This document shows, in pieces, positions 1 through 64,000 of a DNA stretch of 64,000 bases. The DNA lies in NCBI RefSeq assembly GCF_030684315.1, contig NC_081360.1, forward strand, positions 11,140,599 through 11,204,598, written 5' to 3'. The notes beneath the pieces were generated by a model. The model did no database searches, had not been told where the DNA came from, and saw only the letters and a list, made by a program, of their open reading frames with translations. The DNA comes from Stegostoma tigrinum. Taxonomy: Eukaryota. Each line of letters starts with the position of its first letter. Within the stretch, counting starts at the first letter, position 1. The translations under genes were made by a program, and so were the position numbers.

Positions 1-569
1 TGAGTTCTGACCTTTTAGAGCAAGTAATAAGTTAAGATTGCCGGGTACCCACTCTTGACTTTGATATTGAGAATCCTTGATATCAAGCTTGTTCTGCATA
101 TTTGGTAAGGTCAGAAACTGTATGTTAATAAGGTTATCTGTGGCATTAATAAAGCATTTAACAAGCTGTGATCCCACCTAATGGGCAATACATTGCTGCC
201 GAGTGAGAAACCGGCTGCTTGGCAAAACATAAAAAATGAAGTTAATTGCTCCTGACATCACAATAGGCCCTACAGACTTCTTGCACAATTCTTCCTTGGG
301 TTGGTTTCAGTCAATTGCAGAACTTAACACTGCTTGCGAAAAATATAGATGCTTTGTGATCAGCCTTAATCCATCGGGTGACTGCTTCATCATTCGCCCA
401 CTTTCTAACTTAGCACCAATGTAAAAAGCTAGCCAACACTTCACAACAATCCATATTCATTACTCGGGGGATATTATGCAGCATTCTGATACTTGCCCAC
501 AAAACATAGCTTCCAGATACTTAAGCCTTGTGGCTGTGTAAATGTATAGAAAATATAAAGTAATAGGGA

Positions 570-833
570 AACTGTTATCACCTGCAAACATAGACAGAAA
601 ATTGATTAGTTCCGGGCAGTGGTGAATTTTAGGAAGGATATATTGGCCTTGGAGAACGTCCAACTCAGACCCACCAAAATTATTCTGGATCTAAAAGGCT
701 CAAATTATGAGATAAATTGTATAGACTAGGTTTTTAAGACAAAGAGATGATCTAATTAAGGTGATTAGGATAATTAAAAGAGTTACAAGTGTAAATAGAG
801 ACTACTTTGCCTGAGTCCAAGACAGAGGGAACA
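570..833 (+). mobile_element. Old CR1 LINE fragment (ORF2 C-terminal region)
   Basis: Degenerate match to the CR1 segment RKDI.ALE.VQRRFT (tttaggaaggatatattggccttggagaacgtcc) and GDLIEV (gagatgatctaattaaggtg). It probably continues at 3250-3425. Confidence 0.6.
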
Positions 834-1237
834 TTGAATTGAATTGAATTAAATGACATTGTCACTTGTATTTTACAGTGAATAATACAGTAAAATATAA
901 TGAAAATCTTCAACTTATCTGCCTGCTTGCCTCTTATTTGCAATGTGACCACCTTTCAGAACATACTATTCACAGAGCTCTTTGTTTCTTGGATGCACCT
1001 CAGTGTTTAAACCTGGTGCTCAAACTGGTGATGTATCTGCACATATGCTCACCTGGAGCACAAGAAGTGACCACCACTCCCCACATGCCACAGGATGGGA
1101 ATTTCTGGCTGCATAAGCAGGCTGCAGTTCCTTGTATACTATGCCAATTTCCATTGACTCAAGAGAGCATCTGTGGTGAGGTAGCAGTACATCCTGAGCC
1201 AGCTGTACAAGTCCTATCATGACTTTACCAGCAGAAA

Positions 1238-1383
1238 AAATAATGGGAACTGCAGATGCTGGAGAATTCAAGATAACAAAGTGTGAAGCTGGAAGAACAC
1301 AGCAGGCCAAGCAGCATCTCAGGAGCACAAAAGCTGATGTTTCGGGCCTAGACCCTTTTGGTATGCTCCTTCCCTTCATTAGA
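1238..1383 (-). mobile_element. Solo PLE pLTR 3' end with tail; hammerhead core disrupted
   Basis: Close reverse complement of 23810-23935 (taatgggaactgcagatgctggagaattcaagataacaaagtgtg...gatgtttcgggcctagaccctt). About 19 extra nt separate helix II from a CTAATGA variant of the core. Confidence 0.85.
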
Positions 1384-1721
1384 ATGAACTGTGATACATA
1401 AAGAACCTTTCAGTTAAATGTAGAGGGGAACATTTTAGTCACTTTGATCTCCTTTAATACTAGATAATTCTGATTTTCATTCTCCTCTGAGTGCTATTTG
1501 TTCCAAAAACAAAGCTACTATGAGGAATTATTGCCCTAAGTAACTAAACTTTCATTCTTTCAGTATGCACTATAAGTGAAGATGTGGATTGAGAAGGAAG
1601 GTCAAAGCTGGCACTAAATTACTGAGTACATGTAACACTCTAATTCATTGCAAAATAAATGATCAGCATTGCCATATTGCTTGAGATAATCCTATTTTCA
1701 TCATTTGTTCAGTCTTTACAT

Positions 1722-2990
1722 TGCTTTGCTTTGTGCATGGGAAATCATGTCTCACTAACTTGATTGAGTTTTTTGAAGAGGTGACAAAGAAGTTCATGAA
1801 GGCAGAGCAGTAGACATCCATATAGACTTCAACAAACCTTTCGACAATGTTCCACATGATAGACTTGTTAGAAATGTTAGATCATATGGTATCGGGGGAT
1901 GCTAGCCAATTAGATACAAAATTGGCTTCAAGGTAGGAGATAGAGGGTGATGGTAGAGGGTTACATTTCAGACTGGAGGCATGTGACCAGTGTTGCTTCT
2001 CAGGGATCAGTGCTGGATCTGCTGTTTTTCGTAATTTATATAAATGATTTGAATGTGAACATAGTTGGCATGATTGCTAAATTTGCAGATGACATCAAAA
2101 TAGGTGATATAGTGAACAATGAAGAAGATTATCTCAGCGTACAATGAGACATTGATTAGATAGGCCGATAGAGCAAGGAGTGGCAGATGGAGTTTAATTT
2201 AGATAAATGTGAGGTGTTGCATTTTGGTAAGGTAAAGCAGAGCAGGATTTATGCAGTTAATGATAGAGTCCTGGGGCGTGTTGCCAAACAAAGAGACCTA
2301 GGGTTGTAGGTTCCTTGAAAGCAGTGTCGTACATAGATCCGATGGTGAAGAAGGCAGGTCACATACTTGCCTTCATTGGTCAGAGCTTTGAGAATAGGTG
2401 TTGGGATGACATGTCATGCCATTCAGGACGTTGGTAAGGTCACTTTTGGAATACTGCATACAATTCTGGTCACTCTTCTATAGGAAGGATGTTTTTAAAT
2501 TTGAAACGCTACAGAAAATATTTACAATGATTTTGGCAAGTCTGGAGGGTTTGAGTTACAGGGATAGACTGAATAGTCCAGGGTTTTATTTTCCCTTGAG
2601 CATTGGAAGTCAAGGATGACTTTATAGAGGTTTATAAAATCATGATGGGCATGGATGGGGCAACTAGACAAGGTCTTTTTCCTCGGGTGGGGGAGTCCAA
2701 AATTGGAGGATATAGGTTTAAAGGTGAGCAGGAAATGATTCAATAAAGACCTGAGAGGTGAGATTTTCATGCAGAGGCTGGTGCATGTATGAAACAACCT
2801 GCCAGAGGATGTGGTGTAAGCGGGTACAATAATAACATTTAATAGGCATCTGGATGAGTATATGAATAGGAAGGGTTTAGAGGGATGTGGGCCAAATGCT
2901 GGCAAATGAGATGGGATGTCTGGTTGGTGTGGACAAGTTGGATCAAAGGGTCTGTTCCTGCGCTGTTTAAATCTATGGCTTTATGATTTT
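1722..2990 (+). mobile_element. 5'-truncated CR1 LINE (RT domain to 3' tail), decayed
   Basis: CR1 RT motifs: GKSCLTNLIEFFEEVT, SVASQGSVL..LFFVIYINDL, AKFADD, LVRSLLEYCIQFWS. Ends in a tctatggctttatgatt tail. Confidence 0.9.
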
Positions 2991-3249
2991 CTATAACAGT
3001 CGCCAGAATCAGGCACAAATTTGAATATTTTAAGAATAAAACAAATACAAAGATCTAATTGAAAGAGAGTCCATCTTCATTCCGTCACCTCCGTCATGAA
3101 TCCTGAGCCCTGAGCCTGCTCACCAACAAGATCTGTGCCACCTCTCCTCCTCCACCACCTCATCACCGCCCTGCACTCACGAATGTTGGCGTTGCCACTC
3201 TTCAGGCGGAAGCCCGAAAGCCTTTTGTGAAAATCTGATGCTCTGGCCC

Positions 3250-3425
3250 CAAAAAGCTATTTGTTGAAAATTTCTAAACTGAGTTTTATTTAGTTAAACA
3301 AGGAAATTAAGAAATTTGGAACTGATAGAGGTAAGTGGAGTTAAGGTATAGATTAACTATGATCAAATTGGGTAGTGAAACAAGTTTGGGGGTCTAAATA
3401 GTCTTCACCTGTTCCCTATGTTCCT
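3250..3425 (+). mobile_element. CR1 3' UTR/tail fragment
   Basis: ggtaagtggagttaaggtatagattaactatgatc...cctgttccctatgttcct resembles the CR1 3' ends at ~40880-40960 and ~54320-54412. Confidence 0.55.
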
Positions 3426-3974
3426 CAATGGATTTTAGCAATTTGCTTACCTAATTCACTGTTCACATAAAATCTACCAATGATTTGTTGATTGTACTGT
3501 TCATCAGGGATCTCTTCTTACCAACAGTCATTACAATGAATTTTGAAAAATGCATATTTCAGAAATAAGGTTTAATTATCTTACATGAATTAGATCCATA
3601 AAAATCCATCTTTAGGGACAAGGTTTGTCCAGTTGTTAATCACTTGTTGCTTTGTATTAAATAGGCTAATGTATTTGAACTTTGGAGAATTCTCACTGTT
3701 GATTCTTAATGTAGTGTCGTGTTTCAGAAACAATCTAAAGCTTAAAAGATTCTACGAATCAGAAAGTGAACAAAAAATGTGTGCTCATACAGTTGATCCA
3801 TCAGCAACTGAAATGGAATACAGGTCCATACATTTGGTAAAGACCACTCATCATTCACCTGAAACTTCAACCTTTTTTCTCTTTTTAGATGTCAAGATAC
3901 CTTCACCTTCCTTCCAACTATTTATGTTTGTAAATAAATTCTTAAGGAATAGATTTGAACTCTAATCTTACTGA

Positions 3975-4170
3975 AAGAAAGAACAGCATTTCTTTAGTAC
4001 ATTCCAAAACTTCTGGCATCCCAAAGCCATTTACAGTCACAGGAATCAATTTGCTTACAACAAGCTTCCACTATTAGAAATATGATAATAATTAAACAAT
4101 TTTTTTTGACAAAAAAATTGTGTTCAGGGCACCAGAGGAGATTGCCCCTGCTGTTTTTCAAAATCTTTTA
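3975..4170 (-). mobile_element. DeuSINE-like SINE 3' fragment
   Basis: Resembles the reverse complement of the 3' halves of 43420-43850 and 56390-56820 (catcccaaagccatttacagtc, caagcttcca, ttgttcagggcaccag). Confidence 0.5.
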
Positions 4171-4849
4171 AATTCCCTCAATTAAACAAAACATCACTTG
4201 CAAAAGATGAGTTGTAAGAGACCATTTAACTGTGCTACAAGTAACATTCCGAAGGGATGGAGCTACCAAAGAACCAAAATCAGCAATGTCAGTCAGTGTG
4301 CTCCTCTGAAGTCCTGAACTCTAGATTTGTCCTGTAAATGGCACTGTGTTTGGTAAGTATGTTGTTGAGATGATTTCAGAGCCCACAAATTATCTGCTAA
4401 GGTGAATTCAGATTTGTTCCATTTGTCCAGTCAGAGAAATGGTGAAAACTACAAAAGATACAAACACATTGAAGTTTGGATGAGCACTTATAGAAAGTAC
4501 AAGTATTCAGAATGGTTGCTTGAAAATGTATTTAGTACCTAAACAGAGACTCTCAACCCATGTCCGTCAAAATCAGGAACACATATGCATACCATGAGAG
4601 TGATGAAAAGCCTTTTCACAAGCCTTTTCACCCATGCCACCAAAGTACCATCAATAAGTTTTGCTTCTTTTTCTCCTTCCCACTAAATCTTAGTGCAACA
4701 GCCTGATTGGCTCTTAAACTCATCAGTCCTGGAGATTATATGGATGAAACTGAGAGTGCTTGTTTGTAGACAGACTGGGCATGCCTTGTGTATTTTTGCT
4801 GAAGGTGAGTTGACCCTCCTTGGTTTCAACTTCCAATGCTTGGAGGAGG

Positions 4850-4945
4850 ACATGCAGGTTTAGTAGGACATATTTCTCCTGGATTGTATTGATCTCTCCT
4901 TTAAATGCTTCCCATTGCTGTTCCACCTTTTGTCAGTATAGTTTT
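4850..4945 (-). mobile_element. CR1 ORF2 linker fragment
   Basis: Translation EQQWEAFKGEINTIQEKYV is typical of the CR1 region after the endonuclease. Confidence 0.6.
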
Positions 4946-5859
4946 TCCAGACTATTTTCCCTGGTTCTATTTTCACCCCTCTATTATTTTTTGGTCTTTG
5001 TAATTCTGCACCTTTCAGCTAACTTTGCTGAAATAATAAATTTCCCTGAATTAAAGAAAACCTTTAACTACAAGAGGAAAAAATAACTTAGAAGTAAACG
5101 CTGATTGAGTGAAATGAATTCATCTGGAAAATGGCTTGTATGAAGTATAAATACTGCGTTGACCAACTGGGATGATTATGCTATTCTGTGCTGTAAATAC
5201 TTACTTAGGTGTACACTCTGCAACTGCTACGAACAGCAAGACTGGATGTTATACAGAGGAAATTCAAATTTTCAATGTGTGCAGCTACAATTAGTCTAAC
5301 TAATTTGAACTTGCAATGCAAATCTACTTTTTTGAACAGTCTGCTCAGTTTCACTGCAGTGCAAATAGACCAGCTTCATAATCTGTTGTTGATTTTTGGT
5401 TTCTGATACCATGTAGCAATTCCAGCTGTTGCAGTGGACATGGTGCAATGACATTGTAAAGTCAGACTGCCTACTGACAATTTTCTGCTCTGAATAGAGC
5501 AGCTGAAACAGCATGCTATTTGGCTGCCTTATAGTAGGACATCGTGCTTGTTTTACATCATGTCTCATCATGAATTCAGCACAAAGAAAACCATAGTACG
5601 ACAGGGACTATTACAGGGTTAAACTCAATAGCCACTGGCAGGGATCAATGCACAACAATTTTGTGCCAATTGATTCCAATGCTAGCAGCATATAAGCTTC
5701 AAGGGATTTACTCGTTTACAAGATTTCACTGCACATTCGACATTACCATGTGCCTAGTGGCTGCATGCCTCAGCAAGGAACCTAGAATCATGACATCAGA
5801 TCACTCGTTAAAGCTACCCTACATCAATTCAAATAAAGGTATGTTCTGGCAGAAACAGA

Positions 5860-6470
5860 AGCTGGAAGATTAGAGAATCTAGCCACCATCACTTGATATT
5901 CAATGATATTGTCATCCCCAAGCCCCCCAGTATCAACATGCTAGGGGTTATATTGACCAAAAGCTGAACTAGAGCAGCCATATAAATATTGCAGCTACAA
6001 GACCAAGCCAGAGACTGGAAATTCTGCAATGAGTGACTCACTTCTGCCCAAAGCTTGTCAATCATCTACAAGGAACATTCAGGATGTGGCAGAACACACT
6101 CCACTTTCCTGGACAGATGCAGCTCCAACAAAACTCAAGAAGCTTGACACCATCCAGAACAAAGCAGCCCACTTGATTGGCACCACATCCACAAGCATCC
6201 ACTCCCTCCATTACCAACACTTTGAGTATGATCTACAAGATGCACTGCAGAAATTCAGCAAGGCTCCTCAGACAGTATCTTCCAAACCTGCTATCTCTAC
6301 CATCTACAAAGATAAAGGCAGTAGATGGACAGAACACCATCACCTACAAAGTTCCTTCCAAGTCACAAATCATCCTGATTGTGGACATACATGACCATTT
6401 TTTCAGTGCCACTGGGTCAAAATCCTGGAAATCCCTTCCCAGTGCCCAAAAGGCAGCAGCTGTTCATGTA
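5860..6470 (+). mobile_element. Non-LTR retrotransposon 3' fragment (CR1/L2 group); possible partner LINE of the MetaSINE-like SINEs
   Basis: Decayed post-RT protein: INMLGV..DQKLN, AEHTPLSWTDAAPTKLKKLDTIQNKAAHLIG, YKMHCRNSARLLRQYLP, GSKSWKSLP. Confidence 0.7.
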
Positions 6471-6587
6471 AGCGCTTTGCCAGTATTTTCTCCAGAGTGA
6501 TTAGGAAATGCTGCATTTGCGAGCAATGTCTATATTCATTTAGCCAATTTTTTAAAAAAAAGATTATTGCCTGGGACAGGCAGAAGA

Positions 6588-6680
6588 ATGGCGCAATATG
6601 GGAGAGAAAGGACTCCAAGGTTTTCTGCTCGTGGACATGCAGAGAACAGGTGATGTGCTATGTCCAGAGCAGATCCACCA
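6588..6680 (+). mobile_element. Possible PIF/Harbinger Myb/SANT-like accessory gene remnant (first exon)
   Basis: MAQYGRERTPRFS followed by a frameshift into LVDMQRTGDVLCP resembles the R.RAPRFS...LV..V..RRDVL.P start of Harbinger Myb-like proteins. Confidence 0.4.
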
Positions 6681-7199
6681 AGGAAATTTCAATCATAACA
6701 GTTGCCTCACCCAACATATTACTGCACGCACTGACAAAATTATCTTTGTTTTGCACGGCAAGTTGGCACACAACTTTGCAGTAAAAGCTAACTAGTGAGG
6801 GCATCAATGTCCTTACTGCCATGAAGAAGATAATGCTTACCTTCATAAAAGTCATCATTGCTGAAGCTGTGGCAAGCAATAAGTTTGAAATAATAGAATA
6901 TACTGGTTTCCTTGCACATAATCTTCATTCTCATTTCCACTTCCCACTGCATTGTCTCACAACCTGTTATGATTTAGAAGCTGCAGAAAATATAAGCATG
7001 CACCTCTTACTTCCTCCCTCACCTCGCCACAACTTTAACCTCATATCTTTCTTCTTTCAGATACCCAAGAACTCCAAATTAGCCAAGCAGTGGTGAAAAA
7101 TATCTGTTTAAATCTCAATAAACAATTTAAAGTACTATAAGTCTGCAGAAAAAAAACAATATGACAATGCTTTTTATAAAAACAAATACATTTACTTAA

Positions 7200-7450
7200 C
7201 ATACCATATTGTGAATGTCCCAAACAGCTTCACAGGACTGTTACCAGGCAAAATTTGATGTTGAGCCACAGAAGGAGGTAAGGTGGACAGATGAGGAAAG
7301 ACTTGGGTAAACAGATTTTAAGGAGCAAATGAAAGCTGTCCAGAGCTGGAGAGATTGGTGGGGTTGGGAGCAAGCCGTAATCTCAGAGCTCAGGTCCTAG
7401 TTACCTAAAGCTCAGCCACCACTGGTGAGCCAAAGAAAATGAGATAGAGA
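7200..7450 (-). mobile_element. L2-like LINE 3' fragment
   Basis: gtcccaaacagcttcacagg...tttgatgttgagccacagaaggag...ttttaaggagc...agagctcaggtcctagttacctaaagc is similar to 25810-26100. Confidence 0.5.
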
Positions 7451-8989
7451 AAGTTTGTCTTCTAAACTCAAAAGATGATATTATATTATAATTTTATCAG
7501 TGAAATTCTGATTTTAGGTTTATTGCCTATTTTATGGCAGAACTGGTGTGAGAGCAGTTGTTTGCTTTGATCTGTGCGCCTTATTAGGCATGTAATTAAT
7601 ATATCTTTCAATAATGATCTGATCATCTTGAAAGCACTGCATATACATGGGGTTGGATAGAGAATTTTATCCTCATTCTGCCAAACTTACTCTGCAATTA
7701 ATTGCTTATTAATTAATTCACACAGTTTTAAATAGGCCAAATGTGCTTCTGCACTGTGTTTCTGTGGCTGAGCATAGACCCAGGAAGCCTAGCCATTTAG
7801 CCATGGAATGATGTGCAGTGACCAAGATGAAGGCAGATTCAGAGTGAAGGGATGATGATGCAGGAGGAGAAACATATTTTAAGTGGGAAGGCCCTAATAA
7901 TATTGCGCATTTCAAAAGAATAATTTGTTAAATTGATGTTCAAATCAGTAAAGGCAGTGACTTCATGATGCATAACCTCAATTCACAAAGTTTAGGCGAA
8001 CACCAGCACACAGTACTCAGGTGAAACCAATGCGTATCTAAACTCTTAGGTGGACGTACAATATCCTGTGACACTATTTCAGAAAACAGCAGATTTATTC
8101 CCTGTTTTAGCTACTATTTATTTTAATTATAGTCATTATTACAATTCTGTGCATGGATGTTCATTGTGTGTAAGTTGTTTGGTACATTTCCCACACCATA
8201 TTTGTGATCAGTGTTTCCTCTATGCTGCACAGCAACTCTGAGACGTCTGCACATGCTGATCAGCGTGAGAACATAATTGACGTCTGGTTCTAGCAGTCAT
8301 TGCCATGCACGAACCTTGAAGATCCAGGAAGCTGCAGGAAAAATTAGATGGAATGTAGATTGTGACTACTTTCACAGTCCTTTATTGACTGTAAAGGAGC
8401 ACATAAATTCAGTCAGCCAGTTGAGTTTGGTCTAGGACTGAATGCTAAGAGGTGGTAAGCAAAAGAGTTTCAATCATTTTACGCTATTTAATTTTGTTTG
8501 AAGTAAGCATTTGTTAGCGTGAAACTAAAATCTGCAGTTTACATTCCAAAGTTCCTAGCCTTCAGCAGGTTTTTAACAATGTGTGGTAGAAGAGCATTTT
8601 GGCTTAATTAATTAAACAAGCAGCTGACTGTGGTTTCTTTGTAAGTCGGTCAGCCAAGCCATCCATGATAGAAGCATATAAAACTACTGAACTTTGCATG
8701 ACTTATCGTTTGAGTGTGACTTAAATTTTGGTGCCGAATTTTTGGTGATTAAGGGAGGAAGGGTAAGAGCTACTCCGTTGAACTATTTCAGCCTCCAGGA
8801 ATTGTTTCATACTGTAACACATAAGAAGAAGCCAGTCATTCAGTGAGTATTTGGTAAGCTAGTGAGATTTATTCTATTCTTTAGGTTCAAAATAGTATAA
8901 CAGTTAGTGATAAGGATCACAAAATGTATAAAAACAAAACAAAATATATAATTTAGTAAAACAATTAAATAAAATTATAGCGCTTCCAG

Positions 8990-10390
8990 GATGGCAGGCT
9001 GAGTGGTGTGTTACATCACAGCTTATGGAAGCTCCTGAATACCGACTGATACAGGACAAACAGATCTGCATTAAGTGTTTGACGGTCAAACAGCTTCAGC
9101 TCAGAGTTTCTTAGCTGGATGCTGAATTATATTATTACTGTGACACATCATGGAGGGGGAACATTCTCTGTGTCAGGGCCAGCAAAAGAGTGTGACTGTG
9201 AGTGAGGCAGATAAGAGCACCCAGAGGGAAGACACTTAGGACCCTCAGACTTTGCAATTGTCTGACAGCTTTGAAGTCATTCCAGCATTTTAGAATGACA
9301 GTGGAGGCTAGAAAATGGATCCGTTAACTGACCATAGCGCAATTGTGAGACCATTCAAGTCAAGGAAGCAAAAAGAAATATAGAGGAGTAGGGGACAATA
9401 TAGTCAGAGGGATTGGTATTGTTCTTTATAGCAAAGGGCATAAATCTAGTGCCACAACAATGACCCCCAAAGGTTGCAGGAACAGTATCTCATACTTTGC
9501 TTGGGAACCCTGCAGACGAATGGTCTCAATGTGAACTTCACAAGTTTCAAACTCTCCCCTCCCAAAGCCAGTCCAGCTCGTCCCTGCCTCCCTAACCTGT
9601 CCATCCACTCCTTCCAACTCAAGCCCCACCCCCACCTCCTACCTATCAGCATCATCCCACCTCCCTTCCCTAACTCCCCACCTACACTCACCTTTACTGG
9701 GTCCATCCCCACCTCTTTGACCTGTCTGTCTCCTCTCCACCAACCTGCTCCTTTATCCATCTTCCATCTGCCTCCCCCCTCTCCCTATTTATTTTAGAAC
9801 GCCCTTCCCCTTCCCCATTTTTGAAGAAGGGTCCAGACCCAAAACATCAACTTTCCTGCTCCTCTGCCTCTTGGCCTGCTGTGTTCATCCAGCTCTACAC
9901 CTTCTAATCTCAGATTCTCCAGCACCGACAGTTCCCACTGTCTATAAATACAGACAGCTGTGTTTCTTGCCTGATTTCAGTGTTTATGACATCTGCTCAG
10001 ATTTGGAAAGGAAATTGCAGTGGGAGGGAGAGGATCCGATCATTCTAGTCCACATTGACACAAACAATCTAGGCAGAATAAAATAAGTTCAACATAATCA
10101 GTATGAGGAGTAAAACACCAAGTTAAGGGCCAGTACCTCAAAGGTCATAATCAATGGATTATTACTTGAGTCACGTGCAAATCAGCAAAGGGAAAGATTG
10201 GAAAGTTGAATGCATGGCTCAATGTTTGGGATGAGTAAAGCGGATTCTGGTTCCTGGGGCATTGGCACCAGTACTGAAGAAAGTTGAATCAGTATCATTT
10301 GGACAGTTCTACTTAAGGACCCCTATATCATGGAGTGACTGACCAACTTCTTGGCTGAAAGCTTTTGATAAAACGGTTAACTCACATTTG
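8990..10390 (+). mobile_element. Old CR1 ORF1 (SGNH/GDSL esterase-like) remnant, split by a PLE insertion at 9450-9943
   Basis: VGDNIVRG before the insertion; CFLPDFSVYDICSDLERKLQWEGEDPIILVHIDTNNLGR after it (CR1 ORF1 pattern VGDS.VRG...LPGA...VVVHVGTND); later LNAWL...GFWFLGHW. Confidence 0.7.
9450..9943 (+). mobile_element. 5'-truncated PLE (end of GIY-YIG ORF, C-rich UTR, pLTR with tail)
   Basis: RLQEQYLILCLGTLQTNGLNVNF is homologous to ~24865-24945. Degenerate hammerhead ttgaagaagggtccagacccaaaacatc. Possible TSD ataaatctag (9440-9449) / ataaatacag (9944-9953). Confidence 0.85.
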
Positions 10391-10669
10391 AAACAGAGTG
10401 CATCATTTATCATAGGAGCATCTGCCTTTTGTCTTTTTATATCTTTAATTAGCACTCCTTGTGGAAATTTTGAGTGCTTTGCAATGTATACTAAGTTCTG
10501 CAATCACTGTCACAGTGTACCAAAACAGAATGTTTCTTATGATTTTTGGATGTTCTTGGTTGTCCACCTTATTTTACTTCTTTTCCTATTGTGTACTTTA
10601 ATTATTTGTATCATTTAACAGTACAGCTCAAATGACTAATTACAATGTCATCATGTCCATGGTCTGTTG

Positions 10670-13232
10670 TAGAATCATGGAGTCATACAGCATGGAAATA
10701 GACCCTTCAGTCCAATCAGATATGTCGAACATAATCTAAAGCTAAACTAATCCTACCTGCCTGCTCCTGGTCCATATCCTTCCAAACCTTTCTTATTCAC
10801 GTACTTATCCAAATGTCTTTTAAATGTTTTAATTGTACCCGTATCCATCACTTCCTCAGGAAGTTCATTCCACACACGAACCACCTTCTGTGTAAAAAAC
10901 AATTGCCTGATGTCTTTTTTAAACCTCTCTCCAGTGATCTTAAAATTGTGCTCCCTAGTCTTGAAATCCCCCATTCTAGGGAAAAGACAACTACCATCAA
11001 CTCTATTTATACCTCTCATCATTTTATAAACTTCTACTAGGTCACCTCTCAGCCTCCTACACTGTATGAAAAGAGTCCCTGCCTATCCAGCCTAACTTAA
11101 TAATTCAAACATTTTATACCCAGCAACATCCTGGTAAAGCTTTTTTGAACCCTCTCCAGCTTGGTAATATCCTTCCTATAACTGGGCCACCAGAATAAGA
11201 TACAGATCTTCAGAAGAGGACTCATCAGTATCATGTACAACCTCCACATAACATTCTAACCCTTATACTCAAAGAACTATGCAATGTAGGCAAGCGTGCC
11301 TATTGCGTTATTACGCACCCTGTCTAAATGTGACACAAACGTCAAGGAATATGTACCTGCATCCCTCGGTCCCTCTGTTCTTCAACACTATCCGAGGCCC
11401 TACCTTTAACTGTATATGCCGTACCCTTGTCTGTTGTACCAAAATGCAATACCTCGCATTTATCCAGATTATATCCAATATCTCCAACTGCCATTTTTCA
11501 GCCCGTTGATCCATTTGATCAAGATCCCTCATTAATCTTATAAAATCTTCTTCACACTCTACTATGCCACCAATTTTGGTGTCATTTGCAAATTTACTAA
11601 CCATGCCTTCTATACTCTCGTCCAAATTATTTATATAAATGACAAGCAAACAAGGATCCAGAATTGATCCCTTTGGAACACCACTGGTGACATGCTTCCA
11701 GTCCGAAAAGTGACCCTCCACCATTACTCTCTGTATCCTGCCATTAAATCAATTACATATCCAAATGGCAAGCTTACTCTGAATCCCATGTGACCTAACT
11801 TTACTAATTAGTCTACCATGTGGAACCTTGTCAAAGGCTTTACTAGAATCCAAATAAACAACATATACTGCTCTGGCATCATCAATTTTTCTGGTAACCT
11901 CCTCAAAAAACTCAATCAGGTTTGTGAGTCACAATTTTTCCTCACACAAAACCATACTGACTATCCCTAATCAATTTTTGCCTCTCTAAATGTCCAGAAA
12001 TCCTATATTTTATAGTCACCTTCTACAATTTACGCACAACCGAAGTCAGACTCATGGGTCTATAGTTCCCCAGTTTCACCTTACAACCTGTCTTAAACAA
12101 AGATGCAACATTAGCCACCCTCCAGTAATCAGATGCCACACCCATAGTTATAGATGATGCAAATATTTCTGCAAAGGGTTTCGTAATTTCCTCCCTTAAA
12201 TCCCTCAACATTCTGGGATTCATTAGATCAGATCCCGGGGATTTATCCACTTATGTATTATCTAAGACCTCCCAAATTTCCTCTTCTGTAATGTGAACTG
12301 TTTTTAAAACATCAAAGGTTATTTCTCTGCATTGTCTAGATGCTATTTATTTCTCAACAGTAAAAACTGATGCGAAACATTCATTTAGTATCTCTACTGT
12401 TTCCCGGGGTTCTACACAAAGTCGACCTCCATGATCTTTAAGAGGCCCTGCCTTCTCTCTAGTTACCCACTTACTTTTAATGTATTTGTAGAGTCTCTTT
12501 GAATTATTCCTAACTTTATCCACCAATGCTATCTCATATCCCCTCTTTGCCTTCCTGATTTCTCACTTAAGAATGCCCCTACACTCTTTATATTGATTAA
12601 GAGATTCAATTGAACCAAGTTGTCTATATTTGAAGTAAGAATCTCTTTTATTCTTGACTAGCACCTCAATATCTTTATTTATCCATTGTTTGTTAATCTT
12701 TCCAGCTGTACCCACAGTCTAACAAGAGCAAAATCTCTCTGAACCCTCATCTTCACACACTTGAATGCCTCCCTTTTGTTCTTTTACCTGCAAACAATCT
12801 ACTCCAATCAACTTTTAAATGTTCTTGTTTCATACCATTAAAATTTGCCAATCTCCAGTTAAAAACTTTAACTTTTATGGAAGGCTTATCTCTTTCCATA
12901 ACCATTTTGAAAGTAATAAAATTATGATCACTAGACCCAGAGTATTCCCTACTTTTACTTCAGTCATCTGCCCTTTCTCATTGCCCAAAAGAAGGTCCAG
13001 TTTTTTTCCTTCTCCAGCAGGAGCATCCACATATCGATAAAGAAAATTTTCTTGAATACATTTGACAAATTCTTTGCCATCCAAACCTTTAATACTCTGG
13101 TCGCCCCAGTCAACATTTGGAAAATTAAAATCACCCATTATTATAACCTTATGGTCCTTACATATGTCTGACATCTTCCTACATATTTGTTTCTCAATTT
13201 CCCTCTCACTACTGGGGGGTCTGCAGTACAAT
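10670..13232 (-). mobile_element. 5'-truncated CR1 LINE (partial APE endonuclease, RT, 3' tail), decayed
   Basis: Fragments YCRPPSS...IIMGDFNFPNVDW (APE), DKSPGSD...NYRPMSLTS, SGVPKGSILDP..INNL..KFANDTK, FFTQKVVRVWNELP. Tail near 10670. Confidence 0.92.
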
Positions 13233-16200
13233 CTGTAGCCTTTCTGAATGTTGTTTGTCCGTTCTAATGTTCCTGCTGCTTAAATAATACATTTCAGTTA
13301 AATTTGCACTGTCTGGAAAATCAATGGTCATATTTTTTAACAGCAGGCCATTTATGTCCTCCCATGCACCCATGTCAATACTGGCCCAATGTTGCTATAG
13401 TTCACTGGCCTCTTAACCATGCTTCCTCAGTGACATGCAATCTGCCAGCACTGTTCACATTACCTGGTGTGGACTCCAAGTGAGGCCTAAATCCAGTTCT
13501 TTGAAGGTCAGTATAACTGTCAATTAAATGCCAAACAAGCTTCACCAATACATCAGGTTGAGCATCTGGGACTCTTGGTCAATGGACTGATGCAACCTAA
13601 AGTCATCTGCTAGCTGACTTTGATTTGTAAGGGTCTCCCATATAAGTCATTCTGCTGCTTTATAAAATATTCAAAACTCTCCCAGAAGTAGCACCATATG
13701 CAACAAGTCCAATGGTTTCCTGGCAATTCTACCACTGGGAAAATTGATTGGAACTACCAAGAAAGAACCACAACATTTGCCTTATTTTGCGGTGTGAGGT
13801 AAAGCTGATAGTTGAATGAGAGAAGACAGCCAGATTGCTCCTTCACCAAGACCAATATAGAGCATCAGTACAATTTTTTAATCATCTTTTTGTTCAAACA
13901 AAGTTTGGTAACCTCCCTATACCTTATCTTCAGAATCCATATTGGAGAATATGCTCCTCAACCATCAATATATATACTAACCTTTGTAATCTTAAAGTAA
14001 GTAGACAAATCCATTGTGTTATCTTTGAATTGCATTGGACTTAGACCTGTATGTTCTATTTAGGAGGTAAAGATCTTCTTCACAGCTAGTGTATTGATTA
14101 CTTTTGAACTGCTATAATTCAGATCAGTACAATCCACAAGGTTTCTCTTTGTTGTGTACTGTGCATGCTTTCTGCTCTCTGTATCTTATTGTGAGCACAA
14201 CAGCTAAAGCTCAACTCATGGATGCTGATTGACAATCTTTAAATGTAGTAAGATACACTATCAACAATATTTTACACACATTAGTTTATAAAGCCGATCA
14301 GGCAATTAAGTGATCAAAACTTCATTTTGAAGCTCATTAAGGTCATATTGGATAAGAAATCTTCAGGTAAATTTGAAATCCACAATCCTCCCTTAAAAAA
14401 ATCCATGAACTGACTATTCTGATATATGGATTTAACAATTCTTCCTTATTTCCTTGTCAATTTAATTTTTTTCACATTTTTCCTCTTATTTTCTTATATA
14501 ATAATTGGGGATCCTTGCTTTTTTAAGCTTCTCATTTAAGTTGCTGTGGCTTAATTGGGTGCTACATCTGTCAGGCTTTACATGGATAAACCGATTACAA
14601 TATAAGGTTAAGAAAACTCACAGAAGTGGATATTGACGTTGTGTTTAGAAAATGTGTGGACTTGAAAGGAAAGCAGCTATGAAAACTGACACTGAAGATT
14701 GAATTGTTGACAAATAAAGTCACTCTTAAGTGTAGACTTTTGAGGTAAAATTATGCAGAATTTTGTAGAGGCCTCAAACATCAGCTACAGAACAGGTTAC
14801 TCACTTACATCACTTCTTTTCAGAAAGTCTGACTTTGACACTCGAACATTTGATAGACTGGCATCAAGCCTTCCACAGGAATCAGGAACCTGATGGGTAC
14901 AGGTCCAACCTGCAAAGAGCTTTCAGCCAATCAGACGCCTGCAGCACCCCTCTACTCAGCAGTGCACATGTGGTGGGTTTGGCTGCTGATACCACAGTCA
15001 CAAAAATGTGGTATTCAAGAAGGCAACGAGGCAGAGAGAATGGTGATATGAAGAGTTCACAGGTGGCAGTCATGAGCAACTGGAAAGAGGCCAGGGGCTT
15101 AGCTCTCAGCAGGTTCCACCACCACTTCCCAATGTTGACTCCCTCAGTCAAGCATCAGGTGCTTTTGAATGAGAGATCCCTCAGCACTCCCATTGGGAAC
15201 CTACAAGCAAAAGCGGTAATTTTTGTTTGTTGTGTTGCCCACAAGCAAATTCTCTGTCCACCGCCACATTAATACCAGCAGCAGGATGGAGACCTTAAAT
15301 ACCCTACTTAAAAGCCTCAGTTGACAAATGGGTAAAAGAGGCCATCTACAGATTTTTCCTGGTATAGACTGAAGAGGACTAGAGTTGGAGTCACAGCAAG
15401 ATCATCATCTGATCAAATGCCTATCTTGTCGCTAAACTTGCCAGAGGGGAGGGGACAAGATTCCAGCCATACAATCAACCTACTATATGCTGGAGCGGGG
15501 GAAGTAAGAGATGTTTAAGAGGTCAGAACACAAGGAGCAACACTGTGGAAGAATTTTAACGCAAAGTCTAAAAGTTTGGGTTGAGGTGTTGCTGGGAAAC
15601 TTTTGAAGGTTAGTAAACCCACTGCAAAATTAGAAAGATAGACATAAATGCATGGGACTTATTGTTTATACTTTGATAATTATTATGAAATGCAAGCTTT
15701 CTTATTATTTTGATTGTAACCAGCCTGAGGTGTACAATACCTTTTAAGAACATAATAACTGGCTCACTGAACTTCCACTCAAAGCTATTTTTTCAGCAGG
15801 AATTTTGTCAGCTTTTGCTCAAATCTGGCAGTAATCAGAGCAATGCTGACTTTACATGTGTAGATCTGTCTACCAGTGTAATCGAATGATAAGCCTGCCT
15901 TATTTATAGAGACATGGAGCTTGAAATACAAGTAAAGTCTTTGACACAAATTGAGAACAGGAAGCTTATTACACTCCTTGTCAAATTTTCTTTCTATGAT
16001 TTCAATCAGAAATACAATTGGCTGAATTGTTGCGAATTCACTATCACTTGTTTTATACAAAGCCAAAAAGAATTTCATGTTTGTCCCACTACAGATGATG
16101 TCAATATTTATATATATGTATGTATGAGGGGCAAGGGTCTTGGGTTGCAGTGGAAATGTTACTCTTGGCCAGAAGGCCAAGTTCAGGTCTCAACTATTGC

Positions 16201-17849
16201 AGAAGTGTGTTATCACAAATTCTAACAGGGTGTTTAAAACAACTATTTATGAAGGATATCTCCATGATCAATAAATTAATTTGAAGTTAAAAATATTAAG
16301 CAATAGGAACAGCTACAAACAACCACATTTGTTGTTTCTTGGTGTTTTACTTATTTGACAGATTCCCTTCATAGTAACCTTCAAAAAACCTTTAGTTACT
16401 ACTGACTGACAACATCGCTAATACAATGAAAATTTCATTTCACCATGACCAGACATTTGGGTTAATTAAATGAGACTTTTTGCATAGATCTACATCAGTG
16501 TTTTCTTTTGACTTCATCAAACAAGATTCAGATTTTGATTTTTCTCAGAGTCCACTGCACATTGATCTTCAACATCACACAGGAAGACAACTGGTGTGAA
16601 AACTGCCAATCTTATTAAGTGATTGAATGAAACAACAAGTTGCATTACTTAGATTAAACAACAAAGAAATAGGCTATTCAGAGTGACTGGCTAATAGTGA
16701 TGCTTATGCTCATAATGGGGCCTACCTCTTATAATCCTAGCAATATATGTTCTTATTTCTTTGTGTTTGTTAATATTCATCATAAATACATATGTGCTGT
16801 TTTCCTTGACTCCTCCTCGATGTAGTGAGTTCCATGTTATAACAAAACCTCAGAAGATGATGATTCTTTTGAAATCCCAACTGGATTTATTAATGTCTAA
16901 CATATATTATGGGAGGGTCTTGTGACACATTGTATAATGCCCCTGCCTCAGGCTGTGGATTCAAGTCTCACCTTCAGACTTGATGTCAGCAAAAATGTGG
17001 ATGAGCATGTTCAGAATCAACCTGCAAGTCCCATCAACCTAGGCCGATGACAGGTAGTAATGTCAGAGAGATTCCTGGACAGACATGGCGGTAGAAAAAA
17101 TGTTGCAACTTCAACCATTGCTATCCAGAGCTCCAGGCTGAAATAACCAAGTAAAATTGTATGTTGCCATAGCAATTCTGAGTGATCCGCATCATATCAT
17201 CATCTACATTGATAACCATGGTTTTGGTCAACATCCACCAGTAGAAAATTGTCACCAATGTCTATCGTATTGCACCGCTTGGTTTTGTGACTTCCATCAC
17301 CCATCAATCTTCTCCTGTCTTTTTAAAAATCCCCAGACCATCTTATCTTTTCCTAATAAATACTGCAATAATCTTTCAACCATTTTTGCATTTTCTTCAG
17401 TGCTTGCGTATAAATTTGATAACATGATATCTCTGCCAATACTCCAAATGTAATATAACTAGAAGTCAAATCTAAGCAACATGGGCTTTGGGTGGACATA
17501 TAGAAAAATCAGACAAGACGTCTGGCGAAGCCTATCTCAACACAAGAGCACCTTGCTCCATCTTTTTGCATTTGACAAGGGATCAAGCAAGTTTCTCACT
17601 AGGTAATGTTACTGCCATTTAAACAGGTAATTGCGTGATAATTGCCCAATTCAGCACATTAATATTAAACACAACAAACCAACTAGGTGACAAGAAAACT
17701 CAAAATGGAAATCAGAGCAGTTTAACCATGACTTTAGCTTGCCACATGCTTCACAAGGCCATTGTTGCTTGGAACAAAAAGGCCAAGCCAAGGCTTGATC
17801 TACTGGCATCAGCTGCGCCCACACCTCATTTACAGATATTGCCATCTGG

Positions 17850-19720
17850 CATTTGCTAGCCCCTCATAACCATTATGGCTCCTCAATATTATTTTTGCAG
17901 GGCACAGGAAGTACAGACTTGCATCAAAGGGCGCCTGGCAACTGGCCTGAAAGGCTGCAGAAGGGGCGCAGTGTGCTCAGGGGCAAGCACCCAGCTGATA
18001 GATTGGATATGGCTGTGTCTCAAGGCTGCTCACTTTCTGTCTTAGATCCTGCTCACTTAGCACCCACCTGAATGCTCACAACATCCATGGCTGTCTTTGC
18101 CATGCTAATTAGCACAGACTCACAACTGGACAGTTTGTCTTGCAGATCAGCGGTCCTCATTCAAAGGGTGTACATCTTGCTTTACAGCAGTGTGCAGTAT
18201 CAATCTCACACCCATGCAAGTACCAGGATGAGGGGTAATAATGTCACTAGGATTCATTATACCCACTGTTAGAATTAGTTTTGTGGTCACATGGACTTAA
18301 ATGAGTACAGTGAAAAGTTTACAAGTCCCCACTTACAGTGCTGTCTTAGTTGCAAAGGTACCAAGGTACAGATTCTTAAATACAAATCCTTAGGGGAAAA
18401 AAAAATGAGAAAAATAAGGTAATAAATAGTCCAGCATTACAGATCTTCGCACCACCTTAGGCACAAAAATATAAAATCACTGGGATGAATTAGAAAATTA
18501 AAGAAATAAATAGTTCAGAATAATAGTCCTTCCAGTCCAGCCCATACCATCACCCAGCATCCAGACTGCACTGAGCTTCACCTCGAGGCTATTAAGGCCA
18601 GAAATCTGTTCTGGATTCACTTTGAAGCCGGGAGTCAATGCTGAGGCTGGAAATCTGCAATGGCTTCACCTCGAGGCTCTCGAGGTCGGGAGTCCACACT
18701 GAGGCTGGGAGTGCACGTTGATTTCATTCACGGCTCAGGGATGGTAGGTAAAATAAGGAAAAAAGGAAAAAGACACAAAGAGAAAAGAAAGGAAAGGGAC
18801 AGACAGAATGGACAAGTTCTTGCTGAGGAGTCCTATTCCGCCACCATCGTTCTTGCCCTGTATTCACCTTATTCCTCTTAATAACAGATGCTGCAGCATC
18901 TTTCAGCACAGACATCAATTCCGGTAATTTCTGTGTGACCACGAAGTTATGCATCATGCTGGAACAATTACATTTGGGACTAGGTGGACAAACAACTGGA
19001 TGTAGACAACAGGATGTAGTGCCATTTATAGAAAAATGCTAAATAATATCCAAAAATTGCCAAATAGCATACCACCAAAGTGCACTCAATAAGTTTTTTC
19101 CTTCCTCTGCCTCCCACTATATTTTAACATTCCCTACCTCCCCAGCCAGAGTAAAGAAACCTTGCTCAGGAGTGCAGATAGTTGGGACATTTGTGTCAGG
19201 ATAACCCAGACATGCCAAGGGTCTTTTTTCCAGAAACGAGTCAATCTTCGTCAGCAAGAAGTTCCAAGGGACAGAGAAGGGCAGAAAGAGGTGGAGGGCC
19301 TGGCTACCACTGGTGTGTCCTTTTTTCTCCTCTTGACACCACTGTATTTCCTTGTGAGGAATGGGCATTTGGCATGCTTTCCAGGTTCCCTGTAATTGTT
19401 GCCATGTCTTCAGCCTCTGATGCCTCTCTGGCAGACTCTAAGTGTGCAGATATGGCTCTCCATTGGCAGCTGCAAATTTGTTCATGGTGGGAGCTGCTCC
19501 TGCCTAGGGCTGAGAAGGTACTGGGTCTCCAGAAATCCTTCAAGTGCCAGGGGCCTTGTTGCAGACCTGTTGCAGTGAAGTGCTGACCAGATTATATTCC
19601 CATAATATCTAATGCTGATACTCCCACTGAAGTGTCAGGATCTGAACTAGTAGTGAGTGCAGGAGGCAACCTTACCAGTGTTTCCTCTAAGGTTTCGGTA
19701 CAGATGCTGCTGGTACCTGC
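17850..19720. mobile_element. Probable decayed PIF/Harbinger element (transposase traces on +, Myb-like exon on -), interrupted at 18270-18880
   Basis: Weak transposase-like traces (QRVY near 18165; a VCDH..CIM-like stretch near 18935). Strong minus-strand acceptor at ~19717 (tttctctctcttttttcttgcag) followed by PALTTSSDPDTSVG, which resembles the Ser/Thr-rich exon of Harbinger Myb-like genes. Confidence 0.3.
18270..18880 (-). mobile_element. Short non-autonomous retroelement-like repeat with internal imperfect tandem units
   Basis: 5' end gatggtggcggaataggactcctc on -. Repeated cttcacctcgaggct and gggagtc..gctgaggctgg units. The end motif gtcaca..gagtacagtgaaaag resembles 835-905. Confidence 0.4.
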
Positions 19721-20280
19721 AAGAAAAAAGAGAGAGAAAAGGCGTCAAGGCCAATGCTTAGAAGTGGTCTGCAATGATTGAGCTTGACAGCAAGGTTACT
19801 ATAAAAGATGCGGTGGAATTGGAGTTGTACTCGCTTAATGGCAAGGCATGAATGTCTAAGCATTCCAGCATGTCAGGCGCCCTTCCACAGTAAATTGCTC
19901 TGGAACGGACAGTTTTCTCCTGTAATGAAAGGAAGGATGGAATTGAGTACATGAAAATGGGTAGTATGGATGTGAGGGATGCTAGTCTTTCAGTAGATAT
20001 GCACCAAGTGGTGAGTTCTGGGAACACCTCAGCACACGGTAAGATGGGGCTGGAATCGTAATGTGGTAGATCATTAATGAGGAAAATTTGGTAAGGTACA
20101 GTGAAGAAACTCACTCAGCAACTCTACAGGAATCATTCCAAAGTGACACAACTTGTGCATAGCCAAAAGATGTAAGATTCAATCCTGAATTTCTGCACAA
20201 GCTTAGCATAATCGCGGATAACAAAGTGTGCAGCTGGATGAACACAGCAGGCCAAGCAGCATCTCAGGAGCACAAAAGCT

Positions 20281-20308
20281 GACGTTTCAGGCCGAGACCC
20301 TTCATCAG
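20281..20308 (-). ncRNA. Minimal type I hammerhead ribozyme core in the 3' pLTR
   Basis: Minus strand CTGATGA-A-GGGT-CTCG-GCCT-GAAA-C-GTC: both conserved core boxes, helix II, palindromic ACGT in place of helix III and a GUC cleavage triplet. Confidence 0.7.
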
Positions 20309-20536
20309 AGAGGGAGATGGGGAAAGGGTTCTGAAATAAATAGGGGAAGAGGGGAAGGCAGACTGAAGATGGATAGAGGAGAAGATAGGTGGAGTGGAGA
20401 GTAAGGGTGGGGAGGTGGGGAGGGGATAGGTCAGTCCGGGGAGGACGGACAGGTCAAGGAGGCGGGATGAGGTTGGTAGGTAGGAAATGGAAGTGCGGCC
20501 TGAGGTGGGAGGAGGGGATAGGTGAGAGGAAGAACA

Positions 20537-23500
20537 GGTTAGGGAGGCGGGGACGAGCTGGGCTGGTTTTGTGATGCAGTGGGGGGAGGAGACGAACTAG
20601 GCTGGTTTTGGGATGCAGTGGGGAAGGGGGAGATTTTGAAGCTTGTGAAGTCCACATTGATACCATTGGGCTACAGGGTTCCCAAGCGGAATATGAGTTG
20701 CTGTTCCTGCAACCTTCAGGTGGCATCATTGTGGCACTGCAGGAGACCCATGATGGATATGTCGTCTAAGGAATGGGAGGGGGAGTTAAAATGGTTCGCG
20801 ACTGGGAGGTGCAGTTGTTTACTGCGAACCGAGCGTAGGTGTTCTGCAAAGCAGTCCCCAAGCCTCCGCTTGCTTTCCCCAATGTAGAGGAAGCCACACC
20901 GGGTACAGTGGATACAATATACTACATTGGCAGATGTGCAGGTGAACATCTGCTTAATATGGAAAGTCATCTTGGGGCCTGGGATGGGGGTGAGGGAGGA
21001 ATGTGGGGGCAAGTGTAGCACTTCCTGCAGTTGCAGGGGAAGGTGCCGGGTGTGGTGGGGTTGGAGGGGAGTGTGGAGCGGACAAGGGAGTCGCGGACAG
21101 AGTGGTCTCTCCGGAAGGCAGACAAGGGTGGGGATGGAAAAATGTCTTGGGTGGTGGAGTCAGATTGTAGATGGCGGAAGTGTCGGAGGATAATGCATTG
21201 TATCCGGAGGTTGGTGGGGTGGTATGTGAGGACGAGGGGGATTCTCTTTTGGCGGTTATTGCGGGGGCAGGGTGTGAGGGATGTGTTGCGGGAAATGCGG
21301 GAGACACGGTCAAGGGCGTTCTCAACCACTGCAGAGAGAATTTGCGGTCCTTGAAGAACGCGGGCATCTGGGATGTGTGGGAGTGGAATGCTTCATCCTG
21401 GGAGCAGATGCGGCGGAGACAAAGAAATTGGGAATAGGGGATGGAATTTTTGCGGGGGTGTGGGTGGGAGGAGGTGTATTCTAGATAGCTGTGGGAGTCG
21501 GTGGGCTTGAAGTGAACATCGGTTTCTAGCTGGTTGCCTGAAATGGAGACAGAGGTGTCCAGGAAGGTGAGGGATGTTTGGAGATGGCCCAGGTGAACTT
21601 GAGGTTGGGGTGGAAGGTGTTGGTGAAGTGGATGAACTGTTCGAGCTCCTCTGGGGAGCAAGAGGCGGCGCCGATACAGTCATCAATGTAACGGAGGAAG
21701 AGGTGGGGTTTGGGGCCTGTGTAGGTGCAGATGAGGGACTGTTCCACATAACCTACAAAGAGGCAGGCATAGCTTGGGCCCATGCGGGTACCCATGGCCA
21801 TCCCCTTTGTCTGTAGGAAGTGGGAGGAATCGAAAGAGAAGTTGTTGAGGGTGAGGGAGAGTTCGGCTAGGCGGATGAGGGTGTTGGTGGAGGGGGACTG
21901 GTCGGGGCTGCGGGACAGGAAGAAGTGGAGGGCCTTGAGGCCATCTGCATGCGGAATGCAGGTGTATAGGGACTGGATGTCCATGGTGAAAATGAGGTGT
22001 TGGGGGCCAGGGAATTAGAAGTTCTGGAGGAGGTGGAGGGTGGTGTCACAGACGTAGGTGGGGAGCTCCTGGACCAAGGGGGAGAAAATGGAGTCCAGAT
22101 AGGTGGAGATGAGTTCGGTGGGGCAGTAGTAGGTGGAGACAATAGGTCGGCCAGGGCAGGCGGGTTTGTGGATTTTGGGAAGGAGATAGAAGCGGGTGGT
22201 GCAGGGTTGGGGAACAGTGAGGTTGGAGGCTGTGGGTGGGAGGTCATGGATGGTGTTGGAGATGATGGTTTGGTGCTCGGGGGTGGGGTCATGATCAAGG
22301 GGGCAGTAGGAGGATATGTCGGAGAGTTGACGTTTGACCTCGGCGATGTAGAGGTCAGTGCACCATACTACAACTGCGCCTCCCTTGTCAATGGGTTTGG
22401 TGGTGAGGTTGGGGTTGGAGCGGAGGGCTGCCCGTTCTGCGGAGAGGTTGGAGTGGGTGAGAGGGGTGGAGAGGTTGAGGCGGTTAATGTCTCGACAGCG
22501 GTTGGAGATGAAGAGGTCGAGGGAGGGTAGGAGGCCTGGGGGTGATGTCCAGGAGGAGGACAGTGTTGGAGGTGGGTGAAGGGGTCAGTGGAGGGAGGGT
22601 TGGGCTCCCGGTTAAAGAAGTAAGCGTGGAGGCGAAGGCGGCGGAAAAAACTGCTCTATGTCCAAACGTGACTGGCATTCGTTGATTTGTGGGTGGAGGG
22701 GGACAAATGTGAGCCCCTTGCTTTGGACTGACCTTTCGTCCTCAGTCAGTGGGAGGTCTGGGGGGCTGGTGAAGATTCAGCAGGTCTCAGTGTAGTTGTC
22801 TTCTCTGGGGTTGCTGGCTGTAGAGGCTGTGAGCAGAGCGATGTAGGCATCGGCTGTGGGCGGGGTGCTGCCGTCTTCGGCGGTGGGTGGAGTTCTGTCG
22901 GTGGTGGGCGGAGTTCCGTCGGCACTAGCAGTGGGCGGTGTTCCGTCAGCGGTGGGCGGTGCGGCGTCGGCAGTTAGAGGAGCAGGGTGGGCGGCAGCAG
23001 CAGTAGTGAGAGTGATCTTGGTGGTGTTAGTTCTGGAAGTGGAGGCGGTGACTGCAGCAGCAGTTGTGTTCGCGGTGCCGGAAGTGGTGTGCCCGGTGGT
23101 GGCAGACGTGACATCATCAGTGGGTTCACCGGCCATGTCCTCATGGTCAATGGCAGTGGGTACATTGTGGGGGAGGTGCAGGGACGGGTTCGGGATTTGG
23201 GAGGTGCAGGAATCCTTTTTAAGGTGGCAGGAGCCAGTGAGTTTGTTGTACTTACGATTTTTGGTGTCCAGAAAAGCTAAGTAGAACTGGGTGTTCAGTC
23301 TGTGGATCCTGCGGAGGATAAAAAACAGGAGAGGTCCTTTGCAGGCCTGGGAGAGGGAGGCTCTGAGTTGGGGCAGGCTGGATTGCAGTGCCTGGAGATG
23401 CCGGCGCATGGCTGTGAGTGTCTGTTTTAGGTGTCACAGGGAGAAACGTTGCTGAAGGGTCTCAATGTTCTGGATGTAGAGGTGGTCATGGTTGGGGACA

Positions 23501-23715
23501 AATTGGGAAGGCTTGAATGTAGACTGTAGTCCATTGGAGATGATCCGGTTCCATCGGCAGGTGCTGTGGAAGGTGATGTGGCTGTGGTATCTGGTTTGCT
23601 TCAGGACATGGTCGAGCAGTTTCAGGGCCGAAGAGATTACTAGAGAGATGCAGTGGGGGAGAAATTCCCTGAGGTTGGTCCGGAGGGAGGTGGGTAACTT
23701 CTTCAGAATAGGCAT
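20537..23715 (-). pseudogene. Frameshifted PLE polyprotein: N-terminal region, Thr/Ala/Pro-rich linker, RT, thumb, Cys-rich linker, GIY-YIG endonuclease
   Basis: ORF pieces 23715-23434, 23409-22777, 21984-21526 (MDIQSLYTCIPH; QTKGMAMGTRMGPSYACLF; FLRYIDD), 21661-20954 (TFLD..KPTDSHSYL..SSHP), 21329-20967 (GTFPCNCRKCYTC), 21021-20716 (NVVYCIHC..CGFLYIGESKRRL..F.EH). A Cys-rich linker between RT and endonuclease is characteristic of the Neptune group. Confidence 0.9.
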
Positions 23716-23809
23716 CCCTGGAAGAGGCTTCGCAGGGAGGTTAAAATTGTGATCAGAGATAATGGGAACTGCGGATACTTATTTCCAAACCCTCTCCCCA
23801 TCTCCCTCT

Positions 23810-23837
23810 CTGATGAAGGGTCTAGGCCCGAAACGTC
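23810..23837 (+). ncRNA. Minimal type I hammerhead ribozyme core in the inverted pLTR
   Basis: CTGATGA-A-GGGT-CTAG-GCCC-GAAA-C-GTC; predicted cleavage 3' of 23837. Confidence 0.78.
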
Positions 23838-24212
23838 AGCTTTTGTGCTCCCGAGATACTGCTTGGCCTGCTGCGTTCATCCAGCTCCACACTTTGTTAT
23901 CTTGGATTCTCCAGCATCTGCAGTTCCCATTATCTCTTCGCATAATCTCTCTACTTTTCAATTCTATGCCTACAGAAATCAGCACAGGTGTTTTGTTTCA
24001 TTCTAATTAGCCTTATTAACCGTGAGTGCTACTTTAAAGTTTTGTATCTCTGCACCTTCATTTAGAATCTTATTTCCCAAACAAGATGCATCACCTCACA
24101 TTTTGATGTTAATTTCCCAATTACACAGCCATATTCCATCCCCTATTCCCAATTCCTCCGCCTCTGCCGCATCTGCTCCCACGATAAGACATTCCACTCC
24201 CGCACATCCCAG

Positions 24213-25082
24213 ATGTCCAAGTTCTTTAAGGACCGCAACTTTCCCCCCACAGTGATCGAGAACGCCCTTGACCGCGTCTCCCGTATTTCCCGCAACACAT
24301 CCCTCACACCCCGCCCCCGCCACAACCGCCCTAAGAGGATCCCCCTCGTTCTCACACACCACCCTACCAACCTCCGGATACAACGCATCATCCACCGACA
24401 CTTCCGCCATTTACAATCCGACCCCACCACCCAAGACATTTTTCCATCCCCTCCCCTGTCTGCTTTCCAGAGAGACCACTCTCTCCGTGACTCCCTTGTT
24501 CGCTCCACACTGCCCTCCAACCCCACCACACCCGGCACCTTCCCCTGCAACCGCAGGAAATGCTACACTTGTCCCCACACCTCCTCCCTCACCCCTATCC
24601 CAGGCCCCAAGATGACATGCCACATTAAGCAGAGGTTCACCTGCACATCTGTCAATGTGGTATACTGCATCCACTGTACCCGGTGCGGCTTCCTGTACAT
24701 TGGGGAAACCAAGCGGAGGCTTGGGGACCGCTTTGCAGAACACCTCTGCTCAGTTCGCAACAAACAACTGCACCTCCCAGTCGCAAACCATTTCCACTCC
24801 CCCTCCCATTCTCTAGATGACATGTCCATCGTGGGCCTCCTGCACTGCCACAATGATGCCACCCGAAGGTTGCAGGAACAGCAACTCATATTCCGCCTGG
24901 GAACCCTGCAGCCATATGGTATCAATGTGGACTTCATCAGTTTCAAAATCTCCCCTTCCCCTACTGCATCCCTAAACCAGCCTAGTTCGTCCCCTCCCCC
25001 CACTGCACCACACAACCAGCCCAGCTCTTCCCCCCCACCCACTGCATCCCAAAACCAGTCCAACCTGTCTCTGCCTCCCTAA
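24213..25082 (+). CDS. Uninterrupted C-terminal part of the PLE ORF: Cys-rich linker plus GIY-YIG endonuclease (289 aa, truncated TE protein, expression unknown)
   Basis: RIPLVLTHHP, GTFPCNRRKCYTC, FTCTSVNVVYCIHCTRCGFLYIGETKRRLGDRFAEH, PVANHF, RRLQEQQLIFRLGTLQPYGIN. Confidence 0.75.
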   Translation: MSKFFKDRNFPPTVIENALDRVSRISRNTSLTPRPRHNRPKRIPLVLTHHPTNLRIQRIIHRHFRHLQSDPTTQDIFPSPPLSAFQRDHSLRDSLVRSTLPSNPTTPGTFPCNRRKCYTCPHTSSLTPIPGPKMTCHIKQRFTCTSVNVVYCIHCTRCGFLYIGETKRRLGDRFAEHLCSVRNKQLHLPVANHFHSPSHSLDDMSIVGLLHCHNDATRRLQEQQLIFRLGTLQPYGINVDFISFKISPSPTASLNQPSSSPPPTAPHNQPSSSPPPTASQNQSNLSLPP

Positions 25083-25306
25083 CCGGTTCTTCCTCTCACC
25101 CATCCCTTCCTCCCACCCCAAGCCGCACCCCCAGCTACCTACTAACCTCATCCCACCTCCTTGACCTGTCCGTCTTCCCTGGACTGACCTATCCCCTCCC
25201 TACCTCCCCACCTATACTCTCTCCACCTATCTTCTTTACTCTCCATCTTCGGTCCGCCTCCCCCTCTCTCCCTATTTATTCCAGTTCCCTCTCCCCATCC
25301 CCCTCT

Positions 25307-25334
25307 CTGATGAAGGGTCTAGGCCCGAAACGTC
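25307..25334 (+). ncRNA. Minimal type I hammerhead ribozyme core in the pLTR
   Basis: Identical to 23810-23837: CTGATGAAGGGTCTAGGCCCGAAACGTC. Confidence 0.78.
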
Positions 25335-25674
25335 AGCTTTTGTGCTCCTGAGATGCTGCTTGGCCTGCTGTGTTCATCCAGCCTCACATTTTATTATCTC
25401 CAAATTTGTAATGTGTTTTATTGTTTTATTGTAGTTTTCCTTTGAATTTATTGTACTGTCCAATTTTTTGACATGGCATATTTTGAAGCATACTTCCACA
25501 TCCCAAGTTCAAATCTTCTGTGTAAATTTTGTACAACTATGTTCTCAACACTGATTCCTGTGAAACACCACTTCTACATTCCATCAATTTGAATAAATAC
25601 ACTTGACTTCTACTCTCTGATTTCTGTTTTGTAACCATCTTTCTGTTTTTTCTTCTACTTATCCTTGAATCCAT

Positions 25675-25745
25675 ACGCTCTGAGGATCGGTGTGGACTTG
25701 TTGGGCCGAAGGGCCTGTTTCCACACCGTAGAGATTCTATGATAA
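25675..25745 (+). mobile_element. HE1/V-SINE (CR1-derived) 3' tail fragment
   Basis: gatcggtgtggacttgttgggccgaagggcctgtttccacaccgtagagattctatgat matches ~31273-31345. Confidence 0.75.
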
Positions 25746-25809
25746 ATGATGACATGCCCAAATTAGTAAAATCCCCCAGTTGTCACTGAGGCAAAGATAG
25801 AAAGCTGGT

Positions 25810-26100
25810 CAAAAGCTTTCTGAACAGTTAGATTTCCAGGAGCATCTAAAAGGACAAAAGAGTGGAGAGATTGAAGGAGGGAGTCCTGGAGCTTAGAGCC
25901 TCGGCAGCTAAAGGCACAATTACCAATGTGCAGCAAAGAAAGTTATGCTGTTTGAAGGAGTGCTGAGATCTTGGATTTATATAGGGCTGAATCATGTTAT
26001 GGAGACAAGAAAGGAGAGGTCATGGAGTAAGCTAAAAACAGGTTGTTTTTTTTTCAGAATTGAGATATTGCCAAACCAAGAATGGAAGAGCAGGCTGAGC
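25810..26100 (-). mobile_element. L2-like LINE fragment
   Basis: ggagcatctaaaagga...gagggagtcctggagcttagagcctcggcagctaaaggcac is similar to 7200-7450. Confidence 0.5.
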
Positions 26101-26119
26101 AGAATTATTGTAAATTCTG

Positions 26120-26228
26120 AGATAGTAAGAACTGCTGCATTTTGGAAGTAGGGTCCCGACCCAAAACGTTAGCTTTCCTGCTCCTCTGATACTGCCTAGC
26201 CTGCTGTGTTCCTCCAGCTCCACACTTG
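26120..26228 (+). mobile_element. 109-bp ORF-less PLE pLTR mini-element
   Basis: Inverted tail stub (gagatagtaagaactgctg) plus pLTR with a degenerate hammerhead (gggtcccgacccaaaacgtt). Perfect 15-bp flanking repeat ttattgtaaattctg at 26105-26119 and 26229-26243. Confidence 0.82.
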
Positions 26229-27589
26229 TTATTGTAAATTCTGGTTGTCTTCCCAGAATTGAAATATTCACACTTAAGGCATGGAAAGATCTTTATTTAA
26301 ATCTTACATGCCACTCTACTTGGCAGGAGAATGGTTAGGCTGGTATCATGTTACATTCTTCAGTGCAACCTTGTAAATGTGTCCCAACTAGAACACCTAG
26401 CTCACATGCAATTAGTTCCAGCTCTATACACACACTACAAAATTATGTACATTGACATAGTAAAAGTGCGGATATGGAGTTGAACTTATAACTTTCTGAC
26501 TCAGAATACTGTTGCTGAACCATAACTTACATATCTTCATTAATCTACAGGATTGTTTGTGCAGTTCCTGACTCGGGAACGTAGTCTCTTCAGTCAGCTC
26601 CCAATTTTTAGTTCACAAATCTTCCCAATTGTCAGTTCTTTCTGTGTGCTGGCTGTTCCTGCAGTTGAAGATATATTCTGTTCAGTTGCTTTCACTTTGT
26701 TTCTTTTCCTTGCCTTCAGCTCCTGTAGAAATAACAAAGCAGAGAATTACACAGTATTTATTGATTTATTTTCCTTTCAATTATTTCACACTACAAATGT
26801 CAGAAAGCCACAAAATTTTTAGTCTGTTTCAACATCAACATTAATTGTGCAGAAATCAACAGTACAGGCTCTCTCAAGCCTCCTTGCCCTGCCACTCCAC
26901 AGAATGAGATTCTTGTATCTCTGTAACATCTCCCTCAACAGAAAAATGTCTGCTGTTCGTTATTCTGTAACTTGGTGTTCACACGAATTATGTGCTATTC
27001 TTCCTGCATGAGAACAGGAAGCTTGTTATTTTCTAGCAGAGAGAAATTGATTTGACAACTATTAGAGATTGCTCACCATTTTCTTTTATGTGACATCCAT
27101 GGAGAGGATAAGGCTTCAAAGAGCATTTTGTATTATAGAATTTTACAGCTAAATATTTGACTTCCTCCATGTGAAGGACTCTCAACACCCTGGAAACTTT
27201 GCTTCACAGAGCTGTGCACTTTTGTGTATGGCTTCTCTTTTAAGTTAATATCAGTCTGCCTTCTGCAAAGTGCATAGAACAGAAAAGTATCAGCCTGCTA
27301 CAGACAAACTTGCTTTTGCTCATCGCATGAGATCATTAAACTTATTTCAGTACTGAATGTGGTTCCTGTACATGATGGTTGCTAGTCACTTCTTCTGCTA
27401 TTGTTCTGACTTCTGCCAAGTGTCTTGCCTTTCATCCTGTGCCTGACTTGAATTATGATTTTCTGAAAGATTTGCTGATCACCTTTACTTTATTCCTATT
27501 GGAACCTTTTCTTAAGCATGCTGACGACTGATTCTACTTTGAGTCATTAAGGTTTAAAGTGTTCATTCGGATTCTTGGAAGTACTCCTT

Positions 27590-27800
27590 TCAGAGTCAGC
27601 TCTAACTCAATTGTAGCACTTTAACTCTAAGTCAGAAGGTTGAGGACATGAGCCCCTTACCATAACCTGAAGCATAATATTTTAGCTAACAATCTGCAGT
27701 ACTGAGGGAATGCTGCATTGTCAAAAGTGTCTCTTTTGGATGGGACTTCAAACATAGGTCTTGTCTGCCCTCATGAAAGATCTCATGATGGAAGCCAGTC
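27590..27800 (+). mobile_element. DeuSINE-like SINE 5' fragment
   Basis: tRNA-like head (gtagcactttaactctaagtcagaaggttg) and gcagtactgagggaatgctgcattgtc, as in 43420 and 56390. Confidence 0.55.
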
Positions 27801-27994
27801 TCAAAGTCTTGTAGGCACCCCCTAGCAGTTCTCGGTAGTACGTCTTTTTAGGTGATGCTGTCTGTCCAAGTCATGCACAGGATCTTATGCAGGCAGCACT
27901 GGTGACAGACATTCTACCTATTTCACATGTTGCTGTTCTTTTCTATGTCTCTGTAGCATAGTCTGCAGTTGGTAGTACTATAGACATGCAGAAT

Positions 27995-28400
27995 CAAAGA
28001 TTCAGGGCTGTGTTGATGCTGTTGGTTTCCCACACTGTGTAAAGTTCCTGGACAAGTATCACTGTTTTGCCAATTCTTGTATGAACATTGAGACATGTTG
28101 AGAAAGTAGTTACTAAAGCATAGTCTATAAACTTTATTAATGGGGAAAGTACAAGGGCAAGGAGCTTATGCCAATGAGACAGTACTTTAAGCTCAGTTGG
28201 ACGATTGCACTCAGTCCTGCTGACAAAACTTGGAAACGATGTGAAGGCATTGAAGAGACAATTGAAAGAATTCAAGATAATGGTTCCTGGGTGAAGAACT
28301 TTAGATAACAGCGTTGATTGTTGATGCTGGGACTGTATTCCTTGGAGAAGAGAAGGCTGAGAAGAGCTTTAATTGAAGTATACAACATCCTGAGAGGTCT
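27995..28400 (+). mobile_element. Old CR1 fragment
   Basis: LGLYSLEKRRLRRALIEVYNILRGL and a DVKALKR motif. Confidence 0.65.
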
Positions 28401-28846
28401 GCCCCCTCATATCCCTCATATTATTCATGATCCTTTGCCCCATGCAAGTAAAACATGTACTCTCCAAAACCACCCAGACAGTACCTGCTGTGGTCAAACA
28501 TCAGGAGCCCTGTGCTTAACACGCAATTGAAAAAAAAGTCTCTCTATCAATCTAATAAAGTGGTACCTCAAACACACAACTAATTCTCCTGAGAAATAAA
28601 ACTCCAGAATCATTGAAAAGACTCAACCCCTCAAGTGGCCAATTGGTTGTAATATTGAACAGTAACCACATCAATCCGTTATGGACAATCCATTACTAAC
28701 TTCTTAAATCAGTTAATCAAACTATGAAAACAACCCCTTTTTGAGACAAATGGTTTCCTAGCTTTTGAAACTTGGCAAAGCATTCATAATGGGTTCAACT
28801 GTCAAAGGAAAAAGAGCCTATTTGAAGTGAACTGATAGCTGGCTTA

Positions 28847-29067
28847 AAACAGAAAAAAAGTTGCTGGAAAAGCTCAGCAGGTCTGGCAGCATCTGTGGAG
28901 GAGAAAACAGAGTTAACGTTTCGGGTCTAGTGACCATTCCTCAGGACACCAGACCCGAAACATTAACTTTGTTTTCTCCTCCACAGATGCTGCCAGACCT
29001 GCTGAACTTTTCCAGCAATTTTGTTTTTGTTCATGATTTACAGCATCCACAGTTCTTTTGGTTTTTA
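28847..29067. mobile_element. Fold-back PLE pLTR mini-element (second pLTR family)
   Basis: Inverted arms 28861-28928 / 28951-29018 (~68 bp, few mismatches). Hammerhead-like CTGAGGA-A-TGGTC-ACTA-GACCC-GAAA-CGTT on - at 28915-28944. TSD gatagctggctta (28834-28846) / gacagctggctta (29068-29080). Confidence 0.88.
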
Positions 29068-29749
29068 GACAGCTGGCTTAGTTTTTCCAACATACACCAG
29101 ATTGCTTTGACTGGCAGGTGATCAGAAAAATTGTACCTTGTTTTGTTGTGAAAGCTGTGGTTTGATTTGTTTGCAAGTTTTAATAACTTTAGATCATAAC
29201 ACAGAAGTCCCCAAGCTCTACTTTATTCTATTTGAATGCGAAGCACTTTTGCAAATGGTAAAAGTACTCTTATGCACCTCAACACTTACTTACACAGTGC
29301 TGGTCAATATAATGATCAACTTACCTCAAGTGACTTTTCAGCAGCCTTCCAAATTTTGCCCAACCTGATGAAAATATGGGAGGACAGAAAAAAGTTATTA
29401 AATTTTCCCTAGGCTTGTTAATAGCGATCATGACAACGCAGGATGTGCTTGTTGGGTCATGACTTCATTCAAGCCTCTTCATGGAAATTTTATTTGGACG
29501 CATTTTACATGGGAAATCTAAATTTTCAGTGAAGGGAACAACATTTTGTGACTCCAGGAGAACACAAAAATCCAACCAAGAGGATAAGTATTCACATGCG
29601 TGCTGAATATGTCTAGTTGTTTCTCATTGTATTTCTGTCAATGTATCACACACTGTCAGATTGTCTAACATTACTATAGATAAGTCACAATTTCCTCCAA
29701 GTAAACATCTGTAAAATTGACTCCATTGAATCCTTTGCTATGATTCTGC

Positions 29750-30050
29750 TACTTCACTGGGGTCTCCTTCCTTGCCATTGACCCAGGTTGAAGCAGATTG
29801 TATTGAACTAGAGTGACTTGTTTCAGTCTGAGGTGAAGTTCCATCTGCACATTCTTTCCATTCTCGCACTGCTTCCTTATACTGTTGCAATGTAGTCTAT
29901 CTCTACCTCCACCTCAGCTCACCACTGTGGAATTACTTGTTCAAACTTTTCCTTACTTAATTCCACTTTTCCTTTGTGCTTCTATCTAGCCTGCCCTCCC
30001 ACAACCTCGGCAAATTCAAACTCATCTAATGTTCAGCCATGTGTACCATG
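29750..30050 (+). mobile_element. L2-like LINE fragment, highly decayed
   Basis: ctccacctcagctccaccactg...aaattcaaactcatctaatgttcagcc resembles the L2 post-RT region also seen at 49880-50210. Confidence 0.35.
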
Positions 30051-30270
30051 ACATGAAAGTGGGAAGCAGACAAAAGGAACAGACCAATAATTATTTGAAG
30101 AAAATAATAAGAGCAGAATAAAGTGATGGTATTATACATCATGCCTGATACGTATTCCGATGCAAATATTCTCCTTTAATTCATTGAGGTGTAAAAGATG
30201 GCATAGAGTTGAAGAATAAAATTATTCCCAAAATAAAAACGGATAATGCTGAAATACTCAGCTGGACAGG

Positions 30271-30615
30271 CAATGGCCCAGTGGTATTATTGCTAGATAA
30301 TTAATCCAGAAACTCAGCATTATCCGAGGGCCTGGATTCAAATCCTGTCATGGCAGATGGTGAAATTTGAATTCAATAAAAGTCTGGAATTAAGAGTCTA
30401 GTAATGATCATGAATCTGTTGTTGATTGTTGGAAAAACCTATCTGGTTCAGTAATGACCTATAGGGAAGCAAATCTGCCGTCCCTGCATGGTCTGGGCTT
30501 CTTGTGACTCAGACCTGCAATGACATAATTGACTCTTAACTGCACTCTGGGCAATTAGGGATGGGCAGTAAATGCTACCTGAGCCAGAGTCACCAACATA
30601 CTGTGAATGATTTTT
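30271..30615 (+). mobile_element. tRNA-derived SINE, MetaSINE-like
   Basis: A/B-box-like head (ggcccagtggtatt...ggattcaaatcc) and central gggaagcaaatctgccgtccctgcatggtctgg..gtgactcagacc..ttgactcttaactgcactct. Homologous to 41385-41825. Confidence 0.7.
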
Positions 30616-30878
30616 TTTTGAAACGATTGCCGACTGAAATATTAACTGAATGTACTACCACTTCTTGAATGTGCCATTGATCTTTAACCACAGGAGGTTC
30701 CTGCATGTCTGCACCTGTTATGCTAGCAATTGCTAAAACTCATTTATTTTATGTGAATCAGGGCTGCAGAGACTAACCTCACCTGTAAGGAAGATACTAG
30801 AAGAAAAGAAGGTGATGCTTATGCCAATGCATCGACTGTAGAGGTGCCCAGTGAAGGAACATTAAGCCCCACTTTCAT

Positions 30879-31345
30879 GGGGCGGCGCGGTGGCTCAGTG
30901 GTTAGCACTGCTGCTTCACAGCACCAGGGCTGTAGGTATGATTCCACCCTCAGGCGACTGTCTGTGTGGAGTTTGCACATTCTCCCTGTGTCTGCATGGG
31001 TTTCCTCCGGGTGCTCCGGTTTACTGCCAAAGTCCAAAAATGTGCAGGCTAGGTAGATTGGCCATGCTAAATTGTTAAATGAATCTGATCACCTGCCAGT
31101 CAAAGCAATCTGGTGTAGGTTGGAAAAACCAAGCCAGCTATCTGTCCACTTCAAATAGACTCTTTTTCTTTTGATAGCTGAATCCATTATGAATGTTTTG
31201 CTGAGTTTCAAATTTCAGGGATGTGTAGATTAGATAGGTTATAGTGAGATGGGTCTGGGTAGGATGCTGCAAGGATCGGTGTGGACTTGTTGGGTCGAAG
31301 GACCTGTTTCCACACTGTAGGGATTTCTACGATGTTCTATGATGA
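30879..31345 (+). mobile_element. HE1/V-SINE-like SINE carrying a 129-bp foreign insert (31084-31212)
   Basis: tRNA head ggcggcgcggtggctcagtggttagcactgctgc, V domain tgtgtggagtttgcacattctccctgtgtctgcatgggtttcctccgggtgctccggttt, CR1-type tail. Confidence 0.9.
31084..31212 (-). repeat. Inverted local copy of 28764-28846 joined to 29081-29126
   Basis: The reverse complement aligns without gaps to both flanks of the 28847-29067 element and has one copy of the TSD. Confidence 0.92.
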
Positions 31346-32457
31346 TGTAAGCAGGATAATTTCAGCAGCCCAATGGACTGCTTAGGTACTGCAAGTGGTG
31401 ATCAACACCATGCACAATTCAGGATTTCCCAATTAATTGTCACATACTCCGTAACTTGGTTCAGAGAAGGGGTCTGACACTGGACCTGGAAAAATTCAAG
31501 GAAGGGAGCCTTTCCTATTCTGTGGAGCAGTAGGGGAAGAAATGTAGGAAGTCATTGTGGCCAGAAGCGTGCTCACTCAACACTGTTTTACATGTTGGTG
31601 ATGTTGCAAGAGTGTGAAGCAAGACTTGAAAGGGAGAGGAGGGAATTGCAGGCAACAAGAGTAGGACATGAGAATATCACACATTCAACCACATCACCCT
31701 TAAGAAATGGAATCTGGATGCTGCATAAAGGTAACAGGTGAGAAATTATGACATTTCACCCCATATAGACTGCAAAATTCTGTAAATATATCATAAATAG
31801 TTAAAATATTTTAAAATAAATATTTTTGTTTCGATGTATGCATGTCTTGTATATTGGCAATGTACCTGGGAAGACTATACTATAGCAATTGGCCTCATTA
31901 TAGGAGCTGTTGGATCCTACTTTGTGACTGTGCTACATGCATTTCAGCAGGGGTATTGCCCTCATTTGGATCATCCAACAGTTGATTCAACAAGCTGAGG
32001 GGCCAAAGAGTTAACAAAGGTGAGATTCCCTCAAAGTGCAGCAACCTCTCACCAATTGTTTAGATTGACCAGAATATAATGTGTTGTCCCAAGAGCTGCA
32101 GATGTTGATTTACTCTGTTGATTGGAAGGCTGTTGGGTGCTTCAAAATAATGGCAACAGCATAGCTGTTCTCATTCCAGCTGAGATAGAATTGTGGTCAT
32201 CTTCATTCTTCATGTGAAGTAGTGTCCGTCAAACTTGGACATTTAAACATTAGTCCCTCTCTTTCATTAGGGGGATACCTATGACCCATGATGGACTGTG
32301 ACAAATTACTTACCTACTCAATGATTGGACCTGGTGAATTCCAACGGTGCAGCTACCATCCCCTCTAGCTACTGATATGGTACCCAAATGTGTTCTTATT
32401 CAGGGTACTTAGCACTTGTCACATTACTGAGCTGAAGCCAGTGCCACTGGGAGATCA

Positions 32458-32570
32458 CAGAATCCCTCCAGGTAGAGGTCATTTCAGGCCATCGAGTCTG
32501 CATCTACCTTCTGAAGAGCATACCTGGCACTGTGAGGCAGCAGTGCTAACCACTGTGCCACCATGCCGCC
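32458..32570 (-). mobile_element. Internally deleted V-SINE (head joined to tail)
   Basis: cctggcactgtgaggcagcagtgctaaccactgtgccaccatgccgcc (head, reverse complement) adjacent to acagaatccctccagg..catttcaggccatcgagtctgca (tail). Confidence 0.7.
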
Positions 32571-33269
32571 TTTTTCCTGTGCAGGAGTTTAAACACTTCT
32601 CACTTGTGACCATGCATTCCATTATCGAACATGGAGATGAGACATGATCACCACAGATTCCTTCATGCATGATGCATAAACTCACAATGCCTTGGAGAAG
32701 TCAGATATATGGTGACTTACCTGCTGTTTTGGTTTCAAATAATCAGTCCCAAAGGGAAACTCCTCAGACTCTATCTAACCTCCTAGAAGGCACCCCTCCA
32801 GTTATCATCTATCCCTCAGGAGTAATGATGTACAGAAGCCTCTACTTTTAATAACTCATTCTTCACACTGGTGCTGTGTTTGTCAATCAAAACTCTCCAC
32901 TCCATAACCTCATTCATACCACCACACTGTTTCCTTTTGTGACTACAACTTCAGAAAATGGTTACAGTGCATCCTTAGACACGTGTCTGCTTCTTAAATC
33001 CAAGGTCTGACTCTTATCAGGGGACAGCTAAGGGGCCTATGAGAGAAACGTAGCCCAGTCATGAGAGGAAGTCTGCATTACTGTTCCAAACCTTTCTTGT
33101 TACTCATCCTAGTGTTCCATGTAACCTCCATAGTTAAATACAGATTTAACTTAGAATTACACAATATTATTACTGCCCAAGATGTCATTTACAACTCTCC
33201 CGTGGTCCTGTTAGAACTGCGGCTCCTTTGTAGTGCAGTCAATGCTATGACTACCTATTACTGAGAACG

Positions 33270-33412
33270 GGTCTCCCTATCATATTCATGTTTCTTGAAC
33301 AGCATGCAGATGATCACAAGGCATTTTCCTTCACAAGTTTGACTTCTGGTAGATTTGGACCCTCATCTCTGGTCTTACACAATACACAGGCACTGTGGGT
33401 CCTCTTCTCCTA
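33270..33412 (-). mobile_element. Probable Harbinger Myb/SANT-like gene exon remnant
   Basis: Acceptor ctttccctcctatccttttag followed by EKRTHSACVLCKTRDEGPNL, resembling the EK.AHN.RER..TGGG.P exon of Harbinger Myb-like proteins. Confidence 0.4.
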
Positions 33413-33519
33413 AAAGGATAGGAGGGAAAGATGAGGTGATTGCTGATCAAACTACGTAGTTAAATATTGCTCTTGGAGACATTCAATTTAGGTTAATTGA
33501 AATTGTCCTTTACCATTTA

Positions 33520-33880
33520 CGGGTGGCACAATGGCGTGATGGTTAGCATTGCTGCCTCACAGCGCCAGCAACCTGCATTCAGTTCCAGACTTGGGTGACC
33601 ATGTGGAGATTGCACATGCTCCTCCTATCCGTGTGGGTTTACTCTAGGTGCTCACAGTCCAAAGATTTGCAGGTTAGAAGAATTGGTCATACTAAATTGC
33701 CCCATTTTGAACAAGAATGTGCAGGCTAGGTGGATTAGTCATGGTGAAGGTAGGGTTGCACGGATAGGGTCGCACAGATAGGTTCAGGGGCTGGGTCTGG
33801 GTGAGGTGCTGTTCGGATGGTCAGTGCAGATTTGTTGGGCTGAATGTCCTCTATCTGGACTGTAGGGAATCTGTGATTCT
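33520..33880 (+). mobile_element. HE1/V-SINE-like SINE, older copy
   Basis: gggtggcacaatggcgtgatggttagcattgctgcctcacagcgccag head, V domain, tail ctgtagggaatctgtgatt. Confidence 0.85.
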
Positions 33881-33949
33881 CGGTAAACTTCAGAATAAGT
33901 CACATGGTCTGTGTTTAACCCTAAATTAAAGACAATTGCAAAATGTAAC

Positions 33950-34890
33950 AATTTCACAAACATCCTCACCTGTAACAAGGAGAAGCAGAACCAGCAGCAG
34001 CAGCTTTCTCTTCACCAAACTGCTGTTCAGAAGACTGAGGGGCTTAGCACAGAGTTCCAGCTCACAGAATGTGTTATTCCCACAAAAGGGTTTACAGGGA
34101 ATTGATAAGCTTTCTGAACATGACTGAGCAACAATGCCTCAAGGAAAATGATCTTCTGCAAAGTGATCAGTGGACATTCACTACCAGTAGCTGTTGAAGT
34201 CACCACAGTTCAAAATGTATTTGTTTCTGGCTCCTTGCAGAGATCAGCAAATAACCTGTAGAATCTTACAACCTGTTGCTCAGAGGGGTCTTCAGTGCAC
34301 TTCTCAACTACTGAGACAGGTCAGAAAGAGGAAATGCTGCTTTGCTACTCAGGCTCATTTCCCACAAGTCCTGGGAGTCATCAACTGCACACATGGTCCT
34401 CCCACAGTTCTCATGAACTGAAAGGGCTTCCACTACATCAATGTACAGCTTGTAAGCAACCGCAAGAAGATCATCTTGCATGTCCATGCAAGATTTCGAG
34501 AGAGCTATCATAATGTTTACATCCTGCACTGGTTAAGTCTCTCTGAGATAGTCACATCTCCAAGCAGTTAGCTGGTGACTCTTCATGACAACGCTGACAT
34601 CACCTGTCGGGAGCTCAAACAACCTTGTCCAAGAAAAATACAGTAGATGCTACCTGACAATTAAAGCAGTGATATGCAAGTAGTCAGGATTCTGAAGATA
34701 CACTTTAGATGCCTCAGTGGTCCCAGGGATTCTTTTGACAATGCACCAGCCAGGATAATCAGAATGATGGTAATCTGCTCCATTTTGCAAGCAGCAAGAA
34801 ATAAAACTAAGTGGATGAAGCTATTCGATCGTTTGAAAGGAAGGAGGCGAAAGAAGAGCTCATTAGGAGGAAGAGGAGGGGTATGATGTG
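33950..34890 (+). pseudogene. Decayed PIF/Harbinger (HARBI1-like DDE) transposase
   Basis: Ordered motifs across frames: KRVYRELISFLNMTEQQCL; GHSLPVAVEVT..FVSGSLQ; HFPQVLGVINCTH (pattern FP.V.GAIDCTH); N*KGFHYINVQLV; HARFRESYHNVYIL (ARFPGS.HD.YIL); ILKIHFRCL; MMVICSILQ (VVVCC.LHN). Confidence 0.8.
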
Positions 34891-35304
34891 GCAAGATAAT
34901 AAACAGCGACACAATTTGCAGTCCAGGATATCTGGAATAGTCTAACTTAGACATGATTCATTTTGTCCTAGGCAGTGTAGACATCTGGCACAGATGTCTT
35001 TGTTCTTCAATACCACTATCATAAAGCAGTTGCATAATCTAAAAATCATTGCTTTTACTGACAACCGGTGTTTCTTTTCATCTTTTGTCTTATCTTCCAA
35101 CATAAGGTAGAACGTCACTTCTCAACCTGCAAGTAAAATTGAAAATGTAGCAAACTAAATTTTATTTTGCACAAAGAAGGGCAATAACTTAATATGATGA
35201 TAAGGATCCATTGTCAACAAAAATTCCTTAATCTCTTTCTAAATGTTTTTCTGTGCCACTACTCAGTGTCTTCAGTAGGAGTTGAGGCAGGCTTCTCAAA
35301 GGAA

Positions 35305-35690
35305 AATTGTTAAAATCTATAATGAGAGCACTGATAGCAAGCAGCATCAATGTGGTTTTGTGAATGGAAAATTATGTTTCACTAATTTATTAGAGCTTTT
35401 TTGAGGAAGTAACAAGTAAGGTGGGTAGTGGGGAAACCTGTAACTATGATTTCCTTAATTTCCAAAAGGCTTTTAAGGATGAATTACATCAAAAGTTACT
35501 ACATAAAGTCAAAGCTAATGATTTAGGGGATAACATTATACCATGAATAAAAATCTGCATTATTAATAGGAAACAGAGGGTAGGGGTAAATTGATTTTGT
35601 TTTTGGGTTGGCACACTGTGACAACTGGGGTGCTGTAGGGATCAGTGCTGGAATTTCAACTGTTTAAAATCTGTTTCAATGGCTTGAACT
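35305..35690 (+). mobile_element. Old CR1 RT fragment
   Basis: QCGFVNGKLCFTNLLE.FEEVT..., NRKQRVG, TGVL*GSVL. Confidence 0.75.
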
Positions 35691-35751
35691 AAGGTTCCCA
35701 ATCCACTGTTGGCATCCGCAGTGGTGAACAGATTTGAACGTTAGAATTCAG

Positions 35752-36603
35752 TGTAATGTCTCAGATCAATAATGTTTAATCAGAACTGCTAAGTATCCCA
35801 GAACTACTCAAAGTCCCCAATTAACCAGTCTGATAGACTCAAGTTAACAGAAAATACTGACAAGCACCACCATTCATTAAAAATAAGTTAATTTTACCCA
35901 TGGTTAAGCAACTATGAACTATCAACATATAGCTTAACTAATTGAAGCTCTAGCCTGCTTTTCAAACCCCACACAGACAGACACAAACAAACAAATCAAC
36001 AAGCTTTATGGGGCGGAGGGAGGATAAATGGAGAAACATTGTCCATAAGCTTTGATGATCATTTTTCTTTCTCTGTTCTTCAAATGTCTTCCTTCCAAGT
36101 TCTTCTTGAAAACACAGGGGATTTTCACATTAATTGTTCCATTTCACAGCTATTAGTTACAGCAAAGAGTGGGAAAAAATAACTGGCTTTGTCTTCAGGC
36201 TTATGTAACTTGGCCACAAAGCTAGAGACAAATTCTGCTTCCTCCAGTGTGGAAACCTACCTCAGTGTCATTCACACATACAAGCTGTTCAGGTGTACAG
36301 GAGCCTGTCAGAGAGCTATCAACAGGCTTATGACCTGTACAATAGGCCACAATTGTACAAATCAGCAATCTGTTGCTAGCCAAATTTCAGTCTACATACA
36401 TACACACCTCAGTGCCATGCCATCTTATCTCACCTCCCTCCTGTTAACAAAGCAGCAGTATAAACAGAACTCAAAAGAGTTCCAGTAATTTGTTTTTAAA
36501 AGCGTAGTAATTCCTTTCCCAGTCGTTGATTTCAAAAGAGTCCATTTCCTATTTTAGAACAGGATCATAGATACAGAAAAATAAAAAAGATACCGTCTTT
36601 ACA
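35752..36603. mobile_element. Possible solo LTR
   Basis: Bounded by TGTAATGTC...GTCTTTACA (imperfect short inverted termini, TG..CA). No TSD visible. Confidence 0.3.
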
Positions 36604-37390
36604 AAGTCATTTAACTTTCTTTGCTGGATGGACAGGATTGAGGATGTGTCATTGAAATTGTTTGGAAAGTAATGAAGAGACAACTATTTACTATAGCTTC
36701 ACAAGGCAAAAAGAGCATTGTTAAGCAAGATTTGGTAATTGATTCAACATACTAAATGCACTTTGAGGATGGAGCAAAGATACTGTCTCTGTAAACAATA
36801 AGTTGTTTTTTATTTCTCCATTGAGCTTTCATTCCCTGTGTGCGTAGCTGCTATTCGACGAGGGACAGATATCACACTTCTGACTGTGAGTTAATTATGT
36901 TCTTTCAAACTCTGAAAGGCCTATAATTCATGACTGCTACAGATACAAGTGAGTTATAGCAGTATTGTGTATGAGTGAAAGAACAGCTGGAACTTTGATT
37001 ACCAGTGAGATAATTGGTTAATTATTTCAGAATGAACAGTCCTTGAAAGCATAGCGCAGCTTTAACAGAGAGGCTTCTCATTAGCACAGTGCTAAAAATT
37101 AAACAAAAGATTAAAACTGTCTTTTGTCTGGTTCTGTTTGTATCTAAATGATATGACATCAGCAAATACGTTCATAAGAGGAGGTCTTAAGCCAGGCATT
37201 AGGAAGAAGATGCATTATCATGCACCATTCAAATGACAAGCCTGTTAAATCGCCCAGCATCAATAACTAATTACAATTGTTAATTGTATTTCTTCACACA
37301 ATCTTGCGCTGTGAAACCTCTCAGGGACTTCCAGTGATTCCAGAATCATTTGGGCTTTCTCTAAAATCAGAGAGTAGGAGAGAGCTCTTC

Positions 37391-37530
37391 AACAGTTAGT
37401 TACCCCAACTAATTCCCTTAGTTCCCAGTATTTTGATCTTGGAACAGTTGGTACAAGGTGGATTCCTCCAGTGAAAACCTAATCATACCTGTGCTGTGAG
37501 AATGTGTATAGTCAATTGGTTGGTCTTGTT
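37391..37530 (+). repeat. First copy of a diverged ~135-bp direct repeat (second copy 39325-39459)
   Basis: Shared blocks ttcccagta.tttgatcttggaacag, caaggtggat.cctcca.tgaaa.cctaatcat.cctgt.ct.tgagaatgt. Confidence 0.85.
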
Positions 37531-39324
37531 TCTCCACTGGGAGTCAATAGCAAATGCTTTCTGTCAGTCTTATTGCATATTCTTCCTGTGGGGTCACTGG
37601 TAGGCATCGATCTGCTTCGAGATTTCAGTGGCTGGTGTGGTTGATATCCTCACGTGAAGTTGGTGTTTTACTTCTGTATTCTCCTCAGGGTAATTGCTGA
37701 TTTTGCAGATACCAGAGTAAATGGAATATCTGAGAATGTACTTCTATCTAAGGGCTATCTCAGATTTAAATAATTTATTCAGGACATAACCTCTATGGTG
37801 ATCACTGGCCTCTGCTCACTTAGTCAGTAGTCGATGCTAACTTCTGTGTCACTGAGAAGCTAAGTGTTAAACAGCGGAAAGTCTTTGGAGGAAGTGTTTG
37901 GTAACATTGTAACCTCAAAGTACAGTGGTGCTAAAATTCTTCAGGCTGCAATATTGGCACTTGTATCAAGATTTCATATTGGATGACCATAGTGCAATCA
38001 ATTGCCAAAGTCTGTGACATAACAGATAAACACCTCATTTACATAGGCAGATGGGAACAAACACAACCTAAGATTTTCTTCTGGCACCCACATGTCCCCC
38101 ATGACTAGAAAATTGCCAAACCATTTGAAAAAAAGGATTTCCCTGCTTTAGTTGTACCACTGTTTAAGAGGCACCAAAGTAATTCGTCATTCCAATCTTA
38201 TATTGTCTTCCTTGTCCTACGCAAACCACTTTCCAAACAGAACTTGACATCCCCCAGTGGTTCCACCTTTTCTCAAAGTACTGCCTGCTTTTAATCCACC
38301 AAACATTGCCAGGATTGGTAACACCCTGAACCTCCATCCATCATTTACCTTTTAGTCAGTCCAGAAACTGGCAGAAATGGCAGAGGCTCAAAGTAATCCT
38401 GCTTTTCCACATGTTCATTAGTTTCTCAAGCCTTTTAGTGAAGTTACCGACAGGTCCTTCAGAAAAGTAGTCTCCATGTTTTCCATCTTCAGTCTCAAAC
38501 AAGTAAAGTCAGAAGAGTTAGGAGAAAGCTATAGGTATGTATTTTGTTTGATTATACTTGACCTACCCTTCAGTCTTCAAATTTATGTATTACGATTCAT
38601 AAATGAAGCCTGAATTACCAATAAAGGATAACACACCACAGTGAGGAATATTTGCTATAAGGCAAAACATGCAGTTTTTGAGAATAGCTGAGGAGAGGGC
38701 TTGTGAAAGGAAACTGGTTGAGTGCTTTCAGGCATCTACTAATCAGTCTCGTGACTGCCTGACAGTAAATGAAAAAGGATTTTTTTTTCCTATTTCCATA
38801 AGGTTACATATATCTTTTGATCAAGAAGCTAATGGCAGCTTTCAGGTCTAATTGTACCACGAAAACGTTGTGCCACTGTTGGTAGTATTGTGTAATGGTC
38901 CAAGTTTTGATGGCTGAAAAGCATCATGTTTAATGGCACGTATCAGTATTAGAAAGATCAAAGCATTAAACTGCATTTGTAACTGGGATTTTACAGAAAG
39001 ATGCTTGTTTCAGCAGTGTCAAAACACTCATAGTCAGTGAAAGATAACTTCATGCACTCCGTTTCATTGAACATTGCTCTCAAACAAGCCCTGTCAGCAT
39101 GGCTTAGGCAAGGATCCTGCACTGTTCCATCCTCATTTTCTTACTCGGCAAAATGTTGTGCTCTCACAGATTCCCCATCTGCATCCCAGCATCCTGCCTC
39201 CAATCACTACAAGTGAGATCCCCAGCTTCCCTCTTATAGCAAGTCCCTGATAACCCCACCTTGATTTTCACTGGACAGACCCCCAGGACTGACTGTGGCT
39301 CAATCTTATGACTGACATAAAAAG

Positions 39325-39459
39325 AACAGTTACCCAACCAATTCCATTATTTCCCAGTACTTTGATCTTGGAACAGATTTTGCAAGGTGGATGCCTCCAT
39401 TGAAAGCCTAATCATGCCTGTACTATGAGAATGTATACGATCCATCAGTTAGCCTTGTT
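39325..39459 (+). repeat. Second copy of the ~135-bp direct repeat
   Basis: See 37391-37530. It lies inside a low-complexity ctggactgac-rich tract (~39230-39700). Confidence 0.85.
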
Positions 39460-40169
39460 ACCAACAGCCAACAGCCTCATGTGATGAATTAAAAGACTCC
39501 TGACTGAGACCTGTGCAGCTCCCGACTGACTTACTGCAAATCCCCAAACTGGTTGAATTGCAGGACTGACTGTTGCCCACTCCCTGGATAGCAGAAGTAA
39601 GGACACCCTGATTCTGGATACCCGAGCAACTGACTAACCATGTCTAAGCCCCTGGACTGATACCAGACAATGCCTTTGATTTGCTGTGCCTGGATCCCTT
39701 AACTTTAGTAAGGACGACTCTGCTAAGGTTTTGAGACAAGGTCATTTGGGCAAAACACATTTGGTGCATTTGCTGCAGGCTGGCACATGGTATTGACATA
39801 GCTCAGAGTCATATAGCAACATGTCCGCCCCCTTGACAAATCACTGCTAACAGCTAAGACCAGCTGCCTAGGTTTGTATCGCTGCTGAAAATCAAAGCAA
39901 GATAGAAGTACTGTGAGTCTTTAAGTTCCAAATGAAGCAACAAAGTGCAAAAAGGAAGAAAAAAGACTGTGATGGTATGAACATCTAAGTAGGTGCAAAG
40001 TGAGTGAGCGCTAAGAGAAGTAAGTGAGGAGCCCTAAGATGCCCCCTGCTTTAAAGCACAAAATGGATACTTGTCCTTGCAAACAAAGCGTAATGCTGCT
40101 GGACAATGAAAGGCACCAATGCACAAAGTGCAGCATTGAAGTGGAGATCTCTATTTACCAGAAACACAA

Positions 40170-40960
40170 ATGTTGTGAGTGGGCAAAGATCTGGTCAATG
40201 GAGTATAATTTAGGAAGGTATGAAAATATCCATTGTGGCAGAAAGAATGAAAAACGTGTATTATCCAAATGGTGAGAAGTTGCAGAATTAAGATATGGAG
40301 AGATTTGGGTGTCTTAATGTAAGAATCACAAAGGCTTAGCATGCAGATAAACAAGTAAACAGCAAAATTAATAGGATGTTATGGTTTATTGTGAGAGGAT
40401 TGAATGCAAGAGTGGGGAGGTTATCCAACAATTACAGGACATCAGTGAGACTACATCTACAATGTGCAATACTGATCACCATGCTTGTGGAAGAATATTG
40501 ATACATTGGAAGCAGTTCAGAGAAAGTTTATGAGAATAATACCTGGAATAGCGGATTGCCTCATGAATAAGGCTGGAAAAGTCTGTGTTCTCTGGAATTC
40601 AGAAGAGTCAGAGGTGTTTTAATGAAACATAAGATCCTGAGGCAACTTGACTGGGTGCAAAGGATGTTTCCTCTTTTGGGAGAACCTAGAACTAAGGGTC
40701 AGTGTTTAAAAATAAGGCATCCCCTATGTAAGACAGAGATTAGGCAACATATTTTCTCTCAGAGAGGGTTGTGAGTCTTCTGAATTGCCTTCCACAAAAG
40801 ACAGTTGATGCGTAATCTTTTAAGTATTTTTAAGGCATAAGTAGATAGATTCTTGACTTCCAAGGGGACAAAAGATTATCAGAGATATGCAGGAATGTAT
40901 ATTTGCCATGATCTTATTCAATGGCAGAGCAGACTCCAAGAGCTGAATAGCCTCCTCTTG
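40170..40960 (+). mobile_element. Old 5'-truncated CR1 (3' part)
   Basis: EWAKIWSMEYNLGRYENIHCGRKN, LEAVQRKF, and the 3' UTR gccatgatcttattcaatggcagagcag..gctgaatagcctcct. Confidence 0.8.
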
Positions 40961-41384
40961 TTTGTATGAGTCAGTCAGAAATGTGCCATGATGACACCGA
41001 GAAGCTTGAATGTGTCTAATATCAATCTTTGGCTGGGGTGATGTGAGTGGTCACTGTCCATGGAGCACTGTTTGTGATGGCGGTGACTGCTGTGCAAGGT
41101 AGAGCACTGGAAGAGCAAGCAGCAAGATGAATCGGCAGACTGGGATTTATCACTGTTTAGTTTCTCTTCTGAACATGGAAGAAATGGAAAATGCATGCCA
41201 ACAAAGCGACATTAGGTGCTAATAGCATGCAGATAGGTCTCTCACTGCTCACGAGCAAGATTCTCATCTTGTCATTCAAAACTTAGTAAGAGAATCAGAC
41301 TTCTTTTTCTTGCTGTTGAAAGTCGCACATCAGCTAATTTGCACCATATTTTCCCAACTCATTTGCCAATGCCCATGTCATTCA

Positions 41385-41825
41385 TCACTATTATCATTAA
41401 ACTATTAATCCAGAAAATCAGCTAATGTTCTGGGGACACAGGTTCAAATCCCACCACGGCAGATGGTGGAGTTAGAATTTAATTTTAAAAATCTGAATTA
41501 AGAATCAAATGATGACTATAAAACCATTGTTGGTTGTTGGAGAAGCCAATCCAATCTGGCTCATTCATGTCCACTAGGGAAGGAAATCTGCCATTCGTAC
41601 CTGGTCTGGTCAAATGTGACTCCAAACCAACAGCAATGTGGTTGACTCAACTGCCCTCTGAAAAGGCCTAGCAAGCCACTTAGTTGTATCAGCTGCTCAA
41701 CCTACAGCATGTGGACTGCCGTAATTCAAGAAGGCAGCTCACCACCTTCTTAAGAGCAACTAGGTATGGGCAACAAATGCTGGTCAGCCAGTGACATTTT
41801 TGGGCACGATTGAATAAAAAAGAAA
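41385..41825 (+). mobile_element. tRNA-derived SINE, MetaSINE-like
   Basis: B box ggttcaaatccc; central agggaaggaaatctgccattcgtacctggtctggtcaaatgtgactccaaaccaacagcaatgtggttgactc; tail aagaaggcagctcaccaccttct...tgaataaaaa. Confidence 0.75.
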
Positions 41826-42624
41826 CTTGATTTTGTCATAATTCATCCTATTTCCTTCTCTATATTTCTGCCGTTTGTTTCTCAATTCTTATATGTCAAT
41901 ACTTTAAAAAACTGTTGGCAATGTTTTTCATCCAAATATCAGATGTCCCACTGCACTGCATCAGCTCCCACTTTTAGCAAGCTGCATGCTAAAAACAATC
42001 AACAGGGCATAACAAAAGATGCCCAGTTCCAGCAAATCTATCCCAGTGCCTTCCAGCCTGTGCAATGAATCAGAATTTGTTAGCCAGAATTTATATTCTG
42101 AGACTTTTTAATTGGTGCTTATAAATATAGTCTGTTCAAACAATAAACCATAATTCCAATTGTGCATGTGAAATTCTCTCAAGAATTTTCTCTTAGGACT
42201 TGTGATCTTGCTATACTCAGTGGTTACCAAATTACCCAGTTGCATTGATGGTTCCTGCTCCTTGTTAAATCCTTTCAAAAGACTTTAATTCCAAAATGTG
42301 ATTACTTTCCAAATCCTATTTGCATGTACAATTAATTCCAATTAATTAAAATGACATAACCTGACAGATTAAAAAGTCCACATGAATTTGGTGTTCTCTG
42401 TATTGATGAACCCAAGGAGGGAGGAACAAACCCACTCCCACTCTGAATTAACAGTCCTTATCACTTCATGTAAGCTAAGGAAAATTTGCAAGGAAGACCC
42501 AAGAAAAAAATCCTGTTCATTTTTGAGGACTTTATTTCAGAATTCTTAGCTTGAATCTTTTTTCTCTTACTGCCTTAAGACCGTATTCCCTCCTGGCATT
42601 TTGGCTATACTTCTTTTGACTCAA

Positions 42625-43390
42625 AGGTTAGGCCACAGCTGGAGTATTGCATGCAGTTCTCCCCACACCATAAAAAGGATGTGATTGCACTGGAAGGAGG
42701 ACATTCACCAGGATGTTGGAGTTAACAAGAACTACGGATGCTGGAGTCAGAGTCAATACAGTGTGGAGCAGGAGGAACACAGCAGGTCAGATAGCATGAG
42801 AGGAGCAGGAAAGTTGATGATTCAGGTCGATCAGTACCGTTTGACAAATGGTCCCGACCTGAATCATCAACTTTCCTGCTCCTCTGATGTTGCATGACCT
42901 GCTATCTTCCTCAGCTCCACACTGTATTGATTCACCAGGATATTGCCTGTAATGGAATACTTTAGCTATGGACAGAGGCCGGATTAGCTCAAGTTCTTTT
43001 CTTTGGAACAGAGAAAGCTGAGGACAGACTTGACAGAGGTGTATAAAATTATGAGGAGCATGGACAGGGTGGATAGAAAACAGCTGTTCCCGTTGGTTGA
43101 AGGGGCCAATAACAAGAGTGTGTAATTTTGAAGTGACAGCCAGAAGATTTAGAGGGGTTTTAAGGAATTTGTTTTCACCAAGAAGGTGCAGTGGATAATG
43201 GATAGCACTGCCTGGGAAGGTAGTTGAGGTAGATAATCTCATAATCTTTAAAAGGTATTTGATGGCCACTTGTAATATCATAACTTTCAAATGCTGTGGG
43301 CCTAGTGCTAAAGGCTGTGGCTCATGCAGATTTAGTGTAGCTTTGGCAGTATAGACTTGATGGGCCAAAATGCCTTTTCTATGATTCTAA
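42625..43390 (+). mobile_element. CR1 3' fragment interrupted by a fold-back PLE mini-element
   Basis: VRPQLEYCMQFS...KDVIALE..TFTRM / L..MEYFSY...FSLEQRKLRTDLTEVYKIMR; tail ttctatgattct. Confidence 0.85.
42719..42929. mobile_element. Fold-back PLE pLTR mini-element
   Basis: Inverted arms 42753-42829 / 42855-42930, tail on the left arm only. TSD attcaccaggatgttg (42703-42718) / attcaccaggatattg (42930-42945). Confidence 0.88.
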
Positions 43391-43419
43391 GAAGCATCAA
43401 TAAGCATTGGGTGTTGTAA

Positions 43420-43850
43420 GTCACAGTTCAGTCAGAGGCAGACTCTTGCCATTGATTCAGAAGGTTGTAACTGAAACCCCATTCCAGAAATCCAAGCTCA
43501 CAATCAAGGTTGACAGTCCAGTGTGCTGCTCTGTCAGAGATAGCCATCGTTTTGATGAGATGTTAAATACCATTCTATGGTAGATGTAAATGATCCCATG
43601 TCATTATTTTGAAAAGAGAGGCAGTCTTCCTGCTGCTTTTACAAATGCTACTCTCAACTAAAATAAGTAAAAGTACAGGTTATCAGTTCAGTATTACATT
43701 TCTGTTTGTGGAACCTTGCTAAGTGAAATTAACTGCTGCGTTTCCTACATCACATCATTGACTACTTGCCAAAAGAAAGAAAAAATTGGCTGTGAAGTGT
43801 TTTGGGATGGCCTTTGGTCATGCAAGTGCTATATTGTACAAATTTTCATC
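43420..43850 (+). mobile_element. DeuSINE (SacSINE1-like)
   Basis: tRNA-like head, Deu-domain-like gtagatgtaaatgatcccatgtcattattttgaa...cattctgtttgtggaaccttgct, tail ggctgtgaagtgttttgggatg. Confidence 0.65.
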
Positions 43851-44935
43851 TGGCATTCATTATTGAAATCTTTCTTCTGAGTACAAGCATTCTTCACCCC
43901 TTTGTTTAATTTAGTATAGAGAAAGCTGAAGAAATCTTCCAAATGCAATGACCAGAATTTTAGGTCCTCTGAGTAACCGAACTACCTCTGACATAATTTT
44001 GGTAGTGTTGATGTAGGTGTACGATAGTCCATATGCCCTTGCCCTTGGAGCAAGTGAAGCCTCTAAAGACGAATTAACAGCCACTTACTGTTAATTCCCA
44101 CCAGTGCTGGTATTTACCATTAGCTACCTCTCCACAGGGCAAGGTCATCAGGATTTTGGGGAAAGAATGCTCGTTCAGGAATCTACTTCCCAATAAAAGC
44201 CCAAACAGTCACAAGAACCACCCTTGCTTGTTCTTCACTACTCAGCCTCCTTTGCTGACTTTGTTCTTCCCTTCAATGAGAACAGTCATCTGCCCCACCC
44301 ACACTTGACCATCTGGCCTCCATTATTTTTCTGTTCATGGTGTCTGCAGTTGGGATTGAAGAGCCACAATCCATCTTATTGGTTGGCACCTCCTAGAGGC
44401 AATCCTACCATACCGGGTTCAAAGCCACAACTGCCTGGCAACTGTCAAATCCAGTTGTAGTTACACAAGCCAGCAAAAGTGGGTTCACGTGTGACTTTTC
44501 AGCCGTGAGCAAGGCTAATCTCTCCATGAAAAGTTCCAGCCACTCTGTTTGTATGGACAAGGAGAAAGACCGAGCAAACGTAAGCTACTCAAAGAGTTGG
44601 CATTATGTGTGGGCAATTTTTGGTCTGTTTACTGTCTCTGATTGCTTACAAATGTAAACATTTAAATGTATATCCCTCCCATTCTCTTGCAGCTGCTTTC
44701 ACAGGAGGTAGATGTTGCAAGCGACATGGGACAGAACTTTCCCCTCCTTGAGATGTTGAGAACATTAGTGAGTGTGATGAATCAATCAGGCCAGACTACA
44801 AAAATCATATTCTTGCCATTGAGTTAAACTATCACAAGTTTAGGTGGGGCAATCAAATTCTTGCCATCAGATGGTATGAATCCTGTGTTTATGAAATTGC
44901 ATCTGATTAATTACCCTACATGCTGAAATTAATTT

Positions 44936-45106
44936 TTACAAAGATAGTAGGAGCAGCCGATGCTGGAGAATCTCAGATAAGAAGGTGTAGTGTCCGACGA
45001 ACACAGCAGGCCAAGAAGCGAAGGTTCTAGACCCAAAACGTCAGCTTTCCTGCTTCTCTGATGCTGCTTGGCCTGCTGTGTTCATCCAGCTCTACACCTT
45101 GCTATC
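44936..45106. mobile_element. Fold-back PLE pLTR mini-element
   Basis: Left arm: tail plus agataagaaggtgtag...gaacacagcaggccaagaagc. Right arm: gctgcttggcctgctgtgttcatccagctctacaccttgctatc. TSD tgctgaaattaattt (44921-44935) / tgctgaaatgaattt (45107-45121). Confidence 0.85.
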
Positions 45107-46097
45107 TGCTGAAATGAATTTCCCATTTCTTATTTACCCCTGCTCAGTCAAGATACAGGACACTTCAATACTTCAACCACATAAATCACTGACAAGCCGT
45201 ACTTCCTCTGCCTCCAGTCTGAGTGAATATGCAGCTATTATGGCAACGTTCCTTTTGTTAATATTGGATGGAACTGCTACAGCTGCCATAGGCATTTTCA
45301 TGCTGAATAAGACACAATGTTTTCCTGGACCACTGTTCTGTCCAATTGGGCAACACAACAGCAACCCACCTGCATCAGATTCTAAAGTGGAACTTTAGCA
45401 CACACACTCTGCCAGCTTCAAGTGGCACAATTTTTGGGCAGCTTGAGTCAGTAGCTTTTTTCTCATGATTTGCACTTTAGCAAAGTGGGCAAAACAGGCA
45501 GCTTATTTCTACTGGAAACGGTGAAGAACAAAGGCGATGGGGAATACGGCAACATAGCACTGCATTACGTTGTGCCAACATCTGAGATGTACATGTAAAA
45601 GCAGTTTATGTTGGAAACATACTGCATGTGCATGGTGAGCATGGCAGAATGTGAAAACAAAAAGGGAGGCATGCTTAATGGGAAAAGGGTGTATTCGATC
45701 AATCAGGACATCAATGCGGTCAGTCCAGGAACCCACCCATTTTGAGCTAGATTGGGTGTGCCGAGGTGTGGTTTCAGTGCTGGGCATACTCAGGCATTTT
45801 GTCTTGACCATCACAGTTCAGGAACCAAACCACAATCAGTCCTGAGAGAGAATCAAAATCAGGTTGTGCTTAGCACTCGGTCAGTTGAGGTTATCTTGCA
45901 AATTCATTCTATCAGAAAGGTTAGCAGTGATCATTTGGGGCCATAATGTAAACACTATCCAGGCGATCGACCATGGTCACTCAGATGAGAATCATACATC
46001 ATCTGGATGTGTTTTAGGACAAATCTATAGTGTCACTAAGGCTGAGGACAACTTATACCTGAAGATTGGCCTGATTGTATTTGATAGTTTACATATA

Positions 46098-46398
46098 CAC
46101 AGAATCCCTACAATGGGTAAACAGGCCCTTCGCCCCAACAAGTCCACACTGACCTTGGTGCATCCCACCCAGACCCATCCCGCTATAACCACAACATCCC
46201 TGAATGCTACGGGCAATTTAGCATGGCCAATCCATCTAGCCTGCACATCTTTGGACAGTGGGAGGAAACCGGAGCACCCATAGAAAACCCATGCAGACAC
46301 AGAGAGAATGTGCAAACTTCACACAGACAATCACCCAAGGGTGCAAGTAAACCCAGGTCCCTGGCACTGTGAGGCAGCAATCTAACTGAGCCACCATG
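46098..46398 (-). mobile_element. HE1/V-SINE-like SINE
   Basis: Reverse complement of head, V domain (ggaggaaaccggagcaccc..aaacccatgcagacacagagagaatgtgcaaact) and tail. Confidence 0.9.
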
Positions 46399-46849
46399 CT
46401 TGAGTGAATGGTCACAATAATACGGAGTAATTGTACAAAGTAGGGTGGGACCTGTTGTTTATTGGAGAGAACATCATAGTTTTTTAAGAGAGGGTAAAGG
46501 CAAACAAAGGTCAATGTAGTGTCTATGGGATGGGTGCAAGCCCATGCCTCTTTAATTAATGGCTTTGGATATAGAGCAGAGCAATTAATGTTCACCTAAA
46601 CAGCTTCAACTGAAATGGGGGAGGTATCAATAATTACTCCATTCTTCATGAGGTCATGTCAATATTGGATGGAACTTTAAAATGAATATTGAGATTCTGC
46701 TTAACTATGAATGGAGGCAGATAATAACAGGGCTTGATTGCTACAGTAACCGTTTCAGGAGGCTTAACAATTTCAGCATGTAATCACCCGAAAACTTGTC
46801 AGTTATCCTCCCTCCACCCCCCTAGGTGCTGCATTGTACGGGATACTCC

Positions 46850-47115
46850 CTGCAAGGCCAACTTATTTTCAACTGTTCGCACTTCTCATAACACCCTACC
46901 TCGTATTTATCCTTCTGTCAGCTGAACATCAGCTATCTTTGTTTGCCTATTCCCTTTTATCTGTCGCAATTCATTCCCCACACCCTGCCATCAGCATAAA
47001 TACCACCCTTTCCCAACTATTGACTGTTCTCATGAATGATCGCTGAACTCAATACATTAACTCTGTTTTTCTTTCACCAGATGCTGCCAGACTTATTGTG
47101 TTTCTCCAGCACTCC
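46850..47115 (+). mobile_element. Decayed PLE 3' UTR/pLTR fragment (family of 28847-29067)
   Basis: cattaactctgtttttctttcaccagatgctgccagacttattgtgtttctccagca is homologous to 28961-29017. Confidence 0.6.
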
Positions 47116-47361
47116 CACATCACTCAATTTCCTCCCACTGTCTTAGATAGCTACCTAGTTCTTCCACCATAGTTCTCCCAGAAAGTGTTTGACTCATTAC
47201 AAGTTTCTGAAAGTTCACTTTCTTCGTGCCGACTCCAAACTTAACCATACCTCATTTGTGAACTCCATGACATTTCATCTCAAGTTTGAACTGCACTTGT
47301 CATGCTTTTATTATGAATTTAATAAAAATCAAGAATTTTCTAATGTTTTAAGAGCCTTATT

Positions 47362-49253
47362 AGAACATAGAACATAGAACATAGAACAGTACAGCACAGA
47401 ACAGGCCCTTCAGCCCACAATGTTGTGCCGACCATTGATCCTCATGTATGCACCCTCAAATTTCTGTCACCATATACATGTCCAGCAGTCTCTTAAATGA
47501 CCCCAATGACCTTGCTTCCACAACTGCTGCTGGCAACGCATTCCATGCTCTCACAACTCTCTGCGTAAAGAACCTGCCTCTGACATCCCCTCTATACTTT
47601 CCACCAACCAGCTTAAAACTATGACCCCTCGTGCTAGCCATTTCTGCCCTGGGAAATAGTCTCTGGCTATCAACTCTATCTATGCCTCTCATTATCTTGT
47701 ATACCTCAATTAGGTCCCCTCTCCTCCTCCTTTTCTCCAATGAAAAGAGACCGAGCTCAGTCAACCTCTCTTCATAAGATAAGCCCTCCAGTCCAGGCAG
47801 CATCCTGGTAAACCTCCTCTGAACCCTCTCCAAAGCATCCACATCTTTCCTATAATAGGACGCCCAGAACTGGACGCAGTATTCCAAGTGCGGTCTAACC
47901 AAAGTTTTATAGAGCTGCTACAAGATCTCACGATTCTTAAACTCAATCCCCCTGTTAATGAAAGCCAAAACACCATATGCTTTCTTAACAACCCTGTCCA
48001 CTTGGGTGGCCATTTTAAGGGATCTATGTATCTGCACACCAAGATCCCTCTGTTCCTCCACGCTGCCAAGAATCCTATCCTTAATCCTGTACTCAGCTTT
48101 CAAATTCGACCTTCCAAAATGCATCACCTCGCATTTATCCAGGTTGAACTCCATCTGCCACCTCTCAGCCCATCTCTGCATCCTGTCAATGTCCCGCTGC
48201 AGCCTACAACAGCCCTCTACACTGTCAACGACACCTCCGACCTTTGTGTCGTCTGCAAACTTGCTGACCCATCCTTCAATTCCCTCGTCCAAGTCATTAA
48301 TAAAAATTACAAACAGTAGAGGCCCAAGGACAGAGCCCTGTGGAACTCCACTCACCACTGACTTCCAGGCAGAATATTTTCCTTCTACCACCACTCGCTG
48401 TCTTCTGTTGGCCAGCCAATTCTGTATCCAAGCAGCTAAGTTCCCCTGTATCCCATTCCTCCTGACCTTCTGAATGAGCCTACCATGGGGAACCTTATCA
48501 AATGCCTTACTGAAGTCCATATACACCACATCCACAGCTCGACCCTCATCAACTTTTCTAGTCACATCCTCAAAAAACTCGATAAGGTTTGTAAGGCATG
48601 ACCTACCCCTCACAAAGCCGTGTTGACTATATTTGATCAAGCCATGCTCTTCCAGATGGTCATAAATCTTATCCCTCAGAATCCTTTCTAACACCTTGCA
48701 GACGACAGACGTGAGACTTACCGGTCTATAATTGCCGGGGATTTCCCTATTTCCTTTCTTGAAGAGAGGAATTACATTTGCCTCTCTCCAGTCCTCAGGT
48801 ACGACTCCAGTGGAGAGCGAGGATGCAAAGATCTTCGCAAGTGGCGAAGCAATTGCATTTCTCGCTTCCCAAAGCAGCCGAGGACAAATCTGATCCGGGC
48901 CTGGTGACTTGTCAATCTTAATGTTTGACAAAATTTTCAGCACATCAGCTTCGTCTATCTCTATCCATTCCAGCATGCACACCTGCTCTTCAAAGGTTTC
49001 ATTCACTACAAAGTTGGTTTCTTTCGTAAAGACAGAAGCAAAAAACTCATTTATGGCTTCCCCTACCTCCTCAGGCTCCACACACAAGTTCCCTATGCTA
49101 TCCCTGATCGGCCCTACTCTTTCTTTGACCATTCTCTTATTCCTCACGTAAGTGTAAAATGCCTTTGTGTTTTCCCGGATTCCTTCTGCCAAGCCTTTCT
49201 CGTGCCCCCTCCTGGCTCTCCTCAGACCATTTTTGAGCTCCTTCCTTGCCTGC
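47362..49253 (-). mobile_element. Young 5'-truncated CR1 LINE
   Basis: Nearly intact ORF2 part and a (TTCTATG)3 tail at ~47362-47386. Confidence 0.97.
47456..49192 (-). pseudogene. CR1 ORF2 reverse transcriptase (truncated), with a single in-frame TAG at 47918-47920
   Basis: DKSPGPD, NYRPVSLTS, QHGF..GRSCLTNL, YMDFSKAFDKVPH, SGVPQGSVLGPLLF, KFADDTK. The 424-aa and 148-aa ORFs are in the same frame. Confidence 0.95.
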
Positions 49254-49879
49254 TCTGGCTAATTATTTTCCTCTACCTTCTGAACCCCAGGTTAAAGCTA
49301 TCAAACTGGAATTTTCAGCTCCAACCTTAAAGGTCTTTGTGCTTCTCCAAGTTGAACTATTGGTCTGAGTGAAAAAAAAACCCAGCAATAACTGCCCACA
49401 CAGAATGACAAACTGCAAACTGACTCCATGGCAATGTGACACACTTGGAATTTTCCAAACAGAAATGTACAATAATTAGGTCTGAGTGCCAAAATCAAAC
49501 CTTTGATTCTGAAGCCCACATTAATAATTTATATTTCTAATGACTCAACAACTTGCTGTACCATACTTGCTCATTCCATCATGCAACCACCCAACTCACA
49601 AACTGTTTTTTCACTTCTTTTCATCTGGAAATGACGTACACAATTTAAATCTTTTATTGGGCAAAGTGCAGACCTGCTGACTCTACCACAAGTTCAAAGG
49701 TGGGTCATTCATTGTTTATGTTTGCTTGCTTTTAATTATGGTCTTATTAATTCACTAAACACCTGTCACCTTTGAATTGACTCAGGCAATTGCAAAAAAT
49801 CTAGCATTTTAATGCTCATACCCTAAATTTAATCCTTCCAAAACAAAAATTCCTCTCCAAAATATCAATATGAGCCATG

Positions 49880-50210
49880 AAACTAGATGATTAATATAAG
49901 ACACTGCTTGCCATTTGCCCATTATTGGATGAGCAGAAATTTCTTCCAGCCACAAATCGGGAAAACTGACGCTGTTGTCTTTTTGCCCTGCTACAAACCT
50001 AATTTCCTATCCACCACTTTCAGCCCTTGCACCTGGCTTAGGTTGAGTAAATCTGTTTTCAAACTTAGAAATTCATCTCTAGGTCAAACATAATGCCAAC
50101 TGTACATCTACATGATGACCAAAACTGTCTACTTTCTCCTCCATAACATTGTTCAACTTTGGCTCTGTCTCTACACATCTGTGTTGAAATACTAATCCAT
50201 TCCTGTGTCT
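49880..50210 (+). mobile_element. L2 LINE fragment
   Basis: WMSRNFFQPQIGKTDAVVF matches the L2 pattern WM..NFLQLN..KTEAIVF. Confidence 0.7.
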
Positions 50211-52429
50211 CTGCAATGCCTTTACAGAAAGAATCACATGTATAAAAGATGGAAAGCTAAAACAAAACTCGTTTAATCTGTTTTTTCTTATGCACGTGAA
50301 TATACAAATGTCCATGAGATGGCACTATTACACTCCTCCCTCCTAAATAGAAAAGTTACAGTGTAGTATTATTAACATTTTTGTTGGTCCCTGCTTCTTT
50401 TATTCACAAATCAAACTTAACCATTAGCTCCCCATTACTTAGAAAGTACCTCCTTTCCTGAACAAACTTTCAAAACTTATGAAAAGACCTTGATCCATGT
50501 TAGACTCAATCTGAGAGGAAATATTCTCAAAGGGATATATATTTTAACCTTGTTCTATGATTGGATTTTCCACTTTGTCAGTCATGTCTGCTGACTTTGA
50601 ATTGGCTCTCAAGTGGTTTCTGATGCAATTTCTGTTGGCTTATCTATTGGAACTCAATTCATATCCAAAATACCTGATTCATTGGTCCCTTCTGATTCTT
50701 CCACATATCCTTTTGTGCAAATCTTTGATGATAACATGTGATCTAAATCTGCAAGTATATCCTTCAAGTAGCAAACAACTTGAGCAAATGTGTGTGAAAA
50801 CCATATAATTTAAAAACTCTTCCTGTTAGCTGCGTAACCACTTCTGATGATGATTTTTCATCTTAAATTTCTGATTCAACTTCTGAGTATTTTCTCTCAC
50901 TTTATCCCTATGCTGGCAGTCTTTCTGCCTCTGTTCTGCTGACTGTGCTAAATGTAGCTTCAGCAATTAAAGCCTAAGCCAATCAGTGTCAGCATGTCAT
51001 CCAATCAGCATTCTTTTCTCCTGTGGTCTAAATTGTTGTAGTTGTTTGAAATTTGGCATTCTTGCATTTACTGTGATAAGTGTAAGATGAAAAGCTTCAG
51101 CAATGCATGTCTCAGAAATATTCTTTCTAGGCTGAGTTCTAGGAAACAATTCAATTGACATTTAGCCAGTAGCAATGTGATAGTTGTTATGATAGGTAAA
51201 CAGAAAATTTGTCAAAATACCATTTAGTGACAACTGTTATTTCTTCAAATTTAAATGCAGCAACTCATTCAAAAGAGCATACTAAACAATTTTCACTATG
51301 TCATTCACTGCTGCACTGCAAACAGGATACTATGGTTGGAATCTTATCGAGGCTCGAGTGATATGGGCTATGGTGAGATGTGTAGAAGGATTGTGCAAGC
51401 AGCCTGATAAGACTTATCTTGATATCAGGAACAACTCGCTGCATCCTTTATGCATTTGCTGGACAATGAGGTGAGTTTTTCATGAGGCAGCTGAAACAAC
51501 TGAGTTGTTACTGAAGGGGAATTACTGCTTGTTAAACTCCTTGTTAATGCCCCAATTCACCTCATTAATATTCAGCTTCCTATCTTCCCAAATGCACTGA
51601 ACAAGCTCAATATCAAGAACTCTCAGCATGGAAGTGAGTGGTGTCTTAAGCTCACCACTGGCCATGTTGACCCTCCATGTTGCTCAGCACCAAATGACAT
51701 TTCAGGGTAGGAAACCACATACACCTCTCATCCACAGACATTAGCATCTCATATTTACTAACTAATCACAACTATTCATGGCAGTTCTATGATGCACTTA
51801 CAGATCTCTTAGCAAGCACACACTTGCATTGTAGGTTGCACTAGCAACTAATGCTGAAAGACTGTTGCAAAGACACTGTGTGTGCATGGATAAGCACTCA
51901 ACATGTGGATTAGATCAGGCTGCCATTCAAGGATGCTCATTTACTTTCCTAGCGCTTGCTCATTTGATGCCTAGCTGCATGCCCACAGCATCCATGTCTT
52001 ACCTTGCCTTATCTTGTCATTCCTGGTAGTGCAGTAAAACAATGAAGTAGAATCATAGAGTTGTACAGCACAGAAACAGAACCTTTCCAACTTGTCCATG
52101 CCAACCAAAGTTTCTCTTGCTGGTCAGTAGTCCTCAGTGAAGAGGGTAGACTCTTGTTGCTCAGTACAATGCCATGTCAACCTCCTAACTGCACCATATG
52201 CTTGCAGCTTACACAACAAATATATAATGTTTGCAGCGAGGAAGCAGTCAGGTCTCAAAGCCAGGTGCTGTCGTCACTGAAATCCATGAAGTATCCTATT
52301 AGTTCAGGGGTCCCAGCCACAGTAAGTCAAGGGCAGCCACCAATACCAGTTCAGGTCAGGTGACTAAACTGGGTGTTCCCAGGGAGGGGGTTTATGCCTC
52401 TTCAGTGTAGGGAGTCAACCCTGTGGACA

Positions 52430-54412
52430 GGCCAGATGGGGAATACAGGATCTAGTGAGAGGGTGGAACTAAGGAAATCACTGTGAGTAGGGAATGATGT
52501 TGGAAAGATTGATGGAATTAAAGGCCAATAAAACCACAGGGCCAGATAAGCTACATTCCAGAGTATTTAAAGAAGTGGCTCTAAAAAATAGTGGATGCAT
52601 TGGTGGTCACCTTTCAAGAAAATGTAGACTTTGGAACTGTTCCCATTGATTGAAGTGTAGCTAATGCAACTCCACTATTTGAAAAAAGGTAGAGAGAAAA
52701 CAAGGAATCATAGACCAATTTCCTGACATTAGTAGTATGAAAAATGCTTAGAGTCCATTATAAAAGATTTAATAAGAGAGCACTTAGAAAATAATGACAG
52801 AGTCAGTGTAGATTTACGAAAGGGGAAATCATGCTTTTCAAGGATGTAATTTGTAGAGTTGATAAGGAAGAGGTGTTGATGAAGTTTACTCAAATTTTGA
52901 GAAGGCTTTTGATAAGGTCCAACTAAGAAATTAGCATGTAAAAATAAAGCACATTGAATTGGGTATACTACACTCAAATAGATAGGGAACCAGTTGGTAG
53001 TCAGGAAACAAAGAGTAGGAATGATTGGGTCTTTTTCTGACTGACGGCCAACCAATAGTGGAGTACCCAGAGATCAGTGCTTGGACCCCAGCTAATCACA
53101 ATATATAATAATTATTTAGATGATGGAAATAAATGTAATGTCTCCAGACTTACAGATGATACAGTGCTGGATAGGAGGGTGAACTGTGTGGAGAATGTAA
53201 AGATGCTTCAGTGTAACTTGGACAAGTTGAGTGAGTGGACAAATGCATGGCAGATGAAATATATTGTGCATAAGTGAGAGGTTATCAACTTTGGTAATAA
53301 AAACATTATTATCTGAATAGCAATAGATTGGGAAAGGGGAGATGCAACAAGATATGGCTGTCCTTGTACAACAGTCACTGAAAGTAAGTAGGTGCAGCAG
53401 GCAGTGAAGAAGGCATATCTATGTTGGCCTTTATAGCAAGACCATTTGAATACAAGAGCAGGGATGTCTTGCTGCAATTGTACAGGACTTTGATGAGACC
53501 ATGCCCAGAGTATTATATGCAGCTTTTGTCTCCTTAGCTGACGAAGGATGTTCTGATTTGGAAAGAGTGCAAAGGTTTATCAGACTGATTCCTGGAATGG
53601 CAGGACTGACATGTGAATGGAGCTAACCCACAGAGGTTTTTAAAATCATTTGGGGTATGGATAAGGTTAGTAGCAGATGTTTTTTCCCTTTGGTGGGGGA
53701 TTTCAAGACTTGGGGCAACTTTTTTTACACAAAGAGTGATTAGTGTGTGGAGTGAATTTCCAGAGGAAATGTTGGATGCGGGTACAGTTATGATGTCTAT
53801 AGACTTTTTGATAAGTACATGAATAAGAAATGTTTAGACGGATTTGGACAAAGCTCAGGCAGGTAGAACTAGTTTAGTTTGGTGCTATGGTCAGCATGAA
53901 CTGATTGGACCAAAGGGTCTGTTTCCATGCTGTATGACTGTGTATTCATTGGTGTTCAGAAGGATGGCTGATGGTGCAGGGGCTGATGGTTGTGTATGTG
54001 TGGGGTGGGGGGTGTGGTTATGGAAGTTGGTGTTTGCAAAAAACTATTAAATTCTAACAGGACTAGGCAGGGTGAATGCTAGAAGGATGTTCCCGATGAC
54101 CAGAGAGTCCCGAAATAGGGCTTACAGACTCATGTAAGGGACAGGCCAATTCATCTTGAGATGGGAATAAATTTCTTCACCCAGAGCATGGTGAGCCAGT
54201 GAAATTCTCTGCCACAGAAATCAGTTGAAACCAAAATATTGAATGTTTTCAAGAGGGAGTTAGGTATGGTTCTTGGAGCTAAAGACATCAAAGAGTATAG
54301 AGAAAAAGCAGGAATAGGGTAGAGTAGAATAATCAGCCATGATCATATTGAATGGCACAGCAGGCTCAAAGGGCTGATTGGCTTACTCCTGCTCCTATTT
54401 TCTATGTTTCTA
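52430..54412 (+). mobile_element. Old CR1 (RT to 3' UTR) with a second CR1 3' fragment nested at ~53620-53945
   Basis: ELKANKTTGPDKLHSRVFKEV, SVLGPQLITIYNNYLD, LDKLSEWTNAWQM. Inner fragment FFTQRVISVWSEFPEEM has its own tail; the outer 3' end is cctgctcctattttctatgtttct. Confidence 0.8.
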
Positions 54413-54721
54413 ACTCATCTGTGGCCAAATGGTTAGGTTGTTTTACGAATGGGTCATGGTCAGTCTGTTGGGTCTATCTACAGAAACTGAGAGTGATGTG
54501 ATGGGGACAAGAGGGGCTGTTGCTGCAGACACAAACTCGGGTAATTATTTTTGAAATTAGATTTTAAATGATTGGTTGGTTGAGGGGAGATGGGGAAAAA
54601 AAGCTTTTCAGGTAGAGAATTGCACTGGTCTGGAACCCAAAGCTTATAACGATCTTAGAGGTGGAATCCCTCACCACATTTAAAAGATTGCTGTCAACTG
54701 CAAGGTGAATGTGAGGAGATG

Positions 54722-55293
54722 TGTATAATTTTTATATATTAATATCATTCTTGGATTGTGGATTACAATTTAGAGGCAGAAGCAAGTTTTGTTTCTTTCC
54801 TACAAGGATTCAAGGCAGTTCAGGAAACAAGCCACCTCAGCAAGAGAGAGTTTGGTTAAAAATGAGAGTTGTGATCATTTGGCTCTCAGATTTGTGGAAT
54901 CATCCACATTGACAAGTTTGGAAAGGACTCTTTGAATAGTCTCCATAGACCACAGCAAATAAACTGTCAGGTGTGGCCTATGTAGAATCTGCAGTCTAAA
55001 GTATATATTTCTCTGGACTGGAGTCTCTGTAATGGAAAATGTTGGGAAACAGGTTGGGACTTTCTTTTGCTGTGTGTTTGAGATTTTTCTTTGTCAATAT
55101 TTAGATAACTTGATGTGATTTTGTTTATTTTGTGTAATAAACTTCTGTTCTGTTGTTAAAGAAAATCTACAACCTCACAGGAATATGTCTCAATGAATAA
55201 TCACCACGTTAGTCATCTGAAACAAAAAATATGATTTATCAAGCCAGGTTTCAGTCTGGAATCTGACCTGTCCAGTACCATGGGCTTGGAACA
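54722..55293 (+). mobile_element. Probable solo LTR inserted in a CR1 3' fragment
   Basis: TG...CA ends (tgtataa...ggaaca), internal AATAAA (gtaataaac, ~55135), 4-bp flanks gatg/tatg. CR1-like sequence resumes on both sides. Confidence 0.5.
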
Positions 55294-56389
55294 TATGCAC
55301 CAAATGCTGAAATGTCGGTTCAAGCTGGTGGTTGGTTGCTTAGTTTGCAGAGACATGATGTATCATGTAATGTTTTTGCCATGCTGTAAACTTTCTATGA
55401 CGCTGTTATTCTAGAAAACCCATCAGTCCATTTTAAATGAATATCTAACACAGTGAATAATTGTCACTATTCTAAATATGCAAAATCTATCCCAACCTTT
55501 GCTGCAATCTAGCTGGCCACTTCCTGAATTCCAAAGGTATTGATGGCAGTTTCTTTTCTATTACCTGACAAACATTGCCACTTATTTCACAACATTTTCT
55601 GTACCTTTATCTAACCTGGGCAGGCAAAGACAACTGTTCACCATCTGCTTGTCAAATAGATCCCCAAGTGCTTATCATGAAGATCACATTACAACTGAGT
55701 TCTGCACTATTTGTGAATTAAAATTCTGCCTCTCTACATGACACATTTATCAACTGCCTACTCATCCTTACACTAAAGAAATGCCGTGAATTGTAAATCC
55801 AATATCTGAGCTGGCCATTTACAATCTTGTCATATATTCTTGCCAATACAGATTCCCTATGAAATGTTCTACCAATGTCATTTGCTTTGACTAGCAACTC
55901 TTCAATGTATGAAAAGAAAAATGCATCTTCTGTATTGAGCTATACCGCTGATAGGAAATGGTAATCTTGACATTATATCAGCATTGCAATAATCTTCCAA
56001 ACATCTGAGTTTAATGTTATACTTATAATCAAACAAAATCAAAGTCCATCTCTTTATTCAGACAGCAGATAAAGGAGTACTGCAGACTTTAGATTTAGAA
56101 TAGTTATTGGTAGCTTATGGTCAGTTACAAACATAAAAGGAAAAGAAAAAAATCATTCCAAGTACTTAAGAACTCTTCAGATATCAAGGACAATGCTTCA
56201 TTTTCTGTCTGAATCATTTCATTCATTGTATTTGCCTTTCACATCTTCAGTACCGGTCTCTCCTCATCACTATCCATCAGATGAGAAATGATAGCACCTA
56301 TTTCACATCACATGCTTTGCCTAATCTTTTTAGACACATTATAATGTACAAGCATTAATATGTCTCTACATCTTGATTTTGACACATAT

Positions 56390-56820
56390 TAGACATGTTG
56401 TCACTCCTTTGTCCAGTTCCACTCCAGGCTTTGAGCACAAGATCAAGACTGACACTTCAGTGCAATACTGGACTGCTGCACTGTTGCAGATGCAATTGTT
56501 TGGATCACATATTAAACCCAACATCCCTTCTGCTTGTTTGGCTAGATGTAAAACATCCCATGGCACTATATAAAGAAAGCAAATAATTTATTCCAGGTGT
56601 CCTGGCTGATATGTATTTCATATGCAACATCACGAAGGACAGATTATTTGGTTACTATCATGTTGCTATTTGAGAGAGTTTGCTGTGCATAAATTGGCAG
56701 ATAATTTTGCTTCAATGGACAAGGAATTCACTTCAAAAGTACTTCATTGGCTGAAAGACACTTTGAGACATCCAGTAGTCATGTAAATTGCTGGATAAAT
56801 ACACATCTTTTATTCTTTTT
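56390..56820 (+). mobile_element. DeuSINE (SacSINE1-like)
   Basis: gatgtaaaacatcccatggcactat...ggtgtcctggctgatatgtat...gtttgctgtgcataaattggc...cttcaaaagtacttcattggctg. Confidence 0.7.
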
Positions 56821-58158
56821 ATGCAAAGAAAGGGGAATGTTCTTTTGCATTACAAATGCTGGGTGAAGTTGTTCACTGAGGCAAATGGGTGTAGGGACCT
56901 AGACTTGAGCACAATACCTTAGACATCATTGCCAGCAACCTAGCCAGCTGTGCCCGCCATTGTACCCTCTGCAATTTGACCTAGATCAGAAGAAACCTGC
57001 CTATCCACAGGCCAATTAACTATTCAAAGGTTGTCTCCCACTACAGCTACAACTGACTCCATGGTGGACAGAAACTGTCACCAAATGTGAAGCTCAAGAC
57101 CTTCTACTGCTCAAGCTGGTGGTGGACAAAGTGGGGAGGATACTTCCTTTCCCACTGCCCGAGGCTCATTGGGTATCACCACCCTATCTCCCCACTCCTT
57201 ATATTACCCTTCTCACTGAAGCCTGACAGTGTGACCCTAATGATTGTGCTCACACTTACCCTTGCACTTCATTCCAGCAATGATGGCTGGTGGGGACGAG
57301 GTGCAGTTGCAGCAATGGCCACCATTCCTGCCGGAAACGAAAGAGATACCAGTGAGTATGAAGATCCCAAGTGTTATCACAAACCAAATAGTGGCCCAGC
57401 AACCACCTAAAAAGCAGATGCCAGGCTCATTTCCATCCTCCAAAAGTCAAACCAGGGATTTTGAACCTCAGACCAGCGTAAAATCCCAGCCACTTTTTAA
57501 ATGCAAGGGAGCCACAGGTAGTTAGAAACATCAAAATCAAAAAAGGAAAATAAATGTAATGGGTAGTTGCTCACTGAAGGAAAATAATCTGACTAAAGCC
57601 ATAATGGTGCAATATAAGATTCAGCAAAACATCTTTTGATGAGCCATTATGTAATTTGGAATACAGCAGAGGGCAAATTGTTCTGACAAAGCTTCATCTA
57701 TTGCGATTTCTGTAATTCATCTACCTTACTGGAAAACCTGCAACATATGTTTGTAGATCTAATTTTTGTAAACATAATTCCCTGAAATATTCCTGGACTT
57801 CTGTTTAACAGTCAGTTTTTCTATCCCCTGAAAGGACAATTTTAGCACAAAACATTCAATGTAACTGATGCTGTCAGTGCCTGGGGCAATAACGAAGTCA
57901 AATTAATGGGTTGAATCTCTATTTTCAGTTGTGCAATCAAAGAGTGAACAATATGGAAATCTTGTTTTGTCCAAGGACATATACAGCCTATTAATGTACT
58001 ATTAATGTTGTTTTATTAAGGTATGCTAGCTGTTTAAAAACAGTCATTGTATTATCGCCAGACTTATTACTTGATCGGTTAACAGAATTGCTATAGTGAT
58101 ATATACAATGATAGCAGTGCTGTAAACAGCTTGCATTCATGGATATATTAATACAACT

Positions 58159-59978
58159 TCATACGTGTGGAATAAGAGAATGATCAGGGAGAAGGTAGGG
58201 CCAATCAGGGATAGCGTAGGGAACTAGTGCGTGGAGTCTGAGCAGATAGGGGAAGCCCTAAATGAGTTTTTTTGGTTCGGTTTTCACGAAGGAAAGGGAC
58301 CTTGTTGTGAATGAGAACTTTGAGGAGCAGGAAAACAGACTTGAGCGGATCAAGATTGAGGAAGCTGATGTGCTGGAAATTTTGGCAAACGTTAAGATTG
58401 ATAAGTCCCCAGGGCCAGACCAGATTTATCCTAGGTTGCTCCGGAAAGCGAGAAAGGAGGTTGCTAAGTCGCTGGCAAAGATCTTTGCTTCCTCACTCGC
58501 CACAGGAGTCGTACCAGAAGATTGGATGGAGGCAAATGTTGTTCCTCTTTTCAAGACAGGGAATAGGGAAATCCCTGGAAATTACAGACCAGTCAGTCTT
58601 ACGTCTGTGGTCAGCAAGGTTTTGGAAAGAATTCTGAGGGATAGGATTTATGACTCTTTGGAAGAGCATAGCGTGATTAAAGGGAGTCAGCATGACTTTG
58701 TGAGGGGCAGGTCATTCCTTACAAATCTTAGTGAGTTCTTTGAGGAAGTCACCGAGACAGGTTGACGAGGGTCGAGCAGTGGATGTGGTGTACATGGACT
58801 TCAGCAATGCATTTGATAAGGTTCCCCACGGCAGGCTCATTCATAAAGTCAGGAGGTATGGGATACAGGGTGATCTGGCTGTCTGGGTTCAGAACTGGTT
58901 GGCTGACAGGAGGCAGAGAGTGGTTGCAGATGGTAAGTATTCTGCCTGGAGGTCAGTGCTAAGTGGTGTCCCGCAGGGCTCTGTTCTTGGGTCTCTGCTC
59001 TTTGTAGTTTTTATAAATGACTTGGATGGGGAGGTTGAGGAGTGCGTTGGTATGTTTGCTGATGACACAAAGGTTGGAGGTGCCGTTGATAGTATCAAGG
59101 GCTATTGCAAGCTTCAGCGAGACATTGACAGAATGCAGAGCTGGTCTGAGGAATGGCAGATGGAGTTCAACCTGGATAAATGCGAAGTGATGCATTTTGG
59201 AAGGTCGAACTTAAATGCTGAATATAGGATTAAAGGCAGGATTCTCGGCAGTGTGGAGGAACAGCGGGTTCTTGGTGTTCAAGTTCATAGCTCCTTCAAA
59301 GTTGCCACCCAGGTGGATAAGGTTGTTAAGAAAGCATATGGTGTTTTGGCTTTCATTAACAGGGGGATCGAGCTTAAGAGCCACGAGGATATGCTGCAGC
59401 TCTACAAAACCCTGGTGAGACCACTCTTGGAATATTGTGTCCAGTTCTGGTCGCCCTATTATAGGAAAGATGTGGAGGCTTTGGAGAGGGTGTAAAGGAG
59501 GTTTACCAGGATGCTGCCTGGACTGGAGGGCTTGTCTTATGAGGAGAGGTTGACTGAGCTCGGACTTTTCTCTCTGGAGAGAAGGAGGAAGAGAGATGAC
59601 CTGATCGAGGTGTACAAGGTAATGAAAGGCATGGATAGAGTCGATAGCCAGAGAATTTTTCTCTAGGGCAGGATTGACTGCCACGAGGGGTCGTAGTTTT
59701 AAGGTGTTAGGAGGAAGGTATAGAGGAGACGTCAGAGGGAGGTTCTTCACCCCGAGAGTTGTAAGCGCATGGAATACTTTGCCAGTGGTAGTCGTGGAAG
59801 CAGAGTCATTAGTGACATTTAAGTGACTGCTGGACATGCACGTGGACAGCAGTGAATTGAGGGGAGTGTAGGAGTGTAGGTTATGTTATTTTATTTTTGG
59901 ATTAGGAATATTCCACGGCACAACATTGTGGGCCGAAGGGCCTGTTCTGTGCTGTACTTTTCTATGTTCTATGTTCTA
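58159..59978 (+). mobile_element. Fairly young 5'-truncated CR1 LINE, related to 47362-49253
   Basis: ORFs 58262-58765 and 58731-59495 (one frameshift, a few stops) carry all RT motifs. Tail tttctatgttctatgttcta. Confidence 0.96.
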
Positions 59979-60377
59979 AGTGTTAAATGTCCCTTGATAA
60001 CACAGTGTTGCAATTTTATTCATTGTTCAGCCATTGATTGCACTGGTATATGTCAATGCAGATGACATTTCTATATTTACTCCACACCACTGGGAAAAGC
60101 TATAATGATATCCATTTGGTTCCACTTTTTGCCCAGTAATACACCTAACAATGAAATCCATAACCTTGGAAACCTGAAAAAATATGTGATTCAAAGATCT
60201 GTCAAACAACTCCCACTCTTAGACATGACCATACTAATCAAACTTAAGCTTACATCATCCGCATAACTATATTTCAAATACTTCACTGTATAAAAATATG
60301 TATTGAGCCAAACTGCCCCTCAACGAGTGATATATTGAAAAAAATGCTGACGTTGATATTTTAGTGTGAAGTAATAT

Positions 60378-60483
60378 AGAACACAGAACACAGAACAGTA
60401 CAGCACAGAACAGGCCCTTCAGCCCACGATGTTGTGCCGACCATTGATCCTCATGTATGCACCCTCAAATTTCTGTGACCATA
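60378..60483 (-). mobile_element. CR1 3' tail-only insertion (~105 bp)
   Basis: Nearly identical to ~47369-47474. Confidence 0.9.
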
Positions 60484-62235
60484 GGTGTTGCATGACACCT
60501 GCAAACACTCTGGTGCTTGATATAACCCAACTCTCAGTACCATCTATTTGTAGTTATAGTAGGTTTTCAGTGTACCAGTTAGAGTTGTGACTGTTGGTTC
60601 AGAATAATTCACGAAAACCTCAGCTGAAGATCACCCAAACTATTGCCATACTCGGGCGGTGACAAATGCTTTTTAGTTGGTTCCCTTGTTTCTCAGGGTG
60701 ACCTGTTAAGATGGTGGTAGTAGATTGAGAGTGAGATTCCATGTGGAAATTACTGCTGAAAACACCTGGCACTCTGTGATTTGTACATACATTCCAGGAA
60801 TGGACAGAAGCCTATCTGAAGATGAGAAAGAGATTCCCATGCAATGAAAACCAAAATGTTAAGAAATTGTTTTAAAATATCAATTCGATTATGGAGCCAA
60901 TTCAGCATTATAGATCATTGCATAAAGCTGATTCTTAGACCCATGTTGTGCCTGTCAGTACATGGGAAAAATCTACAGGAAAGTAATCATGATCAATGGC
61001 TCCAGTTTTATCTCTGTCAAATTCCTAGACCCTGCTGGTGACAGTAACGGTTGACAAATAGTAAGGGCGGTGAAATTGAAAAAACTTTTCAATTCTTTTT
61101 CCTCACTCACAAATTGCACCTGTATTGTGATGCCTAAAATCTCTGCAGGTCAGTTTGATAACAGATTCTCTGTTCATTTGATTGGAAAAATATATGCATC
61201 ATCAGCAGTCCAGCAGGGAGCACTGTGGTGACAGTGTGCTTTCAGCAGCTGGTTCAAGATGTAGCTAGCATTACCGACAATTTTGTCAGCATCCAAAACA
61301 GATTACAAGAGGAAATTACTTTTCAGCCTCAGAATTAAGTGAATTTTGGTTGTCCTCAAATTTGGTTATTCACTAACAAAGTATGTTTGTTTGCTTCAGT
61401 AAGATTCCAAGCAGAATCTTACATTTCTACTTTTGGAAATGTTTAATTATAATATAGTAAATAGGAATATTTTTGTTCTCACATCTGAATGCAGCTATTA
61501 GCTCTGCCTATTTAAAGACATAACACGGGTTCAAGAACCAAAAGCATAAGGAAGGAATGCATCAAAAATCATACGCTATCACATAATTGTATACAGAAGT
61601 TCACATGCCAAAGGCTACTGGGTATGACTGTCAGTGGGAATTACTATTTATATCATACAACCAATTGACACAACTAATTTGTTATCATTTTTGAGTTGAA
61701 ATCACCTTGTGTAATATTAATAACCAAATGTGTTTGATAAAATGGTGTTAGTTTCACAAATAAATTTCTTTCAGTTGAATAGATAAAGGCTGCAAAAGTT
61801 ATTTCTGGTGATACTCATAATTTTGGTGCTACAAACATCACTCTTAGGACACAGAAAGGTCTGCAGTGCATGTGTATATTGCTGTTAATGCTCACATCAA
61901 ACGCCATTTTGGTAATATATCTGATATATGCATAGTAGGCATATTAGGATGTCAGTCAGCTTTCAGTAGCAATGTGAATCTAGTGATGCCATTCTTAACT
62001 TGAATGTTCCAATTAATGCCTCATCTTAACTTCAGACAGTTGACCATGCATTCAATGACAAGAAAGAACCCTGTCAGTAAAATCTTAAGGATTCATTAGT
62101 TACTAACATTGGTTAGTTGATGATTGATTTCTACTGGCTGTTGATTAATAAAACCGTTTGCAGGATTGTATTGATGTTAAAGATTAGCAAAGTCTACAGC
62201 AAGTGATGTGTTACATGCTGAAGACCTTCATTCTT

Positions 62236-62880
62236 AGAACATAGAACACAGAACATTACAGCACAGTACAGGCCCTTCGGCCCTCGACATTGTGCCGACC
62301 TGTCATACCGATCTCAAGCCCATCTAACCTACACTATTCCATGTACGTCCATATGCTTATCCATATTCTCTGCCTGGGGAAATAGGACTTCCAACTTAGG
62401 GTCCACCCTAAGCTCATGACTTTGCATGCCTTGATTAAGTCAGCATCTTGTGTACAAGGAAAAACAATCCTAGCCAACCTTTTCTCGTAGATGAAATTTT
62501 CAAGCTGAAACAGCACAGTCTTGTAAACCTCCTTTGTACCATCTCCAGGGCAATTATGTCCTTCCTGTAATGCAATGACCAGAACTGTACACAAAATTCC
62601 AACCTTGGCATAATCAGGGTTTCCTAAAGTTTCGGCAATACATCTCTTATACTGTACTTTATCCAATGAAGGAAAGCATTCCATATGCTTTATGGACATT
62701 ATTTACCTGTCCTAGCACCTTCAGGTACTTGTGACATGCACTCCAAGATCTCTCACTTACTCTACACCTCAGTATTCAAGTTTATTGTTTGCTCCCTAGC
62801 TTTGTGTTCCCTCTCAAAAAGAAACTACTTCACACTTCGCCAGGCTGAATTCCATTTATCATTGTTCCATCCATTCAACT
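62236..62880 (-). mobile_element. Young CR1 tail (62236-~62365) abutting an older CR1 fragment (~62365-62880)
   Basis: agaacatagaacacagaacattacagcacagtacaggcccttcggccc tail; the older part reads QEGHNCP..TKEVYK..LENFIYEKRLAR in mixed frames. Confidence 0.75.
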
Positions 62881-62974
62881 AAATCTTCAGTGTTCTCAAA
62901 ATGACACACAATGAAGAGAATTTTCAATAAGAGAATGACGATCATGCTAAATTCAAACATCAAATATTGATCAC

Positions 62975-63295
62975 AAAATGTGATGCCACCTGACAGCTGC
63001 AGGAACAGCATCTCATATTTCACTTGGGAACCCTGCAGCCCAAGGGTATCAATGTGAACTTCACAAGGTTTAAAATTTCCCCTCCCCGACCTCATCTTAA
63101 AACCAGCCCAGCTTGTCCCCGCCTCGCAAACCATTCCTCCCACCTCAAGCCCCATCTCCATCTCCTACCCAGTAACCTCATCCCACCTCCTTGACCTGCC
63201 TGTCCTCCCTGGACCGACCTATCCCCTCCCTAACTCCCCACCTACACTAACCTTTACTGGCTCCATACCCACCTCTTTGACCTCTCTTTGACCTT
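62975..63295 (+). mobile_element. PLE fragment (ORF end plus C-rich UTR, pLTR lost)
   Basis: QLQEQHLIFHLGTLQPKGINVNF; homologous to ~24850-25220 and 9450-9725. Confidence 0.88.
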
Positions 63296-63886
63296 CATTC
63301 TTATTTAAAAGATACAATGAAAGATGTATCACCATTTGGGATTCGGATTTTAGAGTAGTGCAGATAGATTTTTGTCAATTCTATTACTTTTTTAAAAAAT
63401 ACTCAGTAAATCATTTGACACACCACGTCCCAGATTACACATAGCTTCACTCAAGACCCTGGCAGGATGCCTGTGGTGTTCATGAATGGAATGTTTATTT
63501 TGCTGAGTTTACAACAAACCAAAGGCTGTCTCCATTTAGCTTCTGACTTCAATTTAGAAGAATCAGGAATTCAGTTCAGGAACGAGAACAGCTTTCTTCT
63601 TCCAAGAGAATCAACTTTTCAGCCTATGGGAACCACTTACTCTAGCCAAAGTGCTTTGAATTCATTAAGCTTCTAAGCTGTGAGGGTTTGCAGTCTTCAA
63701 ACTGTTGGAACTGGAAAAGAATAGGCCATCGAACTGAGAAAGAATCATGCCAGAAGGCCCAAAAAGAATCAAGAAAATGTTTGGGCACGTCAAGAAAAAA
63801 AAATTTGAAGTGTTAGTTAAATAAGATATTAATAATTGAATTATGAGTGACATATCTCTGGGACTGAATATTTGTAAAAGGGTAGT

Positions 63887-64000
63887 AGAACATAGAACAC
63901 AGAACTGTACAGCACAGGAATGGGCCCTTTGGTCCGCAATGTTGTGCTGAACATTGCTAAATTAAACTAATCCCTTCTGCCTGCCCTTGGTCCATATCCC
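63887..64000 (-). mobile_element. CR1 3' tail running off the window edge
   Basis: agaacatagaacacagaactgtacagcacagg..ggccctttggtccgcaatgttgtgc. Confidence 0.85.

Follow-up and report, generated by a model that had tools for sequence, protein, structure and literature searches.

Twin priming in LINE-1 elements begins when both ends of the cut target prime on the element RNA, and it yields an inverted insertion flanked by a target-site duplication (TSD) with a repaired centre. In LINE-1 the position at which the second primer pairs within the RNA varies, and there is little overlap between the RNA parts copied into the two cDNAs. MITEs of DNA transposons are likewise short, non-coding, palindromic, abundant and flanked by TSDs. 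Among Penelope-like elements (PLEs), the head-to-head shape is already published, the reference case being the endonuclease-positive insertion unit of Pen2a_Av from Adineta vaga (PMC3846280; scheme in PMC8557442, Fig. 2). The origin of the inverted pLTR with its one-sided tail in PLEs has been called undefined (PMC8557442), and self-priming is the sole proposal that we met for the inverted pLTRs (PMC3846280). An in vitro study of Poseidon from Anolis carolinensis describes two reverse transcription start sites, one at each end of the tail, target DNA that is cut and extended on both strands, a predicted dimer, a T-rich (ATT) cut preference and dispensable hammerhead cleavage; it reports no RNA-target homology and no start-site difference between the strands (PMC11167929). 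Non-LTR retrozymes are pLTR derivatives that have no ORF and carry type I hammerheads; they occur in vertebrates including one chondrichthyan (bioRxiv 10.64898/2026.07.22.740005). Our literature search returned no paper on ORF-less two-armed PLE stubs and none on twin priming in PLEs or on the mechanism proposed below, although older papers or repeat-library notes may describe the shape.

Fold-back insertions and parent elements in the window

We analysed a window of 64,000 nt from Stegostoma tigrinum (GCF_030684315.1, NC_081360.1, 11,140,599-11,204,598, forward strand), in which four inserts, A to D, are head-to-head joined ends of PLEs, probably of Neptune type, with 13-16 bp duplications (Table 1). 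Arms are numbered on family reference sequences from the C of the CTGA of the hammerhead core (+1); E1, the no-tail end, lies at about +92 to +95, and E2, the tail end, at about +125 to +133.

Table 1. Coordinates of the inserts, parent elements and associated features in the window
Feature	Position	Strand	Remarks
Insert A, left TSD copy, 15 bp	26105..26119	+	15/15 identical
Insert A, tail-bearing arm	26120..26135	-	reference +109..+124, just the last 16 nt of the tail
Insert A, no-tail arm	26138..26228	+	-5 (predicted transcript start)..E1, decayed hammerhead within
Insert A, right TSD copy	26229..26243	+	15/15
Insert B, left TSD copy	28834..28846	+	12/13; empty site known
Insert B (second PLE family), no-tail arm	28847..28947	-	-3..+98
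Insert B, complete minimal hammerhead core	28944-28915		in no-tail arm
Insert B, tail-bearing arm	28952..29067	+	+18..+133
Insert B, right TSD copy	29068..29080	+	12/13
Insert B, paralogous empty site	31084..31212	-	single copy of target
Insert C, left TSD copy	42703..42718	+	15/16
Insert C, tail-bearing arm	42719..42827	-	+17..+125
Insert C, no-tail arm	42842..42929	+	+2..+89; ~14 unaligned nt at centre
Insert C, right TSD copy	42930..42945	+	15/16
Insert D, left TSD copy	44921..44935	+	14/15
Insert D, tail-bearing arm	44936..45019	-	+49..+132
Insert D, no-tail arm	45020..45106	+	+6..+92; blunt centre junction
Insert D, right TSD copy	45107..45121	+	14/15
Large element, long no-tail arm	20216..23779	-	broken RT + GIY-YIG ORF, 3' pLTR; RVT_1 match
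Large element, short inverted tail-bearing arm	23776..23935	+	start -34
Large element, TSD	20202-20215/23936-23949		12/14 identical
5'-truncated PLE copy	24133..25399	+	GIY-YIG, CX4CXXC linker, no tail
Predicted promoter, older pLTR copy	9786..9821	+	TATA-like box and initiator-like CCATTTT upstream of hammerhead core; putative function

The direct repeats listed in the initial annotation were recovered exactly, and the arm coordinates agree with its statement that a single end of each insert bears the tail. The tail, given there as about 30-45 nt or its last 19 or so, measures 33-38 nt, and insert A has only the last 16. The centres had been placed at or beside the hammerhead core, which is correct for one arm per insert (start -5 to +6) but not for the second; none lies at the cleavage site (+28/+30), and every insert has one or both arms continuing for at least 22 nt past that site. 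An assembly artefact is ruled out as the origin of the inserts by the TSDs, the empty site, the diverged arms and public contigs. In the latter, insert A is spanned at its flank and centre junction (X1, record 1), and inserts A and B at their flank-element joints (X1, X3); X1 may be the assembled sample itself.

The proposed PLE origin is borne out by the pLTR, the tail, the hammerhead core and a parent with RT and GIY-YIG domains. The large element has the one-sided tail and the 14-bp TSD ascribed to it, but the TSD copies are only 12/14 identical. Its long arm has a 5' end inside the upstream tail (+104), and its short arm starts beyond the 5' limit of arms described below and was therefore read from the 3' pLTR copy. 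We found an RVT_1 match at 21529-22014 (E 1.1e-07) and a GIY-YIG match at 24066-25079 (E 2.9e-04) whose 21.5 bits fall slightly below the 22.6 cut-off; a full-length homologue (P0002) scores above the cut-off for both domains. The parent element thus has the RT and C-terminal GIY-YIG of an endonuclease-positive PLE, together with the pLTR, inverted 5'-truncated copy, 30-40-nt tail and TSD of a PLE insertion unit. In translation, C-X4-C-X2-C precedes the GIY-YIG domain, which contains C, C, H and H. Neptune/Nematis-type PLEs are defined by a CX2-5CxxC motif in the linker that joins RT to EN and by CCHH within the EN (PMC8557442), and by these motifs the parent is of that type. The 5'-truncated copy has a TATA-like box at 25273 and a hammerhead core at 25307-25334; no TSD was found around it. 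By pattern, every pLTR contains a minimal hammerhead core (CTGANGA-stem II-GAAAC-GTC/GTT), a putative ribozyme that matches the published minimal hammerhead description (PMC4209133). An Rfam scan gave no hammerhead family match and only miRNA hairpin matches below the gathering score, and the predicted fold of one pLTR-tail copy was not better than shuffles (z 0.98).

Target duplications, the one-tail rule and the relation between arms

Fold-back statistics were drawn from 1.59 Mb of a blind sample of the same genome. Head-to-head pairs outnumber tail-to-tail pairs 119 to 3, and genome-wide we estimate about 240,000 of the former. A clear TSD (score >=9) flanks 76 of 118 sampled fold-backs, compared with 1 of 300 flank-swapped controls; the other 42 pairs have none at this threshold. 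The median TSD length is 14 bp, and the anticipated peak at 13-16 bp holds most cases (44/76), but the distribution is broad (9-20 bp) and has no narrow class. T is enriched at +2, +3, +7 and +8 outside each TSD end, on both sides (47-59% vs 29% background), a symmetric pattern that was seen again in a replication set. Matches to other loci occur in 25/150 flanks vs 101/300 random pieces; since the random pieces include PLE copies, this comparison shows no preference for other repeats. The TSDs of inserts A and C had seemed to resemble the tail; we found no long homology, and only an excess of 1-3 nt of primer-RNA microhomology is left (1.33 and 1.64 on average, compared with 0.66 and 0.79), which the replication set reproduces weakly (p 0.02 and 0.14).

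The tail is on exactly one end in 74 of the 76 TSD-verified stubs, as had been expected for most copies; these include 21/21 of the replication set, scored after the rule had been predicted for it. Among 19 long (0.5-3.9 kb) two-armed copies, 17 have the tail on one end and two are partial, with zero tail/tail or none/none cases. Arm ends lie within 3 nt of E1 in 40/57 and within 3 nt of E2 in 40/53. These values uphold the suggestion of two fixed RNA start positions, which is not new: such positions are known in vitro for another PLE (PMC11167929).

A self-propagating non-autonomous family, either a DNA-transposon MITE or a re-retrotransposed hairpin RNA, would suit stubs that are short, ORF-less, palindromic and very high in copy number, and the initial annotation had proposed such a MITE-looking class. 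However, 117 of 118 junctions are distinct, so that there is no MITE or master-copy family, and the 9-20 bp TSDs and the termini, which differ in 74/76, are not those of a MITE either. The same tail rule holds in the 0.5-3.9 kb copies, the centre junctions of inserts A and C each occur once in the genome with up to two mismatches allowed (a search of low power for old copies), and no strand-biased A-to-G scar was seen in 118 elements (lowest p 0.07). We regard this family as the least credible of the readings considered; it is refuted for the bulk of the stubs, among which rare secondary copies may exist. The stubs are very common by-products of a known kind of retroelement, a PLE, and not a separate mobile family.

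By self-priming, as already proposed for rotifer Penelope (PMC3846280), one cDNA or antisense template would snap back and copy itself, and the endonuclease would trim the tail off one end. Some centres do have short palindromes or a microhomology overlap of 1-4 nt (18/83), and arms are more alike within than between elements (divergence 0.033 vs 0.078 in the youngest family, n = 21). Such copying would require the tail arm to be made first and the second arm to be nested in it. Yet it is the no-tail arm that extends further 5' in 37/74 stubs (the tail arm in 22/74), by at least 15 nt in 12/53. Where the no-tail arm is longer, as in insert A, neither arm can have been copied from its partner, and the lack of nesting therefore disfavours self-priming. 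Furthermore, single-armed copies terminate at either start site. Self-priming is thus very unlikely, and for half of the stubs or more it is already largely refuted. Two observations count against twin priming in turn. The longer arm was of either kind about equally often in the discovery set (21 vs 18) but not in the replication set (16 vs 4), and a second arm is not required: a TSD flanks 19/107 short unpaired arms vs 5/300 in the null, and a second arm was hidden in only 2 of these 19.

Both arms belong to the same family in 111/118 pairs, which together with their similarity argues for one source, although the shared family, variant and 5' status would also be expected from two like RNAs. 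The symmetric target and the non-nested arms favour the initial suggestion that priming took place twice, once on each strand of a staggered cut (~14 nt), and the same lack of nesting suggests that a single TSD encloses two independently RNA-templated arms, as in a twin-primed insertion. Judging from sequence, we think it fairly probable that the inserts are one-off two-armed PLE insertions in which both ends of a staggered cut would have primed on the same RNA stretch.

The 5' limit of the arms

Arms have a sharp 5' limit, here called the wall, that is 5-9 nt wide and lies 1-9 nt ahead of the hammerhead core. Among 266 arms reaching -1, 112 stop at -1 to -5; past -5, 22/154 stop at -6 to -10, and then 15/132 across the following 45 nt. 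The wall was found in all four subfamilies compared (families 1a-c and family 2). A TATA-like box is present at -34/-35 in families 1a-c and at -33 in 3/7 long family-2 copies, 29-31 nt from -4, and the wall is likely to be the transcript start, that is, a run-off point, as predicted from these motifs. TATA and Inr-like motifs are described in the rotifer pLTR (PMC3846280), but, against this reading, the promoter in D. virilis is TATA-less (PMC2377424).

In 28 insertions, the two arms were wall/wall in 10, beyond/beyond in 16 and mixed in only 2 (13.4 expected, p 4e-6), with concordance also within families (1a, p 1.4e-5; family 2, p 0.001). Because the arms stop or pass together, the wall belongs to the insertion and not to the single arm, and the arms behave as if both were copied from one RNA region. 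The joint stops could also reflect a shared, limited duration of each insertion event. About two thirds of stub arms (152/236) end before the wall, and a trimming step therefore has to be added.

We consider it unlikely, though worth weighing, that priming was twin but the wall is either a processed RNA end (a splice-like boundary, or helix I halting an exonuclease) or a place of strong RT pausing during short events. Hammerhead helix I has its 5' edge at the wall, and in D. virilis a spliceosomal intron ends at this edge (PMC4209133); family 2 has CAG at -5 to -3 behind a pyrimidine run, and the wall is several nt wide, with no sign of an extra cap-derived G (15-23% of short arms have G at -5). 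Against a processed end, junction fillers have no common upstream exon, and the 29-31 nt TATA-like spacing is maintained in two divergent families. A pause built into the sequence would act on each arm separately, which the joint stops argue against, and long insertions cross the site with both arms.

The initial annotation had also envisaged ribozyme-processed templates and breakpoints clustered at the ribozyme. Short RNAs freed by hammerhead self-cleavage, as in retrozymes, would fit the minimal core in every pLTR and the tandem ~301-nt units, which occur only at other loci such as L089 (4977-6186). But the 5' ends cluster at the wall and show no peak at the cut (8/97 nearby ends within 1 nt vs 9.4 expected), so ribozyme processing is unsupported; 162/236 arms run at least 6 nt beyond the cut, and hammerhead mutants of Poseidon insert normally in vitro (PMC11167929). 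This origin is extremely improbable and is refuted as the main template route, with a minor share possible at this sample size.

Proposed mechanism and comparison with known systems

With the wall as predicted transcript start, twin priming would proceed as follows. An RT-GIY-YIG dimer would nick the two strands ~14 nt apart, leaving 3' overhangs, at a symmetric, T-rich site (nick then NTTNNNTT). Of the two 3' ends, one would begin copying at the inner tail site and its partner at the outer one, perhaps aided by 1-3 nt of pairing. The transcript from the pLTR promoter would have a pLTR-tail unit at both its 5' and 3' ends. Priming at the 3' unit would give long copies with an inverted pLTR; at the 5' unit, the cDNAs would run off the RNA start after no more than ~95 nt and ~130 nt, in the manner of strong-stop DNA, and leave stubs of 105-240 bp. 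The two cDNA ends would be trimmed and end-joined, either bluntly, by microhomology or with short fillers, and the hammerhead would be uncut in the templates used. The stubs, which lack the TATA-like box, are likely dead ends. More tentatively, and at somewhat less than even confidence, PLE integration may be two-handed: one RT-EN dimer with a symmetric ~14-nt stagger would copy a single RNA twice, one subunit being registered at each tail end, and in the class as a whole the pLTR inversion and the tail on a single side would follow from this. With the start signal 95-130 nt from the cap, ordinary mRNA would then yield strong-stop-like hairpin inserts, numbering some 200,000 and making up about 1.5% of the shark genome.

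The stubs are a large natural record favouring twin priming, from which one can read a stagger of ~14 nt, the symmetry of the target and a possible transcript start, and the predictions drawn from them are testable in the existing Poseidon in vitro system. For annotation, hundreds of thousands of MITE- or microRNA-precursor-like hairpins are by-products of retro-insertion.

Like Pen2a_Av, the shark elements have a head-to-head inverted pLTR, a 30-40-nt tail that is often one-ended, a TSD and TATA/Inr-like motifs. In contrast to it, the shark stubs are 105-240 bp whole and ORF-less, the TSD is ~14 bp vs 8-10 bp in the rotifer, and the one-tail rule is near absolute with non-nested arms, against the rotifer self-priming proposal. 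With Poseidon they would share two start sites at the tail ends, cutting and extension of both strands, a predicted dimer and dispensable hammerhead cleavage, and they have a T-rich target in common; the shark element, with the CX2-5CxxC linker of Neptune/Nematis, is of a different clade. The accessible Poseidon account does not deal with two-armed products, TSD length, one-start-per-strand pairing or a 5' run-off point, and since its start sites are alike on both strands, it leaves the strict one-tail rule unexplained. Retrozymes are head-to-tail tandem arrays, whereas neither the four inserts nor the stubs form head-to-tail units or have RNA ends set by the hammerhead; the stubs are joined head-to-head, without any master unit, and their ends do not fall at the cleavage site. 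The arrays seen at loci L089 and L122 are nearer to retrozymes than the stubs are. From MITEs the stubs differ in having no shared internal junction, unequal termini, a TSD that is long and varies in length, and a continuous size series up to ORF-bearing copies. Finally, unlike the products of LINE-1 twin priming, both shark arms begin at fixed positions, separated by 33-38 nt, and the same part of the RNA is copied twice.

Inverted pLTR pairs in the window

The four inserts A-D and their direct repeats, described in the initial annotation as fold-back mini-elements, were all recovered (see the table). Each is a head-to-head pair of pLTR ends of Penelope-like elements (PLEs), one carrying the tail, whole or in part, and the other lacking it. 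Insert B resides in a short dispersed repeat with an empty inverted paralogue 2 kb away. This paralogue contains the insert B target only once, and the direct repeat flanking the insert is therefore a true duplication. TSDs were searched for at three of the single-armed PLE copies or fragments in the window, and none was found. The LINE copies are, we assume, CR1-like, and the short dispersed repeat family presumably resembles shark SINE/LINE 3′ ends.

Repeats and PLE features (window positions unless a locus is named)
Feature	Position	Strand
Insert A	26120-26228	
Insert B	28847-29067	
Insert C	42719-42929	
Insert D	44936-45106	
Short dispersed repeat hosting insert B	28764-29126	
Inverted, empty paralogue of the insert B host	31084-31212	
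Large PLE	20216-23935	
Low-complexity repeat in ORF of large PLE	22850-23140	-
Single-armed PLE copy/fragment	1240-1357	-
Single-armed PLE copy/fragment	9448-9943	+
Single-armed PLE copy/fragment	24133-25399	+
Single-armed PLE copy/fragment	47020-47111	+
Single-armed PLE copy/fragment	62981-63287	
LINE copy, RVT_1-bearing set	47364-49258	-
LINE copy, RVT_1-bearing set	58162-59981	+
LINE fragments	1728-2894, 10681-12174, 53632-53939, 60373-63999	
Short dispersed repeat family	25683-25743, 30881-31333, 32523-33702, 46098-46399	
Two-armed PLE insertion, locus L089	4977-6186	
Similar insertion, locus L122	6750-8434	

The large element, flanked by a 12/14 TSD, combines a long arm that lacks the tail with a short inverted arm that carries it. 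Its RT (RVT_1 match) is broken, and its endonuclease region is 86% identical to the copy at 24133-25399, the source of the GIY-YIG match. A Thr/Ala/Pro-rich repeat is inserted in the N-terminal part of its ORF. The RT-endonuclease linker motif C-X4-C-X2-C was found in the translation, which indicates the Neptune/Nematis type as defined by this motif in PMC8557442. The nearest named homologue is from Chiloscyllium punctatum (63% over part of the query), making a shark host probable.

Abundance, TSDs and junctions across the genome

From the large contigs of the 3.2-Gb host genome, 159 segments of 10 kb each were drawn at round coordinates, blind to content, and split into 119 for discovery and 40 for replication, with the replication predictions fixed beforehand; four reference subfamilies (1a-c and 2) were derived from the sampled data itself. 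Pairs were head-to-head in 119 cases versus tail-to-tail in 3, and 118 of the former were analysed, one at an edge being left out. Their density, 74.8 per Mb, extrapolates to ~239,000 genome-wide (198,000-286,000, Poisson error only), and they occupy 1.46% of the sampled bases.

A TSD score of at least 9 was reached by 76/118 pairs, versus 1/300 swapped controls. The anticipated peak at 13-16 bp was borne out in part, with 44 of these 76 in range and a median of 14, but lengths spread from 9 to 20. The claim of a tail on one end only held in 74 of the 76, including all 21 of the replication set; judged by alignment ends, all 83 discovery pairs, with TSD or not, comprised 71 with one tail, 4 with none, 2 with both and 6 partial. 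Among distant outward-facing arm pairs, 19/103 had a TSD; these 19 were 481-3930 bp long, 17 of them one-tailed and 2 partial. Longer two-armed copies thus follow the same pattern, so that the stubs, short two-armed insertions lacking an ORF, form the short end of one series. TSDs also flanked 19 of the 107 single-armed copies tested (null 5/300); hence, two arms are common, not obligatory.

Centre junctions were distinct in 117/118 pairs; the 83 discovery junctions were blunt (13), overlapped by 1-4 nt (18) or contained unaligned bases (52). With up to 2 mismatches allowed, the genome contains the centres of inserts A and C a single time each, although such a search could readily miss old sister copies, and the closest relatives of insert C reach at most 82-83% identity. 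No edited hairpin was detected in the 118 pairs. The fold-back stubs do not form a master-copy family. The separate mobile class initially suggested is not supported, given these distinct junctions and the continuity with longer copies: the feature is real and is an ordinary by-product of a known kind of element, not a new mobile class.

Priming and the 5′ limit of the arms

Two priming events, rather than snap-back, probably account for the pairs. Fold-back of a single cDNA would place the second arm inside the first, which must be the tail arm; however, the no-tail arm extends further 5′ in 37 of 74 pairs (the tail arm in 22), and in the extreme case, insert A, a 16-nt piece of tail is paired with a 90-nt arm lacking the tail. 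T is in excess beyond the TSD on both sides (50, 58, 63 and 55 of 106 ends at +2, +3, +7 and +8; background 29%), again so in the replication analysis, and such a symmetric target is what a dimer with two equivalent nicks would give. Arm 3′ ends cluster at both tail ends; these match the two sites at which, as shown in PMC11167929, reverse transcription starts in a Poseidon element, with both strands being cut and extended. Primer end-RNA matches of 1-3 nt were ~2x the simulated null overall and weak in replication. Beyond the observed anatomy and statistics, we infer that a dimer would make two equivalent nicks with a ~14-nt stagger, that both cut ends would prime on element RNA (twin priming, known for LINE-1), and that the resulting ends would be joined by end joining.

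Within a family, the two start sites have similar terminal motifs (TTATCT/CTATCT in family 1, GTTTTT in family 2). In both families, moreover, an octamer upstream in the pLTR is complementary to one in the tail; judging from these sequences, an RNA signal for the two start sites is possible.

The proposed clustering of breakpoints at the ribozyme was not observed: only 8/97 nearby ends fell within 1 nt of the hammerhead cut (9.4 expected), and 162/236 arms cross it by at least 6 nt. Arms have a sharp 5′ limit, the wall, just before the core (C of CTGA, +1). Counting paired arms and unpaired arms of at least 45 nt, 266 extend to -1, of which 112 stop at -1 to -5; 22/154 stop at -6 to -10, then 15/132 across the next 45 nt. 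In each of the four subfamilies, identity to the upstream reference has dropped to background by -5 or -6. Long copies have a box that we take to be TATA-like 29-31 nt upstream of -4, and CCATTT or TCAGTT, presumably initiator-like, is located at -4. When both arms reach -1, both stop (10 pairs) or both pass (16), with 2 mixed (13.4 expected), within families 1a and 2 too; the wall therefore belongs to the insertion. This joint behaviour fits priming at either of two pLTR-tail units of the transcript, the 5′ unit, where synthesis would run off at the transcript start, or the 3′ unit, which would yield long copies; the large element, with its short arm beginning at -34, fits 3′-unit priming. 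Several points speak against run-off: a cap G is absent, the wall is several nt wide and two thirds of arms are trimmed further; moreover, a D. virilis intron ends at the hammerhead helix edge with which the wall coincides (PMC4209133) and the D. virilis promoter is TATA-less (PMC2377424). Transcript-start run-off would nonetheless be our reading of the wall.

Relation to known elements

Inverted pLTRs with a one-sided tail and a TSD are a published PLE shape, for which self-priming is the proposed cause in excerpts of PMC3846280, PMC8557442 and PMC8969392, and Schistosoma hammerheads lie near each other on opposite strands (PMC4209133, excerpt). Searches of the openly accessible literature retrieved nothing that treats two-armed stubs without an ORF or twin priming in PLEs. 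The value of the stubs lies in quantitative evidence on the PLE mechanism, namely, the near-absolute one-tail rule, non-nested arms, symmetric 14-nt stagger and shared 5′ wall. Retrozymes, as excerpted from bioRxiv 10.64898/2026.07.22.740005, are likewise pLTR derivatives but tandem, differing in orientation. At L089, a locus outside the window, and similarly at L122, a 15-bp TSD flanks a two-armed PLE insertion whose arms are made of tandem ~301-nt units, which at L089 comprise pLTR, tail and ORF start with an internal deletion. These insertions represent a non-autonomous derivative resembling retrozymes, and they too follow the one-tail rule.
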